Origin: Parcubacteria group bacterium Gr01-1014_3
GTDB taxonomy: Bacteria; Patescibacteriota; Minisyncoccia; UBA6257; WO2-44-18
Assembly: GCA_007376445.1 (NCBI GenBank)
Contig: VMGF01000001.1
Coordinates: 21,802 to 85,801 of the forward strand
Direction: 5' to 3'
DNA: 64,000 bases
In this document: piece after piece, positions 1 to 64,000 of the stretch
How positions within the stretch are numbered: position 1 is the stretch's first letter
Layout: the number at the start of each line of letters is the position of its first letter
The notes under the pieces: model-generated
What the model was told of the DNA's origin: nothing
The model's input: the letters and a program-made list of their open reading frames with translations, nothing else
Database searches by the model: none
Translations under genes and position numbers: made by a program

Positions 1-102
1 CAAATGATCCACCTTCATCAAAACCACGCGGAACTTACGCAAAATCCTTTCGATCACGCTATTTATCGAAGCGTCGATCTTGGCGAGCGGTAACCGCGAC
101 AT
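1..102 (-). CDS. partial CDS (N-terminal part only; start ATG at 102, continues beyond window start), unknown product
   Basis: rc of 1-102 reads MSRLPLAKIDASINSVIERILRKFRVVLMKVDHL... open to window edge; below 60 aa so absent from ORF track; sits downstream of tsf on same strand. Confidence 0.25.
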   Translation of the reverse strand, partial: MSRLPLAKIDASINSVIERILRKFRVVLMKVDHL

Positions 103-237
103 CGCCTTTTCAAAAGGGTGAAGCGGCTTGTTTGGGATCTCTTCCTCCTTGATCCGGGGCAAAGCCCGCGCGAAAAGATAAAGCACCAAGCCTAAGCTAA
201 GAAAAACTATAGTTTGGAGTATAAATTGAAGCATAGA

Positions 238-310
238 CTAGTCTAAAGTCGAAAGTTCTTAAAGTCTTTAAAGCTTTATGGACTTTATAGACCTTATGGA
301 CTTTTAACTT
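238..310. repeat. AAAGTCCATAAAG/TATGGACTTTA repeat cluster
   Basis: ctaaagtcgaaagttcttaaagtctttaaagctttatggactttatagaccttatggactttt; related copies 23824-23866, 28112-28190, 48408-48444. Confidence 0.6.
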
Positions 311-317
311 ATTGTAA

Positions 318-761
318 TTATACCGCGTATCGGCAGAAGCGCTCAACCCGGATATTCTCTCCAACTTTGGAGATAACACCCTTGATCAGATTCTCAACGG
401 TCAAGCTCGGATCTTTGACATAGGTCTGCTGAAGAAGTTCGGCGGTATCTTTCGGATCCATGGCGGCAATATGCATCACCAAGTCATGCGCTAAGGCCCG
501 GAAAGGATCGGAGCGGACCACGAAATCGGTCTCGCAACGCAAATCCAACAACACGCCCACGCGGCCGTTATGAACATAGGTCTCGAGCAAACCGGCGCCA
601 GTCGCCCTGTCCGCCTTTTTCTCGGCGCGGATCAAACCACGCTCCTGAATAACTTTTTGCGCTAAATCAAAATCGCCTTTCGCTTCTTCCAGCGCTTTTT
701 TGCATTCCATTACACCAGCACCGGTAATCTCGCGAAGTTTTTGTACATCACCTGCCGTCAT
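318..761 (-). CDS. tsf: elongation factor Ts (short form)
   Basis: N-terminal UBA-like segment VQKLREITGAGVMECKKALEE, dimerisation-core motifs; immediately downstream of rpsB as in canonical rpsB-tsf operon. Confidence 0.85.
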   Translation of the reverse strand: MTAGDVQKLREITGAGVMECKKALEEAKGDFDLAQKVIQERGLIRAEKKADRATGAGLLETYVHNGRVGVLLDLRCETDFVVRSDPFRALAHDLVMHIAAMDPKDTAELLQQTYVKDPSLTVENLIKGVISKVGENIRVERFCRYAV

Positions 762-770
762 ATTCTTTAA

Positions 771-813
771 TTCGCAATATTAATGATTTTATTTGTATAT
801 TCGCGACTACTCC
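771..813 (-). promoter_or_regulatory. conserved 43-nt upstream motif, copy A (before tsf ATG)
   Basis: TTCGCAATATTAATgatTTTATTTGTATATTCGCGAcTACTCC; 9 nt from ATG. Confidence 0.6.
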
Positions 814-814
814 G

Positions 815-1612
815 CTATTTGGTCGCGGGCTTGCTCGTCGTGGCGACAACTACCTGCGCCAAGGCAACTATCCTTTCTTTCGCGCCCTCTTCAATTTTAA
901 CGCCTAATTGATTCAATAACCAAGACACGCTGGTCTTCGCGTTGCTGTTAGCCGGGATCGGATAAGCTATTTCTTCCGGATTACTATCGGTATTAATGAT
1001 GCCAACAACCGGGATATTCAGGCGCTGGGCTTCACGAAGAGCGATCTCATGCTCCACGGTATCGATGATCACCATCGCTTGAGGGAGAACACTCATGCTC
1101 TCAAGTCCACTGAAAAAACCGGACAAGCGCGCGATCTCCTTATCGAAATCTGACTGCTCTTTTTTGGTATACTTTTCCAGCTTTCCGGCCGCTTTGTCAG
1201 TCTTGAGGTTGATGTAGTACTGAATACGCTGATTGATGGTTTTAAAGTTGGTCAATGTTCCACCCAACCAACGCTTGATCACAAATAAAAGCCCATTCTT
1301 TTTCGCGAACTCTTCAACGACAACCTGAGAAGCCGGCATCGTGCCGATTACTAAAATACCGCCGCCCTTCTTGGCAACTTCTTTTAAAAATTCACCAGCC
1401 TTGATCAAGCAAGCCAAGGTTTTAGCCAGATCCAAAACCTCCATCCCGCTTCGGGTGGCATAGATCATAGACTTCATCCGGGGATGAGTCTTGGACTTTT
1501 TACGTCCATACAAAATACCGGCTTTCGCCATTTCTTCAATCGTGGCGCTCTCTGCCGGGCTCAACTCTTTTTCTTTTTGTTCTGCTTCCAGAACCTTTAC
1601 TTCATCAGACAT
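815..1612 (-). CDS. rpsB: 30S ribosomal protein S2
   Basis: MAKAGILYGRKKSKTHPRMKSMIY..., NIPVVGIINTDSNPEEIAYPIPANSNAKTS typical S2; start moved to ATG at 1612 (MSDEVK...). Confidence 0.9.
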   Translation of the reverse strand: MSDEVKVLEAEQKEKELSPAESATIEEMAKAGILYGRKKSKTHPRMKSMIYATRSGMEVLDLAKTLACLIKAGEFLKEVAKKGGGILVIGTMPASQVVVEEFAKKNGLLFVIKRWLGGTLTNFKTINQRIQYYINLKTDKAAGKLEKYTKKEQSDFDKEIARLSGFFSGLESMSVLPQAMVIIDTVEHEIALREAQRLNIPVVGIINTDSNPEEIAYPIPANSNAKTSVSWLLNQLGVKIEEGAKERIVALAQVVVATTSKPATK

Positions 1613-1656
1613 GTAAGAAAGAGTATATAAAAAAACCGCCAACTTGTAAACCCCCA

Positions 1657-2766
1657 CTATAACGTCCCTACCAGCGACAAGATCTGCTTCTTAAAATTAA
1701 CCTTGGAGAACTTCTTAGCCGCCATACTCACCGACTTCCGGTTAAATCGCATCTGCTCAAAACGCTGAACCGCCTCCATTAAACCCTCGGGGGTCTGCAC
1801 ATTGAATAAAGCTCCAGTTTTACCGTCTTGGACAATCTCAAGCGCCCCGCCCGCCGCGTAAGCGATCACCGGCGCTCCACAAGCCTGCGCCTCGGCCGCC
1901 ACCAGGCCAAAGTCCTCAACCTGAGGGAATATCAATGCTTTCGCGCCGCCATAAAGCTGGCGAAGTTCATCGTCGGTCTTAGAGGCCGGGATCAGTTCGA
2001 TATTTGAGGATTTTAAATTTTCAATTTTAAGTTTTAAATTTTCAGATTCCGGCCCGCTCCCCACGATCTTCAACGGAAAGCCTAATTTCGCGAACGCATC
2101 CACCACCAAATCAAAACGCTTGTAGTGAAGCAAGCGGCCTATAGCCAAATAGTAAGTATTATCTTTGTCGTAGCTTTTTGGGACATAATAAAACCGCTCA
2201 CTATCCACCGGCGGATAAACTACCTCCGAATCGCGGCCGTAATAATCTTTGACCTTACCGGCAATAAAGCTGGAATTAGATATTAAAATATTCGGCTTCT
2301 GTCCGGCCTCAAAATCCCAATTTTTTAGATAGTTTATAACTGGTTTTAGAAATGGCTTCCAAAATTGTAAATTGATAATTGAAAATTGAAAATTTAAATA
2401 GTCCGTCTCCCAGGCATAGCGGAGCGGTGTGTGTATATAAGAAATGTGCTTTGTTTTCGCGCCATGCTTTATCCCCTTCGCGTATCCGGCGGTATCCGAG
2501 ATGACGAGATCATACTCATCGCCCAGATCCAGCATCCCCGCCGCGATGGGCATCAGCGGAATGAACCAGCGGTGATTATCGCGGGCGAATTGGAAGTCTA
2601 AAACGCTGGTTTTTTTCACCCGATCGGTGAATTTACCGAAAGTTTTGGCCGGGTCGTGTAATAATGTATAGACAGGAGCCTCCGGGAACATCTCCATCAG
2701 CGTTTCCAGTACCCGTTCGGCGCCACCGTATTGATTTAAGTAATCGTGAACAAGAGCGATGCGCAT
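1657..2766 (-). CDS. glycosyltransferase family 1 (GT4-like)
   Basis: MRIALVHDYLNQYGGAERVLE N-terminus and C-terminal EDFGLVAAEAQACGAPVIAY motif of GT-B retaining GTs. Confidence 0.8.
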   Translation of the reverse strand: MRIALVHDYLNQYGGAERVLETLMEMFPEAPVYTLLHDPAKTFGKFTDRVKKTSVLDFQFARDNHRWFIPLMPIAAGMLDLGDEYDLVISDTAGYAKGIKHGAKTKHISYIHTPLRYAWETDYLNFQFSIINLQFWKPFLKPVINYLKNWDFEAGQKPNILISNSSFIAGKVKDYYGRDSEVVYPPVDSERFYYVPKSYDKDNTYYLAIGRLLHYKRFDLVVDAFAKLGFPLKIVGSGPESENLKLKIENLKSSNIELIPASKTDDELRQLYGGAKALIFPQVEDFGLVAAEAQACGAPVIAYAAGGALEIVQDGKTGALFNVQTPEGLMEAVQRFEQMRFNRKSVSMAAKKFSKVNFKKQILSLVGTL

Positions 2767-2829
2767 ATTGTAAAATATACCACACCGTCATCGTCATTGG
2801 TCATAGTTATGGTTTATAATTCTATTATC

Positions 2830-3432
2830 ATGCTTTACCGCATAGCAAAACGCACCATCGATATTCTGGGATCGCTTGTCGGCCTCGCCCTCCTGGCGCC
2901 TTTATATCCCTTGATCGCCGCCGGGATAAAACTGGAAACCCGCGGACCGGTTTTAGCTAAAATAGACCGAGTCAGCGCCGGTAAAAAATTTCAGGTTTAT
3001 AAATTCCGCTCGATGATCGATGGCGCGCATGCTCTCCGTCCCACTCTCAAAGAATTCAACGAGCGGAAGGACGGTCCGTTCTTCAAAATGTCCCGCGACC
3101 CACGAGTTACCTTAGTTGGCCGGCTGCTCCGCAAATTCCGGATAGATGAATTCCCTCAGCTGATCAATGTGTTAAAAGGCGAGATGTCTCTCGTCGGCCC
3201 GCGTCCTCATGAACCGGGAGAAGTTATTCATTACCCGCCTGAATACCGCCACCTGATGCTCGCCAAGGCTGGCGTCACCGGCCTCTCGCAAGTAAACGGC
3301 GCTTCGGCTTTGCCATTTTTAAAAGAACTGGAGCTGGATAGTCATTATGTAAAAAATCCGTCCCTTTGGAGGGATGCGAAAATCATCGGCAAAACTGCTT
3401 CGATTATATTTTTTGACCCGACAGCGGTTTAA
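2830..3432 (+). CDS. bacterial sugar transferase (polyprenyl-phosphate hexose-1-phosphate transferase, WbaP/WcaJ C-terminal type)
   Basis: hallmark EFPQLINVLKGEMSLVGPRPHEP motif, single N-terminal TM; divergent from glycosyltransferase gene; start set at ATG 2830 (MLYRIAKRTID). Confidence 0.8.
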   Translation: MLYRIAKRTIDILGSLVGLALLAPLYPLIAAGIKLETRGPVLAKIDRVSAGKKFQVYKFRSMIDGAHALRPTLKEFNERKDGPFFKMSRDPRVTLVGRLLRKFRIDEFPQLINVLKGEMSLVGPRPHEPGEVIHYPPEYRHLMLAKAGVTGLSQVNGASALPFLKELELDSHYVKNPSLWRDAKIIGKTASIIFFDPTAV

Positions 3433-3896
3433 ACCAAACTTCCGACTTCTTTTATTTCCATCTCGAGAATCTTATCGGCTTCGCCGAATAAAATTTTACC
3501 CTGAAATTTCTTTCCTGCTAAAAATAACGGGAACCAGTGAATGTCGTCGGGCCACATTTTGTCGTAAGGCATTTCATTTACGTGATACCATGCCGGTTTC
3601 ATCTCCTCGCTTTCGCTAGGCTGGCCAGCAAAATCTTCGGCGCGAAAAATATGAACTTCCAAAATCTCCGGATTTCCTTGAAACTCAAAATCCATCAAGC
3701 CAACTTTTTCCATTTTATTAACCGTGATCCCCGCTTCCTCAAGTAATTCTCGTTTAGCTCCATCTTCGATCGTTTCGCCAGCCTGAACCTTACCGCCAAA
3801 GCCGTTCCACCGGCCAGCGCCAAATCCCCGCTTCTTCATTCCAAGAAGTACTCGCGGATGCTGATGCACGACACAAAGAGTTAAAATTTTTCGCAT
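3429..3896 (-). CDS. NUDIX hydrolase (MutT-like)
   Basis: Nudix box GGKVQAGETIEDGAKRELLEEAGI. Confidence 0.8.
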   Translation of the reverse strand: MRKILTLCVVHQHPRVLLGMKKRGFGAGRWNGFGGKVQAGETIEDGAKRELLEEAGITVNKMEKVGLMDFEFQGNPEILEVHIFRAEDFAGQPSESEEMKPAWYHVNEMPYDKMWPDDIHWFPLFLAGKKFQGKILFGEADKILEMEIKEVGSLV

Positions 3897-3925
3897 AGTT
3901 TGTTTTTGGTCTGTATAATAAGTTT

Positions 3926-5011
3926 ATGTCTAAAATCCTGATTGTTGTCGATGCTCCCGGACCGGCTGAGTTTATTTTACCAGTCATACCTAGACTTACA
4001 ACTTATAACTTGAAACTTATAACTGTCGGCAACTCCCCCACTAAAATCCTAGCCGCGTATAAGCCACTGCGCATAGATAGCGAGGCCGAAGCCACGAAAA
4101 TTTACACCGAAATCAATCCTGACATTTTATTGGTCGCGATGAGTTCGCTAGTACTCGGCCCATATGTAAACCAAAAAATCACCGAACTCGCCCACGCTGA
4201 CAAAAAGAAAATAATCTGTTTCCAGGATTATTGGGCTAATCATCGGCACGCGATGAACTTCAAAATGCTGAATTTCTGGGATGTGGTTTTGGTGCCAGAT
4301 GAGCTCGCGAAAAATTATTTATTGGAAGATGGCTACTCCGGCCAAATCGTCATCACTGGCAATCCGGGCTTTGATCGCTTCCGCGATCTAGATGTCGCGG
4401 CGGAAAGAAAAAGGCTTCGCGCCAAGTTCGGGATTGCCGAGGGTTCATTCGTCATTCTCCACTCCGGCACCGGAACACCACAAAGCTACAAAGAAGACGA
4501 AATAACCTTTAATTTTCTCGCTAAGGCCGTCCGTGAACTTTCCGCAAACTTAAAACTTGAAACTAATAACTTAAAACTTATTTTTATCTCGCGCCCGCAC
4601 CCTCGCGATGAAGAGCCCGGTCGTTATCAAAGACTTGCGCCGGACTTGAACTTGTTGGATACCTCTACAATTCCACTAACCGAAGATATTCTGCCGATCG
4701 CGGATCTTTCGGTGGCGATGTACTCCACCAACCTGATCCATGCCTGCTATATGCGAATACCCGGCATCAGTATTCTTCTTCCGAATGCCGGATTAAAGAG
4801 GTTAGAAAAAACCTCGCTTCAAGATTTCCCACCGAATAATCTCGGCGCCACGATCGGGATTTACGAGGAATCCGTGCCAAAACTCAAAAATGAAATTGAA
4901 AAAATAATATCGGATTCAAGTTATCGGAATAAAATCATTGAAACGCAGAAAAAGTATTTTAAGCTTGAGGGTGAACTGGCTTCCGTTAAAGTCGCGGATG
5001 TGATAAGTTAG
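3926..5011 (+). CDS. hypothetical protein, possibly GT-B fold sugar-transferase-like (uncertain)
   Basis: long ORF with TGTATAAT extended -10 6 nt upstream of ATG (leaderless-type); two in-frame copies of the AT-rich repeat encode NLKLIT/ANLKLETNNLKLIF. Confidence 0.6.
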   Translation: MSKILIVVDAPGPAEFILPVIPRLTTYNLKLITVGNSPTKILAAYKPLRIDSEAEATKIYTEINPDILLVAMSSLVLGPYVNQKITELAHADKKKIICFQDYWANHRHAMNFKMLNFWDVVLVPDELAKNYLLEDGYSGQIVITGNPGFDRFRDLDVAAERKRLRAKFGIAEGSFVILHSGTGTPQSYKEDEITFNFLAKAVRELSANLKLETNNLKLIFISRPHPRDEEPGRYQRLAPDLNLLDTSTIPLTEDILPIADLSVAMYSTNLIHACYMRIPGISILLPNAGLKRLEKTSLQDFPPNNLGATIGIYEESVPKLKNEIEKIISDSSYRNKIIETQKKYFKLEGELASVKVADVIS

Positions 5012-5029
5012 TCTCGAAGGAGGTGGCTA

Positions 5030-5248
5030 ATGCCCCGACCTGAAGCTCCAAAGATTGTGATTGTTAACGGAGATGATTGGCATGGACTTTATGTGAACGG
5101 AAAGCTGTATTACGAAGGCCATGAGATTCCCACCGACATCATATTTAAGGCTCTGAAAGTCCCCTACAAGGCCATTGACTGTGATCTTCCTTGGTTAATT
5201 AAAAACGGAAGATTTCCGGCCGATCTCAAGCAGGTCAAGAAAGGATAG
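5030..5248 (+). CDS. hypothetical small protein
   Basis: GGAGGTG SD 6 nt upstream of ATG; tandem with next gene. Confidence 0.55.
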   Translation: MPRPEAPKIVIVNGDDWHGLYVNGKLYYEGHEIPTDIIFKALKVPYKAIDCDLPWLIKNGRFPADLKQVKKG

Positions 5249-5256
5249 GAGGATCA

Positions 5257-5445
5257 ATGGATCTCGCGCAATTCAAACTGGCCGTGCTGAGCCATAATGA
5301 ATTTACCGATGACCAAGTTGAAGAGATGCTCTATGAAGTAACCGTCAACGACGTCAACGATATCGTTGATCTAATCAATATTCTGAAGCGTAACCGCCCG
5401 AAACTCATTAAAAAGCTGAACGAGATGATTAAGAAAAATCAATAA
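5257..5445 (+). CDS. hypothetical small protein
   Basis: GGAGGA SD; followed by hairpin terminator 5443-5467. Confidence 0.5.
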   Translation: MDLAQFKLAVLSHNEFTDDQVEEMLYEVTVNDVNDIVDLINILKRNRPKLIKKLNEMIKKNQ

Positions 5446-5467
5446 CCGCTTAGGCGGTTATTTTTAT
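5443..5467 (+). terminator. rho-independent terminator
   Basis: aaccgcttaggcggtt + T-run. Confidence 0.6.
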
Positions 5468-5470
5468 AAT

Positions 5471-5499
5471 TTGACAAATTAAATTATTTATGCTAGAAT
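5471..5499 (+). promoter_or_regulatory. sigma70-type promoter TTGACA-N17-TAGAAT
   Basis: aatTTGACAaattaaattatttatgcTAGAATacc directly after upstream terminator. Confidence 0.6.
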
Positions 5500-5536
5500 A
5501 CCGATAGTTCAATTAACTCAATTTAGGAGACTGTGC

Positions 5537-5824
5537 ATGGATCTGAGCAAGGTCGTCGATTTCATCTACTGGCATGCCCTCTCGATGATAGAGCCGTGGG
5601 ATGACGCGGTTCTCAAGGCGATGACCGTGCCCGAGCTGACGGAAAAAGGATTTCAGGTCAGCTCATCCTTGGACCCGGAATGTCGTGTCGGAATGATCGA
5701 ATCTCGGGGCATGATCTTCGTTGCGGTTTCTGGTCCCATGTGTGGCTACTCGTCCATGGCCATTGACCAGAAAAAGGCGAAGGCTTTCTACGAAGAAGTC
5801 GTGGACGCCCTATTGGTCGCCTAG
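5537..5824 (+). CDS. hypothetical small protein (GC-richer than neighbours)
   Basis: own TTGACA-N17-TAGAAT promoter at 5471-5499, AGGAG SD. Confidence 0.55.
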   Translation: MDLSKVVDFIYWHALSMIEPWDDAVLKAMTVPELTEKGFQVSSSLDPECRVGMIESRGMIFVAVSGPMCGYSSMAIDQKKAKAFYEEVVDALLVA

Positions 5825-5878
5825 GAATCAAAGTGCTGAGCAACACTTAAAACTGCTCTTTTTTTATTCTTAAAATAT

Positions 5879-6082
5879 CTAAGATTTGCGGCGGCGGATA
5901 AACCAACGAACGATCTCCGCCAATATCGCTACCGGTAAACTTAATAGAAAAATATAACCAAGCACATTACTTAATTCCCGAAAATGGCCAAGAGTGATCA
6001 CATTTATCACGATCGAAAACACCCAGCCCATCGCGCTAAGCGCGAATACTATTATTCCGATGAAGATTGGGCGCTTTAACAT
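5879..6082 (-). CDS. small membrane protein, hypothetical
   Basis: two predicted TM helices, immediately upstream of radC-like gene. Confidence 0.4.
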   Translation of the reverse strand: MLKRPIFIGIIVFALSAMGWVFSIVINVITLGHFRELSNVLGYIFLLSLPVAILAEIVRWFIRRRKS

Positions 6083-6090
6083 TAAAGAGA

Positions 6091-6837
6091 TTACTCGTAC
6101 TTAGCCGGTACGCTGGCAAAACCGTTTTTCGTGATAATGATATGGTCGATCAGATGAATTCCTAAAATTTTTCCGGCCTCGATCAGCTGCTTGGTAATTT
6201 GAACATCGTCTTCGCTTGGCGTGGTGATACCTGAAGGATGATTGTGGGCTAAAATTACCGCGGAAGCGGAATATTCCAGCGCGGGTTTAAAAACTTCGCG
6301 CGGGTGGATAATGCTGGAGTTTAAACTTCCGATAGAAATAACCTCATCGCGCACTAGGTGGTGATGGCTATTTAGATATAAACCGCGCAGATGCTCCTTC
6401 GGCAATTCGCGCATATCTTTTAAATATTCATAAACTTGCTTGGCCGTGCGAATGAAATCCAACTGACCATCTTTATTGGTGTCTTTGAAAAACCGGCGGC
6501 CTAATTCAAAGCAGGCTACAACCTGACAAGCTTTGATCAAAGGAATCCTCAGCATTTTCTGAATCCTAGCCGGACTTTTCTGATCCACGATGGCGCTCTG
6601 GCCATATTCCCTCAAAAGCCGCTTCGACATCGCGAGCACGCCTTCTCTGGTGGTGCCGACATTAAGCACGACTGCCAAAAGTTCACTGACCGAGAGTTCG
6701 CCCGGACCATATTTCATCAATCTTTCTCGCGGCTTTTCTTCCGGTGGAAGATCGCGAATTCTTAAATCATAAGATTGTTCGAGATTATCCAGCACCAACT
6801 CCGTGTTCGCAATTTTATATATTGTATTTAATTTCAT
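6091..6837 (-). CDS. radC: RadC-like JAB-domain protein (UPF0758)
   Basis: JAMM motif ILAHNHPSGITTPSEDDVQITKQLIEAGKILGIHLIDHIIIT, N-terminal HhH-like segment. Confidence 0.8.
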   Translation of the reverse strand: MKLNTIYKIANTELVLDNLEQSYDLRIRDLPPEEKPRERLMKYGPGELSVSELLAVVLNVGTTREGVLAMSKRLLREYGQSAIVDQKSPARIQKMLRIPLIKACQVVACFELGRRFFKDTNKDGQLDFIRTAKQVYEYLKDMRELPKEHLRGLYLNSHHHLVRDEVISIGSLNSSIIHPREVFKPALEYSASAVILAHNHPSGITTPSEDDVQITKQLIEAGKILGIHLIDHIIITKNGFASVPAKYE

Positions 6838-6967
6838 CTTTTTATCTTAACATTTTTTAGCTTGTCCCATACATAACTAGCTTATGTGTGGGATTGACGC
6901 GTCCGCATAATTATACTAAATTTCTTCTAGTTCTTAAATAGTCACGGAACAATCAAGGAGGCGCAGA

Positions 6968-7198
6968 ATGTATTACATCATTGAATTTCACGCGGATGGC
7001 GGCCAGATGTGTATACCAGGCCGACGCGCATTCTCTGATCCTGAAGCGGCAAAGAAATTCGCGGAAAGAATGAGATCAGAACCTGATCATACCTGCGGAC
7101 TCGAATCCGTAAAAGAATTTGTCTCAGAAACCGATCTTGGAAACGAAGGCGAGATATATCCAATACTGGCTAACGCCGGACGCGAAAGGAGGGTTTAA
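6968..7198 (+). CDS. hypothetical small protein
   Basis: GGAGG SD; first of three tandem small ORFs. Confidence 0.5.
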   Translation: MYYIIEFHADGGQMCIPGRRAFSDPEAAKKFAERMRSEPDHTCGLESVKEFVSETDLGNEGEIYPILANAGRERRV

Positions 7199-7396
7199 AT
7201 GATTAAGGTATTCGTGGATGTTGATGGAACTATGCATTCCACTGAAGTCTCGGCTGACACGCATGAGTGGTTGCGGAATGGCGCGTATTTGAGAAATCGC
7301 CCGATTGGCCTCTATCTCGAAAGAGTTGTTCGTGAATACGGAGCTCTCACGGAAGAAAACATCCTGAAATTCATGGATGAAAAGTGGGTATTATGA
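7199..7396 (+). CDS. hypothetical small protein
   Basis: GGAGGG SD, start abuts previous stop. Confidence 0.5.
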   Translation: MIKVFVDVDGTMHSTEVSADTHEWLRNGAYLRNRPIGLYLERVVREYGALTEENILKFMDEKWVL

Positions 7397-7599
7397 AGCA
7401 GCTGCCAGAAGCCAAGATGGTTATGCATCATGATGATCCGCCCTGCAAAGCTCGTTTACATAATGGCGTTTGTCCTGAATGCGAATTCGTTCCGGATATG
7501 CAGAGCCTGCAATTGTGGCCATATTGCCCGTCGTGCGACGTGCCTCTCAAAAATCTGCAGTGCCCGAAATGCCAACAGACTTTCCAAGCCCCCAGCTAA
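7384..7599 (+). CDS. zinc-ribbon protein, hypothetical
   Basis: CPECEF...CPSCDV...CPKC three CxxC pairs; overlapping start; hairpin terminator follows. Confidence 0.5.
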   Translation: MGIMKQLPEAKMVMHHDDPPCKARLHNGVCPECEFVPDMQSLQLWPYCPSCDVPLKNLQCPKCQQTFQAPS

Positions 7600-7616
7600 T
7601 TAGCTGGGTTTTTTAT
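7590..7616. terminator. bidirectional hairpin terminator
   Basis: cccagctaattagctggg + tttttt. Confidence 0.6.
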
Positions 7617-8040
7617 TGCACGCCATAGATATAATCAATTTAGAATATTCAGAAATTTCAGGAAGATGATCTATGCTAAACCACTTTGCTTCTAAAATTT
7701 CCCGTGTATCAATATTTAATTCTTTATTTTGGGTTATTCCTGTAAAAACTATTACCGTATCTTTTTTGAATTCTTGATTAGAGGTATATTCTCCAATCTT
7801 TCTTAAATTTTCAACTGCGATTCCTACTTCTTCTAATAACTCCCTTTTTATCGCCTGATCGGGTGTTTCATTATTATTTATGCCACCGCCCGGAAACATC
7901 CACTGTTTATAACCACCATAGCTATTTTTGATCATCAAAACTTCTCCGTCATTTTCAACCACGCATTTTACGCCGAATGTTTTTGGCCTGAATATAAACC
8001 AATAAATTAATCCTAAAAAATGTTTAATCTTACTTACCAT
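7600..8040 (-). CDS. NUDIX hydrolase
   Basis: Nudix box [24 protein letters not shown]; start trimmed to MVSKIKHF to avoid overlap with secA stop. Confidence 0.75.
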
Positions 8041-10384
8041 GACACTTCTTATATTTCTTTCCGCTGCCGCAAGAGCAGGGCTCATTCCTACCAACCTTCG
8101 GTTGGTCACCATTGACCGATGACATATGACTGATGACGGAAGATGATGGCATGGTCATTTTGTCATTGTTATTGGTCATAGTCTGCAAACGCTCCGCGTT
8201 TGCGGCCATCCATTCCTCAAAATCCGCCAGCATCTGCCGATATAAGCGGAAGCCTTCGCTACGGTATTCAACCAGCGGATCGTGCTGGCCGTAGGCGCGC
8301 AAACGAACCGATTCCGTGAGCGCTTCCATATTTTCCAAATGCGTCATCCAGAACATGTCCAGCGCGCCCAAAATTTGCGGATGGCCCCCGCTGAATAAAA
8401 GTTCGTTGCGCTTTTTATAGATTGCTTGGCGCTGTTTATTCAAAACATCGTCATAATCCAATAAATGTTTGCGGGCATCGAAGTTCGCGCCCTCAACTCT
8501 CCCCTGCGCTTGCGCCACCACGCGCGAAACTACTTTCGATTCGATCGGCATATCATCCGGCACTTTCAACATCTGCATCATGCCTTTTAAACGATCGCCT
8601 CCGAAGATCCGCATCAGGTCATCCTCAACTGACAAAAAGAATTGCGAAGAACCCGGATCACCCTGACGGGCGCAGCGGCCACGGAGCTGGTTATCAATGC
8701 GGCGGGATTCGTGGCGTTCGGTGCCGATCACGTGCAAACCGCCCAGCTCCTTCACCTTTGTGGCATCCAGAATATCGGGTGGATTGCCGCCCAAAATAAT
8801 ATCCACGCCACGGCCGGCCATGTTGGTGGCTACAGTCACACCGCCCAGCTTTCCAGCCTGCGCGATGATCGCGCCTTCGCGTTCGTTGTTTTTGGCGTTC
8901 AACATCTCGTGCGGAATACCGCCATCCCGGAGCGCGCGGGAAAGTTCTTCATTTTTCTCAATGGAAACCGTGCCGATCAAAACCGGCTGGCCCTTTTTAT
9001 TGCGTTCTTTTACATCCGCCACGATCGCCGCGTATTTTCCAGCCATATTCTTAAATATCAGATCGGACTGATCTTTACGCACATTTTCCCGATTCGGCGG
9101 AATCGAAACCACCCCAAGTTTATAAACTTTATCGAACTCTTCGGCGGAGGTCTGCGCCGTACCAGTCATGCCGCCAAGTTTTTTATACAAACGGAAATAA
9201 TTTTGAATGGAGATCTGCGCGTAGGTTTTAGATTCATTCTGCACGCTCAAGCCCTCTTTAGCTTCGATGGCCTGATGTAAACCACCAGAATACCGGCGAC
9301 CAGGAAGCAAACGACCGGTGAACTGGTCAACGAGAATTATCTCACCTCCGCCCGTTCCGGCGGATTTTACAACATAATCCTTATCCAGTTTAAAAAGCGC
9401 CTTGGCTTTCAAACTTTCCTGAAGATAATGCGTCAGTCGCAAATTTTCCGGGCCATAAAGTTCTTTGATATTTAACTGCTTCTCAACTTTATCAATGCCG
9501 GCATCGGTCATCTCCACCGCCTTCAGTTTTTCGTCTTTGGTGTAATCAACTCCATCTTCGAGGCGCTCCACCAGCCGCGCGAAAGTTTTGTAATATTCGC
9601 TGGAAGCCGTATCCGGCGCGGAAATGATCAAAGGCGTGCGGGCCTCATCAATTAAAATACTGTCCACCTCGTCGATGATCGCGTAGTTGTGATCACGTTG
9701 AACTTTTTGCTCCAAGCGATAGATTAAATTATCGCGGAGATAATCAAAACCGAACTCGTGGTTAGTTCCATATGTAATATCCGCCCAGTAGGCATCGCGC
9801 CTGGAAACCGGGCGCAAGAATTCTTGCTGGACTAAAAAGGCGCCAGTCGTGTCCCGCTCGCGATCGATCAGGGCCTGATCATCCGCCGGTACGCGATAAG
9901 TTGGGTCGTACATCAGCGCACCGTCGTGGATCAAGCAAGCCACCTTCAAACCGAGCGCGTGATAGATCTGGCCCATCCAGACAGTGTCGCGTTTGGCGAG
10001 ATATTCGTTGACCGTCACCACGTGCACGCCATTTCCGGTAAGCGCGTTCAGATATACCGGCGCGGTAGCCGAAAGAGTCTTACCTTCACCGGTACCCATC
10101 TCGGCGATCTTGCCCTGATGTAGAGCCACACCGCCCATCAACTGAACATCGAAATGCCGTTGGCCAAGATTGCGTTTGGCAACTTCACGAACTAAGGCAA
10201 AAGCTCGCGGTAAGACCCGGTCCAAATCCGGCGAAACTTTTATTTCATCCCGAAGCCGCTCACTTTCCATCTTCAAACCGGCATCGCTTAAAACCTTAAT
10301 CTCACCCTCCAGGGCGTTTATCTCAACTACGGCTTTTCGTAGAGCCGCGTCCGACTTAAAAAGTTTTGAAAGCCATTTGAACAT
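8030..10384 (-). CDS. secA: preprotein translocase ATPase SecA
   Basis: DEAD motor motifs ([26 protein letters not shown]), C-terminal zinc-binding tail [15 protein letters not shown]. Confidence 0.95.
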
Positions 10385-10496
10385 GCCAGATTTGTATAAA
10401 TTTTTAGCTCAATTTGTAGCGACAAAATTTATCTACAAATTTGAGCACCCCGCCGTATGGCGTGGGTCATTAGCGTAGTATAGTCTAAAATACCGA

Positions 10497-10527
10497 TTTG
10501 ACAAAGTAGGCATTTTTATGCTATAAT
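10497..10527 (+). promoter_or_regulatory. promoter TTGACA-N19-TGCTATAAT (extended -10)
   Basis: gatTTGACAaagtaggcatttttaTGcTATAATcc. Confidence 0.55.
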
Positions 10528-10569
10528 CCAGCCAGTTACTTAAACGTGTTTCTTTTAAGGAGAATCGTG

Positions 10570-10908
10570 ATGGCTGACGAGGTCGAGATCTTCGAATACT
10601 TCAAGACTCCGTTGGGACGAAATCCGAAGTTGCCGCCATTCATCGTTGAGCAGAGCGACAGCCATTACCGGGTGACGGGCACCTTCAGAAGCGGAGTTGT
10701 CTCCCCGATGGCCGTGCCGCAGATGAACTTCCGTGGATCCAAGAGGTACGCCCCCTGGAGCCAGCGGTTGTCGAAAGAAGATGCCGTTCGTTGGACGGGG
10801 TATCTGAACAAGCTCCACGCCGATGGTCACATCGACTGGAGCGGCGGCACTCCGGCGATCATCCCGGCAATCGACAGGCTTCCCAAGGAAGCAACCAAGG
10901 CCAGCTAG
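10570..10908 (+). CDS. hypothetical protein (GC-rich stand-alone gene)
   Basis: own TTGACA/TGCTATAAT promoter and hairpin terminator; start chosen at MADEVEIF. Confidence 0.55.
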   Translation: MADEVEIFEYFKTPLGRNPKLPPFIVEQSDSHYRVTGTFRSGVVSPMAVPQMNFRGSKRYAPWSQRLSKEDAVRWTGYLNKLHADGHIDWSGGTPAIIPAIDRLPKEATKAS

Positions 10909-10922
10909 CAGTAGGCGGCAGT

Positions 10923-10964
10923 GATCCCCCTGAATCCAATGCGGTTCAGGGGGATTTTTTATTT
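10923..10964 (+). terminator. rho-independent terminator
   Basis: gatccccctgaatccaatgcggttcagggggat + tttttatttt. Confidence 0.7.
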
Positions 10965-10991
10965 TGACAAATTAAATTTATTTGGTATAAT
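10964..10991 (+). promoter_or_regulatory. promoter TTGACA-N16-TGGTATAAT
   Basis: terminator T-run runs into ttTTGACAaattaaatttattTGgTATAAT. Confidence 0.6.
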
Positions 10992-11069
10992 TATCCGGAT
11001 CTTTGAAAATGGTTCGGCCCGTTCGACGGACTCAGGGCAGGCAAGCTCACCACGAGCAACGGAGGAGAT

Positions 11070-11507
11070 ATGAGCAACGGAGCATTTATTTTTACACTAT
11101 TGATGATCCCGGGCTTATTCTTTCTGCCTATGATTTGGGATGTTTTAGTGTGGCTTTGTAAATGGATACGCCAACGAGAATTGCGCCGAGATCGAGAAAT
11201 ACAAGCGCAGATGGACGATGTGTATAGTAGAATTGTTGCCATACAAACTCCAAAAGACATTTGGTGCAATCCCCAACCGCCAGAACCTGAAATCCCGATG
11301 GAATTTTCTATCGCCGAAGCGGGCTTCAAGTGTCCGATCTGCAACCAAGAGGTTAGCAAAGATGCTGAGGTAGTCAGGTGTTCAAAGTGCCAAACACCGG
11401 CACATAAAGATTGCTTCGAGTTCAATGGTAAATGCGGAGTATTCGCGTGTAGCTGCGTGTCTTACACAAATACGATCTGCCGTATTTGCAAAGCGGTTTT
11501 GAGGTGA
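11070..11507 (+). CDS. membrane-anchored Cys-rich (zinc-finger-like) protein, hypothetical
   Basis: N-terminal TM, C-terminal CPICNQ...CSKCQTPAHKDC...CGVFACSC; own promoter and terminator. Confidence 0.55.
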   Translation: MSNGAFIFTLLMIPGLFFLPMIWDVLVWLCKWIRQRELRRDREIQAQMDDVYSRIVAIQTPKDIWCNPQPPEPEIPMEFSIAEAGFKCPICNQEVSKDAEVVRCSKCQTPAHKDCFEFNGKCGVFACSCVSYTNTICRICKAVLR

Positions 11508-11550
11508 GAGAACGGAAGAGTGTATTGTGAAGATAAGAATTGTGGAAATT

Positions 11551-11586
11551 AAAATCCCCATCGAGATGATGGGGATTTTTTTATTC
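11551..11586. terminator. hairpin terminator (shared by plus gene and hpf)
   Basis: aaatccccatcgagatgatggggattttttt. Confidence 0.65.
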
Positions 11587-11946
11587 TTTGCCTCTTAGTT
11601 TTCGCAGCTCTTTCTGCCCGCCGCTATCCTGCGGCCGCACTCGCCCCATATACTTTTTAATCTCCAGATCCATAGTCGCTTTAACTTCATCAATTCCAAC
11701 GCGCACATCCGAAACCTCCGTCTCGCCTCGCAATAATTTTCCTGGCATCTGTAAATTGCACTCAACATGATACACATCCCCTTTCTGGTGATGCTTGGTA
11801 GTCCTGGCAACTTCTACCCGGGCCTCGGCTACGCCTTTTTCAACTAACTTCGAAATATATTTTTCTAAGGCGCCTATCTTATCCTCAATATACTGATCGA
11901 GCGCCGGAGTGCTAGTGAAGTTGGTGTATTTGGTAATTATTTTCAT
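11581..11946 (-). CDS. hpf: ribosome hibernation promoting factor (RaiA/YfiA family)
   Basis: MKIITKYTNFTSTPALDQYIEDKIGALEKY...VYHVECNLQMPGKLL typical sigma-54 modulation/HPF fold. Confidence 0.8.
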   Translation of the reverse strand: MKIITKYTNFTSTPALDQYIEDKIGALEKYISKLVEKGVAEARVEVARTTKHHQKGDVYHVECNLQMPGKLLRGETEVSDVRVGIDEVKATMDLEIKKYMGRVRPQDSGGQKELRKLRGKE

Positions 11947-11993
11947 AGGGTTTTCTCTTTTATAACTTCCGATTTTGAATGTTGGTTTTATTA

Positions 11994-12036
11994 TTCGCAA
12001 TATTAAATCTCTGATTTGTATATTCGCGATTACTCC
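11994..12036 (-). promoter_or_regulatory. conserved 43-nt upstream motif, copy B (before hpf)
   Basis: TTCGCAATATTAAatctctgATTTGTATATTCGCGATTACTCC. Confidence 0.6.
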
Positions 12037-13007
12037 ACATATATCACTTCCTCCTCTAACTTTATGCCGTATTTCTTATCCACGCCAGACTTCACCAGTT
12101 TAATTAACTGCTTCACATCCTCCGCTTTGGCGCCGAGCGCGTTGACGATAAAGTTTGGATGCTTTGGCGAAATCATCGCGCCGCCGAAGCTGACTCCTTT
12201 CAATCCAGCCTGCGAAATAAGGTACGCCGTCGGCACGACCGGGAATGGGTCTTTTTTGATAACTTCCTTGAACTCTGAGTGGAGTTTTTTCGGGACCAGT
12301 CGCAAATCCACATTCTTAAAAATACTGCCGATATTCGGATACTCCAGCGGCTGGCGCGCTTTCCGGTAGGCGATCTTTTCCTCGATCGCCGCGCGGATGG
12401 CTTTCTTGTCGCCTTTTTTCATTTTGAAAACTGCTTCGATAATAATCTCCTTTGGCCCTAAGCCGACTTGCCCTGAGCTTGCCGAAGGGTCGTCGATCTT
12501 GAAAATGCTATTTCGATAACCAAATTTACATTCTGCATTATTGCGCTTCACTATCTTCGGGATCTTGGCAGAAATATCTAGGCTGACAACTTCATTTATA
12601 TTGTCTTTCGTTTCACCACCAAAAGCTCCGGCGTTACCGCGGATTGCGCCACCAACCGTCCCAGGCAGACCGCCAGCCCATTCGAATCCTGAAAGTGATT
12701 TAGTAATTGAGTAATTGAGTAATTCAGAAATCTGCACACCGGCTCCAACCCGGATCAGATTACCTTCCGCTTTTAATAAACCGATCTCCGGCTTTAAAAC
12801 CAGCCCGCCAAAACCCGCGTCGCTGATCAGAAGGTTGGTACCGCCGCCCAGCGTGAAGATCGGGAGTTTTTCCGCGCGCGCTTTTTCCACGGCGCAAACT
12901 ATGTCCTCAACAGTTTTCGCGGCAAAAAAATAGCGGGCAGCGCCGCCAATTTTGTAGTTGCTGTATTTGGCTAATTCGATTTTATTCTCAAACATGCATT
13001 TATTCAT
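12030..13007 (-). CDS. murB: UDP-N-acetylenolpyruvoylglucosamine reductase
   Basis: FAD-binding N-terminus KIGGAARYF...LGGGTNLL, C-terminal MurB domain; contains in-frame GC 20-mer encoding PSASSGQ. Confidence 0.85.
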   Translation of the reverse strand: MNKCMFENKIELAKYSNYKIGGAARYFFAAKTVEDIVCAVEKARAEKLPIFTLGGGTNLLISDAGFGGLVLKPEIGLLKAEGNLIRVGAGVQISELLNYSITKSLSGFEWAGGLPGTVGGAIRGNAGAFGGETKDNINEVVSLDISAKIPKIVKRNNAECKFGYRNSIFKIDDPSASSGQVGLGPKEIIIEAVFKMKKGDKKAIRAAIEEKIAYRKARQPLEYPNIGSIFKNVDLRLVPKKLHSEFKEVIKKDPFPVVPTAYLISQAGLKGVSFGGAMISPKHPNFIVNALGAKAEDVKQLIKLVKSGVDKKYGIKLEEEVIYVE

Positions 13008-13068
13008 CTATCACTCCTTTAATTTAAATCATCTTGGCTAATTTTCCAAATATTATATACTGAACTAA

Positions 13069-13165
13069 AGTCGGCCTTTTGAAGGGCTGTATGGACGCGC
13101 ACTCAATTAACACAAATTGTATTGGAGGTCACCACATACAGCCCTTTAAGGGGCTGACTTTTTTT
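13069..13165 (+). ncRNA. large hairpin element (25-bp arms, 40-nt loop) followed by T7 run; candidate small RNA or terminator-like structure
   Basis: AGTCGGCCTTTTGAAGGGCTGTATG ... CATACAGCCCTTTAAGGGGCTGACT tttttttaat; both flanking genes are on the minus strand. Confidence 0.35.
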
Positions 13166-13211
13166 AATAAAAAGGACCAGGTAATCCTGGCCGGTTTGAA
13201 TCATCTTAAGC

Positions 13212-13475
13212 TTACTTCACGCGAATGGTAGTTTTTTGTTTTTCGCCACAGACGATGCACGCGAGAAAGCTGATTACTCCTTTAACATAACCGAAACCGT
13301 GCATCACCTTTTCGCAATGCAGATGAGAATCGACTCTGCCATAGTAGTACAATTGATTGTCTGGGATTCCCTCTTTTGGATTCAAGATTTTTTCCAAAAT
13401 CTCAGAAGGAATTTCCTTCAAGTCCTTACCGCCACCGCAGTCACACTTTTCCTCGTCGCCTTCCTGATCAGCCAT
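13212..13475 (-). CDS. Cys-rich small protein, hypothetical
   Basis: GGAGG SD; preceded by conserved 60-nt double-hairpin leader and TTGACA-N17-TAATCT promoter. Confidence 0.55.
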   Translation of the reverse strand: MADQEGDEEKCDCGGGKDLKEIPSEILEKILNPKEGIPDNQLYYYGRVDSHLHCEKVMHGFGYVKGVISFLACIVCGEKQKTTIRVK

Positions 13476-13493
13476 CTATGTCCTCCTTCAAAG

Positions 13494-13552
13494 CCAGCGC
13501 ACATACTTTATGTACGCGGTCGAGCATATAAAAGGAATTTCTTATGTGCTCG
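13494..13552 (-). ncRNA. conserved 60-nt double-hairpin leader element, copy 1
   Basis: near-identical to 41551-41611; hairpins CGAGCACATAAGAA-TTCCTTTTATATGCTCG and GCGCACATAA-N-TTATGTGCGC when read on minus strand. Confidence 0.45.
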
Positions 13553-13563
13553 ATTCCGCCGAT

Positions 13564-13592
13564 AGATTAGCAATTTAGGATGGATTTGTCAA
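13564..13592 (-). promoter_or_regulatory. promoter TTGACA-N17-TAATCT (minus strand)
   Basis: rc: TTGACAaatccatcctaaattgcTAATCT; identical copy at 14003-14031. Confidence 0.6.
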
Positions 13593-13593
13593 A

Positions 13594-13620
13594 TAAAAAA
13601 ACCGCTATCCAGTAGCGGCT
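13594..13620 (-). terminator. rho-independent terminator
   Basis: rc aagccgctactggatagcgg + ttttttt. Confidence 0.6.
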
Positions 13621-13976
13621 TCGTAGAATTTCACGGTCATTTTGTATATTTTATTTTTAGATGCTTCCATCGTGTAACCAACTACGTAGTCAAAAAAATT
13701 CCTACGGTTAACACTTTGATCTAGCCCCCGCCAGCCCAGATAAATACAGTGAGCAAAATCTTGACCGCTAACCGTGATCAGAAGCTTGTTCTTCTCGACC
13801 TCTTTCTTAGTTAATTCGTAGATCTTTGTTTCGAGAATGTCCCGATCTTTTCCAGAGAACTTTTCGGTAACCTTAGATCCGAGCGGATGACTACCCTTCA
13901 CAATCAGCGTGATGCCTCTTAAAATTCGGTAATTTCTGCCATCCTGATCAGTCTGAATCGGAAAACTTTCGCTCAT
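13605..13976 (-). CDS. hypothetical protein
   Basis: GGAGG SD before MSESFPIQ; own promoter (14003-14031) and terminator (13594-13620). Confidence 0.55.
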   Translation of the reverse strand: MSESFPIQTDQDGRNYRILRGITLIVKGSHPLGSKVTEKFSGKDRDILETKIYELTKKEVEKNKLLITVSGQDFAHCIYLGWRGLDQSVNRRNFFDYVVGYTMEASKNKIYKMTVKFYEAATG

Positions 13977-14002
13977 CCAGCCTCCTTCAAAGTACCGCCG
14001 AT

Positions 14003-14031
14003 AGATTAGCAATTTAGGATGGATTTGTCAA
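14003..14031 (-). promoter_or_regulatory. promoter TTGACA-N17-TAATCT (minus strand), exact duplicate
   Basis: 46-nt identity with 13553-13600. Confidence 0.6.
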
Positions 14032-14032
14032 A

Positions 14033-14057
14033 TAAAAAACCGCCGTTATAACGGCGG
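14033..14057 (-). terminator. rho-independent terminator
   Basis: rc ccgccgttataacggcgg + tttttt. Confidence 0.6.
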
Positions 14058-14281
14058 TGCCTGGTTCGGATTTTTCACGAAATCAACGGAGGTTAGGCCT
14101 GTAGAAAGCTCTTTTTTAACATCGTAGTCAGTGCCTTCCCAGGCAACGAATACATCGCAAGCCGAGCCGATCGCCGTATCCCAGCACTTCGCTAGTAATG
14201 GAATCCGAGGATCATCAGGACCAATACCTCCCTGCTTTAAAAATTCCGCAAAGGTAACCGTGTCAGAATCGATCACGCCAA
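14046..14281 (-). CDS. hypothetical small protein (GTG start)
   Basis: GGAGG then GTG start (VIDSDTV); hairpin terminator 14033-14057. Confidence 0.45.
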
Positions 14282-14577
14282 ACCTCCATTCAAAAGACCG
14301 CCAGTAGACTATCAAGATTTCAACTTTTTGTCAATCTAGACCCCTCCCTTATCGCTCCAGCCAGAGGCGGACAAGTTCGCGCAAAAAGGAGGGGTGCTCG
14401 ATTTTGTAGATGTTCGGCCACCGCCATGGCGGGGCAGGCAAGCTCACATACAAAATCGGCAAACAAAAGACTCCCCGAAGGGAGTCTTTTGCCACAAATT
14501 GCTAGGGCATTTCTTAGATCGGCTTGCGCTGAACTAAGAACTACTCATCACTCAATCTACCTACAAGTATACACGAA

Positions 14578-14606
14578 TTGACTTAAAAAGTCAACGGCGC
14601 TACAAT
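14578..14606 (+). promoter_or_regulatory. promoter TTGACT-N17-TACAAT for rny, -35 embedded in perfect palindrome TTGACTTAAAAAGTCAA
   Basis: sequence 14578-14606. Confidence 0.5.
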
Positions 14607-14653
14607 GTGGGTAATGTCGCAAACATTATTAACTAAATTTTCGAAATTAACAT

Positions 14654-16147
14654 ATGACACCAATTTTTCTCCTCGGTGGAGGGGCGGTTTTGTTTTTAGG
14701 TATCGCGCTTGGGTACTTCGTTCGTCAGGTTCTATCAACTAAGCAGTCGAACTCGCTTGAGCAGAGGGCAAAGCAGATCATTCTTGATGCCCAGGATAAG
14801 GCAGTCAGCTTATTAAACGACGCCAAGAAGGAAGAGCGTGAAAGAAAACTCCAGGTTGATAAGACCGAGGAGCGTTTGTTTAAAAAGGAAGAAAACCTCG
14901 ACCGCCAATCAAAAGCGGTCATTGACCAGGAAAATAAATTCCGGGGCGAAGTCAGCAAGCTTGAAGAGTCTAAAAAAACCGTCGCCGAACTTCATCAAAA
15001 AGCCGTTTTGGATCTGGAAAAAGTGGCCGGTCTAACCGCCGAGGAAGCCAAGGCGAAGCTGATGAAAGCCGTGCAAGAAGATCACCGCGCCAGTCTTATT
15101 AAGACCATTCAGGCGATGGAACATGAGAAAAAAGAAGAAATCGAGAAGAAGAGTTTGGAGATCATTACTGGCGCGATCCAGCGTTATGCCCGTTCTCATG
15201 TAGCCGACCTGACCACTACCGTATTCACCCTGCCAAACGAGGAGATCAAGGGTAAGATCATCGGCCGCGAGGGCCGGAATATCCGCACCCTAGAGCGTTT
15301 AACCGGCGCGGAATTGATCCTCGATGAATCCCCGGAAAGCTTGGTAATCTCTTCCTTTGATCCCCTTCGCCGCGAAGTGGCCCGTCTGACCCTGGAAAAG
15401 CTCATTAAAGACGGCCGCATCCAACCAGCCAAGATCGAGGAAAAAGTGGAGGAAGCAAAAAACGAAATGAACCGCCGCATGACCGAAGTTGGCGAACAGG
15501 CTTGCATGGAAGTCGGCGTAATCGGTTTACCAAAAGAATTAGTTCAGCTCTTGGGCCGGCTCTTTTTCCGAACCAGCTACGGCCAGAATGTTTTGATCCA
15601 TTCAATTGAAATGGCGCATATTGCCGGTATTATCGCTGCCGAACTTGGCGCTAACGTGGAAACCGCCAAAGCCGGAGCGCTCTTGCATGACATCGGAAAA
15701 GCCATCAGTCATGAGGTTGAAGGCACGCACGTGAACCTCGGCCGGAAGATCTTGCAGAAATATAATATCGACGAAAAAATTGTCCTGGCTATGGAAGCTC
15801 ATCATGAAGAATATCCGTTCGCCACTCCGGAATCGTTTATCGTGGCGGCTTGCGATGTTATCTCCGCCGCCCGTCCAGGCGCCCGCCGCGACACCGCGGA
15901 AAACTACCTGAAGCGTCTCGAAGACCTGGAAAAGATCGCTTCCAGCTATGAAGGCGTCAAAACCGTTTATGCTCTTTCCGCCGGCCGCGAGATCCGTGTC
16001 TTCGTGGTACCGGAAAAGATCGACGACTTCGGCGCTTTGCAGATGGCTAAAGACATCGCCGGCAAGATCTCTTCCCAGATGAAATATCCTGGCGAGATCA
16101 AGGTGAATGTCATCCGCGAGACCCGGGCTGTTGAGTACGCCAAATAG
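14654..16147 (+). CDS. rny: ribonuclease Y
   Basis: N-terminal TM, coiled coil, KH domain, HD domain (LLHDIGKA...HH). Confidence 0.9.
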   Translation: MTPIFLLGGGAVLFLGIALGYFVRQVLSTKQSNSLEQRAKQIILDAQDKAVSLLNDAKKEERERKLQVDKTEERLFKKEENLDRQSKAVIDQENKFRGEVSKLEESKKTVAELHQKAVLDLEKVAGLTAEEAKAKLMKAVQEDHRASLIKTIQAMEHEKKEEIEKKSLEIITGAIQRYARSHVADLTTTVFTLPNEEIKGKIIGREGRNIRTLERLTGAELILDESPESLVISSFDPLRREVARLTLEKLIKDGRIQPAKIEEKVEEAKNEMNRRMTEVGEQACMEVGVIGLPKELVQLLGRLFFRTSYGQNVLIHSIEMAHIAGIIAAELGANVETAKAGALLHDIGKAISHEVEGTHVNLGRKILQKYNIDEKIVLAMEAHHEEYPFATPESFIVAACDVISAARPGARRDTAENYLKRLEDLEKIASSYEGVKTVYALSAGREIRVFVVPEKIDDFGALQMAKDIAGKISSQMKYPGEIKVNVIRETRAVEYAK

Positions 16148-16281
16148 TTTGGTATAATGATTTCACATTAAATAAAAAGGTCGCAACAAACAAAACACAA
16201 ATCCACAAATGCGCACTAATGCCACAAATATTCGTGTCATTCGTATAAAATTCGTGGATTGGTGTTATATAACGTAAACGC

Positions 16282-16557
16282 ATGAAGAAAGAAGGATTAG
16301 TCGAAGGAGTAATGAAGGTAGCTAAAATGGAAACGAAGAAGTCTGCTCAGATGGCGGTGGATGCCGTGTTTGAAACCATCACCAAGGCCTTGAGCCGTGG
16401 CGAAGAGGTTGGCGTAACCGGCTTTGGCACCTTTCGGGTGGTAAAGACCAAAGCGCGCATGGGTATCAATCCGAAGACCGGAGAGAAACTTCAAATCAAA
16501 GCTGGCATTAAGCCGAAGTTCAAGGCTGGCGCTACTTTGAAGGATGCTGTAAAATAA
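16282..16557 (+). CDS. hup: DNA-binding protein HU
   Basis: GFGTFRVVKTKARMGINPKTGEKLQIKAGIKPKFKAG arm motif. Confidence 0.85.
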   Translation: MKKEGLVEGVMKVAKMETKKSAQMAVDAVFETITKALSRGEEVGVTGFGTFRVVKTKARMGINPKTGEKLQIKAGIKPKFKAGATLKDAVK

Positions 16558-16582
16558 ATAGGCAGGTTAAGTAAACTGGCAA

Positions 16583-16620
16583 AAACAAAAACACCCCGCA
16601 TGGGGTGTTTTTGTTTTATT
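16583..16620. terminator. bidirectional terminator after hup
   Basis: aaaaacaccccgcatggggtgtttttgtttt. Confidence 0.7.
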
Positions 16621-17407
16621 TATTAATAGCCGCTCTTACTACCCCGCTGATCTCTAAAAAGTTCTTATAAGCCGATTTAACTTTGATTAGTGACGATGAA
16701 ACTATGGTTCGGATGGTCGGAGACTGGATAACCTGGGCCGGTTCCGGATCAGCTTGGGCCAGCAGAACCTCTTCGGCTAAAAGCTGTAGCCGGTCGGCGG
16801 ACTTCAACAGCTCGGCGGCATCGTTGAGCAGCGCGCGCACGCGGGCAATATTAAACTCCTTAACTTCCTGTAAATACTGCACATCGTCTTCAATTAGTCT
16901 GAGGCGATTGTTAGCGGTGTTTAAAATACTCCGGCCCTGGAATACGAGCAGAAATTCCACGATCTTTTCCATCTCCGGAGTAACTATAGAATCCCGCCAG
17001 TCCTTCAATTCGGCGGCCAACGCCTTGATAGAATCCACATCCTCCAACTCACCAAGCTTGCTTAAGACAGCGTTATAATGCTGAACAAAGCTCCGGAGTG
17101 AAGCTGCGTGGGCATCCCTCAACTCTTCGTATCCAGGCGCTAAACCACGCAGTAAGGTCAAGCGGCCGATAAATTCGTTAGTCCGAATAATAGAACTATC
17201 GATGATCTTTTGCAGAGCCTGCTTGTGCGCCAGCGGATCCTCGGCCTCCTTAGCCTTATTCACGCTATCAGTCGCATTTTGAATAGCCGACTTTAGGGCG
17301 TCGGTTTGGGCTTTAACCACGCCAGCCGGCAATAAAAAAAGGGTCGCAATTAACAGCGCCACCACCCAGAAAGTGCCGTTAGATTTTTGAGAAATAATTT
17401 GAGTCAT
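16616..17407 (-). CDS. secreted/membrane-anchored coiled-coil protein, hypothetical
   Basis: N-terminal hydrophobic segment then helical repeats; downstream of sigma/anti-sigma pair. Confidence 0.55.
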   Translation of the reverse strand: MTQIISQKSNGTFWVVALLIATLFLLPAGVVKAQTDALKSAIQNATDSVNKAKEAEDPLAHKQALQKIIDSSIIRTNEFIGRLTLLRGLAPGYEELRDAHAASLRSFVQHYNAVLSKLGELEDVDSIKALAAELKDWRDSIVTPEMEKIVEFLLVFQGRSILNTANNRLRLIEDDVQYLQEVKEFNIARVRALLNDAAELLKSADRLQLLAEEVLLAQADPEPAQVIQSPTIRTIVSSSLIKVKSAYKNFLEISGVVRAAINK

Positions 17408-17408
17408 T

Positions 17409-17795
17409 TTATAAAGTTAACTCGTCGAGCAACTTATCAATTTCAGCGCCAATGGCTTCATCGGACTCGAGATAATACTTAACTTCGCCAAGCTGGATCT
17501 GAAAATCCAGATTGCTAGCTTCACTGCGAAGTTTGGCTTCGTTGATCAAAGAAACCGCGCCAGGCGAAACTTTCTGAAGATTCAGATAAGAGAAGCCGCC
17601 GATAACCACGAAAAGCAAAAGGCTGGCCAGAGATAAGGCCATGCTCAACTTCAGACTGTCCAAAACTCCCCGGACTAGACCTGGAAACTGCTTCTGCGGA
17701 GCGGAGATGATTAAATTCTTGGAACGTTCAAGAAAGCCTTTTTCCGGCTGTAGAATCTTCAGTGATTTTAAAAGTTGTAAGATCTTTTCCTCCAT
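17409..17795 (-). CDS. putative anti-sigma factor (single TM)
   Basis: position immediately downstream of ECF sigma gene, central TM helix; inference from context only. Confidence 0.4.
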   Translation of the reverse strand: MEEKILQLLKSLKILQPEKGFLERSKNLIISAPQKQFPGLVRGVLDSLKLSMALSLASLLLFVVIGGFSYLNLQKVSPGAVSLINEAKLRSEASNLDFQIQLGEVKYYLESDEAIGAEIDKLLDELTL

Positions 17796-17804
17796 TTAAT
17801 TTAA

Positions 17805-17847
17805 TTCGCAATATTAATTCTTTTATTTGTACATTCGCGATTACTCC
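17805..17847 (-). promoter_or_regulatory. conserved 43-nt upstream motif, copy C (between ECF sigma and anti-sigma-like gene)
   Basis: TTCGCAATATTAATtcTTTTATTTGTAcATTCGCGATTACTCC; 9 nt from ATG 17795. Confidence 0.6.
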
Positions 17848-18401
17848 GATTCACCATCGGCGGACCGATCTCCCAGTTGTTCCCTGAGAGCATTGAGAGC
17901 GCGGTGCTGGATGAGCCTTACTGCCCCCTCACTTTTACCCAGCGTCGCGGCAATATCGCGATGCGGCAGGTCTTCGATGAATTTCATTATCAAAACGTCT
18001 TGCTGTTCAGGACCCAAGTTCCGCATAGCCTTCTGGATGACTTCCAGACTCAAGATTTTCTCCAGATTGTTTTCCGTCATGTCCACCAGCTTGACCGCGC
18101 TTTCATCCAACTCATCAACGTTGGCATGAAACTTTTTAGTCCGGTAGTGGTCAATGACCTTGTTTCGGGCGATCTGGTAAAGCCAGCTCGAGAATGGAAA
18201 GCCTTGCGACTTATATCCCCGAAGGTTCTGCCAGGCGCTTAAAAACACATCGTGGGTCAAATCTTCGGCCTCATACCGATTAGTGACCTTGAGAAGGATG
18301 AAGCGATAAATTTGAGGCGTGTAGTGGTCGTAAATTTGGCCAAAACACTCCTTTTCGCCCTTCTTAGCCCTATTAATTAATTTATCCTCACCTTCTAGCA
18401 T
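17841..18401 (-). CDS. RNA polymerase ECF-type sigma-70 family factor
   Basis: region 2 (FGQIYDHYTPQIYRFILLKV...DLTHDVFLSAWQNL) and region 4 HTH (DIAATLGKSEGAVRLIQHRALNALR). Confidence 0.85.
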   Translation of the reverse strand: MLEGEDKLINRAKKGEKECFGQIYDHYTPQIYRFILLKVTNRYEAEDLTHDVFLSAWQNLRGYKSQGFPFSSWLYQIARNKVIDHYRTKKFHANVDELDESAVKLVDMTENNLEKILSLEVIQKAMRNLGPEQQDVLIMKFIEDLPHRDIAATLGKSEGAVRLIQHRALNALREQLGDRSADGESE

Positions 18402-18463
18402 ATATAACGAATGAGCAGGGTATTTGTTCCCCGCCCTATACCATGATATAATACTATAAAGTT

Positions 18464-19231
18464 ATGCTTTTGCCTATCCTGATTGGAAGCTTTCTTGTCT
18501 CCTTAATCGCCTTCTCGGGCGTACTTTTTTTGGTTTTTAAGCCACAGCTGGTCCAAAAACTGGCCTTTTACCTGATTAGCTTCTCGGCCGGCACACTTCT
18601 AGCGGTTGTCTTCTTTGACCTGTTGCCGGAAGGTATTGAGTTGGCGGAAGAGATGTCCATAGAACCACATAGCGTAATGCTTTTTGGTCTGGTTGGTTTC
18701 TTAATTTTCTTTTTGATGGAAAGGCTGCTGATCTGGTATCACTGCCACGATCAGGACGTCTGCCAAGTTCACCGGTCCCAATCCACTCCCCTGATCCTGA
18801 TCGGCGACGCGGTACATAACGCTATCGATGGCGTGATCATCGCTCTCGCTTTCATCGCCGACTACAAACTGGGCATTCTTACCACGATTTCTGTGGCGCT
18901 CCATGAGATCCCTCAGGAGATCGGAGACTTCAGCGTGCTAATCCATAACGGCATGAGCCGAGGACGAGCGATCTTTTTTAATGTCATGGTCGCCTTCACC
19001 ACGGTGATCTCCGCGGTGTCATTCTATTACCTAGGCGATTTAGTTAATATCGAATCCTTCCTCCCGGCGGCCTTAGCGCTGGTAGCTGGCGGCTTCATCT
19101 ACATCGCTTCGGTGGATCTCATTCCGGAAATTCACCACGATACACGCCCACGAACCATGCTGATCACCACCATCCTCTTCGTCTTCGGTATTCTAGCGAT
19201 TTATTCAGCGGGTCAACTCTTGCCTCATTAG
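18464..19231 (+). CDS. zupT: ZIP family metal (zinc) transporter
   Basis: 8 TM; ZIP signature HEIPQEIGDFSVL and H-rich loop. Confidence 0.8.
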   Translation: MLLPILIGSFLVSLIAFSGVLFLVFKPQLVQKLAFYLISFSAGTLLAVVFFDLLPEGIELAEEMSIEPHSVMLFGLVGFLIFFLMERLLIWYHCHDQDVCQVHRSQSTPLILIGDAVHNAIDGVIIALAFIADYKLGILTTISVALHEIPQEIGDFSVLIHNGMSRGRAIFFNVMVAFTTVISAVSFYYLGDLVNIESFLPAALALVAGGFIYIASVDLIPEIHHDTRPRTMLITTILFVFGILAIYSAGQLLPH

Positions 19232-19236
19232 TAATT

Positions 19237-19275
19237 AAAAAGCCCCTTGTGGTTGTTACCACAAGGGGCTTTGAT
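19237..19275. terminator. bidirectional terminator after zupT
   Basis: aaaaagccccttgtggttgttaccacaaggggcttt. Confidence 0.7.
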
Positions 19276-19757
19276 TACTGGCCTCTCCAGAACCGCTTGG
19301 TCCAGGCCCAGAGCGCCTTCGCGATCTGGGCGATAGTTCGCATCTGCTGCTGTTCTCGCCACTGGGCCACGCCAACAAGATCCGCGACGATCCGTGGGCT
19401 GTTCTTGATCTGAACCGAGATCACTTCGGGGGTCATGAACTGTCGGCCACGAATTGTGAAAACCGGACGCATTCCGATGACCAGCAATCCCAGCTTGACC
19501 ATCGGACTTCCCCAGCTCGAACCGTAGAAAAGAGCCTCGGTCGGTTCGAGCTGAACGTCGCCGGTCACCCCCAGAACCACTCTCAGATTCTGCGGATCCA
19601 CCATCGTGAGATAAATGGTCATGTTGCCCTGAGTCCGGATCGTCAGCATTTGATCCGCCTGAAGCTCTTCGAGACGAACACTCGGTAGATCCTGGGATTC
19701 GTCGATGAGCTGGGCCAAAACCGGATCCCAACCTTCACGTCCCGTGTTTTCTTTCAT
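19275..19757 (-). CDS. hypothetical protein (GC-rich)
   Basis: GGAGGAG SD before ATG 19757; tandem with next. Confidence 0.5.
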   Translation of the reverse strand: MKENTGREGWDPVLAQLIDESQDLPSVRLEELQADQMLTIRTQGNMTIYLTMVDPQNLRVVLGVTGDVQLEPTEALFYGSSWGSPMVKLGLLVIGMRPVFTIRGRQFMTPEVISVQIKNSPRIVADLVGVAQWREQQQMRTIAQIAKALWAWTKRFWRGQ

Positions 19758-19759
19758 GG

Positions 19760-20035
19760 CTACTCCTCCATCTTGATCCGAAACTCGGTCACGCGCTCGA
19801 CCTCTTTGGGGATCAGCTCCTTCGCTAGGATTCTGCCAACCTCCGGCAAGTTCTCAAGCCGATCCCAGTCCATGATGCACAGCTGCCTGGCGTCCTCGAT
19901 GTTGCCGATGATGACCAGACCCGCGATCACAGTGATCGCGTCCAATTTCTGGTCATCCTTCAGCCTGTCGTACGCCTCTCGTAGACGCAGAGAAAAACTT
20001 TCTCTGTGCTTTTCGCTGGCCAAATAGTGAAGCAT
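19760..20035 (-). CDS. hypothetical protein (GC-rich)
   Basis: GGAGG SD before ATG 20035. Confidence 0.5.
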   Translation of the reverse strand: MLHYLASEKHRESFSLRLREAYDRLKDDQKLDAITVIAGLVIIGNIEDARQLCIMDWDRLENLPEVGRILAKELIPKEVERVTEFRIKMEE

Positions 20036-20158
20036 ATGGTCGCCTCCTTAATGTTCTGGGTTGGATTATATCACTAAATAGCCTGAAAGTCAATAGTTGT
20101 CGAGAGTCGAAATTTAAGCTAAAATAAGCCTGTTCCTTGAATAAAAAGGAGGTGTCGC

Positions 20159-20500
20159 TTGAATGCTGTCTATATCGCGCTTGAAGCCTTGCGTTTCTCC
20201 AAGAAGGCTGGACATGGTGTCTGCCCGCGCCGGGTCGAGGAGCTCCGGATCGAAATCGAGAACGGAGCCGAAATCCATCCGATCCGGGTGAACGCTCTCG
20301 GCGACGGCACCTACACGATCAAGGACGGTCGCCATCGCGTGAAGGCGCACATCCTCGCCGGTTTCTCGGAGATTCTGGCAGTCATCGAGAATACAGCTAG
20401 CCGAATTAAACGTTTACTAAGAAAGGTTTTTGGTTTCCTCAGCCGCTCGAAAGAGCGGTTTTTTATTGTCGCTACTATCACATGTGATAGTACTATCTAG
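20159..20500 (+). CDS. ParB/sulfiredoxin-like nuclease-domain small protein (TTG start)
   Basis: IKDGRHRVKAHILAG matches ParB N-terminal DGxHR signature; GGAGG SD 6 nt before TTG; 3' end overlaps hairpin terminator and palindrome cluster. Confidence 0.5.
   Translation: MNAVYIALEALRFSKKAGHGVCPRRVEELRIEIENGAEIHPIRVNALGDGTYTIKDGRHRVKAHILAGFSEILAVIENTASRIKRLLRKVFGFLSRSKERFFIVATITCDSTI
20441..20466 (+). terminator. rho-independent terminator at 3' end of ParB-like gene
   Basis: ccgctcgaaagagcgg + ttttttatt. Confidence 0.55.
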
Positions 20501-20532
20501 CTGGATAGTACCGCTTTCCTATTGGAAAGCGG
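20475..20532. promoter_or_regulatory. palindromic operator cluster P1
   Basis: CTATCACATGTGATAG, CTATCTAGCTGGATAG, CCGCTTTCCTATTGGAAAGCGG. Confidence 0.5.
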
Positions 20533-20587
20533 TTGCGGGCGAGCTTGTTGTCTTGTAATATATGGTCGTACTTTGAAAGGATAATAA

Positions 20588-20995
20588 ATGGCTGAATGGA
20601 GCGATCGCTCGATCCTTCGGGCGCTTCCCAATCCCAGTACCGCGGGTTATGAGATTAAGATCAAGAATCCGGAGCTCACCTTCTTAGGAGTTAAGAACCA
20701 GCCGGATTTCGCTAATGTTTTTCTGACCGTTTATCCCGACAAACACATCATCGAGCTTAGGTCGCTGAAGTTGTATTTCCAGCAATTCCGCGACAAGGTG
20801 GTGTCCTACGAACGCTTAGTCAATGTCATCTATGATGATCTCGTGGAAGTTTATAAACCAACGCGCTTAAGGATCGTGATGGTTCTCCGACCCCGAGGCG
20901 GAATCAGCTCACGCCTTACGATAGATTCGGATTGGTCGGCGAGAGGAGGCAAGGAACAATTTAAAGACTGGGTCGGCCAGGCCGATGAATGGTAA
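20588..20995 (+). CDS. queF: NADPH-dependent 7-cyano-7-deazaguanine reductase (unimodular type)
   Basis: QueF motif ELRSLKLYFQQFRD (E-x-K-S-L-K-L-Y), size about 135 aa. Confidence 0.7.
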   Translation: MAEWSDRSILRALPNPSTAGYEIKIKNPELTFLGVKNQPDFANVFLTVYPDKHIIELRSLKLYFQQFRDKVVSYERLVNVIYDDLVEVYKPTRLRIVMVLRPRGGISSRLTIDSDWSARGGKEQFKDWVGQADEW

Positions 20996-21027
20996 TTCAA
21001 AGACTCCTCGCGCTAAGCGGGGATTTT

Positions 21028-21345
21028 TTATTTCAAAATCACGATTGCCGCGATTAAAACCAGAAACATCGCCAGCCCGCCTATAGTGATGAAAAGCATA
21101 GCTAACGCCTCCTTTTTAAGGCCAGCCAGATACAGCTGGAGCGGCTTGCCCAAAACTAAAAATCCAGTTATCGATGCCGAGATGACGAATGCGAGAAGAA
21201 AGAGCGTAGGCGCTAAAAAAGTGTCCGGCTCCTTATTGTCAAAAATCGTCTTGGCATTAAACATCAACCAAGCCAGGCCCGACACATACGCCACTACCCC
21301 CACCGCGTCCAACAAACCCCGCAAAACATATTTTTTTAAATTCAT
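21028..21345 (-). CDS. small membrane protein, hypothetical
   Basis: 3 TM; start trimmed to MNLKKYV (ATG 21345) so as not to overlap tRNA. Confidence 0.45.
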   Translation of the reverse strand: MNLKKYVLRGLLDAVGVVAYVSGLAWLMFNAKTIFDNKEPDTFLAPTLFLLAFVISASITGFLVLGKPLQLYLAGLKKEALAMLFITIGGLAMFLVLIAAIVILK

Positions 21346-21390
21346 ATATATTACTAACCCGAGGTTTCGGATAATTTGTTTCGATATTCG

Positions 21391-21461
21391 TGGACCTGAG
21401 GAGAATCGAACTCCTGCCTCGGCAATGCGAATGCCGCGTAATACCACTTTACTACAGGCCC
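21391..21461 (-). tRNA. tRNA-Ala (anticodon CGC)
   Basis: rc folds as cloverleaf: acceptor GGGCCTG/CAGGTCC with G3:U70 Ala identity pair, anticodon loop TTCGCAT, T-arm AGGAG-TTCGATT-CTCCT; CCA not encoded; TTGAAT-N17-TAAAAT promoter upstream. Confidence 0.8.
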
Positions 21462-21471
21462 TAATTTCCCA

Positions 21472-21500
21472 ATTTTAACGCGTAAAATGGATAAATTCAA
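21472..21500 (-). promoter_or_regulatory. tRNA-Ala promoter TTGAAT-N17-TAAAAT
   Basis: rc of 21472-21500; -10 ends about 10 nt before tRNA 5' end. Confidence 0.5.
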
Positions 21501-21520
21501 GAACAGTGTCGAATCTTTAT

Positions 21521-21549
21521 TTGACAAAATCGAGTTTTTCATTTATTCT
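21521..21549 (+). promoter_or_regulatory. promoter TTGACA-N17-TATTCT, divergent from tRNA promoter
   Basis: ttatTTGACAaaatcgagtttttcattTATTCT. Confidence 0.5.
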
Positions 21550-21587
21550 ATTCTCGTTACTTTGACAACTTTTTTTGGAGGTATCTG

Positions 21588-22610
21588 ATGCACAAAGGCA
21601 CAGTGCTAAAAGCGAGGTCGCTTAATAAAAAGGGATTTGGGGAAATTCGTCTATGTACGGGCGAAAAGATCACGGTTAAGAAAGGCGAGAAAAAATTAAT
21701 TTTTTCTTACCACGACAGCTGTGTTGAAGTACCAATCATAAGCCCTCTTTCTAAAACACCGTATACCTACATTACTGCTACAGATTTACCAAATACCATT
21801 GTGGTTTATTATCGCTCATCCTGGAAGGGATTTGGGAATTTACCATGCGCTGCCGGAGTAATTCTTGTTAATGGATCGAAGTTACAGGCCTTGCCTGGTG
21901 TTCGCTCGGAAAGTTTTGTTTGGCCTGATCCAGGCACTTCAAGGCTGGTTATCAGTCGAGTAGAAAAATCGCCATTTGATTCACCGTGCTCGGCATTGCT
22001 AGATACCGAACAACTTCCGCAAAATAATATCGAATCTCTCTATCACTTCCCTGCTCGTGAACCGATAATCGTAGAATCAATAGCGCTAACTAGTTTTGCC
22101 GGGGAGGTTCACTCTTCAGATAATCCAGGAACCGGTGGATCGGGTGGTTCCGTTTCTCATCTGTATCCATGGATTAGCCCTGATGGCAAAAGGCATGGTT
22201 GGGCTTTCGCTTTTCAGGATTGGCATGTCATTGGCAAGAAACGGCCAGCTGGCATCACGCAAAAAACCGGAGAAACGAGCTTTCTTCGCTATGACGGGCA
22301 TCAATTTATTCACAAAGAAACGACCGATGTTCCCCGTTGGCTAGCAGACCGACATATATTTTATGACGGCATTGATTGGGACCAGCCGGAATACTTTGAT
22401 ATTTCACTTGGTGGTGAACAGGCGAATTTCTCAAGACTCAATAAATGGCGGTCTGGGATTTTCCAATTCAATGAGGTCAATTTAGCATTAGCTGCATATC
22501 ATTCTCGCAAAAAATATCTTAAAGATAATAAAATTATACCGCGTTGCGAATGCTGGGAAAAAGCTGATTGGCCCAAACAACGACGAGTTTGTGTTGGTGT
22601 AACTATATAA
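21588..22610 (+). CDS. hypothetical protein
   Basis: TTGACA-N17-TATTCT promoter 21521-21549, GGAGG SD, hairpin terminator 22617-22644; no recognisable domain. Confidence 0.6.
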   Translation: MHKGTVLKARSLNKKGFGEIRLCTGEKITVKKGEKKLIFSYHDSCVEVPIISPLSKTPYTYITATDLPNTIVVYYRSSWKGFGNLPCAAGVILVNGSKLQALPGVRSESFVWPDPGTSRLVISRVEKSPFDSPCSALLDTEQLPQNNIESLYHFPAREPIIVESIALTSFAGEVHSSDNPGTGGSGGSVSHLYPWISPDGKRHGWAFAFQDWHVIGKKRPAGITQKTGETSFLRYDGHQFIHKETTDVPRWLADRHIFYDGIDWDQPEYFDISLGGEQANFSRLNKWRSGIFQFNEVNLALAAYHSRKKYLKDNKIIPRCECWEKADWPKQRRVCVGVTI

Positions 22611-22616
22611 AAACGT

Positions 22617-22644
22617 AAAACCGGCTTGTAGCCGGTTTTTTTTA
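22617..22644. terminator. bidirectional terminator
   Basis: aaaaccggcttgtagccggtttttttt. Confidence 0.7.
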
Positions 22645-22671
22645 ATTCCTTGTAAATTATGAACCTCTTGT

Positions 22672-23688
22672 CTACTTCGTGTAATAAATGAACTCCAATA
22701 TAATAAGCGCAAACCAACCGGCTTGCAAGATGAAGAACAGGACGATCTGAACCAGTTCCAGGAAGTGAGTTCGGGAAACGCTGAAGTTTTCCGAGATGAT
22801 GTGGTAGATATCTTCGAGTGATCCAAGCTTGGTTTCGATGGTTTTCCGCCATTCCTCCATCTTGAATTTTTTTGATACTAGGTCATACAAACGAGCCGAG
22901 AACCAGTCACCGATCAGCTTAATATCCCGGTCGATCGCCTCAAAGTCCGCGATAGCTTTTGATCGCACCTCGATCACTTCCTTAAAAGCGCGAGCAAGCT
23001 CTTTGCGGTTAGCCAGCAAGCGGGTATCCGGTTTCTGAGCAAACTGCGTCACTTTTCGCAAACGGTCGTCCAATTCAAAATCCAAAGCCCGGTATCTCAG
23101 GAGCTGAAGATTCGCGGTCTGGAAAAGATCGATGATCTCGTCTACATCGCCCTTAGTATCAAAAACGAAGGCGCCATCCCAGTCGACGATCACCAGGTCG
23201 TCTTTGGCGTACTTGATCTGCCTGGAAAGCGTGTATTCAATTTCGTTGTCATCCAGCGGCTCTTTTTCGGATTTCAGGAAAGCCGCGATCTCGTTTTTCT
23301 TATTGAAAAACTGATCCGGGTCGCCCTTGTATCCAGAAACCAAAGCCACGGAATATTCTTCGCTTAAGTGTTGTTTGGCGCCGCGTTTTTGGGAAATTTT
23401 ATGGCAAGTGTCGATAAGAGCCTCGCGCAAAGCGAAGGTTTCCGGGGAAAAAATATCGTCCACCACCACCGTGGCTTCAACCACCATGTTGCCAGGCGGA
23501 TAGCTGCGGATCAGGAACTTCACTTTCCTGCCATCCACGGTAATCTGCTCCTCGCCCATGGCGAACTGCTTGGGGATAGTTTCCTCATAATACTGCGGGG
23601 CGCTTTCCAGTGGCTTAGCCGACAATTCAGCCCCTTTTTTGACCTTAGGGGTCTCGGAAACGACGAATGAGATGAGTTTGAACTCCAT
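22672..23688 (-). CDS. hypothetical protein with C-terminal TM helices (DUF155/RMD1-like, uncertain)
   Basis: long soluble domain plus C-terminal hydrophobic pair; 115-nt leader with long-range inverted repeat. Confidence 0.55.
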   Translation of the reverse strand: MEFKLISFVVSETPKVKKGAELSAKPLESAPQYYEETIPKQFAMGEEQITVDGRKVKFLIRSYPPGNMVVEATVVVDDIFSPETFALREALIDTCHKISQKRGAKQHLSEEYSVALVSGYKGDPDQFFNKKNEIAAFLKSEKEPLDDNEIEYTLSRQIKYAKDDLVIVDWDGAFVFDTKGDVDEIIDLFQTANLQLLRYRALDFELDDRLRKVTQFAQKPDTRLLANRKELARAFKEVIEVRSKAIADFEAIDRDIKLIGDWFSARLYDLVSKKFKMEEWRKTIETKLGSLEDIYHIISENFSVSRTHFLELVQIVLFFILQAGWFALIILEFIYYTK

Positions 23689-23958
23689 CCCGTTAGAAGC
23701 AGGTCGTCGAAGACGACCGCGGATTTGCCGTCCGACAACGGTTCAGTAAAAGCTTTAATTTATTGTTTAAGCTGTGTGTCATAGATTAGTTGCTTCTAAC
23801 GGGATCTATGTTTTTATCATAGCACTTTATGGACTTTAGAGACTTTAAGGACTTTCGGCTTATAAAGTTATCCACATAAGCCAAAATAGGCCAGAATTTC
23901 AATGGTATAATTAAAAACATAGTGAAAGGTCGGCTTTAAACATAAACAAACAATACTT

Positions 23959-24645
23959 ATGCTTATTGAAAGCTGGGTAAACGTATTAAGAGCTTCTTTG
24001 CAAAACCTCTGGCTCACTGTAGCCGGTTTTTTGCCGTCCCTAATGGGCGCCATCCTGGTCTTCATCGTCGGCTTAATTGTCGCCGCTGTCTTGGACCGGG
24101 TAGTTGAGAGACTTATTTACTACCTTAAAGTTGACGCGGTTCTCCGCAAACTTGGAGTAGAACAATACCTGCACCGCGCGAATTTGACCCTTGATTCGGG
24201 CCATTTCGTCGGTAAGATCGTTTACTGGTTCTTTGTATTGGCTTTCTTGCTTGCCGCATCCGACATTTTGGGATTTTTCACCCTTTCCGGATTCATTCGC
24301 GACGTACTTAGCTACGTCCCGGATATCTTGGTGGCGATTATGATCCTCTTGTCGGCGCTGATGATCGCGACTTTCTTGCGACGATTGGTAATGGCGAGCG
24401 TGATGAGCGCGCAAATCCACGGCGCCAAGGGGCTAGCAATGGTTACTTGGTGGGTGGTTATGATTTTCGGCCTTTTGACTGCTTTAGTGCAATTGGGAGT
24501 CGCCGTTAACATTATCAATACCGTTATCACCGGATTGATCGCTATGATGGCCATCGCTGGCGGTCTGGCGTTCGGTTTGGGAGGTAAAGAGTACGCGTCA
24601 AAGCTCTTGCAAAGAGTCGAAGACGAGATCGAACACAAGAGGTAA
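23959..24645 (+). CDS. integral membrane protein, hypothetical
   Basis: about 6 TM helices; bidirectional terminator 24663-24703. Confidence 0.6.
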   Translation: MLIESWVNVLRASLQNLWLTVAGFLPSLMGAILVFIVGLIVAAVLDRVVERLIYYLKVDAVLRKLGVEQYLHRANLTLDSGHFVGKIVYWFFVLAFLLAASDILGFFTLSGFIRDVLSYVPDILVAIMILLSALMIATFLRRLVMASVMSAQIHGAKGLAMVTWWVVMIFGLLTALVQLGVAVNIINTVITGLIAMMAIAGGLAFGLGGKEYASKLLQRVEDEIEHKR

Positions 24646-24662
24646 ACCTCTTAGTTCATCAA

Positions 24663-24703
24663 AACAAAAACCTCCGCAAACTGGCGCGGAGGTTTTTGTT
24701 TTG
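24663..24703. terminator. bidirectional terminator between membrane protein gene and ftsZ
   Basis: aaaaacctccgcaaactggcgcggaggtttttgtttt. Confidence 0.7.
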
Positions 24704-24706
24704 GGT

Positions 24707-25921
24707 CTATCTTTTTTTTCTTAAGAATGTCGGAATGTCCCAGATATCAGATTTTTCCTTTTTTTCTTCTTTGGCTTTATCTTTAGACTTATCTTTGCCG
24801 AAATCCAATAATTCGTCTTTAGTGGAAGCCAAAACTACTTTTTCTTTGCCGTTAGCCGGAGGAAACGTCGAGTCTTTTTTATCGGTAAAAGGAGTAATTC
24901 TTGGTGTAAATAAGCCAGAGCCCGTCTCTTCAATGCCTTTCAGGGTCGTACTTCCATTGAAGCCAGTAGCGATCAAAATAACCTTGATCTGACCCTTCTT
25001 GAGTTTACGGTCATGATAAGCGCCAAAGATGATCTTTGCCGAAGTATCGATAGACTCCCCGATGACCTTGGCAATGTCGTGAATTTCGTTCATTTTAAGG
25101 TCCTTTCCACCGGAGACGGCAAAGAGCACACCCTTAGCGCCATCGATGGCAATTTCGAGTAATGGTGAATTAATAGCCTGATCCACCGCGCTCATGGCGC
25201 GATCACTGCCACCACTCAAACCGATACCCACGAGAGCCGGGCCGGCTTCTTTCATAATGGCTTTCACATCGGCGAAGTCCACGTTGATGATGCCCGGCAT
25301 CGCGATCAACTCGGAAATACCCTGCACGCTGTAGCGAAGCACGTCATCAATATATTCAAACGCCTTGATGATCGGAGTATCTTTTTGGATCACGCTAAAA
25401 ATCCGGTCATTCGGAATAACGATCAGGGTATCCACTTTTTCTTTTATTTTTAATAAAGCTTCCGCGGCAATTTTTGAACGCTGAACGCCTTCGAAAGCGA
25501 ACGGTTTAGTGACAATAGCGATCGTAAGCGCGCCGGATTCTTTAGCTACTTCGGCAACCACGGCAGACGCGCCGGAACCGGTGCCGCCACCCAAACCGGC
25601 AGTAATAAAGACCAAGTCAGCGCCCTTCAAGGCTTCGGCGATCTCCGAGCGATTCTCTTCAGCCGCCTGACGGCCTAATTCCGGATTCATACCAGTGCCA
25701 AGACCGCGGGTTAAGTTCTTACCGATATAAATGCGTGATTTAGCGTTGCAGTAATCCAAATCCTGCGCGTCGGTGTTGATAGCGATGTAATCGAGACCCT
25801 TGATCGTCAAGCTGTCTCTCATGCGAGAAATGGCATTACCGCCACCGCCGCCCACGCCGACGACTTTGATCTTGGCGCTATAATCGCTTAATTTTTTTTG
25901 TGGTTTATTATTGCCTGCCAT
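24707..25921 (-). CDS. ftsZ: cell division GTPase FtsZ
   Basis: tubulin signature GGGTGSG, NTDAQ, C-terminal disordered basic tail. Confidence 0.95.
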   Translation of the reverse strand: MAGNNKPQKKLSDYSAKIKVVGVGGGGGNAISRMRDSLTIKGLDYIAINTDAQDLDYCNAKSRIYIGKNLTRGLGTGMNPELGRQAAEENRSEIAEALKGADLVFITAGLGGGTGSGASAVVAEVAKESGALTIAIVTKPFAFEGVQRSKIAAEALLKIKEKVDTLIVIPNDRIFSVIQKDTPIIKAFEYIDDVLRYSVQGISELIAMPGIINVDFADVKAIMKEAGPALVGIGLSGGSDRAMSAVDQAINSPLLEIAIDGAKGVLFAVSGGKDLKMNEIHDIAKVIGESIDTSAKIIFGAYHDRKLKKGQIKVILIATGFNGSTTLKGIEETGSGLFTPRITPFTDKKDSTFPPANGKEKVVLASTKDELLDFGKDKSKDKAKEEKKEKSDIWDIPTFLRKKR

Positions 25922-25936
25922 GTTCTTAAAATAAAC

Positions 25937-27166
25937 TTAAGGTATAAACACTTTAAAAATCTTCTTCAGCCAGTCGAACTTCATGCCGCCGCTGGAATCC
26001 TCGCCGGTCATTTTGTCTTTTCCCCAAAGCACGAGGCCGAAAGCGCAGGCCATCTCCGGATCTTCCGATCGGGAAATTAATTCCGCGTTTTGAACTTCGA
26101 ACTCGGAGGTATTAGGGAAACCGACCTGCACACTCAAGCGCAGTTCCTGTTTCGCTAAGTCTACGATGCCGGGGAGCTTCGAACCGCCACCAAGCAGGAT
26201 CGCTCCTGCCGGAAGACGGGCTGATTTGCCAATGTGTTTCAATTCATTATTAACGAATTCCATTATTTCCGCAAATCGGGCCTCCAATATCTCGGAAATG
26301 AACCTCCGAGTCACCGCGTTCTTTGCCACCGGGTCATATTTTGTGAGATCCACCTGCTCCCTGGCCGGCACATCTTTGGCGGTCGCGGAACCGAGCGTGA
26401 GCTTGATATTCTCCGCGGCTGGGATCGAAGTCTTTAAGCCGATCGCGAGGTCGTTGGTGGCATGGCCGGAACCAACCGGCGAGACCGCGGTATGTAAAAG
26501 TTTATTTTCTTCGTAGATACTGACACCTGTTTTTCCAAAACCGATATCGATGGTTACCACGCCTAGATCCCGCTGATTACGCGAAAGCACCGAGCGGCTG
26601 ACCGCCAACGGATTGAATATCAAGCTGGAGATACTACCGCCCGCGCCTTCCACGCAACGCATTAAGTTTTTAATGCCGGGAGCGAGCGCGTCGATGATCA
26701 AACTGCTGACCTCCAAGCGGCTGCCGATCATACCCAGCGGATCAGCGACGTCCACAATATCATCCACCACGAAAGCGCGGGTGACGGAGTGCACAATCAT
26801 CCGGTTGGCGGGAAGTTTGATGGCTTGCGAGGCATCTATCGCGCGATCGATGTCGTCTTTATGGATTTCCGAATCAGCGCGGGAAACGGCAACGATGCCC
26901 TTGGATAACTGTGAACGAAAATCCGTGCTGGCCACGCCAAGATAAATGTTTTTGTGAGCGCTCTTGGAAACTTGTTTCACTTCGGCAAACACCTGATTCA
27001 AAGCGCGCGTGGCTTCCGCCATATCTTCAACCACGCCACGCCGAAGACCGGCCGAAGGCATCTTCAGAATTTTCAAAAGAGATAACTGACCGTTTTTTTT
27101 GAGTTCGGCAACCACCGCCTTGATGCTGTGGGAGCCAACATCTAAACCAAGGATATGATTCTGCAT
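25937..27166 (-). CDS. ftsA: cell division protein FtsA
   Basis: actin-fold motifs ILGLDVGSHSIKAVV..., adjacent upstream of ftsZ. Confidence 0.9.
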   Translation of the reverse strand: MQNHILGLDVGSHSIKAVVAELKKNGQLSLLKILKMPSAGLRRGVVEDMAEATRALNQVFAEVKQVSKSAHKNIYLGVASTDFRSQLSKGIVAVSRADSEIHKDDIDRAIDASQAIKLPANRMIVHSVTRAFVVDDIVDVADPLGMIGSRLEVSSLIIDALAPGIKNLMRCVEGAGGSISSLIFNPLAVSRSVLSRNQRDLGVVTIDIGFGKTGVSIYEENKLLHTAVSPVGSGHATNDLAIGLKTSIPAAENIKLTLGSATAKDVPAREQVDLTKYDPVAKNAVTRRFISEILEARFAEIMEFVNNELKHIGKSARLPAGAILLGGGSKLPGIVDLAKQELRLSVQVGFPNTSEFEVQNAELISRSEDPEMACAFGLVLWGKDKMTGEDSSGGMKFDWLKKIFKVFIP

Positions 27167-27182
27167 CTATGTGTAAGAAAAA

Positions 27183-27650
27183 TTACTTCTGGATTCGCGC
27201 CAGCCGTGAAAGAATCTTTGCTTCTTCTTTCTCCATATTTATTCTATCATTTTTTTTATCGTGTAAATAGCCTAATAAATGCAAGAAGCCGTGGATCAGC
27301 AGGTACTGGAATGCCGTCGTAAAACTTAGGCATTTTTCCCGTTTAATTTGAGCCTGAAGACCAGGCAAATTGACCATATTCTCGAGATCACGCTCGATGA
27401 AGCTGGGATTAATATAAATCTCGCCTAATGGCGTAGCTTTGGACTTTCCGATCAGCGGAAAACCGGTCGGCGCTGGATATGACCAGACATTTTTCTTCAG
27501 GATCCTATCCGGCACCAAAACAATTTCTACCTGACCATTTTTCACTTTCTTATTGGAATTAAAAAAACGCGCCAAACCGGTGGCCGTTTTTTTAACCAGA
27601 CTGCGGAGTCTGGATGCCTTCGGATCTAATATCTCGACAACGACTTTCAT
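27183..27650 (-). CDS. ybeY: rRNA maturation endoribonuclease YbeY
   Basis: HGFLHLLGYLHD metal-binding H3xH5xH motif. Confidence 0.85.
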   Translation of the reverse strand: MKVVVEILDPKASRLRSLVKKTATGLARFFNSNKKVKNGQVEIVLVPDRILKKNVWSYPAPTGFPLIGKSKATPLGEIYINPSFIERDLENMVNLPGLQAQIKREKCLSFTTAFQYLLIHGFLHLLGYLHDKKNDRINMEKEEAKILSRLARIQK

Positions 27651-27653
27651 CCC

Positions 27654-28103
27654 CTACTTCATCAATTCTTTTACGACCTCACCGATTATCGCGCCGTCCG
27701 CTTTTCCTTTCAGCTCTTTCATCACTTCACGCATAACCAAACCAAAATCCTTCCCCGCGTTTTTCGCGATCAGGTCTTTTACAATCGGAACAATTTCTTC
27801 TTTGCCCATCTGCTTCGGTAAATATTTTTGCAAGACTTCCAACTCGGCTTTTTCTTTCGCCGCCAGATCCGCCCGGCCACCGGCTTCAAAACTCAGAGCA
27901 GATTCCTTGCGCTTTTTTGCCTCGCTCATCAGAACTTCGGTAACAACTTCATCGGTCATCGTAAAATCAGGCTTCTTAGCCTTGAGATCGATTTCTTTAT
28001 TCCTTAAAGCAGAAATAATCATCCGGATAACGCCAAGAACATCCGCGTTACCGGCTTTCATCGCGGCTTTCATATCTTCCATCAACTGATCTTTTAGTGC
28101 CAT
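27654..28103 (-). CDS. GatB/YqeY domain protein
   Basis: MALKDQLMEDMKAAMKAGN...LQKYLP typical YqeY. Confidence 0.8.
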   Translation of the reverse strand: MALKDQLMEDMKAAMKAGNADVLGVIRMIISALRNKEIDLKAKKPDFTMTDEVVTEVLMSEAKKRKESALSFEAGGRADLAAKEKAELEVLQKYLPKQMGKEEIVPIVKDLIAKNAGKDFGLVMREVMKELKGKADGAIIGEVVKELMK

Positions 28104-28111
28104 GTAATTAG

Positions 28112-28190
28112 TTTATAAAGTTAAAAGTCGAAAGTCCATAAAGCGAGATGCCTTACGGACTTTATAGACTTTACGAACTTGCGACTTAGA
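28112..28190. repeat. AAAGTCCATAAAG repeat cluster (spacer yqeY / rpsU)
   Basis: aaagtcgaaagtccataaagcgagatgccttacggactttatagactttacgaacttgcgactt. Confidence 0.6.
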
Positions 28191-28401
28191 GTGTTCCCAT
28201 CTTTCGAGCTCGCTCGACTTCTTTCTTTTTAACTTCGCGATGGATCGCGGAAACACGCCGCTTGTTGCGGTTAATCGTTCTTCCGGAAAATCGGCGCTTT
28301 TTTGCTTCGCGCAAAACTCCGCTTTGCTGCATTTTCTTGGTAAAGCGGAACATCAAAGCTCCGATGGATTCGCCGTCTTTTTTGCGTACTTCAATAGACA
28401 T
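28186..28401 (-). CDS. rpsU: 30S ribosomal protein S21
   Basis: basic 71 aa protein, RKMQQSGVLREAKKRRF...KRR pattern. Confidence 0.85.
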   Translation of the reverse strand: MSIEVRKKDGESIGALMFRFTKKMQQSGVLREAKKRRFSGRTINRNKRRVSAIHREVKKKEVERARKMGTL

Positions 28402-28464
28402 AGTGGTTATACTACATCAAAATGAATTCATTGGCAATAGCCGAACTCGGAATCCGAACACAAA

Positions 28465-28600
28465 TGTTAATTTCCAATTTTAAATTTTTAATTTTAAATT
28501 AAATCAAAATGAGAAAATGTTAAAAAATTTATTCATTAATTCATTCAATTAAAACTTAAAATTTATAATTTAAAATTATTCCATTTTAGCTTAGAATTTG
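28465..28600. repeat. AT-rich AATTTTAAATT repeat island (operon spacer rpsU / HIT)
   Basis: tandem degenerate units ttccaattttaaatttttaattttaaatt...; same family at 28931-29026, 30340-30456, 38170-38265, 50692-50806, 51670-51755, 37255-37300. Confidence 0.7.
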
Positions 28601-28605
28601 TGTAT

Positions 28606-28929
28606 TTAAGGTTGTGGCCAGCCACCCAAAAGATGCAGATGTAAGTGGTCGATTACCTGACCACCCTCCCGTCCTACATTAAAAACGAGCTTATAACCCT
28701 TTAAATCGAACTTTGCCGCCAGATCTTTCGCCGCGTAGATCAGACCGGCCAAGAGCTCCTTATGATTGCCCTCCAGGTGAGCGATAGATTGAATGTGCTC
28801 TTTTGGGATAACTAGATAATGAACCGGTGCGGATGGCCGGATGTCTTTAAAAGCCATTAAACTCTCGGTCTCCATTGCCAGTTCAGCGGGAATTTCTTTT
28901 TTCGCAATTTTACAGAAGACACAGTCCAT
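28606..28929 (-). CDS. HIT family (histidine triad) hydrolase
   Basis: GGQVIDHLHLHLLGG HIT motif. Confidence 0.85.
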   Translation of the reverse strand: MDCVFCKIAKKEIPAELAMETESLMAFKDIRPSAPVHYLVIPKEHIQSIAHLEGNHKELLAGLIYAAKDLAAKFDLKGYKLVFNVGREGGQVIDHLHLHLLGGWPQP

Positions 28930-28930
28930 G

Positions 28931-29026
28931 AAAATTTTAAATTTCCAATTTTAAATTTTAATTTAATTTTTTAATTTATGAATTTTATAATTCATTTAAA
29001 ATTAAAAATTTAGAATTTAAAATTAC
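28931..29026. repeat. AT-rich AATTTTAAATT repeat island (spacer HIT / hisS)
   Basis: aaattttaaatttccaattttaaattttaatttaatttttt... Confidence 0.7.
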
Positions 29027-30319
29027 TTAGTGCATCTTCCGTTTAATGGCCGCGACTATTTTCTTAAGTGGCACGGTCTCTTGGGCGCCAGTTTTCATAT
29101 CGCGAATAATGATGGACTGCTCAAACGCTTCTTTCTGACCAAAGATCAGCGAAAGCGGCGCCTCGAACTTATTGGCCGTGCGAAGTTGCGCGTTCAAAGA
29201 ATCCTTGCCGAGCTGTTCCATGACATCAATCCCCGCTTCCCTTAATTCTTCGATCAAAACTAAACTTCGTTTTTTAGCGGTGTCCCCGATGTGAATTAAA
29301 AAGATCTTCGGACGAACACGATTACCCAGCGAAATCTCTTTCGTCTTCATCACCTCGATAATCCGTTCAAGACCCATGGCCCCACCGACACCCGGCGACT
29401 GCCGTCCTCCCATTAACTCAATAAGATAGTCATAACGTCCGCCGGCGCCAAGCGCGAAATCAAATCCCTCGGCAAAGATCTCAAAAACCGTTTTGGTGTA
29501 ATAATCGAAGCCGCGCACCAGAAGTGGATTGAGCATATATGGTAATTTCAACTCTTCCAGATACTCCAAAACTTTCTTGAAGTGCTTACGGCAATCACTG
29601 CAAAGATTATCGATAGTCTGCGGCGCTTCTTTTTTCAGCTCAACACATCCCGAAACCTTGCAATCCAAAAGCCGCATCGGATTGGTGTGAATGCGCCGCT
29701 TGCAGTCACCGCACAAAGATTTTTCTTTATTCTTATAATATTCCAGTAAATTTTTCCGGTAGATCGGGCGGCATTTGTTGCAACCAATACTGTTGATCTG
29801 TAAATTGATATTCTTGATCTTTAAATCATCCAGCGTGCGGTAGCAGGCCAGCATAGTCTGTACATCATAGACCGGATCGTTGTCAGAGCTGATTATCTCA
29901 AAGCCCGCCTGGTGAAACTGCCTGGTACGCCCAGCTTGCGGTTGCTCGTAGCGGAACATCGGACCTTCATACCAAAGCTTTAGTGGCTGACCAAGATGGC
30001 TCAGACCATGCTCGATGTACGATCGGACTATAGAAGCTGTTCCTTCAGGGCGAAGCACTACTTCATCCCCGCCCTTGGTTTTGAATGAAAACATCTGCTT
30101 TTCTACCACATCGGAAGTATCGCCCAGCGGCCGTTTAAATAATTCCAATTTTTCCATAACCGGAGTTTCGATCTTTAAAAAATTATAAAAGCCGGCGATT
30201 TCTTTGACGGCTTTCCGGATTCGGTCCCACCATGGCTGATCAGCCGGCAAAATATCGTTCATCCCTTTCAGGCTGGAGACCGGCTGTCTCTTCACTTTTT
30301 TCTGATCCTTTTTGGACAT
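29027..30319 (-). CDS. hisS: histidyl-tRNA synthetase
   Basis: LKGMNDILP N-terminus, class II motifs, RPEGTASIVR, anticodon-binding C-term; insertion domain unusually Cys-rich (4 CxxC-like pairs). Confidence 0.85.
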   Translation of the reverse strand: MSKKDQKKVKRQPVSSLKGMNDILPADQPWWDRIRKAVKEIAGFYNFLKIETPVMEKLELFKRPLGDTSDVVEKQMFSFKTKGGDEVVLRPEGTASIVRSYIEHGLSHLGQPLKLWYEGPMFRYEQPQAGRTRQFHQAGFEIISSDNDPVYDVQTMLACYRTLDDLKIKNINLQINSIGCNKCRPIYRKNLLEYYKNKEKSLCGDCKRRIHTNPMRLLDCKVSGCVELKKEAPQTIDNLCSDCRKHFKKVLEYLEELKLPYMLNPLLVRGFDYYTKTVFEIFAEGFDFALGAGGRYDYLIELMGGRQSPGVGGAMGLERIIEVMKTKEISLGNRVRPKIFLIHIGDTAKKRSLVLIEELREAGIDVMEQLGKDSLNAQLRTANKFEAPLSLIFGQKEAFEQSIIIRDMKTGAQETVPLKKIVAAIKRKMH

Positions 30320-30339
30320 ACAACTTTACTATTCTGATA

Positions 30340-30456
30340 GATTAAGAATTTATAAGCAAGTTTTTTGGAATTTTAAATTATAAATTTTTAATTTTAAATG
30401 AATTTTAAATTTTGAAATTAGTAATTAATTTAAAATTTATAATTTAAACTTTAAAA
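30340..30456. repeat. AT-rich repeat island (spacer hisS / lepB)
   Basis: ggaattttaaattataaatttttaattttaaatgaattttaaattttgaaatt... Confidence 0.7.
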
Positions 30457-31011
30457 TTATTCAACGCCTGGTCGGGAAATAATGCCAAGCTCTTTAACCG
30501 GTAAGAGGCGGGCCCTGACAATACCAACGATATATCTCCTCTCCAGCGGTCCCCAACTTCTTGAATCCAGGCTGTTCAAACGATTATCCCCCATCACGAA
30601 ATACTGATCCGGCCCGAGCACCGCTTCCACGCCACCGGTCGTAAAAGTATTCTCCGGAAGATATTTTTCGTTGAGGAAAATCTCCACGCCTTTGTTGAAA
30701 ACTTTAACTTCATTTTTTCTGACGGTTACTTTATCTCCCGGAATGCCGATAATTCTTTTAATAAAAAAAGTTTTAGGATCTTTAGGATACCGGTGCACGA
30801 TCACGTCGCCGCGCTCCGGCTCACCGAATCGATAAGTCAGTTCATCTACTATTAAATAATTGCCGTCGTAAAAGTTCGGCTCCATACTGGCGCCGCTCAC
30901 TAAAAATGGCTGGGCGATGAACTGGCGAATCAAAAACACCACGGCCGCCGAAACGATGACCACCTCCAGCACTTCCCAGACAGAAGATAAGAATTTCTTG
31001 AAGCCAACCAT
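30457..31011 (-). CDS. lepB: signal peptidase I
   Basis: GASMEPNF (Ser box), RIIGIPGDKV, YFVMGDNRLNSLDSR boxes. Confidence 0.85.
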   Translation of the reverse strand: MVGFKKFLSSVWEVLEVVIVSAAVVFLIRQFIAQPFLVSGASMEPNFYDGNYLIVDELTYRFGEPERGDVIVHRYPKDPKTFFIKRIIGIPGDKVTVRKNEVKVFNKGVEIFLNEKYLPENTFTTGGVEAVLGPDQYFVMGDNRLNSLDSRSWGPLERRYIVGIVRARLLPVKELGIISRPGVE

Positions 31012-31023
31012 TATATGGATATT

Positions 31024-31374
31024 TTACAATAAAATGAGCGTAAAAACTACTCCGCCGAAGGTGTCCAAAACTAGATCCAGTATGGTGTCAGGCAAAGTGA
31101 TCGTGCCCATCTTAAAGACTTTTTTGCGTAAACTCGGAACATTCCAAGCGATCCATTCCCAGATTTCCCACAAGAGACCTATCGCGAAAGTCGCCGCCAC
31201 GATCTCCCTTGGCTCTGAGAAAAAATTGCTGAAAAACATCGCCACGAAGAATCCTGCCGTGAAATGAGCGGCTTCAAATAACCAATAAACTTTCTCGTAG
31301 GGATACTTGGTACTGCCTATGGCGTAGGCAATGAAATAGACTGCCACGAGAGCGATAATGGAAATTACCAGCAT
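31024..31374 (-). CDS. small membrane protein (VanZ-like, uncertain)
   Basis: 4 TM, aromatic-rich. Confidence 0.45.
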   Translation of the reverse strand: MLVISIIALVAVYFIAYAIGSTKYPYEKVYWLFEAAHFTAGFFVAMFFSNFFSEPREIVAATFAIGLLWEIWEWIAWNVPSLRKKVFKMGTITLPDTILDLVLDTFGGVVFTLILL

Positions 31375-31390
31375 ATGCTAAAATAATACC

Positions 31391-31891
31391 ATGAATTCTG
31401 ACATCAAATTAATCATTGGCCTCGGGAATCCTGGAAGGAAATATGAAAACACCTACCACAGCGTTGGTTTTCTTTTTGTTGACTACTTGAAAGAAAACCA
31501 ACAAATTTTCAATTTTAAATTTTCAATTTTAAAATCTACCGAGTATATGAATAAGTCCGGAAAATTCGTCGCCGAAGCAGTAAAAAAAGAAGGTATTGAA
31601 TCGGAGGAATTATTGGTCGCTCACGACGACAGCGACTTAGAACTTGGAACTTATAAACTTCAGATAGGGCGTGGCGCGGGCGGTCATCATGGAGTGGAAA
31701 GCATTCAGCAACACCTTAAGACCAACGAATTTTGGCGATTGCGTATCGGCATCCGACCCTCGCCCTCCGAAGCTTCAACGAAGGATGGGCGCCACCTAAA
31801 AGCCGGGGAATTTGTGCTGAAAAAAATCTCTCCCGTAAATAAAAAAATCCTCGAAAAAGTTTTCGAGAAAATTGCGGAAGAATTGAAATAA
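31391..31891 (+). CDS. pth: peptidyl-tRNA hydrolase
   Basis: IIGLGNPGRKYENTYHSVGF, HDDSDLELGTYKLQIGRGAGGHHGVESI; segment QQIFNFKFSIL is encoded by the AT-rich repeat. Confidence 0.85.
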   Translation: MNSDIKLIIGLGNPGRKYENTYHSVGFLFVDYLKENQQIFNFKFSILKSTEYMNKSGKFVAEAVKKEGIESEELLVAHDDSDLELGTYKLQIGRGAGGHHGVESIQQHLKTNEFWRLRIGIRPSPSEASTKDGRHLKAGEFVLKKISPVNKKILEKVFEKIAEELK

Positions 31892-31920
31892 AAAAACCGG
31901 CTTAATGCCGGTTAAGAAAA
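31890..31920 (-). terminator. terminator of minus-strand gene 31921-32277
   Basis: rc ttaaccggcattaagccggttttttt. Confidence 0.55.
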
Positions 31921-32277
31921 TTAGATTCCGTGGTGGTCCAAAACGATGTGCGGGCCAACCGGTTTTACGGTTACCTTGGCGTTATTGAGAAGCGTCAGCC
32001 CCTCGCTCGGCGGAACCTTAGGCCATTTCTTGGCGAAGCGCTTGAGAAACAACGCGTCCGCGAGCTCCCGAGTCTCCTCGATGATCACCACCGGACCATG
32101 GCCGTCCTTGGGAACTTTCTGCTCATAAATAAAGACTTTGAGCCTGAGGATCATAACAGCAGCGCGAAGGAGAGTAGTCGAACGTTGCGCTCTCTTGTTT
32201 TCTTTGTCCACCCAATTAAGAAAAGACTTAGCCCTTTCAAGCTCTTCAAGCGTCATCTTTTTTAGTGGATCGCCCAC
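31921..32277 (-). CDS. hypothetical protein
   Basis: ORF with hairpin terminator 31890-31920 directly after stop. Confidence 0.5.
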   Translation of the reverse strand: MGDPLKKMTLEELERAKSFLNWVDKENKRAQRSTTLLRAAVMILRLKVFIYEQKVPKDGHGPVVIIEETRELADALFLKRFAKKWPKVPPSEGLTLLNNAKVTVKPVGPHIVLDHHGI

Positions 32278-32323
32278 AAAACCTCCTATAAATGATCTGG
32301 CCAGATTGTACGATAATTTTTCC

Positions 32324-33808
32324 TTATTGTCCAGTTACTTTAAAGCTCAAAGAAAAACTGAATCCTATGTCAGAATTCGGCTGAATATCGGAAAGCGGCA
32401 GGGCAACTTCGGAAAAGGCAGTGTCTTTGGAAAGCGCGTCTTTAAAGGCCACGATATTTTTTTCACTAGCCGCCTGCCCGTCGAATTTAGCGGTATCATT
32501 GGTCAGATTCAATTTTTCTATCGTAATACCATTGGCACGGGTTAAGCTCCGAATCTTATTGATCACCGGAGAAACCGGCCCCGCTTCACTTTCCGCCAAC
32601 GACACCAAGTTAACTAAGTTATTAAAACTCTCCGCCTCGGATCGTAGCCGCGAAATTTCTTCAATAGAAACTAGCGCGCTGCCGGTCAACGCCTGATCCG
32701 CCGTGCGCGCCTGAATGATAAAAGCGATATCGGTCGCGCCAAATGAAAGAGATAAAAATGCCAGAACACTCGCGAAAACCTTCCGCCAGCTTCTGATGAA
32801 GTTGATCCAGGTATGAATATAATAATTATTTCCAGTCTTTTTGGGATTCAAAGAAATCCCCTCGTCTTTATTGGGCGCAATATTTCCCCGCAAAGCCGCG
32901 CCAACGGACTGATACCATTTCGGCGAAAGATATGGAAAATCGTTAATTAGAATACTCTGCATCGGAATGCCTAGACCCAAAAGAAGATCAGTCAGCTTCT
33001 CGCTCGCGAATTCGCTGATCAGGATCAGCGCGGCCGGATTGCGCCCAAGGCTAGCTCCGCTTTCGGCGAAAAATGTGGAAATTTCTTTGAGTAAGCTGTC
33101 ATTCACCGCTTTTTCCATCAAAGTCTTACCGCCGACTTCCTGATAGATCCTCAGCCAGGAAAAATATTTCTGGCCGAAGAGATTGCCATCTCGTGTCAAA
33201 AGCATATCCAAGCCGTCATTCTTAACTAGAGCGATCGCGTACGCCTCGCCGGGCAGAAAACCGCCGCCATAATTACCCAAGAATCTGGAAATTGAAAGCC
33301 CGGCGAACTCTACCGCGCGGACGGTGAATCCGGCTTTATCCGCCACGTTCGCGAAGGAATCAATGATCTCTTTTCGCGCGTAAACGCCCAAAAAATCCAA
33401 GCGATGCTGGTCATCCGCTTTATCCAATATCTGATAATCGTGATAAGCCACGTCTATCGGCATTGGAGCGGCCATGTGCAAATTCAGCTTCGCCACCTCG
33501 TCCGGCTTGGATTTTTGCGTAACCGGTACGGCAAAATTCTTTGTCTGGATATAGTTCTGCGGAATCGTAAGAACGACATGCGAATCCCGATCGAAGTCCG
33601 GAATAAACGCCTGAAGTTTTTTCAAAGCGGCAATCAGCTGGTCCGGCTCTGCCACCGCTCCGCCAACCACCGTGCCAGGCAGAAGCGGCACCGCTTCATT
33701 GACCAGATAACTGCCAGACAGCTTGGAATACCGGATTTCATCTTCGGCGATCTCCAATCCCCCGGTCTCCGGAAACGGAGCAAAAAGTTTTTTTAAAATA
33801 CGTAGCAT
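32324..33808 (-). CDS. type IV pilus assembly protein, PilM-like N-terminal region fused to TM-containing C-terminal (PilN/O-like) region (tentative)
   Basis: actin-like ATPase-fold segments, central TM helix, genomic context next to prepilin gene; start at ATG 33808 with 43-nt upstream motif. Confidence 0.45.
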   Translation of the reverse strand: MLRILKKLFAPFPETGGLEIAEDEIRYSKLSGSYLVNEAVPLLPGTVVGGAVAEPDQLIAALKKLQAFIPDFDRDSHVVLTIPQNYIQTKNFAVPVTQKSKPDEVAKLNLHMAAPMPIDVAYHDYQILDKADDQHRLDFLGVYARKEIIDSFANVADKAGFTVRAVEFAGLSISRFLGNYGGGFLPGEAYAIALVKNDGLDMLLTRDGNLFGQKYFSWLRIYQEVGGKTLMEKAVNDSLLKEISTFFAESGASLGRNPAALILISEFASEKLTDLLLGLGIPMQSILINDFPYLSPKWYQSVGAALRGNIAPNKDEGISLNPKKTGNNYYIHTWINFIRSWRKVFASVLAFLSLSFGATDIAFIIQARTADQALTGSALVSIEEISRLRSEAESFNNLVNLVSLAESEAGPVSPVINKIRSLTRANGITIEKLNLTNDTAKFDGQAASEKNIVAFKDALSKDTAFSEVALPLSDIQPNSDIGFSFSLSFKVTGQ

Positions 33809-33819
33809 CCCGTTTTTTA

Positions 33820-33860
33820 TTCGCAATATTAATCTTTTATTTGTATATTAGCGATTACTT
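33820..33860 (-). promoter_or_regulatory. conserved 43-nt upstream motif, copy D (before pilM-like gene)
   Basis: TTCGCAATATTAATcTTTTATTTGTATATTaGCGATTACTt; 11 nt from ATG 33808. Confidence 0.55.
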
Positions 33861-34420
33861 TAAAGGTTCTTCGCGCTGGTATTACCAACTTCGTAAACAC
33901 TTTCATTGTCCCCGCCGTCAACGAACTCCACGTCATCGTCGCCATCTTTTTGATAGCGGGCACTTTCCATCTTGGCGTTGAATTCAAAAGAAAGATTGGT
34001 GGTGTTGCACCGGTAAGTATAAGCGTGCTCTGGGCTGTTGATCGGATCAACTGGCAATTCGGTGATCGGCGCGCCGCCGGGAATGTTGGTTAAGTTGATC
34101 GGCAGCCAACCGGTACCATCAACCATCACGCTGGTGCTGTTGAATTGACTGGGAGATCCGGAAAAATTCTCCACCGCGCCTTCCACTGAAGCCCAGAAAT
34201 TATCTTTGCAAATCCCCGCGCCATCGAGGTCCGGTTTTTTTAAAACGGCCAGATAAAGTGAAACCGCTTTTTTTAAAGTAGTCAGATCAGCGACTCTTTG
34301 GGCATCACGGGATTCCCGGAAGCGTTCTGCCGGATTTAACACGGCTAAAACCACCAGCGTAATGACCGCTAATATACCCACAACTACGCCAAACTCAACA
34401 AGCGTGAATCCGCGTCTCAT
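33860..34420 (-). CDS. type IV pilin / pseudopilin with prepilin-type N-terminal methylation motif
   Basis: MRRGFTLVEFGVVVGILAVITLVVL class III signal peptide. Confidence 0.7.
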   Translation of the reverse strand: MRRGFTLVEFGVVVGILAVITLVVLAVLNPAERFRESRDAQRVADLTTLKKAVSLYLAVLKKPDLDGAGICKDNFWASVEGAVENFSGSPSQFNSTSVMVDGTGWLPINLTNIPGGAPITELPVDPINSPEHAYTYRCNTTNLSFEFNAKMESARYQKDGDDDVEFVDGGDNESVYEVGNTSAKNL

Positions 34421-34748
34421 ATATTCAGTATAACAAAAAGCGCCCGGATTAACCGAGGCGCCTTTTGTAAGATCAAGAGTCCAAAACTTTGTAGTTGCCC
34501 CATAATCCGCTGAATTTCTTCAGCTGATAATCGAGACTTAAGGCTCCTCGACTAAAACCTTTTGCCTTATTTGCATAAGGCTACCGACTAACTTACTAAC
34601 AAACCGAAGTTTGAAAGTTTTAATTTAAATGATCCACGCACAGCTTCCGCTACGCGTGCCTTGTTACGACTTAGCCCCTGTTACCGATCCTACCTTGATC
34701 CACCGAAGTGAACTTCAGGTATTACCAGCTTCCTTGACTTGACGGGCG

Positions 34749-35595
34749 AATATTTTCTCTAAAACTAGAGAATTGATGTTCCCACCGCACGGACGGTTTT
34801 CCCGTATACGGCGAGCTCAATGCATTTTTTGCTTTAGCTTATAAAGATCACGCAAACCGCTAGGAATAAGGTGTTCGCCTTTGCGGATCCTACGCATAAT
34901 CTCACAGAAAATTTGGAAATCGTACCTCTTTGAAGGAAATCGTAATCGATTTTCTTTGAAAAACGGTATAATTATTTCTGCCAAATCTGTTCTGTTAGCT
35001 ACTTCGAAACGATAGCAATGCTGATGATTTTCGCGATTGTCTTTTTGAAAGTAGACATTCCCGCATTTAAAGTATTCCTTTAAAGCATCCAGTATTACCT
35101 TATCCTTTTCGATAAGCTTTACGTAAAATCTAGGCTCTATCTTTACTCTTCTAGTTGTTCTGTTGATTTGATCAGGATTACGAACATAAGCAGTAAAACT
35201 GCCTTCGCCATCCACCAAACCAACGATGTAATCTTTAGTTAACATTGAGTGAGTGCCTTCATCCCGCTAATCGAGACTACTATGACTCAGCTGACTTCTG
35301 ACGCTGCGTCAGTTTTATGATACCTCGATATTGCTATCGAGAACAGCATCAGATCTCCACAGGTCACGTAAAATTCTCTTCTTAGCATCCTAGACAAGCC
35401 GTAGATAAAGTCTTCCCCGCCCTCACCACCCACTGGCAGGTCGACTGGCTTTGTTAATGTCTGGCTGTTATTTGCTTTCAGATCCTCCACCGAACACCTC
35501 GCGATGCTCGGCTATCTTTTAGCTACGTTCCGATGACGGACATCGGAAGAATGGATTTTAACCATTTAGAAAATTACGCTGCTGCGCGCTTTTAT
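34749..35595 (-). mobile_element. self-splicing-type intron (847 bp) in 16S rRNA near the helix-44 base (E. coli position about 1400), carrying a LAGLIDADG homing endonuclease ORF
   Basis: conserved CCTGTACTCAC | ... | CGCCCGTCA junction is split by non-rRNA sequence containing ORF 34817-35245. Confidence 0.7.
34817..35245 (-). CDS. LAGLIDADG homing endonuclease (intron-encoded)
   Basis: YIVGLVDGEGSF dodecapeptide motif, size 142 aa, located inside 16S intron. Confidence 0.8.
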   Translation of the reverse strand: MLTKDYIVGLVDGEGSFTAYVRNPDQINRTTRRVKIEPRFYVKLIEKDKVILDALKEYFKCGNVYFQKDNRENHQHCYRFEVANRTDLAEIIIPFFKENRLRFPSKRYDFQIFCEIMRRIRKGEHLIPSGLRDLYKLKQKMH

Positions 35596-35912
35596 TGTGA
35601 GTACAGGACTCGAGAACGTATTCACCGTGGTATAGCTGACCCACGATTACTAGCGATTCCAGCTTCATGAGGGCGAGTTGCAGCCCTCAATCTGAACTGA
35701 GGCCATTTTTGATGGGATTAGCTCCGCCTTGCGGCTTGGCAACCCTTTGTAATGGCCATTGTAGCACGAGTGTGGCCCAGGGCATCAGAGGGCCATGCGG
35801 ATTTGACGTCATCCCCGCCTTCCTCCGTGTTAAACACGGCAGTCTCCCGCGACATATAAAACGCAGGATAGGGGTTGCGCTCGTTAACCCACTTAAGGGA
35901 ACGCTTCAAAGT

Positions 35913-35944
<32 letters not shown>

Positions 35945-36067
35945 TCACGTCCTTGAGAGACGACGCACCTTTCGGCGCGTCTTCGTGACCATTTCAAGCC
36001 CTGGTAAGGTTCTTCGTTTATTGTCGAATTAAACCTCATGCTCCACCGCTTGTGCGAGTCCCCGTCT

Positions 36068-36099
<32 letters not shown>

Positions 36100-36609
36100 T
36101 CCCAGGCGGTCAACTTAACGCGTTAGCTACGCCACTCCGAGGGTCGATACTCGAAACAGCAAGTTGACATAGTTTAGGGCGTGGACTACAAGGGTATCTA
36201 ATCCTTTTTGCTCCCCACGCTTTCGTGCAATGAGAGTCAGGAGTGCTCCAGTTAAATGCCTTCGCCTTTGGTATTCCTCACAATATCAACGGATTTCACC
36301 CCTACACCGTGAGTTCTATTAACCTCTAGCACCCTCTAGTCAGGCCGTATCTTCTGCGAGCTTCCCGTTGAGCGGGAAGATTTTACAAAAGACGCACCCG
36401 ACCTCCTGCGCACGCTTTACGCCCAATAAATCCGGATAACGCTCGTGGCCTTCGTATTACCGCGGCTGCTGGCACGAAGTTTGCAGCCACTTATTCCATG
36501 GGTACAATCAATAACTTTTTCCCCATTAAAAGCAGTTTACGATCCGAAGACCTTCATCCTGCACGCGGCGTCGCTCGATCAGACTTTCGTCCATTGTCGA
36601 ATATTCTCG

Positions 36610-36652
<43 letters not shown>

Positions 36653-37419
36653 CGTTGGGGATCAGCCTCTCAGCCCCCCTACCGGTCATAGCCTTGGTGA
36701 GCCATTACCTCACCAACTAGCTGATCGGACCTAGGCCGCTCCCGAAGTGACTTGCGTCTTTCGTCTTTCGACAATATCGGACATTAGTCTATCTTTCGAT
36801 AGATTATTTCCGTCTTCGGGGTGCGTACCAAGGTGTTACTAACCCGTTCGCCACTATACTTTTATCTCTCTTGACTTGATATAATCTCATCTTAATTAAC
36901 AAAAGTACCGTTCGACTTGCATGCCTTATCCACGCCGCCAGCGTTCATCCTGGACCAGGATCAAATCCTCAAAAAAAATTACCGAACATTGAATTTATTT
37001 TAGTAAATTCACCATTCGCTAACTGTTGGGACAACTACAAAATTCTTGACTAAATTTTGACTCGATCTTGATTTTTAATTCTTGGTTGTGTATACAACAC
37101 ACTGCAATTTTCGAAGTTCAGTCGGCTGCGCTTTTTTAATAACGCATCCGGCCCGCTCTCCCTGAATCCCAGAGGGAACCGGCCGGATGAATTAAAACCT
37201 TTATTCACTTGTCGCCTATCTGTGAAAAGAAGTATATATGAAAGCGCTGTTTCGTGTCAACTGTCACAAAACAGCGAATTTTCAATTCTCAATTTTGCAA
37301 TTTTTGTCCCTTCGGGACATCTCCTGTAGGAAGACAATTAATTTACAATGAATTAATGTCCAAACAGTTTGATAATTTTATTTTAAGCATTGAATGAAAA
37401 TTGGTATTTGGAAATTGAA

Positions 37420-37458
37420 AAATTAAGCCCCGCTTTGCCTTAAGGCAAAGCGGGGCTG
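37420..37458 (-). terminator. terminator after lipoprotein gene
   Basis: agccccgctttgccttaaggcaaagcggggct, T-rich tract on minus strand. Confidence 0.65.
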
Positions 37459-37462
37459 GAAA

Positions 37463-38086
37463 TTACTCCTTCTTGTTCATGTCCCGGATCTTCTCCGCGA
37501 GGTCCTTCACGGTGTCAGCCACTCCGGCGAACTTCTCGAAGAGCTCCAAAAGACCCTGGGCAAAGGCGCCTTCGGACTGCTTGGAGTCGATCTTCACATA
37601 CTCATAATCGCAGTACACGAGCATGTCGTTCTTGAACATGAACAGGATCAAGAGGTCGTCGCCGTTTTGCGCTGTCTCCTTCGTGCTGAAGTAGAAGCGA
37701 TCTACGTATGTGTTCACGTCCTTGTAGGGAATGAAGATCGCGTGATACTGGTTCATGTCCCGGAGCAGGGCATCCACCTTGCTCTTGTCTTCCTCGCCCG
37801 TCTTGGTCACCTCGGCCAGCGCGCCCTGGAAAACGCCTTCTCCAAAGATCCTCCGGAAAGCCGTCCGCCCGGACAAACGCCGCACGTTCGCTGACTTGAA
37901 GTTCCAACCCGCCGACTCGAGATCCTTCGTCGCGACGCTGCCCTTGGGCTTCTTTTCGATCTCCTCGTAGGCCTTGGAGATCTTCTCGAGATCATTCTCG
38001 AAAAGACCGGTCTTCACCACGTCCGTCTTCGTGATCGTGCACCCGATTCCTAGCGGAATTAACATCGCGAAAACCAGTAGCCTCAT
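37463..38086 (-). CDS. lipoprotein, hypothetical (GC-rich gene)
   Basis: signal peptide with lipobox LGIGC; strong hairpin terminator after stop; many spurious overlapping ORFs reflect high GC. Confidence 0.55.
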   Translation of the reverse strand: MRLLVFAMLIPLGIGCTITKTDVVKTGLFENDLEKISKAYEEIEKKPKGSVATKDLESAGWNFKSANVRRLSGRTAFRRIFGEGVFQGALAEVTKTGEEDKSKVDALLRDMNQYHAIFIPYKDVNTYVDRFYFSTKETAQNGDDLLILFMFKNDMLVYCDYEYVKIDSKQSEGAFAQGLLELFEKFAGVADTVKDLAEKIRDMNKKE

Positions 38087-38169
38087 ACGTTTCTCCTATT
38101 ATTTCGTGACAGGAACAGTCAAAGAACTTGACTTACATACTACTCTATTTCAAAGTATTTGTCAAATGG

Positions 38170-38265
38170 GAAATTTTAAGTTTTAAATTATAAATTTTAA
38201 TTTAATTATTTAATTTCAAAATTTAAAATTAATTTATAATTAAAAATTTAGAATTTAAAATTATC
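38170..38265. repeat. AT-rich repeat island (upstream of lipoprotein gene / rpmE)
   Basis: gaaattttaagttttaaattataaattttaatttaatt... Confidence 0.65.
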
Positions 38266-38429
38266 AAATACCTCTTGCTTTTTCGTAATTTCTCGTATAT
38301 AATGTGTATTAAGTTTATGAAGCAAGACATTCACCTCCCGATTTCTTAATTCTTAAAATTAAGAAATCGAGGATCCTCGATTTTGTAGACAAATCAAAGA
38401 TTTGTACAAAATCGGGACAAAATACCTTT

Positions 38430-38696
38430 ATGAAACAAGATATACATCCAAAATACTATCCGGACGCGAAGGTAAAATGCGTCTGCGGCAATTCTTTCAC
38501 GGTTGGTTCCACCAAGCCGGAAATTAACGTTGAAATTTGCTACAACTGCCACCCGTTTTATACCGGCAAAGAAAACCTTATCGATACCGCCGGTAAAGTT
38601 GAGCGCTTCCGCGCCCGCCGCGCGAAGGCCGCCGAAGCCCCGAAGGTAACCAAGAAACCGAGAGCAAAGAAACAGGCAAAAAATAAGATAAAATAG
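38430..38696 (+). CDS. rpmE: 50S ribosomal protein L31
   Basis: [10 protein letters not shown]...CxCG...[11 protein letters not shown] zinc-ribbon L31 signature. Confidence 0.9.
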
Positions 38697-38726
38697 CTCC
38701 GGACAACCACTTTTCGGAAACAGAAT

Positions 38727-38753
38727 AAAACGGCTCCTGCGGCCGTTTTTTCT
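38727..38753 (+). terminator. terminator after rpmE
   Basis: aaaacggctcctgcggccgtttttt. Confidence 0.65.
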
Positions 38754-38883
38754 TCGCCCTCAGCACGCCGCTCCGACTTATGTCGGAGACCGATTTTAGG
38801 AAGACTAGCCGGCGTGCCTCCGGGATGTTCCGAAAAATTAGTTGTCCTCCGCCCTGTTATTTGGTAAATTGATAGCGTTAAAT

Positions 38884-39618
38884 ATGGAAAAAACTTTCGA
38901 CAAAATCTATCTCGAAGTAAGGGCCGGAACCGGTGGCGATGAAGCTTCGATCTTCGCCGGTGATCTGGTCCATATGTATCAAAAATATGCCGTCAAACAA
39001 GGCTGGCGTTTTAGTATTTCCGATTCCTCCCCTGGCACGATCGGCGGCTACAAGACTTTCATCGGCCGCGTGGATGGCAAGGGTTGCTATGAAGCTTATA
39101 AAAATGAATCCGGCACCCATCGCGTTCAGCGAGTCCCTGCCACGGAAAAGTCCGGTCGGGTACACACTTCCACCGCCACGGTAGCGATTCTCCCGGTCGT
39201 CGAACCAAAAGAAGTTAATTTAAATCCGAGCGATCTCGAGGTTACCTTTTCCCGCGCCGGTGGCCCGGGCGGTCAGAACGTGAACAAGATCGAATCCGCA
39301 GTCCGTATTTTACATAAACCAAGCGGAATCGTGGTTTCTTGCCGTGAAGAACGAGATCAGCGCTCCAACCGCGAACGCGCTATGGAAATGCTTTTGGCTA
39401 AACTCTATGAAATGCAACGCGCCAAAGAATTTGGCGACGTCACCGAAGCCCGCCGCGCTCAAGTTGGCACCGCCGACCGCTCTGAAAAGATCCGCACCTA
39501 CAACTTCCCAGATGATCGCATCACCGACCATCGCTTTGGCGTTAAAATCCACAACGTGGAAGAAGTTTTGAATGGCAACTTTGACGCAATTCTTAAAAAG
39601 ATAAATAAGCAGCCATAA
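38884..39618 (+). CDS. prfA: peptide chain release factor 1, lacking N-terminal domain 1
   Basis: GGQ motif (AGGPGGQNVNK), RF1 codon-recognition tripeptide PAT in RVQRVPATEKSGRVHTS; protein begins at position equivalent to E. coli RF1 residue about 110. Confidence 0.8.
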   Translation: MEKTFDKIYLEVRAGTGGDEASIFAGDLVHMYQKYAVKQGWRFSISDSSPGTIGGYKTFIGRVDGKGCYEAYKNESGTHRVQRVPATEKSGRVHTSTATVAILPVVEPKEVNLNPSDLEVTFSRAGGPGGQNVNKIESAVRILHKPSGIVVSCREERDQRSNRERAMEMLLAKLYEMQRAKEFGDVTEARRAQVGTADRSEKIRTYNFPDDRITDHRFGVKIHNVEEVLNGNFDAILKKINKQP

Positions 39619-39624
39619 AGTTTA

Positions 39625-39690
39625 CCCTGAGCCCGCCGAAGGGTCATTGCGAGCCAACATTCCAACATTCTTGAGAATGTTGGAATGTTG
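39625..39690. repeat. compound repeat after prfA: GC 20-mer CCCTGAGCCCGCCGAAGGGT followed by perfect 36-bp palindrome
   Basis: CAACATTCCAACATTC-TTGA-GAATGTTGGAATGTTG at 39655-39690; 20-mer also at 12471-12490, 54811-54830, variant 58633-58653. Confidence 0.6.
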
Positions 39691-39751
39691 TGCGTGGCAA
39701 TCTTACATTTTTGCAAATAAAAAAACCCGAATCTTATGATTAGGGTTTTTG

Positions 39752-39994
39752 TTAGTGAGGTTTACCGCAATTCTCGCATTTTGGAATAAATACGGATTTT
39801 GATTTTGAGATCTTTTTTTCTTTTAGTGTAACCAATCCGTCTCCAATCAATCCCCAAATAATACTTCTCACATTATAAGACTCAAATCTGTTCTGTATCC
39901 GATCAACCAATTCTTGAGCATCTTTTGATCTTTCAGCGCTTTGAAGTTCCGTAAGAATCGTACAAATAACTTGGCAAAGCTTAGTCGGCCTCAT
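39752..39994 (-). CDS. hypothetical small protein (C-terminal CxxC)
   Basis: ORF in island; CENCGKPH tail. Confidence 0.4.
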   Translation of the reverse strand: MRPTKLCQVICTILTELQSAERSKDAQELVDRIQNRFESYNVRSIIWGLIGDGLVTLKEKKISKSKSVFIPKCENCGKPH

Positions 39995-40233
39995 CGCGCG
40001 CCTCCTTTTCTGCTCATACCGAGGTGCTTTCTCAAAACATCGCGCAGTTGTACTTGCTGTTCTTTCGTGAGCCGCAATGAGCCATCACCAGGCAAAATCG
40101 TGAAAACATACCGATCCTTATTCGGAAGCAGGTCAGAAATGGAAAACCCATATTTCTTGAGATCACGATTGATCGCCCGCTCCTTCTTCTTCAGCTGTTT
40201 CCTCAACTCTTTCGTAATCAGAACAATACCCAT
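39991..40233 (-). CDS. hypothetical small basic protein
   Basis: GGAGG SD before ATG 40233. Confidence 0.45.
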   Translation of the reverse strand: MGIVLITKELRKQLKKKERAINRDLKKYGFSISDLLPNKDRYVFTILPGDGSLRLTKEQQVQLRDVLRKHLGMSRKGGAR

Positions 40234-40290
40234 ATTCTTTCCTCCATTCAACGAACCGCCTACAAAGTAACAGTTTCAACACAAAATCAC

Positions 40291-40362
40291 AAGTACTATC
40301 ACGCGTGATAGTGCCCACCGCTTTCCCCATAGGAAAGTACTTTCCTATGGGGAAAGCGGTGG
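40291..40362. promoter_or_regulatory. palindromic operator cluster P2
   Basis: CTATCACGCGTGATAG plus 45-nt palindrome CACCGCTTTCCCCATAGGAAAGTACTTTCCTATGGGGAAAGCGGTG. Confidence 0.5.
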
Positions 40363-40403
40363 TGATAAAAATCGGCAAATAAAAAACGACGATCTTATCG
40401 TCG

Positions 40404-40655
40404 TTATCTCGATATCTCTTCGTAAGCTTTACGCAATGCCACTACTCCTGGGCATTTCTTGGTCGGGCACTTTATATTCCAGACTGACACCTTGCACTCA
40501 TCGTCAGCACGCGGGCCATACTCTATGATTTGTCCGGACTTAACCATTTTTTCGTCCGCTTTATCAAGAATAAAGTAACAGCCACAATCATGACATTTGA
40601 GCTTTTTCCCAATCCAAGATGGCGATCTTACTTTACCCTTCTTAATAATACGCAT
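40404..40655 (-). CDS. zinc-ribbon small protein
   Basis: CHDCGC...CPTKKCPG; start set at MRIIKK downstream of palindromic operator cluster. Confidence 0.45.
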   Translation of the reverse strand: MRIIKKGKVRSPSWIGKKLKCHDCGCYFILDKADEKMVKSGQIIEYGPRADDECKVSVWNIKCPTKKCPGVVALRKAYEEISR

Positions 40656-40708
40656 CTGAAATCCTTTCAAGGTACGACCACACTCTACAATAAAAAGGCT
40701 TATTTCGC

Positions 40709-40789
40709 AAGTACTATCACGCGTGATAGTACTATCCCATGTGATAGTGGCGAATATTCCATTATCCAGCCATGGCTGGATAATGGAAT
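40709..40789. promoter_or_regulatory. palindromic operator cluster P3
   Basis: CTATCACGCGTGATAG, CTATCCCATGTGATAG, TTCCATTATCCAGCCATGGCTGGATAATGGAA. Confidence 0.5.
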
Positions 40790-40801
40790 AAAACAAGCGA
40801 C

Positions 40802-41047
40802 CTATTTGGTCGCTTGGCGTAGTTGCTTGATCAGAGTATCGAACACCGCTTTCCGCATAAAATAATGAGGAGCGTGACTGCCACTCTTCCAGCGATCAAC
40901 GGTTGGCAGAGAACAACCAAATTCGCGAGCTATATCTCTTTGGGTTAAAAATCCATTATCAATAGTCATCGCGATAATCTCCTGAAAATCTTTATCGCTT
41001 TTGGTTGAGGCATTCTCGATCTTGGCGATTAGTTCTTCTCTGGTCAC
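40802..41047 (-). CDS. helix-turn-helix DNA-binding protein
   Basis: LTQRDIAREFGCSLPTVDRWKSG HTH. Confidence 0.55.
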   Translation of the reverse strand: MTREELIAKIENASTKSDKDFQEIIAMTIDNGFLTQRDIAREFGCSLPTVDRWKSGSHAPHYFMRKAVFDTLIKQLRQATK

Positions 41048-41322
41048 TTTTTACCTCGCTTCTTTTCCTGGCAGCACGGAAACTCCTTGCAATGAATATG
41101 AATTGGATTCCCACAGCCAGGACAATGAAGATAGTGTCCGTATGGGGCTCCGCCATAGCGTCCAATCGGATCGGCGATGGTTAACTTCAGCTGACATTCG
41201 CACAGGAGGCACACGACTTTATCGCCTTCCCAGCAACAGCAGGTTGTTTTGTTTTTCTTCTGACGAATCTTCTTTTCCGCTTCTTCGATAATCAGCGGCC
41301 TTCCGACTTTTAGAATCTTCAT
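41044..41322 (-). CDS. Cys-rich small protein (about 15 Cys in 92 aa)
   Basis: AGGAGG SD before ATG 41322; CCCWEGDKVVCLLCEC...CPGCGNPIHIHCKEFPCC. Confidence 0.45.
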   Translation of the reverse strand: MKILKVGRPLIIEEAEKKIRQKKNKTTCCCWEGDKVVCLLCECQLKLTIADPIGRYGGAPYGHYLHCPGCGNPIHIHCKEFPCCQEKKRGKK

Positions 41323-41332
41323 TTGACCTCCT

Positions 41333-41533
41333 TTAGGCAACCCCGAACTCGATTCGATGGCTACATGCTTTGCAGTTGAAGACGTACTTTCTTTTACTGC
41401 CGAGCCATCTTGCGCCCTTACGAACATCGTCTCCAGCTTTCAAGACATGGATTGTTTTACAGTCCTGTCTATCGCACTGAACCTGTAATCCAACCCACGG
41501 CTTCGGACTCTCATTCTTCGCATCCAGTGGCAT
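41333..41533 (-). CDS. zinc-ribbon small protein
   Basis: GGGAGG SD; CDRQDC...CKAC; preceded by conserved 60-nt double-hairpin leader. Confidence 0.5.
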   Translation of the reverse strand: MPLDAKNESPKPWVGLQVQCDRQDCKTIHVLKAGDDVRKGARWLGSKRKYVFNCKACSHRIEFGVA

Positions 41534-41550
41534 AACGCCTCCCTTTCAAA

Positions 41551-41611
41551 CCAGCGCACATAACAATTTATGTGCGCGGCCGAGCATATAAAAGGAATTC
41601 TTATGTGCTCG
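41551..41611 (-). ncRNA. conserved 60-nt double-hairpin leader element, copy 2
   Basis: see copy 1; directly upstream of GGGAGG SD of zinc-ribbon gene 41333-41533. Confidence 0.45.
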
Positions 41612-41648
41612 GGTACCGCCAGAATAGTACAACAAAACTAACTATGCC

Positions 41649-41755
41649 GCAACTGCTTTCCTATAGGAAAGCAGTTGCTATCCAGCTGGATAGCACTATC
41701 GCGCGTGATAGCATCTTCGCTTTCCTGAGGGAAAGTACTTTCCCTCAGGAAAGCG
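41649..41755. promoter_or_regulatory. palindromic operator cluster P4
   Basis: GCAACTGCTTTCCTATAGGAAAGCAGTTGC, CTATCCAGCTGGATAG, CTATCGCGCGTGATAG, CGCTTTCCTGAGGGAAAGTACTTTCCCTCAGGAAAGCG. Confidence 0.5.
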
Positions 41756-41841
41756 AAGAGCCGTGAATAAAAAAATCCCACACATAAATTATGTATGGGA
41801 CACCGGCGCAAGCTTGCCCGCCTAGGGTGGGTTAATGCGCC

Positions 41842-42153
41842 TTATCGAGCCGATCCTTTCAACTTAGAGACTGTCGGCCTCTCGTAGGATTCGGTCAGAA
41901 CGCCGAGATCCCACTTGAAGCCGAGGGCCGTCGCAAGCCGGACCATCATCTTGATGGTGATTGGAAACTCGCCATCCAGCAGTTGGGAAAGATATTCAGA
42001 TGGAATACCAACCCGCTTCGCCAACTCATCCTTGGAAATACCCCGGGCGTCGATCGCGTCATAAACCTTACTCGAGATAGCCACATGAAGTCGACTGGCC
42101 TCGCCCTGAACCTCGCGCTCAATATTCTTCCGCTTTTTCAAGATCTCATTCAT
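41842..42153 (-). CDS. XRE-family HTH transcriptional regulator
   Basis: ISKDELAKRVGIPSEYLSQLLDGE HTH_3 pattern. Confidence 0.7.
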   Translation of the reverse strand: MNEILKKRKNIEREVQGEASRLHVAISSKVYDAIDARGISKDELAKRVGIPSEYLSQLLDGEFPITIKMMVRLATALGFKWDLGVLTESYERPTVSKLKGSAR

Positions 42154-42359
42154 TTGCCCACCTCCTTACGACGCACATGCGTGCTTCGGCCACAGCTCGG
42201 ACACTGCGCCGGATTCCGGCGGAAGATCCTGGTCGTTTCAAGTCCCTCCTGTTCAATCGTAACCGATTCAACGCGCTCAACCTTGAAACTCCGTCCGCAG
42301 TTTTGGCAGTCATATTCCTCTTCGTTCTTCGGTGCCGGCTCAAGCGGTGGAAGGGTCAT
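42150..42359 (-). CDS. zinc-ribbon small protein
   Basis: CQNCG...CPSCG; translationally coupled to XRE gene. Confidence 0.5.
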   Translation of the reverse strand: MTLPPLEPAPKNEEEYDCQNCGRSFKVERVESVTIEQEGLETTRIFRRNPAQCPSCGRSTHVRRKEVGK

Positions 42360-42418
42360 TAGCTGAACTCCTTAAAGTGCTAGCCAGATAGTACAATAAA
42401 AGATTGTACTTGGCAAGC

Positions 42419-42588
42419 TTACCCACGCACTAATTTTGCTTATTCAATATTTAAATTTTCTATCTTTAAGTCTTATCTAAATCAAAACAGCGATACGCTA
42501 GGGATCACGGCTATTCGCCGCCCGCGTATCGCTGTTCATATATCTGCAAAATTAGTGCGGGGTTATCGTTTTGTTGCTAAAATTTCGG
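42419..42588. mobile_element. MITE-like 170-bp element with 17-bp terminal inverted repeats, copy 1
   Basis: TIR CCCACGCACTAATTTTGC ... GCAAAATTAGTGCGGGG; internal palindrome ACAGCGATACGC...GCGTATCGCTGT; about 90% identical to 52441-52611. Confidence 0.55.
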
Positions 42589-42754
42589 TCGAAACCAACT
42601 CCTTCGTCGGAACGTCTCGGAGGCGGTTTTGCTTGGTTCAAAAACCGCCGAGAGAGAAGAAAAGTTTGCCGCTGGAGCAAACTTATTCTGGTTCCGAAAA
42701 GGAGTTGGTTGAGGGTACCGAAATTTTAGACAAAACTGATAAAAAATGGCCCGC

Positions 42755-43294
42755 TTACGCAGGACCATTATCTTCTCCCGAACTCTTATCCTCTTCACTT
42801 TCGTCTTCTGTTTCAACTTCCCGTCGCCAGCCATCATCTCCGCTATAAATCCATTTTCCAAAATCAATCACATTCACGACGGTGTGGGATTTATCTAAGA
42901 TAACCACGCGATGTCCCAGCTTCAACTGATCGATACACATCCTAAAAACGTCCAAAGCCTCGTATAAAAGATCGGCTCGCTCAAGGCGGCACTCCTTTTC
43001 TAGCTGATTCAATTCGGCATCAACCTTTTCATCCATCGAAAAAACAAAGAAAATCCGGCGAGATCCATCTGGCAGCTGACCACAGATTAGAGTCTCGCAT
43101 CGCCAACAATACTGCACTGGAAATCCTTCTTGGTTAATTCCAATCCGGATCTGGGTATTGCAAAGATCACAGGTCAACCAGATATCGACGTATACATTGG
43201 CGTCAGGGTCGAACTCCTTCCATGACACCGTCTTGCCTCTATCTCGCAGGCTGAGTTTTCTCGCGGCGCGGCGCGCTCTGAGCCATTCTAACAT
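42755..43294 (-). CDS. hypothetical protein with CxxC...CxxC and acidic tail
   Basis: ORF, GC-rich, CDLCNTQ...CWRCETLIC. Confidence 0.5.
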   Translation of the reverse strand: MLEWLRARRAARKLSLRDRGKTVSWKEFDPDANVYVDIWLTCDLCNTQIRIGINQEGFPVQYCWRCETLICGQLPDGSRRIFFVFSMDEKVDAELNQLEKECRLERADLLYEALDVFRMCIDQLKLGHRVVILDKSHTVVNVIDFGKWIYSGDDGWRREVETEDESEEDKSSGEDNGPA

Positions 43295-43519
43295 ATGATT
43301 TCTCCTGAGGGTTTGTGAGGTTTAAAAGTACGCCAAAATAATACAAAAGAAAACGCGTTAACACAACCCCTCCTTTATTCCGCCGAGGGCTGACAAAAAG
43401 GAAGAGCGCTCGACTTACTTTCAATGATAGTGATTAAAGAAAAGAGGTGTATTGACGCGTCAGCACAGGAAATAAAAAACCCTCCGACCTAAGCCGGAGG
43501 GCAACTTAATTCTATAGCC

Positions 43520-44011
43520 CTAATGCCTTTCGAGATGCCAAGCCTTGATACATTCCCAAATCTTCCCCGTGTCTATCCACTCGCAGGCCAGCTTGAGGGT
43601 CTCCGGAGCAATCGCTTCTGCAAGTTCCTTTGGTGTCTCTAGCGGACGCGGGTGAGCACCACAACCTGTCGAGATCCACCAAACGGATTTATTATCGAAT
43701 CCAAGACCTCGAAATGGCTTCCCGAAAACATGACCGTTAAAAAAATAAACGCCGCCTAGATATCCTCGATTTCCCAATTGAATTAGCTTTTTCCCGGTTT
43801 CGGTTTTTCTGAAACCATCCACCCACTCAAAAATCCTCTTGGCATGTTCCAAGCCGTTTTTAAGACCCTCTTCCTGACGCTTGAGCTCGTCTTGTTTCGC
43901 TTTATTTCTTTTTGCTCTCTCGCTTGCCTCTTCACGATTCATTCCTGCTAACTTCTCATCGATCAGCTTCTTCATTTCATCCGGCACAAAATCATCTTTC
44001 TCGATACTCAC
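43520..44011 (-). CDS. hypothetical protein (GTG start after AGGAGG)
   Basis: charged coiled-coil N-terminus; no known domain recognised. Confidence 0.5.
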   Translation of the reverse strand: MSIEKDDFVPDEMKKLIDEKLAGMNREEASERAKRNKAKQDELKRQEEGLKNGLEHAKRIFEWVDGFRKTETGKKLIQLGNRGYLGGVYFFNGHVFGKPFRGLGFDNKSVWWISTGCGAHPRPLETPKELAEAIAPETLKLACEWIDTGKIWECIKAWHLERH

Positions 44012-44065
44012 CCTGCCTCCTTTCAATGTGCGAATATACAACACTATATCACAATACTTTGTTTT

Positions 44066-45385
44066 CTAAGAACTGATATCGTTGATGTCGTTTTGGAATT
44101 GCTGGGCGCGGATCACTACCCGTTCGCCATAACCCCAAAGATGCCGGCGCCAATTTCCGCCAGCGTAATATTTCGCCGCCGCGCAACGCTCCACGTCTAA
44201 CTTCTTACTATAAATAGCGTCACATCCCCTAGAGGCATCCTTCAAATATAAAGCCGTCGCCACGAAAGCGTCACCGTTATTCCACGGTGAAGCCGGGCTG
44301 TGTCCGGTAATATCGGCGACTTTGTCCTTGTAAAGATTCCAGGTGGACGGGATAAACTGCGCCGGTCCCATCGCGCCGCCATAAGCCCCATCTGCATTCG
44401 CGCAGGAAACGGTGATCGTATCAGGATTTATGCCCAGCGCGGCAACCAGAGCAAGAAAGGAAGGAATGTCGCGAGTCGGATGCATCGCGGTTTTGTATCC
44501 GCATTTTCCGACATTCTGGCCCAGCGCCGATTCACGATCCAGCACGGCCAGGATCATCGCCGCCCGGATGCCAGTAGCCTGTTCGGCGAACTTGGCGAAG
44601 TCATAAGCTTTTTCGAAAGTCAGCGAACCGCCGCCGAGGAGTTCGAACAAACGGCTGCGGATCTGCGCCGCGGTTTTCTTGGTCTGCTTCACAATGTCCT
44701 GATATTTCGATTCCTGGCCCTTAGTTACCGCGAGGATCGTGGCTTTTTCCTGCTTAGTGCCTTGCAGTGTTTTTTGTTGGGCGTCGTGAGCGGCCTTGAG
44801 ACGCGCGGCATCACTCCGCTTTTCCGCGAGATCCTCTTTTTCTACTATCAATCGCCCGCGAAGATTCGTAACAGTATCCACCGTCAGAGCCAAATTACCC
44901 TGGATCGAAAGACTGTTATTTACGTTATTAAAAAAATCAGAGATGCGCGGATTTTTCAAAAGTACCTCCACCAAACCGGCCCGGTCCTTTTCGTACATAT
45001 CCCTGAGCAGCCGGTAGAGCGCGGTTTTGTTGAGTTCAAGTTTATCTTCAGTAACTTTGATCTGCGATTTATTTTCGACAATCTCTTTATCCAGCCTAGC
45101 CAAGGAAAGACCGATGGCCTTTATCTGTAAATTCAGTTTGTTGATGCGCGCGTTCAACCCACTAATTTCTCCCTGTAAACTTTTCCCTTGTTTCTGATAA
45201 AGCTCGATAGTGGCTTGATCTTTCGCAATTTGCGCCTCCAATTCAGCCAGTTGTTGTTCCAAAGCCGCCCGCTCCTCCTGGCTGGTAGCGGCCAGCGAAA
45301 ATAGGCTAGGCGTGAGACCAGCTAAGAAAATAGCTATTAAAAAACCTGCCAGATACTTTGTCATCCTTATTACTATTATAACCAA
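44066..45385 (-). CDS. lytic murein transglycosylase (MltB/SLT_2-like catalytic domain) with N-terminal TM and long coiled coil
   Basis: GAMGPAQFIPSTW motif characteristic of MltB-family lytic transglycosylases. Confidence 0.7.
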   Translation of the reverse strand: MVIIVIRMTKYLAGFLIAIFLAGLTPSLFSLAATSQEERAALEQQLAELEAQIAKDQATIELYQKQGKSLQGEISGLNARINKLNLQIKAIGLSLARLDKEIVENKSQIKVTEDKLELNKTALYRLLRDMYEKDRAGLVEVLLKNPRISDFFNNVNNSLSIQGNLALTVDTVTNLRGRLIVEKEDLAEKRSDAARLKAAHDAQQKTLQGTKQEKATILAVTKGQESKYQDIVKQTKKTAAQIRSRLFELLGGGSLTFEKAYDFAKFAEQATGIRAAMILAVLDRESALGQNVGKCGYKTAMHPTRDIPSFLALVAALGINPDTITVSCANADGAYGGAMGPAQFIPSTWNLYKDKVADITGHSPASPWNNGDAFVATALYLKDASRGCDAIYSKKLDVERCAAAKYYAGGNWRRHLWGYGERVVIRAQQFQNDINDISS

Positions 45386-45412
45386 AAAGCCCCCAAATGG
45401 GGGCTTTTTGTC
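45384..45412 (-). terminator. terminator after rplY
   Basis: aaaaagcccccaaatgggggcttttt. Confidence 0.65.
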
Positions 45413-46102
45413 TTATTTAGTCTTAGAAGCAGCTTCCGGAGCCTTAGCTACATCAGTGGCGGCTTTGACTGCGTCACGCTCGGCTTTCTTCTCTTCTGTC
45501 TCTACTTTAATGTCCTCGATCTTCACCTCGGCGGCCAATTTAGCCTCTTCCTCTTCGGTCATCGGAGCGGTTACGGTGGCGACTACGGTATCATCATTTA
45601 CCAATAGTTTTACGCCGGTTGGAATATTTAAATCTTTTACATAAACGCTCTCGCCGATCTTAGTGATCTTAGAAAGATCAACTTTAATGTTTTGCGGCAT
45701 TTCGGCCGGCAAGGCTTCTACTTCAACTTCTTGCATCGGTTTCACCAAAATACCCTTTTCACCGGTCACCGCCACGGATTCACCCACGAATTCAAATGGA
45801 ACTTTAACTTTAATCTTCTCATCAAGACGAACCTGATAAAAGTCCACGGTATTGATGGCATCGCTGACCGGATCCAATTCTACGTTTGAAATCATGGCTG
45901 GGCGCTTGTCCTTTCCCAGAACCACGTTGATCATGGAACTTTCGCCGGCCTGCTTTAAAACTTTCCGGAGATCCTTAAGAGCCACGACTAAGTGGAGGTT
46001 CTCGATGCCTTTTCCATAAAGCTCAGCCGGGATCATGCCCGCCTGACGCAAAGTCTTAACGGCTTTGCCGAATTTTTCTCTTGTTTGAACTTGTAGATCC
46101 AT
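45413..46102 (-). CDS. rplY: 50S ribosomal protein L25 / general stress protein Ctc
   Basis: REKFGKAVKTLRQAGMIPAELYGKG N-terminus, beta-barrel domain and acidic/Lys-rich C-terminal extension. Confidence 0.85.
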   Translation of the reverse strand: MDLQVQTREKFGKAVKTLRQAGMIPAELYGKGIENLHLVVALKDLRKVLKQAGESSMINVVLGKDKRPAMISNVELDPVSDAINTVDFYQVRLDEKIKVKVPFEFVGESVAVTGEKGILVKPMQEVEVEALPAEMPQNIKVDLSKITKIGESVYVKDLNIPTGVKLLVNDDTVVATVTAPMTEEEEAKLAAEVKIEDIKVETEEKKAERDAVKAATDVAKAPEAASKTK

Positions 46103-46174
46103 TGCTTGTACTCCGCCAATATAGCTAATCTAGCACCAATATACGAATTAGCATATTCGCGCTTGATTCGTATA

Positions 46175-47044
46175 TTAGTGAAGTTTATTGAACAGTTTCA
46201 ACCTATTGTAGACTACTTTCTTCATCTCATCAAGTGCCGGGCCCATTAGTTTGTAAGGAGCGATCTCCTCGGGTTTTTCTTTGAGGCTCTTCTCCATTCC
46301 TTCACGCCACGCGGCGCGAAGCTCGGTGCTGATATGAATTATCCGCACACCGGCATCGATGGCCAGTAAAAAGTCGGCGTCGGTATTGCCGGAGCCGCCA
46401 TGAAGCACCAATGGCACTTTTGCGGCCATTCGGACGGCCCGAGTGCGATCAATATCTAGCGCCGGTTCCGGAGCATTAGCAAACATGCCATGAATATTCC
46501 CCACGGCCGGGGCTAAAAGATCTATGCTGGTTTCTTCCGCGAACTTTGCCGCCTCTTCGGGTGTGGTCAGATCTTCAGGTTTAATAGCGGCTCCTTTGGG
46601 AATTTCTTTTCTGATAGTAGAGCCACTGCCGATATAACCCAGCTCTCCCTCCACCACGATCTCCTCGGATCTGGATCGGACATACTCCACTACCTCTTTC
46701 GTTTGCCGGAGGTTTTCTTCCATTGGCAGCTTCCCACCGTCAAAAAGCACGGCATCATAACCCGCTTCCACCGCTTCTTTGATTTTATCCAAAGAATGCG
46801 TATGGTCAGCGTTCAAAAAGATTTCCTGATCGTGTTCTTCGCGTAAAGTTTTCACCAGCGCGGCGGCTTCACGTGTATCAATGAATTCCCTCTCGCCTTC
46901 CGAGGTGCCGATAATCACTGGAACCATCAGTTCCCGAGCCACTTCAGCGATCGCATTGAGCATTCCGAGTTCAGAAATATTAAAGTGGCCGATAGCGATA
47001 TTCTTGCGGTCAGCATCTTCTAAAACTTCTCGTAAATTCCTCAT
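46175..47044 (-). CDS. fba: class II fructose-bisphosphate aldolase
   Basis: AIGHFNI, NADHTHS, LVLHGGSG metal-binding motifs. Confidence 0.85.
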   Translation of the reverse strand: MRNLREVLEDADRKNIAIGHFNISELGMLNAIAEVARELMVPVIIGTSEGEREFIDTREAAALVKTLREEHDQEIFLNADHTHSLDKIKEAVEAGYDAVLFDGGKLPMEENLRQTKEVVEYVRSRSEEIVVEGELGYIGSGSTIRKEIPKGAAIKPEDLTTPEEAAKFAEETSIDLLAPAVGNIHGMFANAPEPALDIDRTRAVRMAAKVPLVLHGGSGNTDADFLLAIDAGVRIIHISTELRAAWREGMEKSLKEKPEEIAPYKLMGPALDEMKKVVYNRLKLFNKLH

Positions 47045-47135
47045 GATTACTATTCTAACCCTAAGAGCGACTAGCGACTAGGGCTTAGCGACTAGAATTT
47101 CCTAATGGCTAGTGGCTAATCGCTAACTAACTATT

Positions 47136-48401
47136 TTAAACTTCAAACCATCCTTTGAAAATATTCGCCTTACTCCGTTTCTCCAGCTCTTCCACGTTAA
47201 AATAATTTGAGAATATTTTATTCCAAAGCGCTTCCTGCTGATGATAGAGATATTTATTTTTATATTTACGCATCACCAATGCCATCACGGTATCCACGAT
47301 ATTAAAGCTCACCAGCACCTCCACGCCCGTATCGGTCTTAAAGAAATCGCCGACCGTGCCCAGACTTTCCCAAAAATCCAAACCATTCTTGAATTCCGGC
47401 ATTTTTCCCGGTATGCCGGTCAGCTCTATCTCTGCTTTTTTCCAATGCAATGCTTCCGGGTTCACGCGCGGCTCAAACAACCGCCAATCATTCTCGTCAT
47501 CCTTTGATAAATACCGCTGTACCACTAAAAATCTCGGCCTCCTGAACTCCTGCATCATCTCCGGCAAACGATGCTCTGTCACATCACCCCGCAAAAGTGA
47601 GATTAACTTTTTAGCGAACTCATGGCCATTGCCCATTTTTTGGATTATCCCGGAATAAAACTGCACCTCGTTTAAATAGTGAAGCAATAAGCAAACTAGG
47701 CGCAAAGTTTCTCCGGAGATACCCAAAAAGATTGGAATCACGAATATCACGCCCATCTCTTTGAGGTGGCTGACGTTGTGGTACTTCTTCGCCACGAACT
47801 TCTCGGCGGCTTTGGCCCACTTCGGGCTCAGCGCCTTTAAAACTATTTCACGTTCTTCGAAATCCTCAAGGCGCAAAGATTCGTATTGCTTGAAAAAAAC
47901 TTTATTCAACCAGTCAGCCTCTTCCAGAAAACGAAGCGCGCAAAAAATCTCCAACAGGTCCTCTTTTTGCAGCATCTCATCCACGTATTGATACCCTAGC
48001 GCTTTTAAAATATTTTTTGGCGGTTCGGCGATCAATAACTGCCTGGCTTTTTCATGCTTAAGAAAAAAGCCTTTCTGGCTAGGATGAATTTTTTTTAACA
48101 TATCCACGACTTTACCCGCGTCTTTTACGTGGTCGAAGCCTGTCATTTCAAGCGCTTTAAATAAATTAAGGTCATCCGCCTCAACTTTGCTGATCAAGGC
48201 ATCGAAAAGCTCCTGGGCTGGAACGCTGCGGCTAAGCCCTAGCGTATCGAGGCGCGCGGTCACTATCGCCTCGTTTTCTTCGGCGATCTTTTTGATGACA
48301 TTAATTTTCCCGGTGGCTCTTTCCATTTCGGCGTCAAATTCCGCGAAAACATGCTTATCCATGCGCAACATCCGCGCGATCTTGTCGTGATGAGGGGTCA
48401 T
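47136..48401 (-). CDS. conserved hypothetical protein (421 aa) embedded in sugar-phosphate operon
   Basis: long clean ORF between pfkB-family kinase and fba; no motif recognised. Confidence 0.6.
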   Translation of the reverse strand: MTPHHDKIARMLRMDKHVFAEFDAEMERATGKINVIKKIAEENEAIVTARLDTLGLSRSVPAQELFDALISKVEADDLNLFKALEMTGFDHVKDAGKVVDMLKKIHPSQKGFFLKHEKARQLLIAEPPKNILKALGYQYVDEMLQKEDLLEIFCALRFLEEADWLNKVFFKQYESLRLEDFEEREIVLKALSPKWAKAAEKFVAKKYHNVSHLKEMGVIFVIPIFLGISGETLRLVCLLLHYLNEVQFYSGIIQKMGNGHEFAKKLISLLRGDVTEHRLPEMMQEFRRPRFLVVQRYLSKDDENDWRLFEPRVNPEALHWKKAEIELTGIPGKMPEFKNGLDFWESLGTVGDFFKTDTGVEVLVSFNIVDTVMALVMRKYKNKYLYHQQEALWNKIFSNYFNVEELEKRSKANIFKGWFEV

Positions 48402-48407
48402 ATGGTG

Positions 48408-48444
48408 AGTCTAAAGTTGAAAGTCCTTAAAGTCCATAAAGTAA
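48408..48444. repeat. AAAGTCCATAAAG repeat cluster (spacer pfkB / hyp)
   Basis: tctaaagttgaaagtccttaaagtccataaagtaatt. Confidence 0.6.
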
Positions 48445-49452
48445 TTATGTTAAGCTTTCAATCTTGATTTCTAAATCTTTCCAGCGAGGATCTTTGTCGA
48501 ACTCTTCACGGGTTAAAATACCATCAGTCGCGCCGATGTGCTCGACTACCGAAGTAGAGTTAGCCGCGGCGAATCGAATCGCCTTTTTGATTAAATCAGC
48601 GTCACCGTAATTCCTGAACCTTGCCAGCATCGCCGTAAACCCGCTGCCAAAAGCGTCTCCCGCGCCGGTACGATCCACAATCTCCTTTTCCCGATAAATC
48701 CCGGAACGATAAATGCGTTTACCGTCGGAAACTATGGCGCCGTTCGGCCCATCAGTAATAGCCACGATTCCAGGCATCCGCTTATCCAATTCTTTAAAGA
48801 CTTCTTTTTCTTTTTTATAGGGCATTTTTAATAGATCGGCCGCTTCGCCGGTGTTCAAGACCAGAAACTCAATATCTTTTAACGAATCCAATATCTCATT
48901 CGGCCAATGTTTGATGTGATGACCGCTAGGGTTAAAAGCGACTTTGATTTTATTTTTTTTGGCGAATTGAATAAGCGACGGATACATCGCGTCCGACTCG
49001 CCAGCCAAAGAAATATACCACCATCGGGCTTTGAGTTTTTCGAGATCAAGGTCGCGGATCGAAAGCGTGTCTGAAGCGCCGTGATAACTCAAAATAGTCC
49101 GTTCGCCGTTTCTTAATAGCAAAGCCGAATAAGCGGTTGGCTTTTCATTGGAAATCACTGACAAGCTCGTACTCACTCCCTCCTTTTTTAACTGCTCAAG
49201 AATCTCCGCGCCGGGAAGATCATTACCAACTTTGGCCAAGCAGGCAGTTTTAAAACCATGCCGCGCGAAAGTCACGCTGGCATTAGCGGAATTGCCACCG
49301 ATCTTAAAATAAGCCTCATCCACACCCAACTTCTCGCCCAATGGCAAAACAATCGCCTTTTTAAGAGGCGCGGCGGGCCAGTTAGTAAGCGGATAGTTAG
49401 CTTTCAGGAAATTATCCCTGGTCGCGGAACCGATTGCTACGACATCGTACAT
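48445..49452 (-). CDS. PfkB-family carbohydrate kinase (ribokinase/phosphofructokinase-like)
   Basis: GGNSANASV (motif 1) and TGAGDAFGSGF (motif 2, anion hole). Confidence 0.8.
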   Translation of the reverse strand: MYDVVAIGSATRDNFLKANYPLTNWPAAPLKKAIVLPLGEKLGVDEAYFKIGGNSANASVTFARHGFKTACLAKVGNDLPGAEILEQLKKEGVSTSLSVISNEKPTAYSALLLRNGERTILSYHGASDTLSIRDLDLEKLKARWWYISLAGESDAMYPSLIQFAKKNKIKVAFNPSGHHIKHWPNEILDSLKDIEFLVLNTGEAADLLKMPYKKEKEVFKELDKRMPGIVAITDGPNGAIVSDGKRIYRSGIYREKEIVDRTGAGDAFGSGFTAMLARFRNYGDADLIKKAIRFAAANSTSVVEHIGATDGILTREEFDKDPRWKDLEIKIESLT

Positions 49453-49656
49453 AATCTTAATTTTAGCATAAAAATAAAAAGCCGCCCCGAGCAGGCGGCT
49501 AAAGATCCAAATGAGTGTAAAGTCCGTAGACCATAGCGATCGCGATACAAATTATCGAAAGGGCGCAAATGACTGCCGCGCCGATCATCAAAACGGCTTT
49601 CCATGGGAAATTTTTCACTCGTCACCTCGATGTACTAGTTAAATTTTAACCGATGC

Positions 49657-50688
49657 CTATTTTCTTTTCAATACTTTTTTCACCGCGCCAACGATATCTT
49701 TCACTCCCATTCCATACTTTTCAATAAGTTCCAGCGGAGCGCCGGATTCGCCAAAGACATTTTGAAGACCGATGAACTCCATCGGTACCGGACACTTTTT
49801 TGCTAAAAACTCCGCGACAGCTCCGCCAAGACCGCCAGAAACCTGATGCTCCTCCACCGTGACCACTGCTCCAGCTTTTTGCGCTACTTCCAAAATCGTG
49901 TGTTCATCGAGCGGTTTTACCGTGTGGCTATTTATCACCGTCACGTTTATTTTTTCTTTTTCCAGTTCTTTGGCGGCAAGCAGAGCGTTGTGAAGTAAAA
50001 GCCCGCAACCAATGATCACCACATCCGGCTTGCCAACTTGTCCTGAGCCCGCCTGCCCCGCCGTGGCGGTGGCCGAAGGATTCCACATTATCTCCGCTTT
50101 TCCAGGAGTAAACGGCGTGTCTTCCGTGGTCATCACCGGAGATTTCTCGCGCGCGAAACGGATATAAGTCGGGCCCCAGAGTTTGGCCGCGGCGATGGTG
50201 GCCTTTTTAGCTTCGATCGCGTCGCAGGGTACAAACACTTTCATATTCGCCAGCACGCGCATTGTGGCGATATCCTCTACTGCCTGATGCGTGGCCCCAT
50301 CTGGCCCCACCGAAATGCCGGCGTGATGCCCGGCGATCTTCACGTTGGAATCGTTGTAGGAAATCGTAGTTCGGATCTGCTCCCAGTTTCGGCCAGGAGA
50401 GAAGGCGGCGTAAGAAGAAATAAAAGGAATCTTTCCGGAAACTCCCAGTCCCGCCGCGATGGCCGCCATATTTTGCTCCGCCACGCCAAGCTCAAAAAAT
50501 CGTTCAGGATATTTTTTCGCGAAAGCTTCAGATCGGGTAGACTCGCTCAAATCCGCGCAAAGCACCACCACATTCGGGTCGGCCTCGCCGGCGATCAAAA
50601 GCCCATCGCCGTAACCATTACGAATAGGCTTTTGATCTACGTCCTTATCAAAAACTTTCGGATTTAGTTTTAGTTCTGGGTTTAACAT
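49657..50688 (-). CDS. tkt: transketolase, C-terminal (pyrimidine-binding) subunit
   Basis: FELGVAEQNM, GATHQAVEDIA; split-gene arrangement with N-terminal subunit upstream. Confidence 0.85.
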   Translation of the reverse strand: MLNPELKLNPKVFDKDVDQKPIRNGYGDGLLIAGEADPNVVVLCADLSESTRSEAFAKKYPERFFELGVAEQNMAAIAAGLGVSGKIPFISSYAAFSPGRNWEQIRTTISYNDSNVKIAGHHAGISVGPDGATHQAVEDIATMRVLANMKVFVPCDAIEAKKATIAAAKLWGPTYIRFAREKSPVMTTEDTPFTPGKAEIMWNPSATATAGQAGSGQVGKPDVVIIGCGLLLHNALLAAKELEKEKINVTVINSHTVKPLDEHTILEVAQKAGAVVTVEEHQVSGGLGGAVAEFLAKKCPVPMEFIGLQNVFGESGAPLELIEKYGMGVKDIVGAVKKVLKRK

Positions 50689-50691
50689 GGA

Positions 50692-50806
50692 ATAATTTTA
50701 AATTATAAATTTTAAGTTTTAATTGAATGAATCAATGAACAAATTTTTAAACATTTTATCATTTTGATTTAATTTAAAATTAAAAATTTAAAATTGAAAA
50801 TTAGCG
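50692..50806. repeat. AT-rich repeat island (spacer between split tkt genes)
   Basis: aataattttaaattataaattttaagttttaattgaatg...aaaattaaaaatttaaaattgaaaatt. Confidence 0.7.
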
Positions 50807-51682
50807 CTACTCGTGTTCTGATTTTATTTTCCCTTTTAGCGTCCTTAATTCTGCCAGCGCTTTATTGGCTTCTTCTTTATTCGGCGGTTTGCCGTGCCAG
50901 TTGTAATCATTTTCCATGAAGCTCACTCCCTTCCCCGGAATCGTGTGCGCGATGATCACAGTCGGTTTTTCATAAATCGCCTGCGCTTCAGTGATCGCGT
51001 CCACGAACTGCTCGATATTATGGCCATCAACTTCCAGCACGTGCCAGCCGAAAGATTCATATTTAGATCGGAATGGCTCAAGCGGCATGATATTTTCCGT
51101 AAAGCCATCGATCTGAATATTGTTACGATCCACCACCATCGTGAGATTGCTCAACCGATTTTTTCCGGCAAACATCGCCGCTTCCCAGGTGTTGCCGCAA
51201 TCATGCTCTCCGTCAGAAGTAAGCGCGTAAACCCGGTATTTCTTTTTATCCATTCGCGCCGCGAGCGCCATACCCACTGCTTGTGAAAGTCCGGAGCCAA
51301 GCGGGCCGGAAGTAGTTTCCATACCCGGAAGAGAAGTCCTATGCGGATGCCCCTGAAGCCGGGAATTTATTTTGCGGAGAGTTTTTAATTCGGAAATCGG
51401 AAAATATCCCGCGTGCGCCATGGTTACATACCGCACCGGGCAAATATGACCGTTGGAAAGAACTAGCCGATCTCGCTCCGGCCAATCCGGCCGTTTCGGA
51501 TCATGATTCAAAATATGAAAATAAAAAGCGGTGAAGATATCAGTCATGCCGAGCGGACCGGCTGAATGACCGGAACCGGCCTGAACCAGCGTCTCAATAA
51601 TATCCTCACGGATCTCAGTCGCCTTTTCCTCGAGGAATTTTAATTTTTTATCGTGCAGAGCGGGGAGCATTATAATTTTCAA
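50807..51682 (-). CDS. tkt: transketolase, N-terminal (TPP-binding) subunit
   Basis: GHSAGPLGMTDI, SDGEHDCGNTWEA TPP motifs. Confidence 0.85.
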   Translation of the reverse strand: MKIIMLPALHDKKLKFLEEKATEIREDIIETLVQAGSGHSAGPLGMTDIFTAFYFHILNHDPKRPDWPERDRLVLSNGHICPVRYVTMAHAGYFPISELKTLRKINSRLQGHPHRTSLPGMETTSGPLGSGLSQAVGMALAARMDKKKYRVYALTSDGEHDCGNTWEAAMFAGKNRLSNLTMVVDRNNIQIDGFTENIMPLEPFRSKYESFGWHVLEVDGHNIEQFVDAITEAQAIYEKPTVIIAHTIPGKGVSFMENDYNWHGKPPNKEEANKALAELRTLKGKIKSEHE

Positions 51683-51755
51683 TTTTTAAACTGTTTGTGA
51701 ATTGGGTCATTGTAAATTGATTGAAAATTGCAAAATTGTTAATTGGAAATTTATA
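51670..51755. repeat. AT-rich repeat island (spacer rpe / tktN)
   Basis: ttataattttcaatttttaaactg...gaaaattgcaaaattgttaattggaaatttataat. Confidence 0.6.
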
Positions 51756-52422
51756 ATCTGGAAAGTTCTTCAAACGCCGCTTTCGGGTCAGTGCTACTGA
51801 ATATGTAAGACGCCGAGATTAGTATGTCCGCCCCGGCTTCTCGAGCTAATTGGGCGGTTTCTTGGTTAATACCGCCATCTACTTCAATTATAGCATCCGG
51901 CGCGTTGACTCTAAGGAACTTAATCTTCCCCAGGATCTTTGGATCAAAGGACTGGCCAGCCCAGCCCGGCGGGACGGCCAATAATTGAAGGTATTTAAAG
52001 TCGTCTTTGTGAGCTAAAAGCCGCTCCACATCCGTACCCGGATTGATCGCAAGCATCGCTTCCACTCCATATTTTTTACATTTTTCCAGAAGATAGACAG
52101 AATCCGTCATCGCTTCCAGGTGAAAGATCACCCGCTGAATTTTTCCGGTCCTTAACCAGCTATCAATCACCGCTTCGGGACTGGAAACCATCAGGTGTAA
52201 TTCAACTTTGACCGATGACAAATGACCGATGACATTAACCAGCTCAGCAGGGCTTCCCCAAGTCGTGTTGGGTGAAAAAATCCCGTCTACTATATCCAAG
52301 TGCGCCCACCCATCCTTCGCCAAGGCTTCGGAGGGCAAGTTCGCAAATATATTTTGAACGATTTTAAACTGGCGAGCGGCCTCTTCCGCATTCTGAACAT
52401 TAATCGCGGGAATAACTTGCAT
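51751..52422 (-). CDS. rpe: ribulose-phosphate 3-epimerase
   Basis: HLDIVDGIF, VDGGIN TIM-barrel motifs. Confidence 0.9.
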   Translation of the reverse strand: MQVIPAINVQNAEEAARQFKIVQNIFANLPSEALAKDGWAHLDIVDGIFSPNTTWGSPAELVNVIGHLSSVKVELHLMVSSPEAVIDSWLRTGKIQRVIFHLEAMTDSVYLLEKCKKYGVEAMLAINPGTDVERLLAHKDDFKYLQLLAVPPGWAGQSFDPKILGKIKFLRVNAPDAIIEVDGGINQETAQLAREAGADILISASYIFSSTDPKAAFEELSRL

Positions 52423-52440
52423 GGCTTAAGTATAACAAAA

Positions 52441-52611
52441 TTACCCACGCACTAATTTTGCCTTTTCAATATTTAAATTTTTCTATCTTTAAGTCTTTTT
52501 TAAATTAAAACAGCGATACGCTGGGGATCACGGCTATTCGCCGCCCGCGTATCGCTATTTATATATCTGCAAAATTAGTGCGGGGTTATCGTTTTGTTCC
52601 TAAAATTTCGG
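52441..52611. mobile_element. MITE-like 170-bp element, copy 2 (upstream of rpe)
   Basis: same TIRs and internal palindrome as copy 1. Confidence 0.55.
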
Positions 52612-52652
52612 CTCCTTCGGCAAGCTCAGGATTGAAATTTTAGACAAAGCCG

Positions 52653-52678
52653 ATAAAAAAGACCCCTTATTGGGGTCT
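52653..52678 (-). terminator. terminator after NUDIX gene
   Basis: rc agaccccaataaggggtc + ttttttatc. Confidence 0.6.
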
Positions 52679-53195
52679 AAAGTATTCCCTTCTGCTTCAT
52701 GTGCCAAAGAATCGATCGCCAGGCTGGTTCGAGATCAAAGCCAAGCGCCACGTCTGGATCAGCCCAGGTCAGCGACCCGTGCTTCGTCGGCTCCATGATC
52801 GCGCCAAGTTCCCGGTCGATTTCAATCAGCATGATGTACCAGTGGTGATTCTTGGCCTTACGGCAAGGATTCGAGGCCCAGAGCTCAAGTACGATAGAAG
52901 CACTCTTCAGCGCCTTATTGATCCCCGTCTCTTCCTCAAGCTCACGCAGCCCAGCGTAGAATGGATGCTCATCCTTCTCGATGTGGCCAGCCGGGCAAGC
53001 ATAGCCAAGACCGGGATCGAACTCACAATTGGACGAATCTTTTCCGCCGTAGATGCCCTTCAGGCGATCCAGTAGCAAAATCTTGCCAGTTGGAGCACGG
53101 ACTACCATCCCAACACTCGCGCATTCGGCATCAAACGGGCCAATCTCACGAATCGTAATCGGATACTCGCAACGCGGGATTCTGGGAATTTCCAC
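52677..53195 (-). CDS. NUDIX hydrolase
   Basis: Nudix box AGHIEKDEHPFYAGLRELEEETGI. Confidence 0.7.
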   Translation of the reverse strand: MEIPRIPRCEYPITIREIGPFDAECASVGMVVRAPTGKILLLDRLKGIYGGKDSSNCEFDPGLGYACPAGHIEKDEHPFYAGLRELEEETGINKALKSASIVLELWASNPCRKAKNHHWYIMLIEIDRELGAIMEPTKHGSLTWADPDVALGFDLEPAWRSILWHMKQKGIL

Positions 53196-53515
53196 TAGTT
53201 GCCTCCTTTCAGGCGTTGCAGGTTCAATGAAACATTTTTACCGCTGTGTTTCCGTAAAGCTTCCGCGAACTTTTTCACCAGCTCGACGGCCGCTTTCTCA
53301 CGTTCTTCCGTAATCATCAAGATTTGCGGCTGCCAATGTGGTTCAAGCGAAAATCCATCGATCAAGATAACGTCCATGGTGAAGCAGGGATCGTCTTTGC
53401 CTGCGGGCAAAACTTCAATGACTTTCCCTTCTCTGACCCAGTCATTAAATTCAAAACCGGATTTTCTAGCCGCGTACAAAACATAATTGTACGCCTCCAT
53501 AGGATGCATGCCCAT
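53195..53515 (-). CDS. hypothetical protein
   Basis: ORF between rpiB and NUDIX; start set at MGMHPMEAY. Confidence 0.45.
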   Translation of the reverse strand: MGMHPMEAYNYVLYAARKSGFEFNDWVREGKVIEVLPAGKDDPCFTMDVILIDGFSLEPHWQPQILMITEEREKAAVELVKKFAEALRKHSGKNVSLNLQRLKGGN

Positions 53516-53556
53516 CTCTAGCTCCTCAAAAAACTGACTAAATAGTACTATAAATT

Positions 53557-53991
53557 TTAAAACTTGGCAAGGCGACGAACATGACGCTCCTCGCCAGTAA
53601 ATGGCGTGCCTAGCCAAAGATCGATAGCTTTCAGCGCTTCATCTTCCGCCACAAACCTCGCACCGATTGCAAGCAAATTGGAATTATTGTGTTCACGCGA
53701 CAATCGAACAATCTCTGTGTTACCTCCATAATAAACCGCCGCGCGAACATTCTTTTGACGATTAGCCACCATCGCCTCCCCTTGTCCGGAGCCCCCAATG
53801 AAGATCGCCCGATTTTCCGGATTCTCTGAAAGCGCTTTTGCCGCCGGGATCATAAAGTCCGGATAGTCATCTAGCTCGCTGTATTCCGAAGCGCCAAAAT
53901 CCTGAACCTCGTGGCCCTTCTCCTGCAAAAACTTTTTAACTTTTTCTTTTAGTTCAAAACCCGCGTGATCCGCGGCGAGATAAATTTTCAT
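53557..53991 (-). CDS. rpiB: ribose-5-phosphate isomerase B
   Basis: MKIYLAADHAGFELK, GGSGQGEAMVANR RpiB/LacAB signature. Confidence 0.85.
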   Translation of the reverse strand: MKIYLAADHAGFELKEKVKKFLQEKGHEVQDFGASEYSELDDYPDFMIPAAKALSENPENRAIFIGGSGQGEAMVANRQKNVRAAVYYGGNTEIVRLSREHNNSNLLAIGARFVAEDEALKAIDLWLGTPFTGEERHVRRLAKF

Positions 53992-53994
53992 AAT

Positions 53995-55044
53995 TTAAAG
54001 ATACTCAGCGGCTTTTTCTACGTGTTGCATCAGTGTAGCCACATACCCGAACTCGTTGTCATACCAGGACAAAACTTTTACTAAATCCCCATCCACGACC
54101 CTGGTGTAGGTCAGATCCACCACCGCGCCGTAAGGTTCACCGATCACATCCGAAGACACGATCTGATCCTCGGCAATTTTCAAAATATTTTTCCACTGGG
54201 CGGATTTTGCGGCTTTGCGGAAAATTTCATTTACTTCCTCTACCGTAGTTTTACGGGAAGCCACGAAAGTAATGTCGGCGAGCGAACCAGCTACGATCGG
54301 CACGCGATAAGCCAAGCCATCAAACTTGCCTTCCAGCTCTGGAATTGGCCGGGTCACGGAAATCGCCGCGCCCGTGAATGACGGAGAGATATTCACCGCC
54401 GCCGCTCGGCCACGCCGGTAATCTTTGCCTTTAGTTGGACCGTCCACCAAATTCTGCGTGGCGGTGTAGCCGTGAACTGTCGCGAGCATCGCTTTTTTAA
54501 CTCCAGGATTCTCCGACATGATCGCGATCACCGGATGAGTAGCGTTGGTAGTACAGGAACCGTTAGAAGTGATCTTGCAGAATTTAAAAGCCTCTTCATT
54601 AATTCCCATCAACACGGTCTTGGCATCATCGCGCTCCGCGTCTTTAGCTGGCGCGGTGATCACCACTCGCCTGGCTCCCGCGGTTAAATGACCTGAGGCC
54701 AATCCGAAAGATTCAAAAGCCCCGGTGGATTCCACGACAATGTCTATCTTTAAGTCTCTCCAGGGAAGCATATTTAATTCTTTTTCCTGGATCACTTTAA
54801 TTTTTCTTTGCCCTGAGCTCGCCGAAGGGTTGCCCACAACTAAATAACCCTCTTCTCCATGGCGTTCTACCTTCACCTCTTGATCATAAGTGCGATAAAC
54901 TGAGTCGTATTTTAATAAGTAAGCTAAATTATCAATGTCACCGAGGTCATTTATAGCCACAATTTCAAAGCCTTTCTTGCCGAACATCTGGCGGAAAAAT
55001 AGCCTACCAATCCGCCCAAAGCCGTTAATTGCGATGCGTGTCAT
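53995..55044 (-). CDS. gap: glyceraldehyde-3-phosphate dehydrogenase
   Basis: INGFGRIGR, SNGSCTTN active-site Cys; contains in-frame GC 20-mer encoding PSASSGQ. Confidence 0.9.
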   Translation of the reverse strand: MTRIAINGFGRIGRLFFRQMFGKKGFEIVAINDLGDIDNLAYLLKYDSVYRTYDQEVKVERHGEEGYLVVGNPSASSGQRKIKVIQEKELNMLPWRDLKIDIVVESTGAFESFGLASGHLTAGARRVVITAPAKDAERDDAKTVLMGINEEAFKFCKITSNGSCTTNATHPVIAIMSENPGVKKAMLATVHGYTATQNLVDGPTKGKDYRRGRAAAVNISPSFTGAAISVTRPIPELEGKFDGLAYRVPIVAGSLADITFVASRKTTVEEVNEIFRKAAKSAQWKNILKIAEDQIVSSDVIGEPYGAVVDLTYTRVVDGDLVKVLSWYDNEFGYVATLMQHVEKAAEYL

Positions 55045-55062
55045 TGTTATTTTAATTATACA

Positions 55063-55452
55063 TTATATGTTCAACAAACGGAGGCCGGTCCCTTTATCCA
55101 ATTTCCTAGATAATCCGGCTTCTGGGAGAATCGTAAGCTCTAAAGTACCGCCAACCGTGGCGCTCAAGAGATGGCCGCCAAAGGCCTGGAAATTCTTTTT
55201 ACCCAGCACGGCATGAATATGCATAAAATCTTTTCCTTCAGCTTGCGCTAGATTGCCAACTAGACTCGGCACTTCAAATGGCCCGTCAAATTTCTTTTCG
55301 TTATACTTCCTGGTCTTAAGATCATAAAAAGCCAGCTCGGCTTTCAAGAATCCACCAAGCCCAAAAAATGAAGCGCTTTTAATTTTGTGTTTTTGGAAAT
55401 ACCGCTTAAGCGCGGGAATAAAATCCTCTCCCTTTTTGAAAACAATCATCAT
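55063..55452 (-). CDS. PPC-domain (DUF296) protein
   Basis: size and beta-rich pattern consistent with DUF296; weak. Confidence 0.45.
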   Translation of the reverse strand: MMIVFKKGEDFIPALKRYFQKHKIKSASFFGLGGFLKAELAFYDLKTRKYNEKKFDGPFEVPSLVGNLAQAEGKDFMHIHAVLGKKNFQAFGGHLLSATVGGTLELTILPEAGLSRKLDKGTGLRLLNI

Positions 55453-55517
55453 TACTCTAGTTTACCAAGAGATAAGCCTCATCACCAACTTTTAGGTTAA
55501 GGATATTGGTCGACTAA

Positions 55518-56930
55518 TCAGTATACCCTTACCAAAACTCCAAGAGAGCCATGATAAATAACTTCTGATTTATCAATTTTAAATGCCTTAAAAATCGGCG
55601 CCGGAATCAAAATAAAAGATGGCCGTTGAATCTTGGTATCATTTTCAAAATTCCATATTTCTCTGCCGCCACTATAATAAACAAGCGTGTCGCGGTAGGG
55701 CCAAGCATATGCATAGACAGGCATCGCTTCTCCCGTAATCTTTTTTCCAATGACCCGCTCCTCCTCCGCGAGAAAATACTTACTTATAACGCCTTTCGGA
55801 TAAATTACTTTATCAAAATATATTGGGAAAAATATTTGCACCGAAGTCAGAACAAGTGCGATCAAGGATAACCCCACAACCCCTAGGCCAAAACCCGGGC
55901 TACCTAGCCTAGATTTTATGCGATCAAGACTGATGGCTATAAAAATTGAGGCAAGCGGATAAATCGGAACTAGGTAATAAACTAGCTTGGTTTTCGAGAG
56001 TGAGAATAATATAAAAACGAAAGCCGCGCTTAAAAATATGGCTACCTCGGGTCGTGATCTAGTAATATTTTTCCTATCAAAAATTGCCATATATACTGCT
56101 AATAATATAAGAACTAGAAACCATGGTTCGCTCTGATAGAATAGATTTTTAAAATAAAACCAAACCCCTGGATCATTTCCCAGGATAGCCTCCGTAAACC
56201 TATTTAAAATATGATAACCAAAATAATTATTCCAAAACGCGAAACCAAACTTAACCGACTGATAGATATGCCATGGTAATATAAGCACTATGGCTATAAT
56301 TCCGGATAGCCAAAAATATTTATTTTTCACACACGCCCAATCCTTATTTAAAGCACAAAATATTAAAATTATTGGTATGGCCAAAAATCCGATAACGCTT
56401 TTAAACAAAACTCCGGTCGCGACACCAACGCCAACGCCTAAAAACCATTTGGGATTACCGCGAGCCTGCAAAAAGGAAAATATGCCAAACAAGATCGACG
56501 CAACGACAGGAACGTCCATGCGCACCTGACGGCTGGCGTCCAAAAAGGCGCCGGTTGTTAATAAAATCACCGCCGCTAACAATGCAGCTTTTTTACTATT
56601 CGATAAACGAAGGGTGATGAGATAGGTTAAATAAATTGCCAAGATCGCCAATAGCGCTGTCGGCAATCTCATAGCAAATTCATTTTCGCCGAATATAGCG
56701 ACACTGCCGGCCATCAGCCAAAAATATAGAGGCGGCTTTTCAAACCAACTCTGGCCAAGCCGTGTAAAATTCAAAAAATCCCCTCGCTGCCAACTTTCAT
56801 GAAAAACCTGCGCATAGTGCGCCTCGTCAGAATCAATCAATGGGCCACTGCCCAGACTGATTAATACAAAGACTAATGCGAAAATAATAAGTATCGCTAA
56901 AGAATATTTGCGTAAAAACTCAGATGGCAT
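55518..56930 (-). CDS. ArnT/PMT-family (GT39/GT83-like) membrane glycosyltransferase
   Basis: N-terminal DEAHYAQVFHESWQRGDFLNFTRLGQSWFEKPPLYFWLMA motif, more than 10 TM. Confidence 0.75.
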   Translation of the reverse strand: MPSEFLRKYSLAILIIFALVFVLISLGSGPLIDSDEAHYAQVFHESWQRGDFLNFTRLGQSWFEKPPLYFWLMAGSVAIFGENEFAMRLPTALLAILAIYLTYLITLRLSNSKKAALLAAVILLTTGAFLDASRQVRMDVPVVASILFGIFSFLQARGNPKWFLGVGVGVATGVLFKSVIGFLAIPIILIFCALNKDWACVKNKYFWLSGIIAIVLILPWHIYQSVKFGFAFWNNYFGYHILNRFTEAILGNDPGVWFYFKNLFYQSEPWFLVLILLAVYMAIFDRKNITRSRPEVAIFLSAAFVFILFSLSKTKLVYYLVPIYPLASIFIAISLDRIKSRLGSPGFGLGVVGLSLIALVLTSVQIFFPIYFDKVIYPKGVISKYFLAEEERVIGKKITGEAMPVYAYAWPYRDTLVYYSGGREIWNFENDTKIQRPSFILIPAPIFKAFKIDKSEVIYHGSLGVLVRVY

Positions 56931-57853
56931 TACTTAACAATTCTCACCAAATCTTCGCCCCGAATTGCATTATTAGAATTTGTTTTGCCTTTTAGGACCC
57001 CAACAGTATCGCCAACCTGGAAGCCAGCTCTGGCAGTATAAAAGTGGCAAATCAAATCCAACCTGTTATCCATATTAACGTCTTCCGAGCCACTACACTT
57101 TTTCAAGCTAAGCTCATTGCCAATCTTCCCAAACGTTAAGGAAGATATGTCTACACTGCCTGGAGCATCAAAGTCTTGACTAGACAAAATCGCGACCGGG
57201 ATATTTCCGTTGCTTCCGGTATTAACCGAGTTTGGATAGCTTCCGGGCTTTATATCAATAGCTACATTTAAAACAGTTGAACCAAGGAGTCTAAAAGTGA
57301 GATCATTGCCGGGGAAGTAATCCCAACCATAACTACGCCGCAACATCAAACGGCCGGCTGGATAGGCATCTATAGAGTCGCTGGCTCTTATGTCAAAAAC
57401 ACCGCCCTGAACATTGGGAACTTCTATGACAAGCGCATAGGGTTGGTTCGCTCTCAACTGCAATGGAGACGCGGAAGTTTCTACAACTGTCGGGAAATTA
57501 TCCAAATCACCAGGTTCGGTTGTTGGATAACTACCAATTAAAACGGCCGCTGGGTCGTCAGGAAATGCAGACATTGATGGTAATTCGTAAAAATCAATTC
57601 TCGCGGGACCTCCATTGATACGCGCTGGCATCTGAACTTCCGTTAATGACCCAGCGACCGCCAAAATAAAGTTTTGTGCAAAGGCATCATTACTTCGCGG
57701 AGCTGGATGATTAGGGTATATCGAATATGTCCTTGTGCTAATAAGCTGCTCAAACAATACATCCTGTTGCTGCTGGGCGGACGCCATTCCTGCCAAAAAC
57801 GTTATAGCGACAAGCGCTAAGCCTTGTGCCGTTAATATTATGTGTTTTTTCAT
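56930..57853 (-). CDS. secreted protein, hypothetical
   Basis: signal peptide ending AGMASAQQ; start overlaps upstream stop. Confidence 0.55.
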   Translation of the reverse strand: MKKHIILTAQGLALVAITFLAGMASAQQQQDVLFEQLISTRTYSIYPNHPAPRSNDAFAQNFILAVAGSLTEVQMPARINGGPARIDFYELPSMSAFPDDPAAVLIGSYPTTEPGDLDNFPTVVETSASPLQLRANQPYALVIEVPNVQGGVFDIRASDSIDAYPAGRLMLRRSYGWDYFPGNDLTFRLLGSTVLNVAIDIKPGSYPNSVNTGSNGNIPVAILSSQDFDAPGSVDISSLTFGKIGNELSLKKCSGSEDVNMDNRLDLICHFYTARAGFQVGDTVGVLKGKTNSNNAIRGEDLVRIVK

Positions 57854-57889
57854 TATTTGATTATACCAAAATTAATCTTATTAAGTGGC

Positions 57890-58357
57890 CTAGTTTACCA
57901 AGAGATAGACTTCATCACCAGCTTTAATATTGGATATCTTCGCCATGCCAGCGTTGATCTCAAGAACATTATCAATCGGCTCGGGCGGGAAATAGGCCCT
58001 GGGATCGGAAGAACTATCCGGTGGAGCGTCGCGTTCTATGCCGACCACTCGTCCATCCGTAATCCAAATAAAGTCTAAAGGGAACTCCATCCCCCGCATC
58101 CAGAAGCTGTGAAAGCCCTGGTCTTCAAACACAAAAAGCATTCCCTCGTCGCTTCCCAGCTCTTTCCGGCCCGACAGACCTTGGGCGCGGGAACGCTGAT
58201 CATCCACGATCTGTACCCGGAATTTCGCTGGGCCGATACCAAGAATTCCAATCCGCGGCTCTGGCTTTAAAAATCCGCCAGCGATCGTCAGCGTGGCGAT
58301 CAAAGCAACCAGAGTGATCACGAAAGCGAGACCTGAATATTTAAAAAGTTTGGGCAT
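57890..58357 (-). CDS. DUF192-family protein
   Basis: N-terminal TM, PLDFIWITDGRVVG motif. Confidence 0.6.
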   Translation of the reverse strand: MPKLFKYSGLAFVITLVALIATLTIAGGFLKPEPRIGILGIGPAKFRVQIVDDQRSRAQGLSGRKELGSDEGMLFVFEDQGFHSFWMRGMEFPLDFIWITDGRVVGIERDAPPDSSSDPRAYFPPEPIDNVLEINAGMAKISNIKAGDEVYLLVN

Positions 58358-58840
58358 TTATTTATGTATTAATCTAAAAACGACAATACCAAAAGCCACG
58401 GCGACATTCAGCGATTCTTTTTTTCCATGCATCGGAATTTCCAAGATTTTATCGGCTTTTTTGAGAATTGCTGGCGATAAACCTCGCACCTCGTTGCCTA
58501 CGACGAGGGCAATTTTCAATTTTAAATTATCAATTTTCAATTTATGATACGGAATAGATTTTTTGGACTGTTCGATCGCGAAAATTTTATATCCCTCTTT
58601 TTTTAATCTATCAATCAGCCTTGAAGTTCCTTGCGCTGAGCGCGCCGAAGCGTCCCACGGCACGCTCTTTTCTCCGCCGAGCGCCACCTTGGTCAACTGC
58701 GGGCGCGGACGGCCAAAAATATCCACCGGCTCAGGCGTGATTCCGCCAAGATAGACTTTTTCTATCCCCGCGGCATCAGCCGTGCGGAAGATTGAGCCGA
58801 CATTATGCAGGCTGCGGATGTTATGAAGAATTGCGATCAT
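58358..58840 (-). CDS. SpoU/TrmH-family RNA 2'-O-methyltransferase
   Basis: LVVGNEVRGLS, NVAVAFGIVVFRL SPOUT motifs; start set at ATG 58840 (MIAILHNIRS) after upstream terminator; contains GC 20-mer variant and AT-rich repeat in frame. Confidence 0.75.
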   Translation of the reverse strand: MIAILHNIRSLHNVGSIFRTADAAGIEKVYLGGITPEPVDIFGRPRPQLTKVALGGEKSVPWDASARSAQGTSRLIDRLKKEGYKIFAIEQSKKSIPYHKLKIDNLKLKIALVVGNEVRGLSPAILKKADKILEIPMHGKKESLNVAVAFGIVVFRLIHK

Positions 58841-58901
58841 CTTATTAATTGTAGCAATAAAAGACCCCGTCCTTTCCTTAGAAAGAGCGGGGTTAACTAT
58901 T

Positions 58902-59174
58902 TTAGCCGCCGGTGAACCGCGTGTTCTCGTAACGAATGACATAGCGCATCTTAGTGCTGGGTGGCATCGCCACGTCAACCTTGGTCGGAGATGTAATACT
59001 GAACTTCCGATGTCTCCGCGCGATCATGCGGGCTGTTTTAGTGTTCAGTGGAATATCATAACCATTGGTTACATTCCGCAAACCAACCAGCTTGTCATCT
59101 TCAAAGGTCGCGAGATACTCGATCCATATTCCTAGCCGCGAATGCTTTCGCCAAAGCTTCCACTCTATTTGCAT
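58902..59174 (-). CDS. hypothetical small protein
   Basis: ORF followed by hairpin terminator 58855-58895. Confidence 0.45.
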   Translation of the reverse strand: MQIEWKLWRKHSRLGIWIEYLATFEDDKLVGLRNVTNGYDIPLNTKTARMIARRHRKFSITSPTKVDVAMPPSTKMRYVIRYENTRFTGG

Positions 59175-59267
59175 GTGCCACCTCGGGAAAATGTAAGGAA
59201 ACTATATCAGTATATTGAGATTGCGTCAACAATGTAAAACCCCCACTTTTTAAGTGGGGGTCCTTGC

Positions 59268-59600
59268 TTACTTCAGATTCCGTTTCACGAGTATATCGAT
59301 CTGTTCCTCGCTCAAGTCATCCGCGCCGTGTTTTTGAACAGCTTCCAGCGAATTCTGGAAATCATCGATCTCATGAGTATCCTTCTGATACTTCCGGTCT
59401 CGATACTTGGAAACCGCGAGATTGAATAAGGATACCGACAGAAACCCAGCGGCTAGAAATCCGGCCAGATACATGAAAACCATAATGCCATGGAAGGACA
59501 TCAGGAAAATGGCCATTCCGACCGAACCGGCCAGGAAAGTCCACGGAGCGATCGCGTCCGCGTGCTTGTCCAGCACTAGACTGATCATTCTCTTGATCAT
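59268..59600 (-). CDS. small membrane protein, hypothetical
   Basis: 2 TM; terminator after stop. Confidence 0.5.
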   Translation of the reverse strand: MIKRMISLVLDKHADAIAPWTFLAGSVGMAIFLMSFHGIMVFMYLAGFLAAGFLSVSLFNLAVSKYRDRKYQKDTHEIDDFQNSLEAVQKHGADDLSEEQIDILVKRNLK

Positions 59601-59641
59601 GACTACCTCCGAGTTATGTGTTCAGAACTGACAGTATTATA

Positions 59642-59890
59642 TCAATAAACTCGGTTTTTGTCCACACAGGAACACGCCCCACCGCGATAAGTCATCACCG
59701 TCGCCTGCTCCATGTATTCCGGATTCTTTTTCTTGAATCCTGCCACACAGATAAGCTGATCGCGACCCGTATCACCAGCGCAACAAAAAACTTTCCGGGA
59801 AGTCTCGCCCACGAACACCAACTCATCTTCCTTAAACTTCCGATGGCAAAACTCGCATTCCAGCGCCGCGCCCATGTAAAAGTTCTTCAC
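59642..59890 (-). CDS. Cys-rich small protein
   Basis: GGAGG SD; CEFCHRKF...CCAGDT...CSC. Confidence 0.5.
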   Translation of the reverse strand: MKNFYMGAALECEFCHRKFKEDELVFVGETSRKVFCCAGDTGRDQLICVAGFKKKNPEYMEQATVMTYRGGACSCVDKNRVY

Positions 59891-59968
59891 TTAGCACCTC
59901 CTTAAGTTCTGGTTAGACTGTAAATAAAAATGACCCCTTCGTAAAGGGGTCATCTGAACCTTTTGGGT

Positions 59969-60253
59969 TCAGTTCCGATTGAACCAGTCCGGCGACTCGT
60001 GGGCCAGATCGGCGTCGACCTTGGACTTGAACGCCCGCGCTCGCCGATTGCGGGCAGCCGCATACCGGGATCGGATCACGCGGATCGTGATGCCGATATG
60101 CGCCGCGCCGATCAATATCAGGGTCACGGCGCCTCCGAAGAACAACGGCCAGAGGTCCTGCAGCTTCAGGACCTCCACCGCGAAGACGACCGATCCGCTG
60201 AACACCAGCGCGAACATCGCGAGAACGAAGATCTCGATCCGGTTCATAGTCAA
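59969..60253 (-). CDS. small membrane protein, hypothetical (GC-rich)
   Basis: 2 TM; terminator 59927-59953; overlapping plus-strand ORFs judged spurious. Confidence 0.5.
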   Translation of the reverse strand: MTMNRIEIFVLAMFALVFSGSVVFAVEVLKLQDLWPLFFGGAVTLILIGAAHIGITIRVIRSRYAAARNRRARAFKSKVDADLAHESPDWFNRN

Positions 60254-60330
60254 TCCTTTCTTAAATGTCCTGTTAGCATTATACCAAAATATAGCCTATT
60301 TGTCAAGCCCTCTCAATTTCCCCTATTTAC

Positions 60331-60948
60331 CTACTCAATCGTCACCTTTTGCATCACCACTGGCTGAACCGGGCGGTCGCCGGAGCCGGTCTGTACCTTG
60401 CCGATCTTATCTACCACCTCCTGGCCCTCGATCACCTTGCCGAAGATCGTGTAATTATACGGGAGCGGATAATCCGCTAACATCACGAAGAACTGACTGC
60501 CGTTGGTGTTGGGACCGGAGTTCGCCATCGCCACGATACCCTTTTTATATCCTTGCTTCGCCAGCGCCTGGGAGTTCAATTCATCCTCGAATTTATAACC
60601 CGGACCGCCAGTGCCGGTGCCATTCGGATCTCCGCCCTGGATCATAAAACCGCCGATGATCCTGTGAAAGATCAAGCCGTCATAAAAGTTATTCAAAGCC
60701 AGCTTTTTGAAGTTCTCGCTGGTCTTCGGCGCCTCGGCTCCGTAAAACTGGAATTTGAAAGTTCCGTAATTCGTCTCTACTACCGCCACCTTTCCTTCCG
60801 CTACTTTTTTATTGATTTCTTCTTGTGTCATGGTTGGTTGATTATTATTTTCCGCCGACTGCGGATTGGTATTATTGTCGTTCAATATAAACATCGCCCC
60901 GATTCCGATAATGCCTAACACTAAAACCGCTCCTAAAATTTTATACAT
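60331..60948 (-). CDS. peptidyl-prolyl cis-trans isomerase, cyclophilin type, membrane-anchored/secreted
   Basis: HRIIGGFMIQGGDP, GPGYKFEDE cyclophilin motifs; N-terminal TM. Confidence 0.85.
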   Translation of the reverse strand: MYKILGAVLVLGIIGIGAMFILNDNNTNPQSAENNNQPTMTQEEINKKVAEGKVAVVETNYGTFKFQFYGAEAPKTSENFKKLALNNFYDGLIFHRIIGGFMIQGGDPNGTGTGGPGYKFEDELNSQALAKQGYKKGIVAMANSGPNTNGSQFFVMLADYPLPYNYTIFGKVIEGQEVVDKIGKVQTGSGDRPVQPVVMQKVTIE

Positions 60949-61026
60949 ATGAAAGATTCTACCACTGGTTGACCGGAAATTCAAAATCTGCGAAGATGAC
61001 TCTGTTCTTTTATAGGAGGCGGCGAA

Positions 61027-61457
61027 TGAGTAATCGACTGAACATTTGGTTGGGCGGAGGAAGCGTTAATTATCCGAAATCCGCGCATCCGTGGGTCAAG
61101 AATTGGCGCGCGACCTTTCGACGGTTCGTCAGAGAAAAGGGCCTGGATGTCAGCGAGGTTTTGGTGAAAGATTCCGCGGCATATTCCTTTGATACGCATC
61201 CGCTGGCCATGCAAGACTGTCATGTCGTCGTCGTGAATCTTCGCAAACTGCCAAAGTCAGAGGCCTACAAGACGATGCTTGAACTCGGCTGCGCCTACGG
61301 ACTTCTCAAGATGATCCTGGTCATTACCGACAAACAGACCCTAGAAAAATACTACCCGACCGTTAAGCTATTGAAGGCTCTCGTTGCCGAAGACATGGAC
61401 TCAGCCTTGAAATACATATTAGCCATGCCCGACTTGGTCTTCGCCAGAAAATCCTAA
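61027..61457 (+). CDS. hypothetical protein
   Basis: AGGAGG SD before ATG 61027, hairpin terminator 61458-61481. Confidence 0.55.
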
Positions 61458-61481
61458 CTGCCCATAATGGGCAGTTTTTTA
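61458..61481. terminator. bidirectional terminator
   Basis: ctgcccataatgggcag + ttttttattt. Confidence 0.65.
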
Positions 61482-63968
61482 TTTGAAATAATGCCTAGTT
61501 TTGTCGGTGGCTAACAACCGAAGACCGTAGTTGTTGGGTTCATAACCAGGCTGATAGGCGTAATAAGCGAAAGTAAGATAGTCAGTTCCCGCGACCGGAG
61601 CAGTAATGAAATTCTCCGGCACTACCTTGAAGCTATGCAATCCTGGACCGACATTCGCCCAGTTCATTCCATAAGACGCGTGATTCCCGGCCATTCCATT
61701 ACAAGCCCCAGAATTATCCGGCAAAATTAAAGACGCGCCCTTAGTTATTGAGCCGCGACAGTTATCATATTCTATTTTTAATCCATTAGGCGCGTGCAAG
61801 CCCCATGTGCGGTATGGAACTTCGGTGCCGGTAAGGTCTAACCAAAAAATATCATCCGTAACCGGCGCTTCCTGGTTGTAATAAATAATCACCGCGTGCC
61901 AGTTGTTCGGCGCGATCTGGCCAGAGGTTATACTTGGCAGTTGTTTCAAGATAAATGGGTACGCGTCCCAGGTCAGATTAAGTAAATACGGCGAACCGGT
62001 CGCGGTGGCATCTTGGAAAAAATCTACGGCGCTAAAAAATCCGCCTGGATTTTTATTTGCCTGCGTTGTTGGTGAAATTAAGCCATCTTTATCTTTAGTA
62101 ATAATTTCAAAAGAATAATCCCGGCCAAGCTCAGCGATAATTCTCTTATACTGCCCCACCGAAGTGGTGGCAAGAGGCGTTGAACTGCCCGACAATATTT
62201 CTGCTAACGAATAAGTTAAATCGGGCAAGACATCCCAGTTTAAAATCAGCTCCATAGCCTGGGAGCTGAAGGTAGCATTGAAGTTGTTAACCGCGGCGGG
62301 CGCGGATCTCGGCTCCGGTAAACTGGTTTTATTTTGAGGTGCTGGCAGATCACGAACTTCCCAATCGGCTTGTGGTGAGCTTGCCGAACCATCCGTATCG
62401 CATCCGTTTCCTAAGAATTCGCCGCTACCGCTAGCGGTAACACAATCGTTCTGCCAAGCCTTCCTTTCCAGGCTGTAACCCGGAGAAAAACCGGTCAGCG
62501 CGCTAGTATCATAGTGAGCTGCGTCCACTCCGCTCGGGCTGGAAGTTGAAATATAATCAGTTGAATTAACCAGATAAATTGTTGCCGAAGTGTTGCTCAA
62601 GCTTCCGCTCGACCACAAGAGATCGCCAGCGCTATTCCCTCCCAACCAGATCAGGAAAAAACTTTTGGCCGCGACTGAATTTCCGGCTTCAAAGTTCTTC
62701 TTAGTTAAACTACCGGTTGAAGAAAGGTGTTGAATTGACCAGCTCGATAAATCCACGGCCTGATCGGTCGGGTTATATAGTTCGATCCATTCCTGATTTG
62801 TGTCCGCGCCTACAGCATCAAATAGAATTTCGCTGATAACTAAATGGCTGGCTTGCCCCGCCGTGACGATGGCCGGTTGTTGGGTTTGAGGGGGCTGTGG
62901 TTCGTTGTTTGTCGTTGGTTGTGAAGTTACTTGCGGTGCTGGCGGTGGCGTACTCGTGGTACTTGCGCCTGTCGGATTAAATGGCATCGTCCCAGCGCTG
63001 TTTTGAGCTTTAGGCGTACCATAAATGCCGTTCGTGGCGTTACCATCATAATTCCGCCAGGATAAATCCGCCTGGCGCTCCATCGTGCGCTTGCTGGAAT
63101 TATCCCCAGCTGACCAATCTGGCGCAGCCATTGCCTCATCAGCCAAATCACAATTTGAATTAAATAGCCTTAAGCCCTCACCGACATTGGATAGCGCGCC
63201 GGTATACTTTTGGTCCATGGTAACTCCTGGCACAGAATTATCATCAGTTCTTTCTAATAAATAAAATCCGCCGGGAACAAGTTTCCCGGTTAGTTTGGCC
63301 TTGATGTCATCGCCCATATCCAAAACCTGCCAACCGGAAAGATCAATTTCTTGGCCGGAGATATTTTTCAGCTCAATCCACTCGTCGCTGGTGCTGTTCA
63401 CCGAGCCCATCCAGGCAACCTCATTGATAACTAACTTTTTGTCATTCTGAGGAAGTTTGACGACCGAAGAATCTCCAAAAGAACACAGGTTAAGCGCGAC
63501 TATCTCTACCGGTATCGGCTCTATGATTTTTGGTGTTGGGACGATTTTTGGTTCAGTCGCCTGGACCACTGGCTCGATGACGTTGACCACGCTTGCGACG
63601 GGTTTTGGCGGTGCTGTGGGCGCAGGCTTGCCCACCGTAGCTTTAGCGGAGGTGGGCACCGGAACCTCCGGCACATTAGTCGTGGTATGAATCTCTGCTA
63701 GTACATCATATGGGCTCGTCGACTCCGCTCCACCAAAAATCTGATTAAAACCATCAACTAAAGTTCCCAGAAACGGCCGCCTCTGCTTTTCCAGCGTTAA
63801 CGCCTTTTTAGCCTTTTCGGCTTCTTGGAAAAATAAATTTATCGCGCCAGCCACATGCTGGGCGGCTTTGGTCGAGAGACGGAACCAGTAGTCTTGTAAT
63901 ACTGATTTTTCCTTTGCGTCATCTAATATCAGACTCTCCGATTTCCACAAGTTTTCACCGTCATCCAA
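61479..63968 (-). CDS. large lamin-tail-domain (LTD) containing protein with Pro/Thr-rich linkers
   Basis: two LTD-like segments (NEVAWMGSVNSTSDEWIELKNISGQEIDLSGWQV; NQEWIELYNPTDQAVDLSSWSI). Confidence 0.7.
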   Translation of the reverse strand: MDDGENLWKSESLILDDAKEKSVLQDYWFRLSTKAAQHVAGAINLFFQEAEKAKKALTLEKQRRPFLGTLVDGFNQIFGGAESTSPYDVLAEIHTTTNVPEVPVPTSAKATVGKPAPTAPPKPVASVVNVIEPVVQATEPKIVPTPKIIEPIPVEIVALNLCSFGDSSVVKLPQNDKKLVINEVAWMGSVNSTSDEWIELKNISGQEIDLSGWQVLDMGDDIKAKLTGKLVPGGFYLLERTDDNSVPGVTMDQKYTGALSNVGEGLRLFNSNCDLADEAMAAPDWSAGDNSSKRTMERQADLSWRNYDGNATNGIYGTPKAQNSAGTMPFNPTGASTTSTPPPAPQVTSQPTTNNEPQPPQTQQPAIVTAGQASHLVISEILFDAVGADTNQEWIELYNPTDQAVDLSSWSIQHLSSTGSLTKKNFEAGNSVAAKSFFLIWLGGNSAGDLLWSSGSLSNTSATIYLVNSTDYISTSSPSGVDAAHYDTSALTGFSPGYSLERKAWQNDCVTASGSGEFLGNGCDTDGSASSPQADWEVRDLPAPQNKTSLPEPRSAPAAVNNFNATFSSQAMELILNWDVLPDLTYSLAEILSGSSTPLATTSVGQYKRIIAELGRDYSFEIITKDKDGLISPTTQANKNPGGFFSAVDFFQDATATGSPYLLNLTWDAYPFILKQLPSITSGQIAPNNWHAVIIYYNQEAPVTDDIFWLDLTGTEVPYRTWGLHAPNGLKIEYDNCRGSITKGASLILPDNSGACNGMAGNHASYGMNWANVGPGLHSFKVVPENFITAPVAGTDYLTFAYYAYQPGYEPNNYGLRLLATDKTRHYFK

Positions 63969-64000
63969 AGAAATAGCAACTCGATAATCTCCGAATTCCT

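Follow-up and report, generated by a model that had tools for sequence, protein, structure and literature searches.

A repeated promoter module ahead of unrelated small genes in the murB-rny spacer of a groundwater Parcubacteria bacterium

Three small genes lie side by side between murB and rny in an uncultured groundwater Parcubacteria/Paceibacteria (CPR) bacterium, and the same promoter-bearing sequence stands upstream of two of them. This raises the question of how genes that do not resemble each other came to share a promoter, and whether the arrangement reflects a system that inserts or shuffles single genes, as an earlier note on this DNA had proposed. Here, we analysed the locus within a 64,000-nt stretch of the chromosome (the window), together with related loci and assemblies.

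Three small genes in an enlarged murB-rny spacer

The genes surrounding the locus (murB, hpf, secA, rny and the HU gene) are housekeeping genes. The spacer between the divergent murB and rny, which encodes RNase Y, measures 1647 nt in this bacterium. In relatives, whose loci were gathered through an RNase Y synteny scan of genome contigs, the same spacer spans 375 to 524 nt (L003, L006, L007 and L011) or 873 nt (L009). The three genes, termed g1, g2 and g3, gave no homologues by tblastn in 80 related loci and no or almost no homologues among 5.8 billion proteins. Their description as accessory genes was thus borne out, since they are missing from five syntenic relatives and are nearly absent from protein databases. 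By this sequence comparison, the three units are species-specific additions to the murB-rny spacer. At the same position, L009 has a single small gene, distinct and unrelated, that comes with a promoter and a terminator of its own. The features of the locus are the following.

14306 to 14334, minus strand: promoter A, upstream of g3, with TTGACA at 14334-14329, a 17-nt spacer with TGa and TAGTCT at 14311-14306; the leader GGCGGTCTTTTGAATGGAGG, read from the sequence, comes next.
14046 to 14276, minus strand: g3, encoding a 76-aa orphan protein, with a GTG start and a GGAGG Shine-Dalgarno 6 nt upstream.
14039 to 14058, minus strand: g3 terminator from the terminator scan, ACCGCCGttatAACGGCGGT and then T6, with 8 pairs, 6 of them G-C.
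13995 to 14043, minus strand: promoter module copy B, upstream of g2, from the exact repeat and blastn; in order, GCGG, T6, A, TTGACA (14031-14026), a 17-nt spacer with TGc, TAATCT (14008-14003) and ATCGGCGG; the g2 leader is TACTTTGAAGGAGGCTGG.
13605 to 13976, minus strand: g2, encoding a 123-aa protein of a rare small-protein family.
13598 to 13622, minus strand: g2 terminator from the terminator scan, GAAGCCGCTActggaTAGCGGTTTT, with T7 in all and 10 pairs.
13556 to 13605, minus strand: promoter module copy C, upstream of g1, equal to copy B except for T7 in place of T6; the -35 and -10 boxes are 13592-13587 and 13569-13564, respectively.
13494 to 13555, minus strand: two-hairpin leader element of g1, 62 nt, between GGCGG and CTTTGAAGGAGG.
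13482 to 13493, minus strand: shared leader end with the Shine-Dalgarno, CTTTGAAGGAGG; leader B has these 12 nt as well, at 13981-13992.
13212 to 13475, minus strand: g1, encoding an 87-aa Cys/His-rich orphan protein with the pattern CxC...HC...CxxC.
13175 to 13192, minus strand: g1 terminator from the terminator scan, GGCCAGGattaCCTGGTC and then CTTTTTATT.

As expected from the earlier description, terminator-like signals made of a hairpin and a T-run were found after all three genes on the minus strand (14058-14039, 13622-13598 and 13192-13175). The stop codon TAA of g3 falls within its terminator hairpin, and the stop codon TAG of g2 lies inside the 3' arm of its own. The range previously given for g3, reaching 14281, is out of frame, and the start is the GTG at 14276. 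The T-run had also been described as running directly into TTTGACAAAT...TAATCT at all three genes, which holds for g2 and g1 only; the g3 promoter (TTGACA-17-TAGTCT, 14334-14306) has no terminator abutting it. Downstream, the g1 terminator runs into a different element, associated with murB.

Overall, the consensus anatomy supports three stand-alone promoter-gene-terminator units, with a less typical upstream side for g3, and their promoter and terminator activity is predicted from this consensus. The -10 hexamer of copies B and C, TAATCT, matches three of the six consensus positions and is therefore absent from the list given by a simple promoter scan. Each unit has a sigma-70-type promoter, in which a perfect -35 box and a 17-nt spacer bearing the TGn of an extended -10 box lead to TA(A/G)TCT; the short leader GGCGGT..TTTGAA-GGAGG and a small ORF follow, and an intrinsic terminator overlapping the stop codon comes last. 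Since a terminator is followed by a fresh promoter at each unit, the genes are predicted to be expressed separately: the terminator of the upstream unit would stop transcription and the next promoter would start a new transcript. The T-run that abuts the next -35 box may double as an A/T-rich upstream element. In this arrangement, three species-specific monocistronic units on the minus strand would account for the enlargement of the murB-rny spacer.

The three ORFs are probably real genes adapted to the host, as suggested by codon scores, GC content and the remote homologues of g2. The codon-usage score was best in the called frame for g3 (0.25) and g1 (0.36), as it was for g2, and the codon usage of all three is host-like. 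Their GC contents are 0.44, 0.42 and 0.485, where the window as a whole has 0.465, murB 0.48 and rny 0.51. The genes carried on such units had been called often GC-richer; this is wrong for the three focal genes (0.42-0.485 versus 0.48-0.51 in the neighbours) and holds only for plus-strand genes at 10570-10908 (0.59) and around 5585 (0.54). In two further ENA assemblies, gene calling gave an identical 76-aa g3, and the g3 protein had no match in Pfam, PHROG, PADLOC or NCBIfam. The g1 protein gave no family matches either, and its sole match was the identical NCBI entry [quoted passage not shown]. For g2, one close match was found (P0001, 99% identity), together with four remote homologues at E < 1e-3; two members of the family lie in tandem behind a ComEC-like gene (L092). 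An alternative start in the ENA gene call of g2, TTG at 14012, yields 135 aa. The AlphaFold2 model of the g2 protein reached a pLDDT of 74.8, and no fold match to it was found in PDB or BFVD.

Extent and copy number of the promoter repeat

A repeat search of the window identified an exact 45-nt direct repeat (13556-13600 and 13995-14039), which blastn extended to 50 nt at 98% identity with one indel in the T-run (13556-13605 versus 13995-14043). The identity reported between these two junctions is therefore real, although the coordinates reported for it (13553-13600 and 13993-14044, "46 nt") are slightly off. Within the repeat, a T-run leads into a perfect -35 box, and the TGn-extended -10 box is followed by what are predicted to be the first 8 transcribed bases; both copies lie upstream of unrelated small minus-strand genes, g2 and g1. 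Copies B and C gave a local-alignment score of 47, with z = 24 relative to shuffled sequences, and a 45-mer repeated by chance within 64 kb is effectively impossible. The spacing between the copies is 439 nt, and the segment that they flank measures 394 nt. In the alignments, the similarity stops at the edges of the module, with sharp borders and unrelated DNA on either side. The flanking genes are indeed not paralogous, as had been stated, given the BLASTP E values of 0.024 for g2 versus g3 and 1.2 for g2 versus g1.

Contigs from two other ENA assemblies span each junction with 100% identity and with unique flanks on each side; L090 and L091 carry the order g3-P-g2 and L089 the order g2-P-g1-murB, where P denotes the promoter module. 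Since these contigs cross both junctions, the repeat is not a misassembly. The same linear order was observed in four independent assemblies, and the contigs retrievable by exact-protein look-up all had this order, with no g2-less allele among them.

The same junction had also been thought to recur on the plus strand. A hairpin, a T-run and TTGACAAAT are present at 5441-5499 and 10923-10991, but these are not the same junction: the promoters at 5471, 10498, 10964 and 21521 score 17 to 28, versus 47 for copies B and C. Promoter A compared with copy B scored 23, no better than generic promoter pairs. The window has about 10 sites with the generic promoter consensus of this genome, TTGACA-N14-TGn-TAnnnT, and TTGACA(A)A is combined with TGn-TAnnnT in all strong promoters here. 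The promoter of the small gene in L009 was considered as a homologue of the module and rejected, as its score of 23 lies within the generic promoter background (17 to 28); it was the top non-self nhmmer match, with E = 2, and blastn gave 72% over 54 nt.

By nhmmer, no further copy of the module was detected in 83 kb of this genome (the window plus 19 kb of the contig beyond its ends), and none in 1.3 Mb from relatives; more copies may exist in the rest of the genome, beyond the roughly 83 kb searched. Searches of JGI metagenome contigs and IMG/VR, with the 29-nt promoter core as an exact pattern and with a pattern for the hairpin leader, gave 0 matches each, and a blastn search with a 1.2-kb block yielded nothing among phage and plasmid records. 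A cognate recombinase was looked for among the Pfam-annotated gene calls over the contig range 174139-254769 (80.6 kb), obtained as five stretches that overlap and together cover most of this range, except for about 4.5 kb near 27-31 kb of the window. No integrase or recombinase family was found among them, nor any transposase or phage family. A modular system for the insertion or shuffling of cassettes, as proposed, is not supported by these results, given only two adjacent identical copies and one diverged neighbor, no further copy in the 83 kb and no recombinase family among the gene calls examined. In a literature search, neither a paper on the source MAG nor specific work on CPR promoters came up.

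Origin of the repeated promoter

Putative mobile promoters have been defined by the upstream regions of non-paralogous genes in one genome that share 80% identity or more over 50 nt or more, and more than 4000 such families have been published, mostly pairs without an IS or known mobile element (PMC3575422). The survey window spanned -150 to -50 from the start codon (PMC3575422; Matus-Garcia, Nijveen, van Passel 2012). In copies B and C, the similarity reaches 98% over 50 nt with 1 gap (blastn), and the downstream genes are non-paralogous by the E values given above (1.2 for g2 versus g1, 0.024 versus g3). The g1 copy, at -81 to -130, lies inside the survey window, and the g2 copy, at -19 to -67, does so in part. 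As in the published families, this is a pair with 98-100% upstream similarity over 45-50 nt ahead of non-paralogous genes and without an IS. The differences are that the copies are adjacent (439 nt apart) and not dispersed, that the module spans the -10 box and the start region and so lies nearer to the start codon than the survey window, that copy C carries an inserted structured leader, and that the host belongs to the CPR. CPR genomes were reportedly not among the complete genomes covered by the 2011 survey.

[quoted passage not shown] Both are independent units with a factor-independent terminator, added between conserved genes. Unlike morons, the units described here belong to a bacterial chromosome, where murB and rny border them and no phage genes are nearby. 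A base composition distinct from that of the surrounding genes is a further moron trait; here the GC content is only marginally off that of the neighbors, and the codon usage is host-like.

Integron cassettes are likewise tandem, short, unrelated single-gene accessory units (300-450 bp each here), and one unit at this locus has a possible small circular form, described below. Integron cassettes are typically promoterless and expressed from a shared Pc promoter, with an attC site (R''/L''-L'/R' boxes) at the 3' end. Here, in contrast, each unit has its own TTGACA-17-TAnTCT promoter with a terminator or intergenic DNA ahead of it, the repeated sequence is the promoter itself, and no IntI tyrosine recombinase family was found among the gene calls examined. 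The 3' ends of the units, inspected by eye, are plain GC stems of 8-10 bp followed by T-runs, without a GTTRRRY core, and unlike the imperfect palindromes of attC. With Correia elements, ERIC and REPIN, the module shares the nature of a short non-coding repeat that supplies a promoter to the adjacent gene; it differs from them in lacking terminal inverted repeats, target-site duplication and dispersal, and in having two copies. Its two ends, TTTTTTATTTGAC... and ...CTATCGGCGG, show no inverted-repeat relationship.

We consider it fairly probable that a promoter was recently duplicated at this locus, in the manner of putative mobile promoters, and that moron-like stand-alone transcription units resulted; the best reading is promoter reuse as a known phenomenon rather than a site-specific cassette system. 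The identity of copies B and C (45 of 45 nt, 50 nt with the indel, plus the 12-nt Shine-Dalgarno segment) argues for recent local duplication or capture. We infer the recency and the mechanism of this event, as well as recombination between the copies; counting against a local duplication, any mechanism that copies 50 nt alone, with sharp borders and unrelated flanks, would be hypothetical here. The direct repeats of 45-50 nt, 439 nt apart, would be a substrate for RecA-dependent recombination or replication slippage, either of which could amplify or loop out the g2 unit. If a recent local duplication did take place, the locus would be a clean, datable case of promoter reuse in a reduced CPR genome, in which orphan genes, whether newly acquired or newly born, obtain expression signals through a copied resident strong promoter and insulation by terminators. 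It would bear on the origin and expression of the "hypothetical small protein" fraction of CPR genomes and would involve no new mechanism.

Several other explanations were weighed. That the resemblance is only the generic promoter consensus, confined to the hexamers, or an assembly artefact seems highly improbable for the locus as a whole. A generic consensus is the correct description for the sites at 5471, 10498, 10964, 21521 and 14334 (pairwise scores of 17 to 28), so that this objection, anticipated in the earlier note, applies to the other cited junctions; for copies B and C it is refuted by 45 identical nt that take in the entire spacer (z = 24) and by contigs from other assemblies that run through each copy. 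Promoters A, B and C could instead be old paralogues from an ancient triplication, with B and C kept identical through gene conversion or through strong selection on a regulator-binding promoter. They have a common frame, TTGACAAA..TTG.TA.TCTA..GGCGGT..TTTGAA.GGAGG, whose leader part is present also at 40241-40260, and an imperfect palindrome over the -10 box, TAAATTGCTAATCTA, might speculatively be an operator. We nevertheless regard this origin as unlikely, because common descent with A is not demonstrable from a score of 23 when unrelated pairs reach 17 to 28, because 100% identity over the 17 spacer positions and the T-run exceeds what selection usually maintains, and because gene conversion needs flanking homology, which is absent on either side. 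Somewhat more doubtful still is that the units are moron-like remnants of a decayed phage or integrative element, that is, autonomous accessory genes carrying the promoter type of the element. Their architecture agrees with the moron definition (own promoter, own terminator, extra DNA), and the TTGAA-GGAGG motif and the two-hairpin element recur among small Cys-rich genes clustered at 40-44 kb, next to an XRE-type HTH gene and lambda-operator-like palindromes, TATCACGCGTGATA. However, the gene calls retrieved from the 80.6 kb include no phage, integrase or transposase families, no match was found in PHROG or at the DNA level in phage, plasmid and IMG/VR collections, the codon usage is host-like with only slightly different GC, and the units lie between housekeeping genes, outside any prophage.

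A further explanation draws on a contig from another metagenome, L087 (GCA_900218215.1). It is 579 nt long, its first and last 141 nt are identical, and it closes leader B, g2, terminator 2 and P into a 438-nt unit with 2 SNPs relative to the window; its junction of terminator 2-P with leader B is absent from the linear arrangement. The contig is ambiguous among a tandem amplification, a circle formed via the promoter repeat and an assembler artefact. It fits recombination between the repeats, and amplification or deletion at short direct repeats would give such a product from repeats of 45-50 nt around 394 nt; such recombination would be a consequence of the repeat and would leave its origin unexplained. 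L087 is the only hint of mobility and could reflect something more active than passive repeat recombination. In a recombinase-independent exchange of cassettes, the promoter module would serve as the recombination site: the 438-bp unit would loop out or amplify and re-insert at promoter copies, and the "expression slot" that lies between a conserved sRNA and murB would gain, lose or reshuffle orphan genes. The contig closes exactly the g2 unit, the order P-g2-terminator-P-g1 would be expected from one crossover between such a circle and P, and L009 holds an unrelated stand-alone small gene at the same position. Against these points, the behavior of iterative de Bruijn assemblers suggests a route to an artefact, in which, at low coverage, flank tips are clipped at k < 45 and the loop is kept to k = 141. 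All four other assemblies have the plain linear order with no g2-less contig, the score of 23 between L009 and copy B equals the generic background, so that conserved flanks of a slot are not demonstrated, and there are two adjacent copies only, with none elsewhere in 83 kb. An exchange of this kind thus appears unlikely, and we would give slightly less credence to a general CPR mechanism in which units of about 440 bp excise or amplify and re-integrate at promoter copies without a recombinase, reshuffling orphan-gene arrays at the sRNA-murB slot. If the 438-bp loop were a real circle or amplification, it would suggest homology-driven cassette turnover without a dedicated recombinase, and the locus would matter considerably more.

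Leader motifs and the two-hairpin element

Leaders B and C align once the 62-nt insertion is removed. Under a recent local duplication of the promoter, the two-hairpin element (62 nt) would have been gained later by one copy or lost by the other. Folding of the two-hairpin leader gave -28.7 and -36.1 kcal/mol (z = -3.6 and -3.2). As a candidate for a known RNA family, the leader was rejected, since an Rfam scan of 13100-14700 (E up to 10) returned chance-level matches only, and none at 13476-13566. A second copy of the element was identified by nhmmer at about 41540-41614 on the minus strand (E = 1.5e-10), and no other copy was found in 1.3 Mb of relatives. This second copy lies upstream of a 66-aa Cys-rich ORF that is unrelated to g1; paralogy between g1 and the hairpin-led gene (41333-41533) was considered, and no alignment was found. 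The motif TTGAA(N0-2)GGAGG occurs eight times in the window, where 0.5 occurrences are expected, and six of the eight are placed ahead of start codons of small minus-strand genes. The leader of the units has the form GGCGGT..TTTGAAGGAGG, and its frame recurs at 40241-40260. Overall, leader motifs and the hairpin element are common to the g1-g3 region and to small genes at 40-44 kb, showing a sharing of regulatory pieces wider than a single duplication would explain, which counts against that reading.

The B/C promoter repeat and the genes behind it

The spacer between murB and rny holds three small minus-strand genes, g1 to g3, preceded by promoters C, B and A, respectively. Its features are as follows.

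13069-13158, conserved element directly upstream of murB
13212-13475, minus, gene g1
13494-13555, minus, two-hairpin leader of g1
13556-13600, minus, exact repeat, copy C
13605-13976, minus, gene g2
13995-14039, minus, exact repeat, copy B
14046-14276, minus, gene g3
14334, minus, promoter A
14465-14595, minus, sRNA-like unit adjoining rny

The repeat search recovered copies B and C as an exact 45-nt direct repeat (family D13), which reached 50 nt by blastn with one indel in the T-run. Read 5' to 3' on the minus strand, the repeat runs GCGG, T6-7, ATTTGACAAATCCATCCTAAATTGCTAATCTATCGGCGG, in which the T-run is followed by a perfect -35 box, a spacer of 17 nt with TGc at its end (extended -10), TAATCT, and the first transcribed bases. 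Both copies are preceded by intrinsic-terminator hairpins, whose stem sequences are unlike each other. Copy B continues as TA-CTTTGAAGGAGG-CTGG-ATG into g2, and copy C is followed by the 62-nt two-hairpin insertion (13555-13494) and then by the same CTTTGAAGGAGG and g1. Contigs of other assemblies (L089, L090, and L091) span each copy at 100% identity with unique DNA on both sides. The stretch that the earlier note described as identical at two junctions is real and exceeds promoter consensus. As for its three junctions of terminator, T-run and TTTGACAAAT, the description holds for two and fails for the third.

BLASTP found no relationship among the products of g1, g2, and g3, confirming that the flanking genes are not paralogous, and none of the three matched a Pfam, PHROG, PADLOC, or NCBIfam family. 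Among 5.8 billion proteins, g1 and g3 each matched only themselves; g2 has one 99% twin, and HMMER, run in full against 1.84 billion representatives, gave four remote homologues (89 to 108 aa, 38 to 40% identity) that share the motifs GQDFxHC and RVYGY. An AlphaFold2 model of g2, built from this small homologue alignment, was of moderate confidence (pLDDT 74.8, pTM 0.68) and had no matching fold in PDB or BFVD. In L092, an unrelated short contig (Logan SRR22387954), a ComEC-like gene precedes two tandem g2-family paralogues (1064-1752; 103-115 aa and 108 aa), which are arranged like an operon and lack the promoter module. A codon-usage log-odds model trained on the window's long genes favoured the annotated frame for all three genes (scores of 0.36, 0.21, and 0.25, versus 0.38 for hpf), and GGAGG lies 4 to 6 nt 5' of the start codon in each. 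They are probably real genes adapted to the host. The start first assigned to g3 (14281) is out of frame, and the gene starts at GTG 14276. Nor are the genes GC-richer, as had been proposed (0.44, 0.42, and 0.485 for g1 to g3 versus 0.465 for the window and 0.48 to 0.51 for the neighbours).

Comparison of promoters and search for a mobile module

TTGACA occurs just 16 times in the 64 kb, and approximately 10 of these sites are promoter-like, with TTGACA(A)A, a 16- to 18-nt spacer, and TGn-TAnnnT in common. Regions of 110 nt around the promoters were aligned pairwise by local alignment, and the scores were compared with those of shuffles.

Local-alignment scores of promoter pairs
B and C: 47 (z = 24)
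5471 and 10964: 28
A and B: 23
All other pairs: 17-23

These scores indicate that the promoters at 5471, 10498, 10964, 21521, and 14334 share only the genome's generic strong-promoter consensus; among the promoters compared, B and C alone are the same sequence. A generic consensus, which the earlier note had set against its own proposal, accounts for those five and not for B and C, and the suggested recurrence of the junction elsewhere does not survive the comparison (17 to 28 for the other pairs versus 47). An explanation by consensus or artefact alone, to which we give hardly any credence, is already refuted for the B/C pair. A terminator stands directly before 4 of the approximately 10 promoters, as would be expected of a compact genome with short intergenic regions. 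In L009, a relative in which another small gene takes this place, the promoter and leader resemble copy B and were considered as evidence for a conserved "slot"; no weight is given to this, as their score of 23 is that of generic promoter pairs.

Searches by nhmmer of the window and of 1.3 Mb of related loci gave no third copy of the module, the sequence common to B and C, and none was found in 19 kb past the window ends. The exact 29-nt promoter core had no match in JGI metagenome contigs or IMG/VR, and the whole 1.2-kb block had none in phage or plasmid collections. Gene calls were retrieved as five overlapping contig stretches spanning 80.6 kb, minus approximately 4.5 kb around window positions 27-31 kb, and they include no integrase, transposase, or recombinase family; the cognate recombinase sought for the proposed system is not among these calls. 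The module also lacks terminal inverted repeats. Unlike integron cassettes, each unit carries its own promoter, and by eye the 3' hairpins look like plain terminators and unlike attC, in line with the reported lack of an attC-like site. With no integrase found, the integron analogy fails on all features tested, and a modular cassette system, with neither a recombinase family nor a further module copy found, is unsupported.

The murB-rny spacer and the g2 loop contig

The genes around the three units are of the usual chromosomal kind (secA, hpf, murB, rny, HU, sigma factor, ftsZ/ftsA, 16S rRNA, and sugar-phosphate metabolism), and among GTDB genomes RNase Y has its nearest relatives in Parcubacteria/Paceibacteria MAGs (69 to 76% identity). 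Window position x corresponds to position 245087 - x in ENA contig ERZ27284378:k139_87659 (264,686 bp). The spacer measures 1,647 nt, versus 375 to 524 nt (L003, L006, L007, and L011) and 873 nt (L009) in five relatives with conserved murB-rny synteny, and tblastn found no homologues of g1, g2, or g3 in 80 related loci, indicating that the three units are species-specific additions. They are flanked by two conserved noncoding elements, the sRNA-like unit and the murB-upstream element, which together with the loop contig described below most deserve attention.

The sRNA-like unit comprises a promoter (TTGACT-17-TATACT), a body of approximately 95 nt (AGAUUGAGUGAUGAG...CAAUUUGUGGC), and a terminator at its end; the -35 box of the promoter forms a palindrome with its counterpart in the divergent rny promoter. 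Orthologues occupy the same place in L006, L007, L009, and L011, and L003 shows blastn similarity as well. RNAalifold predicted 34 pairs from five sequences, 12 with compensatory double changes; no Rfam family matched the unit at threshold. The approximately 90-nt murB-upstream element is also present in L003-L009 and L011, always directly 5' of murB, even after murB moved, in one copy per genome or, in L011, two to three nested copies. Its core of approximately 45 nt lies between 9- to 11-nt inverted repeats (GCTGTATG(T)GG / CCATACAGC) and is oriented relative to murB in the same way in the window, L005, L006, and L009 and oppositely in L003, L004, L007, L008, and L011. One orientation presents murB with TTGGAGGTCACCACATG (SD plus ATG), the other with an anti-SD-like UGGUGACCUCCAA, and the element looks like an invertible segment. 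Upstream of promoter A, 27 nt of the species-specific spacer (14413-14439, within a larger imperfect palindrome at 14398-14458) match transketolase coding sequence at 50051-50077 with 96% identity (GCCTGCCCCGCC(A/G)TGGCGGTGGCCGAA); this may be filler DNA, which would hint at a patchwork origin of the spacer.

The sole other record carrying g2 is L087 (contig ORJL011706332.1, NCBI metagenome assembly GCA_900218215.1), a 579-nt contig whose first 141 nt equal its last 141 nt exactly. It reads g2 3' end, terminator 2 (that of g2), P (the shared promoter module), leader B (that of g2), g2, terminator 2, P, a closed 438-nt cycle that contains the g2 unit and a single copy of the promoter and differs from the window by 2 SNPs, and its junction of terminator 2, P, and leader B is absent from the linear arrangement. 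At face value, L087 could represent tandem g2-unit copies or circles formed through the promoter repeat. It could also be an assembler artefact of low coverage, with flanks clipped as tips at k < 45: the repeat would collapse at such k, and the loop would then be carried to larger k. When an iterative de Bruijn assembler ends at k = 141, it writes out a loop with a 141-nt overlap. All other assemblies give a single linear order.

We consider it somewhat more probable than all other readings together that three moron-like stand-alone transcription units have accumulated in a tolerant divergent spacer, where a recent local duplication or capture gave the two nearest murB a common promoter. Judging from the anatomy, each terminator would halt the upstream transcript, its T-run abutting the next -35 box, and the promoter would reinitiate; through the direct repeats of 45 to 50 nt, the g2 unit would be easily duplicated or deleted. 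The shared promoter itself would best be seen as known promoter reuse, of the kind called "putative mobile promoters"; more than 4,000 families of these, mostly pairs, were defined by an identity of 80% or more across 50 nt or more ahead of genes that are not paralogous (PMC3575422). Phage morons are defined by their own promoter and terminator and as extra DNA relative to related genomes (PMC3594210), and the architecture of the units fits this definition, although the phage context is absent.

Homology-driven exchange of cassettes via the promoter is compatible with L087 at face value; with a single pair of copies found and one linear order in the other assemblies, we regard it as unlikely. 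Just as unlikely, in our view, is that B and C are paralogous promoters of ancient origin that gene conversion or selection has homogenised. Decayed phage or mobile-element cargo seems slightly less probable still.

Shared expression signals and other repeats

TTGAA(N0-2)GGAGG occurs 8 times versus 0.5 expected, 6 of them directly 5' of the start codons of small genes on the minus strand (13.4-14.3 kb and 40-44 kb), with a fuller leader, GGCGGT..TTGAA.GGAGG, at 14302, 13999, and 40260. The two-hairpin leader of g1 recurs, also on the minus strand, at approximately 41540-41614 before an unrelated Cys-rich ORF. Within this small sample, the accessory genes appear to use a common stock of expression signals, in keeping with a genome-wide habit of reusing promoters and leaders. 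In two unrelated small Cys-rich genes, the two-hairpin 5'-UTR element (approximately 62 to 70 nt; CGAGCACATAAGAA..TATATGCTCG, then GCG(U/C)ACAUAA..UAUGUGCGC) follows the transcription start region and precedes the SD. Its folding z-scores are about -3.5 and -3.2, and one U-to-C change makes a G-U pair G-C; it matched nothing in Rfam, and searches of 1.3 Mb of relatives, of JGI metagenomes, and of IMG/VR gave no copy.

A motif of approximately 56 nt (minus strand, GGAGTA(A/G)TCGCGAATATACAAAT-N10-TTAATATTGCGAAT) lies at 759-814, 11982-12037, 17793-17848, and 33833-33859, in four short spacers whose flanking genes run in the same direction (S2 to EF-Ts, murB to hpf, sigma factor gene to 128-aa ORF, and 186-aa to 500-aa ORF). 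With copies 75 to 93% identical, it is another upstream module common to unrelated genes. Operator-like palindromes (TACTATCAC(G/A)(C/T)GTGATAGTA) at 20473-20497, 40287-40318, 40705-40736, and 41687-41712 lie 5' of several small Zn-ribbon-like genes and beside an XRE-type HTH gene (41842-42153, minus), and may represent a small repressor regulon or a mobile-element remnant.

A direct repeat of approximately 175 nt (families D4 and D15), 91 to 94% identical, is found at 42414-42588 and 52436-52611, 10 kb apart; both copies are intergenic and upstream of minus-strand genes, and the short contig L086 spans one of them. Just downstream of 16S, the minus strand carries a LAGLIDADG homing-endonuclease ORF (34817-35245) and a group II intron D1-D4 Rfam match (35254-35345; 37.9 bits, where the gathering score is 35); the 16S rRNA gene (35550-36976) matches the full model in only 1,427 nt. 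Many intergenic regions are occupied by AT-rich periodic repeats of AATTTTAAATTTT-like units (families D1-D3, D5, and D6; 28460-29025, 30369-30461, 38152-38282, 50694-50812, and others), which may be curved-DNA or UP-like tracts.

Follow-up and report, generated by a model that had tools for sequence, protein, structure and literature searches.

What fills the AT-rich spacers between consecutive genes of an apparent operon in this Parcubacteria genome, and how did it come to be there? In the stretch that we analysed (64,000 nucleotides in all, hereafter the window), the genes for ribosomal protein S21 (rpsU), HIT, HisS (hisS) and signal peptidase I (lepB) are all carried on the minus strand. 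An earlier note on this DNA, made from the letters alone, had given these identities and their common strand, and both were confirmed, as were its spacer lengths of 100-200 bp, which measure 204, 97 and 137 bp. The AT-rich islands that it described in the spacers are real: we count five of them in the window, each 94-121 bp long and with a GC content of 7-13% in surroundings of 46.5%.

Three of the islands lie in this run of genes (neither the islands nor the related sites described below are assigned to a strand). Island A, a long form of 121 nt (28468..28588), occupies 121 of the 204 bp between HIT and rpsU, and the remainder of that spacer, which is not part of the element, contains a promoter-like site, TTGCCA-17-TAGTAT, on the minus strand between island A and rpsU (28409..28437). 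Island B, a short form (28932..29025), nearly fills the junction between the hisS stop and the HIT start, with its edges 2 nt past the hisS stop codon and about 3 nt ahead of the HIT ATG. Island C, also a short form (30364..30458), begins immediately past the lepB stop codon, takes up 95 of the 137 bp of its spacer, and is separated from the hisS ATG by a non-repeat leader of about 45 nt. Elsewhere in the window, the short-form island D (38169..38264) lies in the spacer of a divergent gene pair and has a strong promoter on the minus strand to one side and, in a by-eye reading, TTGCTT-17-TATAAT on the plus strand to the other; a promoter-like site TTGACA-17-TAGTAT (10/12) on the minus strand (38137..38165) abuts its left end. 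The long-form island E (50683..50803) lies between the halves of a split transketolase, as the earlier note had it, and its end runs into the start codon (ATG) of the downstream half. We ruled out an assembly artefact because an independent, second short-read assembly recovered half of islands B and C, with breaks inside both. Other assemblies of the source organism are identical wherever they overlap.

The repeat unit had been proposed to be AATTTTAAATT, but the actual unit is the heptamer AATTTTN. Strict period-7 segments number 7, compared with 0.03 in shuffles that preserve local composition, with other periods at about 0, and TRF reports about 20 period-7 arrays, in agreement with the heptamer. 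The palindromic character attributed to the islands is also borne out, in that every island forms one long, imperfect palindrome, with AATTTTN arrays as its arms (in island A, about 28468-28510 and 28546-28588) and a centre of 20-45 nt between them. The description of the spacers as almost entirely degenerate tandem units needs correction: the element makes up only part of spacers A and C, and the islands are palindromes rather than simple arrays. A 25-nt end motif common to the islands has 20 matches with at most 2 mismatches where 0 are expected, and it points inward at both island ends. Each island folds into one long hairpin, with z-scores of -2.3 to -3.1 that are near-equal on both strands; since the fold is similar on either strand and islands A and E are inverted with respect to each other, a strand-specific RNA structure is not supported. 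An alignment of seven elements resolves a long form and a short form and has 42 invariant columns. Compensatory change was seen in just 3 of 22 stem pairs, a covariation test that is uninformative because the stem is almost invariant A-U.

At unrelated loci and in opposite orientation, islands A and E share 95% identity along 121 nt, E being inverted with respect to its flanking genes relative to A. The shared stretch includes the non-repetitive centre, which in island A retains a start-codon context, GAATTAATG, and a mini-ORF remnant of 10 codons. Searching metagenomes for further copies of the A/E centre gave two chance matches only, to a (GAAT)n run. As a family, the islands are dispersed palindromic repeats that include near-identical copies. 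Four more sites had been listed as similar, and of these, 38170-38265 and 50692-50806 are islands D and E, while 51670-51755 and 37255-37425 are only loosely similar (24-30% GC), with AATTGNN/AATTTTC arms, and make up a mutually related second subfamily. The first of this pair, site F (51672..51750), is a degenerate relative in the rpe/tktN spacer with AATTGNN units and a weak palindrome. The second, site G (37275..37425), lies upstream of the 16S rRNA gene and has inverted AATTTTC / GAAAATT arrays around a centre of ~90 nt that is 79% complementary to site F.

Heptamer arrays are mostly intergenic. Of 14 strict arrays counted over 79 kb of the source genome, 10 lie between genes, and only 11 of 124 array sites in a set of 120 motif-selected loci fall in coding sequence. 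Those within genes of the window are solo AATTTTN arrays that stay in frame: one in a GT4 glycosyltransferase gene (2009..2044, minus strand), which has a second array inverted relative to the first (2361..2400, minus strand), one in the variable loop of peptidyl-tRNA hydrolase, Pth (31502..31538, plus strand), and one in a SpoU methylase gene (58510..58543, minus strand). In a genome scan, pure (AATTTTA)n arrays that lack a partner arm were frequent.

In five relatives, most of the orthologous spacers measure 0-28 bp, from which it follows that the islands were inserted into junctions that are tight in related genomes. The earlier note had reasoned that equally long, unstructured AT-rich spacers in relatives would reduce the islands to generic intergenic DNA; what the relatives have instead is a near-zero spacer or a structured hairpin repeat. 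Island presence among the relatives is sporadic, and at the hisS/HIT junction some hairpin element is found in 4 of 6 genomes.

In other CPR genomes, the same arms as those of the islands bracket a gene of ~120 aa that encodes a four-helix-bundle protein (PF05635/TIGR02436). It was the sole recurrent gene among 120 loci selected by the motif, and all eight copies found there had inverted AATTTTN-type arrays on both sides by inspection, seven of them under a strict criterion. These family models go by the names '23S rRNA intervening-sequence protein' and S23p family. A second sample, chosen by the protein alone, comprised 14 loci (2 viral, 12 plasmid) from five phyla. The best period was 7 in 13/14 upstream and 14/14 downstream flanks, and inverted period-7 flanking arrays under the strict criterion accompanied 9/14 of these genes and 6/714 control genes (p = 6e-14). 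The PF05635 gene family generally has inverted period-7 arrays at its flanks. The arm heptamer varies with gene lineage, the unit tracking protein relatedness, and the plasmid-borne cassettes sit within operons, outside rRNA.

Several strings are common to islands and cassettes. The 21-nt junction string TCAATTTTAAATGAATCAATG is identical in an island (L005) and a cassette (L092), and the ATG in it is the start codon of the cassette gene; the start-codon context GAATNAATG of the cassettes also occurs in the centres of islands A and E. Over about 120 nt, island A is 82-89% identical to six cassettes in an alignment whose long internal gaps span most of the ORF, although such gaps were made cheap and the arms are of low complexity, which limits the weight of this identity and of the shared strings. 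Owing to the same low complexity, similarity between arms built from a common unit is weak evidence of shared descent. No PF05635 gene is present in 79 kb of the source genome or in the corresponding loci of five relatives, and the source MAG does not appear by name among the top 120 homologs of the four-helix-bundle protein. As a check on mobility, we looked at the protein on 23 contigs, all of which turned out to be one locus across different samples and so give no information on whether the cassette moves.

Since the arms of the islands match those of the gene-carrying cassettes from other CPR genomes, and since PF05635 genes are generally flanked by inverted period-7 arrays, we believe that the islands are probably ORF-less, non-autonomous derivatives of a widespread selfish PF05635 cassette with inverted heptamer arrays. 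With 20-45 nt between the arms and no PF05635 gene in 79 kb, we class them as ORF-less derivatives and not as full members. Among the four options raised in the earlier note, the best supported is its proliferating simple-sequence element, which can now be made more specific as a dispersed palindromic family that includes a 95% identical pair, is mostly absent in relatives and has cassette-like arms.

As to how such islands would arise, internal deletion of the cassette ORF would produce the long form and a further deletion the short form. [quoted passage not shown] The Coxiella element, which carries a gene of the PF05635 family, lends indirect support to the RNase III processing sites listed in the earlier note. 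With the element excised from the transcript, an insertion between cistrons could be tolerated, and the cistrons would incidentally be parted on the mRNA. The number of heptamer units would drift through slippage, and copying at the DNA level may depend on the four-helix-bundle protein acting in trans. Neither an rnc (RNase III) nor a Csp gene was found near the islands in 79 kb of the source genome. Against this reading stands the absence of both a PF05635 gene and a transposase from these 79 kb, and no recombinase activity is known for the four-helix-bundle protein. The direction could also be reversed, in that the PF05635 gene might land in palindromes that are already present. The in-frame solo arrays within genes are not explained by a cassette origin.

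The islands could instead have grown locally and be unrelated to the cassette, with slippage making a heptamer array, template switching turning the array into a palindrome, and the copies being homogenized by gene conversion or recombination between islands; the PF05635 gene would then share such arrays by coincidence or prefer to insert into them. Heptameric simple sequence repeats are over-represented in many bacteria, for which slippage has been hypothesized (PMC4692102). The frequent partnerless (AATTTTA)n arrays in the genome scan are in keeping with local growth, as is the Pth loop, where an array is kept at one orthologous position but orthologs bear different heptamers or none, with different units across three genomes. 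That no mobilizing gene was found near the islands also fits. Local growth does not readily account for the non-repetitive centre that islands A and E share at 95% identity at unrelated loci, nor for the fact that GAATNAATG in the island centres is the start-codon context of the cassette. The association of gene and array is very strong in the protein-selected sample, and the arm units follow the lineage of the gene. On balance, we consider local growth unlikely.

We regard it as somewhat more doubtful still that the islands are selected regulatory modules of operons, serving either as intercistronic stability or processing hairpins or as promoter or UP-element modules for downstream genes. 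In 4/4 co-directional cases the island starts 0-20 nt past the upstream stop codon, promoter-like sites follow islands A and D with a weak one after C (by eye), and the hairpin element at the hisS/HIT junction in 4/6 genomes would suit such a role. Outward-facing promoter-like hexamer pairs are enriched within the islands (15 versus 5.9 +/- 2.5), yet of the arrays in the 120 loci 70% are in co-directional, 15% in convergent and 14% in divergent spacers, against a background of 71/15/14%, and they show no orientation preference, with 35 plus-strand and 29 minus-strand co-directional sites. Among the first 12 covariance-model matches, minus-strand flanking genes had seemed to be in excess, but this was no longer so in the full sample. 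Because context and orientation match the background, a dedicated promoter, UP-element or terminator role, including the internal promoters or UP-element arrays suggested previously, is unsupported. The near-identical copies A and E stand in both orientations relative to transcription, islands occur sporadically among relatives, the transcribed strand folds no better than the other, and canonical promoters as well as GC-rich terminators are present in the genome already. The islands have no terminator-like site: intrinsic terminators were rejected on the grounds that the islands have neither a G+C-rich stem nor a T run, while canonical terminators are found elsewhere in the window.

A classical MITE, that is, a deletion derivative of an IS with a DDE transposase (e.g. 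IS630/mariner, with TA duplication) that is mobilized in trans, would have terminal inverted repeats and multiple copies as the islands do, and their length of about 100-120 bp is within the MITE range of 50-500 bp. TA dinucleotides border islands A and E, which would fit a TA duplication but is uninformative in DNA of about 90% A+T. We think this origin very unlikely, given that no transposase of any family was called in about 79 kb, that none recurs near the arrays in the 120 loci, where PF05635 is the only recurrent gene, and that the element sharing the island ends encodes a four-helix-bundle protein and not a transposase. The Correia elements of Neisseria are MITEs of about 100-150 bp with terminal inverted repeats that are intergenic and co-transcribed, and their hairpins are reported RNase III substrates with promoter-like ends. 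The islands differ from these and other MITEs in having tandem-heptamer arms, no DDE transposase partner, and a full-length relative that encodes a four-helix-bundle protein.

Generic low-complexity AT-rich intergenic DNA and the TIGR guide-RNA arrays that CPR genomes do have (PMC12045711) can be dismissed despite the low GC content, because in relatives these junctions have next to no spacer and the islands are structured and repeated, and because TIGR arrays consist of 36-nt units with two variable spacers beside a Nop-domain Tas gene (PMC12045711), whereas here the period is 7, spacers are absent and the neighbours are housekeeping genes. Rfam gave no match at the gathering score, nor any at E <= 1 over 28100-30600.

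Palindromic repeats in and between bacterial genes are known from other groups. Rickettsia palindromic elements can occur in frame within protein-coding genes; their sequences are unrelated to the islands, and in our window genes contain only solo arms and not whole palindromes. Like REP/BIME sequences, the islands are palindromic intergenic repeats within operons, but REPs, as described in PMC3333891, are 20-40 nt, G+C-rich and linked to a Y1 (RAYT) transposase, whereas the islands are 94-121 nt with 7-13% GC, and no Y1 transposase gene was called in 79 kb. Also close are the heptameric intergenic repeats STRR (Calothrix/Nostoc), GGGAATC (Xanthomonas), GGGGAYT (Nostoc) and TAACTGA (Beggiatoaceae, cyanobacteria, Bacteroidetes), which are strongly intergenic and often within operons, with shorter, repeat-free spacers in related species, and which form 70-75 inverted pairs per Xanthomonas genome (PMC4692102, PMC4679880). 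The islands share with them the 7-nt unit, the intergenic bias and the inverted pairs, but are found in a CPR host and have a unit of A+T only. The published heptamers were treated as arrays, whereas the islands are bounded palindromic elements of which whole 121-nt copies are duplicated. A four-helix-bundle gene is mentioned in neither PMC4692102 nor PMC4679880.

Among the closest counterparts is the ORF-carrying 23S IVS of Coxiella burnetii and, as cited in PMC4990558, Leptospira. In the experimentally studied IVS of C. burnetii, the terminal stem contains tandem heptamers, in numbers that differ from strain to strain, and is cleaved by RNase III, and the S23p (PF05635) gene is a decaying ORF in what has been described as a selfish element (PMC4990558). 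These IVS and the islands both have terminal inverted repeats that form, or in the islands would form, a long stem with tandem heptamers, and the full-length relatives of the islands likewise carry an S23p, i.e. PF05635, gene. In contrast to such IVS, which are located in 23S rRNA (helix 25 or 45), the islands lie in mRNA operon spacers between protein-coding genes, have no ORF and have arms of pure A+T. Cleavage by RNase III has been demonstrated for the Coxiella IVS only. S23p is a pentameric four-helix-bundle protein related to Avd, an accessory protein of DGRs.

For annotation, the islands are of practical concern in that they break assemblies and yield spurious promoter predictions, and the four-helix-bundle gene seems to be 'associated' with CRISPR or restriction-modification operons in which it has merely inserted. 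The excess of heptamers in bacteria, the 23S rRNA IVS and the very abundant 'four helix bundle protein' family have each been described on their own, and none has ever been explained. Our results suggest that all three belong to a single element, and that the small AT-rich palindromes between operon genes of a reduced CPR genome are its gene-less relics. A broader and more tentative possibility, which we would not yet favour, is that STRR, GGGAATC, TAACTGA and AATTTTN arrays are for the most part ends and relics of selfish cassettes that belong to a single, pan-bacterial class, whose pentameric S23p protein would recognize its own 7-nt repeat and promote copying, with an RNase III-cleavable stem keeping the element harmless in rRNA and operons. 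If true, this would account for the long-noted excess of 7-nt repeats, give the abundant four-helix-bundle family a role, and add a new kind of mobile element that has no known recombinase.

A scan of the window in 40-nt windows with GC at or below 15% returned five large islands (28456-28601, 28923-29038, 30341-30469, 38156-38277 and 50679-50811), set in an overall GC of 46.5% and in a window whose remaining intergenic regions have 22-54% GC. The AT-rich islands described in the earlier note are real, but the description of them as degenerate tandem units was wrong: each one is a single long imperfect palindrome of heptamers and not a single tandem array. Three of the five occupy consecutive spacers of one operon, namely A (28468-28588) between the HIT gene and rpsU, B (28932-29025) between hisS and HIT, and C (30364-30458) between lepB and hisS, while D (38169-38264) lies between divergent genes and E (50683-50803) between the halves of a split transketolase. 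By its HisS, the window belongs to Parcubacteria group bacterium Gr01-1014_3, a CPR/Patescibacteria MAG. Pfam identified the minus-strand genes around A, B and C as signal peptidase I, HisS, HIT protein and S21, and the second site named in the earlier note as split transketolase plus Rpe. In a second, independent assembly from short reads (L002), hisS and half of each of B and C recur without change, and the sequence breaks off within both islands, as expected of a dispersed repeat.

The repeat unit is a heptamer. TRF found ~20 arrays of period 7 in the window, and a strict period scan found 7 segments at period 7 versus 0.03 in shuffles keeping local composition, with 0 or 1 segments at other periods and 3 at period 14, a multiple of 7. 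In an island, a left arm of (AATTTTN)3-4 is mirrored on the right by its reverse complement, and the motif AATTTTAAATTNTAAATTTTWANTT, common to the islands (20 matches with at most 2 mismatches, 0 expected), stands at the two ends of each and points inward. Compared with dinucleotide shuffles, the hairpins fold more stably (z = -2.3 to -3.1), to a similar degree on the two strands. When aligned end to end with comparable elements of two further CPR genomes, the five islands give 42 invariant columns, and we distinguish a long form (A, E and the elements of loci L005 and L070) from a short form (B, C and D) without 19 central nucleotides. The consensus stem has 22 pairs, nearly all invariant A-U, and three compensatory pairs, so covariation is uninformative. 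A and E are 95% identical over 121 nt, non-repetitive centre included, and are inverted relative to the flanking genes, which are same-strand. The end of E (...AAAATTATTCCATG, 50683-50692) overlaps the ATG of the downstream transketolase half, and the element may supply this start codon; copy A (28579-28588) reads ...CCATT at that position, so that a single base decides whether there is an ATG. The similar islands that the earlier note placed at 51670-51755 and 37255-37425 do contain arrays (51672-51750 and 37275-37425), but these are sites related to each other, with different arms (AATTGNN/AATTTTC) and a GC above that of the islands.

The order lepB-hisS-HIT-rpsU-yqeY-ybeY-ftsA-ftsZ is kept in five relatives (L003-L007; HisS 67-73% identical). 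In the window, the lepB-hisS, hisS-HIT and HIT-rpsU spacers measure 137, 97 and 204 bp, and the corresponding lengths are 17, 0 and 28 bp in L003, 9, 1 and 26 bp in L004, 21, 114 and 17 bp in L005, 11, 96 and 142 bp in L006, and 2, 69 and 4 bp in L007. In L005, whose locus has 52% GC, the 114 bp between hisS and HIT form a long-form AATTTTN palindrome with 12% GC, and in L006 and L007 this junction holds hairpins of other short units, so the relatives either lack a spacer or have a different structured element there. Generic low-complexity DNA, which the earlier note would have recognized by equally long, unstructured AT-rich spacers in relatives, is the opposite of what these five relatives have, and the sequence comparison indicates that the islands are insertions.

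A scan for the end motif in one genome per species matched at least 120 stretches. Among the 120 matches listed, ~38 are CPR-named, ~40 are Bacteroidota or Ignavibacteria and the rest belong to many phyla; many are simply arrays of (AATTTTA)n. Among the 70 listed first, 11 are in loci with GC of at least 50%, a composition at which only 0.03 chance matches are expected across the whole collection. With a covariance model built from the islands, we found full-length palindromes, some with other heptamers in their arms, in Moranbacteria, Kuenenbacteria and other Patescibacteria, and beyond the CPR in Flavobacterium, Prevotellaceae, an Acidobacterium, an Alphaproteobacterium and Bdellovibrionales. 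In the 120 listed loci, 64 sites are in co-directional, 14 in convergent and 13 in divergent spacers, proportions equal to those of the background spacers (461, 100 and 92), 11 are within coding sequence, and orientation relative to the gene is split 35 against 29. Spacer context and orientation that match the background speak against islands dedicated to serving as promoters, UP-elements or terminators, and the internal promoters or UP-element arrays proposed earlier are disfavored despite the enrichment of promoter-like hexamer pairs inside the islands (15 versus 5.9 +/- 2.5). Real-looking promoters adjoin A and D, and a weak one, read by eye, lies beside C; canonical TTGACA/TATAAT promoters and terminators with G+C-rich stems and T-runs are present in other intergenic regions of the window.

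When the ORFs of the 120 listed loci were clustered in search of a partner gene, a single family recurred, represented in 7 loci by 8 genes that encode 116-124 aa. They match PF05635 ('23S rRNA-intervening sequence protein', E 1e-14 to 7e-23), TIGR02436 ('four helix bundle protein'), PDB 2RLD and, weakly, 2GSC of Xanthomonas, each structure with five chains deposited. On inspection, inverted AATTTTN-type arrays flank all 8 genes on both sides, an arrangement we call a cassette, with the arrays as its arms. Because these genes came from array-selected loci, we turned to loci chosen only for the protein (n=14), comprising two viral contigs, with flanks of (AATTCGT)4 / (ACGAATT)4 in one and (TAACCTA)9 / (TATAGGT)3 in the other, and twelve plasmid loci spanning Cyanobacteria, Bacteroidota, Bacillota, Spirochaetota and Chloroflexota, in which genes are wedged within operons (cas2-cas1, hsdS-hsdR, helicase-methylase, RND adaptor-permease). 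The best period is 7 in 13/14 upstream and 14/14 downstream flanks, and the flank pairs are inverted complements, matching at 18/21 or better in 11/14. Counted strictly, 9/14 protein-selected genes have such flanks versus 6/714 other genes, even though these come from array-enriched loci (p = 6e-14), as do 7/8 of the genes from array-selected loci. The same heptamer stands on both sides in 11/24 cassettes, and the heptamer follows the relationships among the proteins: AAATTTT-type units go with all CPR-type proteins (55-75% identical) and AATTCG[T/C] units with three cyanobacterial-type proteins (74-82% identical). One Moranbacteria locus has two subfamily members 700 nt apart, one AATTTTN-armed and the other G-rich-armed. 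Many CPR genes of this family are on contigs of just 0.5-2 kb, consistent with flanking repeats breaking metagenome assemblies. A large-scale survey flagged the family as CRISPR-linked (PMC10910872), which may be explained by genes inside cas2-cas1 and like operons; plasmid genes of loci L136-L147 lie inside cas2-cas1, hsdS-hsdR and helicase-methylase operons.

The arms of the CPR cassettes match those of the window's islands. A cassette in locus L092 reads ...TCAATTTTAAATGAATCA directly followed by ATG, the start codon of its gene; the gene-less island of L005 holds a 21-nt string identical to that of this cassette, and A and E have GAAT[T/C]AATGAA at the matching place. Island A aligns with six cassettes at 82-89% identity over ~120 nt of low-complexity sequence, provided that the greater part of the ORF is bridged by long internal gaps, and a short piece near the ORF 3' end is retained in the two alignments shown. 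Locus L096 has cassettes and gene-less palindromes side by side. The long form would be an internal-deletion derivative of a cassette and the short form a further deletion of the long form; given the low complexity, we infer this step rather than demonstrate it, and the direction may be the reverse, with the gene inserted into pre-existing palindromes. Across 79 kb of the source genome, we found no PF05635 gene and no transposase was called. The best-supported identity of the islands is a gene-less derivative of the heptamer-armed four-helix-bundle cassette.

The studied member of this kind of cassette is the Coxiella intervening sequence (IVS), a 428-nt selfish element in 23S rRNA that carries an apparently decaying S23p ORF (PF05635 family) and, in its 5' region, three or four tandem GACAGAT heptamers, the count differing between strains, with the RNase III site at the first repeat (PMC4990558). 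By analogy, the 35-45 bp A-U stems of the islands would be cut from the operon transcript, and their removal would separate cistrons as a side effect. Such excision would explain why B and E are tolerated right between stop and start codon.

Other features were noted in the window. In-frame solo heptamer arrays lie inside the real genes GT4, Pth and SpoU (2009-2044, 2361-2400, 31502-31538, 58510-58543), and at these four sites C stands where A would give a TAA stop. One variable Pth loop has different heptamers in three genomes (AATTTTN, AATTTAA, TAACGAC; relatives' arrays at L003 9279-9306 and L005 9264-9302) and a gap in a fourth. A second intergenic hairpin family has AAGTC/GACTT-type units of period 7-9 (240-321, 23825-23863, 28119-28189, 48408-48432); one copy fills the rpsU-yqeY spacer, so four consecutive operon spacers have hairpin repeats. 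TGACYGA arrays (8106-8148, 52202-52233) resemble the TAACTGA repeats of Beggiatoaceae, cyanobacteria and Bacteroidetes. An intergenic sequence of ~250-330 nt occurs twice (42414-42746, 52436-52660; 91-94% identical with gaps), has no Rfam match and folds into a very stable nested structure (for the 388-nt spacer, about -158 kcal/mol); it may represent either an undescribed structured RNA or a further repeat element. The 16S rRNA gene is adjoined by a LAGLIDADG endonuclease ORF and a weak group II intron D1-D4 match (34817-35345, 35550-36976; 37.9 bits, gathering score 35). The palindromic sites TACTATCACGCGTGATAGTA (20473-20511, 40287-40318, 40705-40753, 41687-41712), with small HTH genes close by, look like operators of one repressor, and a ~30-56-nt conserved motif ATTCGCAATATTAAT...TTTGTATATTCGCGAYTACTCC beside several genes (759-814, 11982-12037, 17793-17848, 33833-33859) may serve them as a common promoter or leader element. 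Beside two adjacent small genes, a 45-nt sequence is repeated exactly and in direct orientation (13556-13600, 13995-14039).

Heptameric repeats are known and unexplained, and inverted pairs of them were noted in Xanthomonas (PMC4692102, PMC4679880). The four-helix-bundle gene is mentioned in neither paper, and one of the two reports no link to mobile elements; our searches of the open-access literature turned up no account of the gene-array association in general. On the best-supported reading, the islands are a variant of two known kinds, IVS-type elements and heptameric repeats. The cross-phylum association between gene and arrays is the most interesting result and merits a systematic survey.

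Follow-up and report, generated by a model that had tools for sequence, protein, structure and literature searches.

Heptanucleotide tandem-repeat arrays within and between genes of a Parcubacteria bacterium are part of a clade-wide class in Paceibacteria

The AT-rich repeats in a 64-kb stretch of DNA (64,000 nucleotides, here called the window) from Parcubacteria group bacterium Gr01-1014_3, an ultra-small CPR/Parcubacteria bacterium, belong to a class of heptanucleotide tandem repeats that extends across the Paceibacteria clade (CPR). Within the genes for Pth, a SpoU methyltransferase and a GT4 glycosyltransferase, the arrays sit in fixed hypervariable slots, which in relatives hold other units, small palindromes, or nothing.

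Heptamer arrays in coding and intergenic DNA of the window

The 64-kb window contains 19 heptamer arrays, and a search with the 14-mer TTTTCAATTTTAAA, allowing up to two mismatches, returned 42 matches, compared to 3.3 expected; none of 100 shuffles gave more than 11. A first-pass annotation had listed six in-frame sites, and for all of them the coordinates and encoded peptides were confirmed, each site being an AT-rich array of 7-bp period within an ORF. In pth (31391-31891, plus strand), an array of about four AATTTTC/AATTTTA units at 31503..31535 encodes the peptide QIFNFKFSILKS (aa 38-49). The gene for the GT4 glycosyltransferase (1657-2766, minus strand) carries two arrays that are inverted relative to each other, site 1 at 2008..2046 encoding SENLKLKIENLKS (aa 241-253) and site 2 at about 2359..2400 encoding YLNFQFSIINLQFW (aa 122-135). 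Similarly, two arrays, both of an AACTT variant, are present in a glycerophosphotransferase-like gene (3926-5011, plus strand; hereafter gene 3926), where site 1 at about 3994..4027 gives rise to LTTYNLKLITV and site 2 at about 4544..4585 to ANLKLETNNLKLIF. In the SpoU/TrmH methyltransferase gene (58358-58978, minus strand), the array at about 58508..58546 encodes HKLKIDNLKLKI. A seventh coding array was found at 8111..8149 in the gene for SecA (minus strand), directly before the C-terminal SEC-C motif, and its coding-strand unit, about GTCATCA, differs from those of the six other coding sites according to Tandem Repeats Finder (TRF). With TRF, every coding site is a period-7 array of 3.6-5.4 copies, the six first-listed sites having 3.9-5.4, and the window arrays are imperfect, with 70-90% matching over four to five units. 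The coding tracts span 28-42 nt and each consists of one single, non-palindromic arm. Several unrelated units thus occur in the window genome, namely AATTTTA, AACTTAA, AGCGACT, CTAATGG and GTCATCA. A period-7 tract within the 16S gene (36751-36770) was discounted, as it comprises only 2.9 copies and lies in a variable helix region.

Between genes, the repeats form islands that are palindromes of about 90-110 bp, in which a T4A3 array is followed by its reverse complement. These islands occupy spacers between co-directional genes, and the folding z-scores of their hairpins are modest (-2.1 to -3.1). The palindromic island A (28471..28577; z = -2.5) lies between the HIT gene and the next downstream minus-strand gene, island B (28932..29024) occupies the HisRS-HIT spacer and island C (30364..30458) the LepB-HisRS spacer; in the syntenic relative L081, the two latter spacers measure 0 nt and 15 nt, respectively. 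Island G (37277..37421), located upstream of the 16S rRNA gene, is a pair of inverted arrays about 90 nt apart, and island D is found at 38171..38263. Another palindromic heptamer island contains GC (47066..47126; units AGCGACT / CTAATGG; z = -3.1) and is placed between an aldolase gene and the ORF 47136-48401. Island E (50694..50803) separates two split transketolase genes, and the weaker island F (51676..51751), for which no significant hairpin was obtained by folding z-score, lies between the rpe gene and the transketolase N-terminal gene. Within the ORFs of the window, perfect hairpins occur at only about 2-3 times the shuffled expectation.

The arms of island E are the closest matches to the arrays in pth, SpoU and GT4. 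Ungapped comparison gave 29/30 identity between the pth array and the right arm of island E, 29/32 between the SpoU array and island arms, and 26/28 and 23/26 for the two GT4 arrays. The coding repeats had been called identical to the intergenic islands, which is nearly correct for these sites but slightly overstated, since the gene 3926 arrays are C-variants (AACTT for AATTT) that match island arms at 20/24 and 23/27, again without gaps.

The DNA of the coding arrays is more periodic than their peptides would need, with p = 5e-5 to 1e-2 per site upon synonymous codon resampling. Wherever a T-N-A codon falls in frame within the arrays (11 cases), it is a sense codon, either TTA or TCA; of the off-frame ones, 22/34 are TAA or TGA. 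The imperfections of the arrays coincide exactly with the positions of would-be in-frame stops.

The slots and the arrays across related genomes

When the pth slot was followed across relatives, 16 of 58 pth genes were found to have a 28-nt slot window with a period-7 self-identity of at least 0.70, and 11 reach 0.80. At the same thresholds, periods 5, 6, 8 and 9 were encountered in none of the 58 genes. The units in the slot are AATTTTC (loci L003, L015 and L081), AAAGTCA (L006), GTCACAT (L010), CCCTATA (L013), AGTATCA (L002), ATTCTAG (L009) and AAAATCA (L034), and in all 58 genes in which the slot was located the reading frame is open across it. The Pth proteins of L003 and L023 are 81% identical and their genes differ by exactly 21 nt (three units) in the slot, the array being present in one and absent in the other, and the Pth of L083, 73% identical to that of the window, is also without an array. 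In L081, a 22-nt palindrome, CCTGCCTTGCCGGCCGGCAGGC, is nested in the pth array with a net gain of 21 nt, and copies related to this palindrome occur in L004, L012 and L016, while L018 and L072 have members of a period-9 palindromic family in the pth slot instead. Contig L082 (Logan), from the only other assembly of the species, is 100% identical, and its start coincides with the pth array. When metagenome contigs were scanned for the exact flank pattern, no match was obtained, and no polymorphism of array length or unit was observed within a population.

Distant Pth proteins have a beta-hairpin region of about 30 aa where the window protein has the array tract, so that the window segment is shorter than the ancestral one, as had been proposed from the window alone. 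We also considered that the pth array was seeded from flanking native sequence (TTAAAA, encoding Leu-Lys, at the 3' edge of the slot), which agrees with some lineages but is at odds with units common to different slots and genes.

The SpoU and GT4 slots, like the pth slot, contain heptamer arrays with differing units across relatives. The nearest relative, with a GT4 gene of 81.5% DNA identity, has AAGTATC-AAGCGTC-AGGTATC-AAGTATC at site 1 in place of the AAAATTT/G array of the window, and the flanks are conserved. Some relatives have perfect palindromes in the SpoU slot, and their arm differences between loci are complementary. The first-pass annotation had taken the repeats for micro-insertions specific to the genome at hand, a view that does not hold, as throughout a wide clade the Pth, SpoU and GT4 slots contain heptamer arrays, whose units are often quite different. 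Alignment shows added residues at only two sites, namely GT4 site 2, a region of variable length that exceeds array-less orthologues by up to about 7 aa, and gene 3926 site 2, which is about 6-8 aa longer than in homologues. In contrast, the lengths at GT4 site 1 and SpoU equal those of orthologues and the length at gene 3926 site 1 equals that of homologues, and these three arrays are therefore replacements and not insertions. As for the suggestion that the tracts lie in surface loops, it is only partly true: in SpoU the tract is a predicted coil directly before the strand IALVV, in Pth an AF2 model has a short helix at aa 37-40 and a strand at aa 45-48, and GT4 site 1 aligns inside the Glycos_transf_1 domain and is presumably the helix after the GxGP motif of the fold. 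The finding that was to refute the first-pass reading, the same peptides in orthologues of unrelated bacteria, was not made: the Burkholderiales loci L076 and L080 have the canonical segment without an array. Among close relatives, arrays have been gained, lost or swapped, and it was therefore reasonable to call the repeat mobile or recombinogenic and to propose it as a lineage marker.

Clade-wide, an extended census of 165 loci (1.65 Mb) yielded 193 period-7 arrays, compared to 32, 24 and 40 for periods 6, 8 and 9. In a first census the respective numbers were 149 versus 26, 17 and 27, with a single array in the triplet-shuffled control. None was found in three non-CPR loci. Intergenic DNA, only about 9% of the total, harbors 117 of 203 arrays, and about 30% of the arrays (76/259) lie deep within ORFs of at least 150 aa. 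For adjacent intergenic pairs (n = 27), the inverted arrangement was the better fit in 17 and the direct one in 7. The A-rich strand is the coding strand for 49 coding arrays versus 20 with the opposite placement, so both orientations occur. The units follow a loose AAAATTN consensus (5.4 bits versus 4.6 ± 0.17 for letter-shuffled units), and seven unit families recur between genomes where 1.2 would be expected. In 29% of cases, versus 12% by chance, a coding array has a unit in common with intergenic arrays of its own genome; 0 of 2000 permutations reached this value, and with the window excluded sharing amounts to 16% versus 8% (p = 0.008). In-frame arrays are present in dozens of MAGs from different studies, and their sequences recur in independent assemblies.

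Relation to known repeat systems

The window arrays have the features of heptanucleotide repeats of the LSSR/STRR type: 7-nt units are joined head to tail, exceed chance and other periods, and are dispersed and mainly intergenic. To our knowledge, CPR genomes were not available at the time of the survey of long simple sequence repeats (LSSR). Short tandemly repeated repetitive (STRR) heptanucleotide sequences of cyanobacteria were reportedly described by Mazel et al. in 1990, and in 1997 Vioque is said to have found an STRR within a functional gene at a variable helix, helix P12 of RNase P RNA. The likeness to STRR extends to tandem 7-nt units, many dispersed and mostly intergenic copies, and several lineage-specific unit types per genome. 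However, cyanobacterial units are CCCCAGT, TTGGTCA and CAACAGT in heterocyst-forming hosts, whereas those of the window are AAAATTN-like, besides others, in a different phylum, and the arrays of the window clade are typically inverted hairpin pairs, with many in frame in conserved protein genes at orthologous slots. Membership in STRR sensu stricto was rejected, as both units and organism differ.

Rickettsia palindromic elements (RPE), reportedly described by Ogata et al. in 2000, are said to be about 100-150 bp long, to follow a family consensus and to add about 30-50 aa each. Like RPE, the window repeat is dispersed, both intergenic and in frame in housekeeping protein genes, and translated at permissive positions. 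It differs in that its unit is 7 nt, its coding tracts are single arms of 28-42 nt and only the intergenic islands are palindromic, and whereas RPE add residues, two window sites add about 7 aa, three keep their length and the pth segment has become shorter. In Borg elements, the repeats in ORFs are reported to be near-perfect, to have units divisible by 3 and to create intrinsically disordered regions. The window shares with them tandem repeats in and between ORFs, but its 7-nt unit is not divisible by 3, its arrays are imperfect and some of them encode predicted secondary structure. RPE are mentioned in PMC1779305 and PMC10969869. The tandem repeats of Borg elements, the subject of PMC9879509, evolve rapidly within and between ORFs and rewrite local protein sequence, as the window repeats do. 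REP, BIME and REPIN sequences likewise form hairpins and fill co-directional spacers, as the window islands do, but consist of a unique 20-40-nt palindrome instead of heptamer arrays (PMC3116915, PMC3333891); REPs are extragenic by definition, and neither a RAYT nor a Y1 transposase was detected in the window.

Direct repeats of TAACTGA in Beggiatoaceae, cyanobacteria and Bacteroidetes occur in 2-6 copies, mainly intergenic and near start codons; in one orientation they present stops in all frames, and in the other they can be translated and are occasionally found inside ORFs (MacGregor, 2015; PMC4679880). The window arrays are also heptamer direct repeats, mostly intergenic and at times within ORFs. 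However, the TAACTGA family has a single favoured unit and within ORFs occurs chiefly at the ends of proteins or in hypothetical ones, and palindromic pairing, slot conservation and unit turnover are not described for it (PMC4679880). Membership in this family was rejected, as TAACTGATAACTGA with up to two mismatches has no match in the window. According to passages of PMC4679880 that draw on Mrazek et al. (2007), LSSR have units of 5-11 nt, heptanucleotides outnumber the other unit classes in many prokaryotes rich in LSSR, and polymerase slippage with a 7-nt contact length was proposed as a cause. In those passages, the survey put units in multiples of 3 as likely coding, whereas 7-nt units are common in coding DNA here. 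The long near-perfect tracts and frame-shifting unit variation of contingency loci were not encountered, matching being 70-90% and the ORFs being intact in all relatives in which the slot was located.

Proposed repeat turnover and alternative explanations

We consider it fairly probable that the arrays result from repeat turnover at the DNA level, in which slippage and inter-array copying generate variants and selection for frame and sense sorts them. The tracts are short arrays of 3-6 copies of a 7-bp unit, most of them intergenic as inverted pairs that form long AT-rich hairpins and a substantial minority in ORFs, where they are confined to a small number of permissive, hypervariable slots, for example the Pth alpha1-beta loop, the SpoU loop before IALVVGNE, a GT4 helix and hinge, and the linker near the C-terminus of SecA. 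Under this reading, arrays would be made and renewed by slipped-strand replication with a register of 7 nt and by copying or recombination between arrays of one genome, and the two processes together could lengthen an array, remove it or exchange it entirely at its position. Purifying selection would retain only variants whose length has changed by a net multiple of 3 nt, for instance by 21 nt (three units), and which lack in-frame stops, and the encoded peptides (NLKLKI..., FNFQFSI...) would be by-products tolerated by the fold. As slots are shared with related genomes while units differ, the arrays would be tolerated passenger DNA that continually alters short stretches of proteins. Slippage by a single unit shifts the frame of essential genes, and turnover would therefore proceed via 21-nt steps or conversion. 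That slippage or gene conversion is the molecular mechanism, and that coding copies are neutral, is our inference. Because arrays with unrelated units have little sequence in common, a switch like that at GT4 is hard to account for by homology-driven replacement, and an enzyme able to move arrays was not found in the window. The occupation of slots over deep divergence and the complementary palindrome arms at SpoU could instead reflect selection for a feature at the nucleic-acid level.

The last two observations would also be expected if the arrays were functional cis-elements on RNA or ssDNA, with coding copies kept for translation, mRNA processing or stability, an explanation that we judge rather unlikely. 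The element might be a platform for a protein with a 7-nt footprint, for example of the cold-shock-domain or OB-fold type, or a pairing partner for complementary arrays of the intergenic hairpins. Such roles would suit slots that stay occupied despite a change of unit, the loose AAAATTN consensus, the hairpins that fill co-directional spacers, the mutual inversion of the GT4 arrays and the report that CspB binds heptamer repeats with one protein per heptamer (PMC4679880). On the other hand, one genome uses several unrelated units, the close relatives L083 and L023 lack the pth array, coding arrays occur in both orientations, the window and the sampled loci yielded neither a CSD gene nor a CSD motif, and the hairpins have modest z-scores, with island F not folding. 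Still less probable, in our view, is that the arrays are parts of a non-autonomous mobile element of the MITE, REPIN or RPE type, mobilized by an enzyme encoded elsewhere that targets existing arrays or hairpins, with the coding copies being half-elements. The near-identity of coding arrays to island arms, the absence of islands from the syntenic L081, the mini-repeats nested exactly in arrays (that of L081 and those of L004, L012 and L016), the period-9 palindromic family in the pth slot of L018 and L072 and the in-place replacement of a whole GT4 array are in agreement with mobility. However, terminal inverted repeats, target-site duplications or defined ends are not evident, coding copies are single arms and not palindromes, array lengths and units vary continuously with no one consensus element, about 70 window ORFs contain no transposase, RAYT or reverse-transcriptase domain, and several coding arrays replace sequence at unchanged length.

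Selection at the protein level, with the arrays acting as a cheap generator of variable amphipathic segments that diversify or shorten loops in a streamlined proteome, like Borg repeats, appears quite improbable. The strand bias of 49 versus 20, by which the codon table gives peptides rich in K, N, E, I and L, is explained equally well by purifying selection. Although the tracts lie in hypervariable regions and that of Pth takes the place of a longer ancestral hairpin, a 7-nt period is meaningless for a protein, the DNA repeat dictates codon choice, units are far commoner between genes, and there is no evident need for diversity in the host proteins, which are housekeeping enzymes of the cytoplasm. 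Since 7 is not a multiple of 3, a slip of one unit shifts the frame, as in known contingency loci (PMC4679880), and the gain or loss of a unit might switch a gene off or on. For arrays that are this short and imperfect, that lie mid-gene or at the gene end in essential genes (pth, secA, spoU) and not in surface or restriction genes, and that are open in 58 of 58 located pth slots and identical in two independent assemblies, we regard phase variation as very unlikely. AT-rich codons specifying K, N, I, F and L can appear repetitive, repeats can give rise to chimeric MAG assemblies, and the pth array is where contig L082 breaks; nevertheless, chance low complexity or an assembly artefact is hardly credible in view of the excess of 14-mer matches, the specificity for period 7 with a shuffled control of one, the significant synonymous resampling, and the recurrence in independent assemblies and in frame in dozens of MAGs. 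Finally, and with a low probability in our estimation, the arrays might constitute an actively maintained, clade-wide system of Paceibacteria, in which a dedicated machinery would write and overwrite arrays and slot palindromes at hairpin-prone sites, or a reader protein with a 7-nt footprint would recognize them. Coding copies would then link housekeeping mRNAs into one regulatory or processing network, and slots would be conserved for the nucleic-acid element and not for the peptide.

If the reading of DNA-level turnover under selection for frame and sense holds, CPR would join the few lineages rich in heptanucleotide repeats (heterocystous cyanobacteria, Beggiatoaceae and a few others), and heptamer repeats would be able to live in the interior of essential enzymes, beyond intergenic or protein-terminal positions. 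Wholesale swaps of units between genomes that are about 80% identical would provide a fast and easily scored strain or lineage marker for uncultivated CPR, and the slots would be a natural experiment on how much arbitrary sequence is tolerated by a protein fold. The arrays would also account for recurrent odd peptides (NLKLKI, FNFQFSI, KVKSQKS, PAGRQ) and for contig breaks in CPR MAGs, both of which would bear on annotation, alignment trimming and phylogenomics. Should a protein turn out to read the arrays, or a dedicated mechanism to write them, the long-standing question of the prokaryotic preference for 7 nt would gain a second, very different test system.

Heptamer arrays within reading frames of the window

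The first-pass annotation had described an intergenic AT-rich repeat embedded in frame within genes, and for every one of its sites the coordinates and peptides were confirmed and the host reading frame was found intact. According to Pfam, the hosts are Pth (31391-31891, plus strand; tract at 31503-31535), a GT4-family glycosyltransferase (1657-2766, minus strand; tracts at 2008-2046 and 2362-2400), the product of gene 3926, which is a weak match to Glyphos_transf-like proteins (3926-5011, plus strand; tracts at 3996-4025 and 4546-4585), and a SpoU/TrmH methyltransferase (58358-58978, minus strand; tract at 58511-58545). Each tract is a period-7 array of 3.6-5.4 copies as detected by Tandem Repeats Finder. 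A seventh coding array, absent from the earlier list, lies in SecA (8030-10384, minus strand) at 8111-8149, directly precedes the C-terminal SEC-C motif and has a coding-strand unit of about GTCATCA, differing from the other coding arrays.

The window's SpoU and GT4 proteins are 100% identical to those on a 400-kb contig of the CPR organism 'Parcubacteria group bacterium Gr01-1014_3'. In the window, whose G+C content is about 46%, the 14-mer TTTTCAATTTTAAA occurs 42 times when up to two mismatches are allowed, compared to 3.3 occurrences expected. The claim that the tracts are the island repeat itself largely holds, as ungapped identities to the arms (inverted halves) of the intergenic islands are high, but strict identity was not found, the best value being 29/30 for pth, followed by 29/32 for SpoU and 26/28 and 23/26 for the GT4 arrays. 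The arrays of gene 3926 represent a consistent AACTT variant, with identities of 20/24 and 23/27.

When codons were drawn from window usage with the peptide held fixed, the observed period-7 identity had p values of 5e-5 to 1e-2 under such synonymous resampling at each of the seven sites. The periodicity therefore belongs to the DNA and is no consequence of the peptides. A perfect AAAATTG or TTTTAAA array leads to TGA or TAA in every frame within three units. The coding arrays have been edited by selection: T-N-A codons occur 11 times in frame, each time as TTA or TCA, whereas 22 of 34 off-frame T-N-A codons are TAA or TGA.

Two further repeats were observed in coding regions. MurB (12030-13007, minus strand) contains an in-frame period-8 array at 12694-12724 (AATTACTC, 3.9 copies, 91% matches) that encodes ELLNYSITKSL, so that coding arrays extend beyond 7-nt units. 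Also, at pth 31635-31660 about four AACTTNN units, the unit of the gene 3926 arrays, cover the conserved Pth motif DLELGTYKLQ; given the borderline Tandem Repeats Finder score (2.7 copies), this may be due to chance, or an ancient array may have become fixed in a segment with a function.

Slots in orthologues and turnover between relatives

The coding arrays are not fresh insertions: orthologue alignments place them at fixed, hypervariable positions (slots). The Pth slot lies between DYLxxN and KSxxYMN and holds a segment of about 30 aa in distant homologues, including those of Burkholderiales, and 8-20 aa instead in a large Paceibacteria subclade. In DNA sequence, many of the short slots turn out to be heptamer arrays with other units: among the loci fetched for comparison (L numbers), AATTTTC in L003, L015 and L081, AAAGTCA (x4) in L006, GTCACAT (x4) in L010, CCCTATA (x4) in L013, AGTATCA in L002, ATTCTAG in L009 and AAAATCA (x5) in L034. 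In 28-nt windows of the slot, period-7 self-identity reached at least 0.70 in 16 of 58 pth genes and at least 0.80 in 11, the background maximum being 0.71 among 8874 windows; for periods 5, 6, 8 and 9 none of the 58 genes reached the threshold. Arrays are also present in a second variable region of Pth, which follows RIGIRP, in L015, L017, L034 and L036.

The SpoU slot, between SIPYxKL and K-IALVxGNE, is nearly constant in length, with peptides such as KVKSQKSKV, KTTNYKQK and KTKNLKLKT in relatives. Of 55 loci, 8 have period-7 arrays with different units in the DNA of this slot. Many other loci carry small perfect palindromes there instead of heptamer arrays; those of L091, L092, L094, L096, L098, L100 and L124 are in frame and 16-36 nt long, for example GCTATCACGCGTGATAGC, CTATGACGCGTCATAG and CACTATCCTATCCGACGATCGTCGGATAGGATAGTG. 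The two arms of these palindromes vary jointly from locus to locus, which indicates either that a hairpin is under selection or that template switching corrects the arms.

GT4 site 1 is of equal length in all orthologues and lies inside the Glycos_transf_1 domain, in what we take from the fold to be the helix following the GxGP motif. Orthologue peptides at this site (NLKFKIENLKL, NLELRIKNYEL, SLESRIKRLG) resemble what heptamer arrays would give when translated, the DNA having been inspected in the nearest relative only. GT4 site 2 is a region of variable length, up to about 7 aa longer in the array lineage and with further nested inserts in some members. In gene 3926, site 1 is as long as in homologues and site 2 is 6-8 aa longer. 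AlphaFold models of Pth and SpoU are confident (pLDDT 88 and 85); in the Pth tract a short helix and a beta strand (aa 45-48) are modelled, and the SpoU tract is coil of lower confidence. Compared with solved structures of the enzyme, the Pth model scores a TM of about 0.8.

In the nearest relative found, GCA_040960315.1 (DNA identity of 81.5% for the GT4 gene and 78% for the SpoU gene), SpoU and site 2 of GT4 have kept their T4A3 arrays. Site 1 of GT4 in this relative has GAAAGTATCAAGCGTCAGGTATCAAGTATCAAG versus GAAAATTTAAAACTTAAAATTGAAAATTTAAAATCC in the window and is 6 nt shorter between conserved flanks. More distant GT4 orthologues have an A4T3-type peptide at site 1, so that GCA_040960315.1 must have switched the unit family wholesale. 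In the same relative (L085, 1387-1644), an 85-aa GIY-YIG ORF separates the GT4 and rpsB genes, which abut at about 1657 in the window without such an ORF. Between L003 and L023, whose Pth are 81% identical, the presence of the array in one and its absence in the other make a difference of exactly 21 nt, or three units; the Pth of L083, 73% identical to the window's and in the same DUF2238-pth synteny, lacks the array. In L018 and L072 the pth slot is occupied by palindromes of a period-9 family (GGACTTCGTAAGTCC), which in the window also makes up intergenic islands.

In L081, pth contains the window's array plus a nested 22-nt G+C-rich palindrome, with a net gain of 21 nt that adds PALPAGR. 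This palindrome (CCTGCCTGCCGGCAGGCAGG and variants; L081, 4891-4911) is dispersed in 13 other loci, in several of them beside heptamer arrays; loci with the palindrome or variants of it include L004, L011, L012, L016, L027, L029, L030, L040, L053, L058, L060 and L077. Such palindromes are nested in heptamer arrays, in pth also in frame, giving peptides such as PAGRQ; none was found in the window.

The window's organism was also assembled independently, as Logan contig L082, which equals window 31504-33846 and stops precisely where the pth array starts. Such an end is consistent with the breaking of assembly graphs at the repeat and is a practical caution on MAG completeness.

Intergenic islands and clade-wide census

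The heptamer islands are palindromes of about 90-110 bp, in which a (TTTTNAA)n array is succeeded by the reverse complement of itself, and fold as long imperfect hairpins (z = -2.1 to -2.5); island F showed no significant folding, and an island with a different unit, AGCGACT (47066-47126), reached z = -3.1. Islands fill spacers between co-directional genes, for example LepB-HisRS-HIT and the halves of a split transketolase (49657-51682), where island E lies exactly between the N-terminal gene (50807-51682, minus strand) and the C-terminal gene (49657-50688, minus strand). Upstream of the 16S rRNA gene (35550-36976, minus strand), an arm of island G directly adjoins a perfect 32-nt G+C-rich palindrome (AGCCCCGCTTTGCCTTAAGGCAAAGCGGGGCT, 37426-37457), which looks like a terminator. 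About 200-300 nt downstream of the 16S rRNA gene, a LAGLIDADG endonuclease ORF (34817-35245, minus strand) abuts a weak Rfam group-II-D1D4-1 match (35254-35345, minus strand); no 23S rRNA was detected within the 64-kb window. A second intergenic family, related to GGACTTCGTAAGTCC, repeats every 9 nt as TAAAGTCNN or the complementary CTTTATGGA, some copies being paired in inverted orientation. It occurs at 240-320, 23810-23860, 28120-28190 and 48405-48445.

For comparison, species-representative genomes supplied 80 loci with pth, and metagenomes another 80 with SpoU. In the window plus pth loci (1.23 Mb), 149 arrays of at least three copies had period 7, compared to 26, 17 and 27 for periods 6, 8 and 9, and to one period-7 array in a triplet-shuffled control. 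Across all loci (1.65 Mb) the respective numbers were 193 and 32, 24 and 40, period 9 thus being mildly enriched over periods 6 and 8; three non-CPR loci contained no period-7 arrays. The heptamer-array phenomenon is one that spans the clade. Of 203 arrays, 117 fall in the roughly 9% of DNA outside long ORFs, and 76 of 259 sit at least 30 nt within ORFs of at least 150 aa. Adjacent intergenic array pairs (n = 27) fitted better as inverted in 17 cases and as direct in 7.

Units are diverse, leaning to AAAATTN (5.4 bits versus 4.6 ± 0.17 for letter-shuffled units). The AAGTATC unit recurs in five unrelated genomes, and seven G/C-containing units are present in at least three loci, with 1.2 expected. 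Allowing a single mismatch per unit at most, 29% of the pairs of a coding and an intergenic array from the same locus matched, versus 12% when permuted, none of 2000 permutations being as high; with the window excluded, the values were 16% versus 8% (p = 0.008).

Origin of the arrays

The best-supported explanation is that DNA-level repeat dynamics account for the arrays, by a mechanism that we infer throughout. Arrays would arise and be renewed through slippage in a 7-nt register and via array-to-array copying; selection would admit them only at permissive protein positions, and only if the frame is preserved and no stop arises. No population polymorphism of arrays was seen in the second assembly, which ends at the pth array, or in an exact-pattern scan of metagenome contigs. 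The step of origin and renewal is supported by the literature: according to the summary in PMC4679880, heptanucleotides are reported to be the most frequent class of long simple repeats in many prokaryotes rich in repeats, and slippage with a 7-nt polymerase contact has been proposed as the cause. TAACTGA heptamer repeats are chiefly intergenic and occasionally lie within ORFs, in stop-free orientation (PMC4679880).

That the arrays are a functional cis-element seems improbable to us, though it would agree with slots that remain occupied across deep divergence, with the GT4 switch between arrays of little shared homology and with the complementary arm changes of the SpoU-slot palindromes. Less likely still is a transposase-driven mini-element; no transposase, RAYT or reverse transcriptase was found among approximately 70 window ORFs. 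Selection on the arrays at the protein level ranks below this, and phase variation lower again. An artefact is the least likely of all.

In anatomy and in their proposed mechanism, the tracts are heptanucleotide simple repeats of the STRR, LSSR or TAACTGA kind. Rickettsia RPEs are repeats translated within housekeeping proteins, and the tracts are like them in this consequence. They belong to neither named family, as unit sequences, taxon and element length all differ. In the literature searches, no account of such repeats in Parcubacteria or Patescibacteria came up. What appears to be new is the host clade, the location in interior, orthologous slots within essential enzymes, and the concerted switching of units together with the occupation of the slots by other mini-repeats as well.
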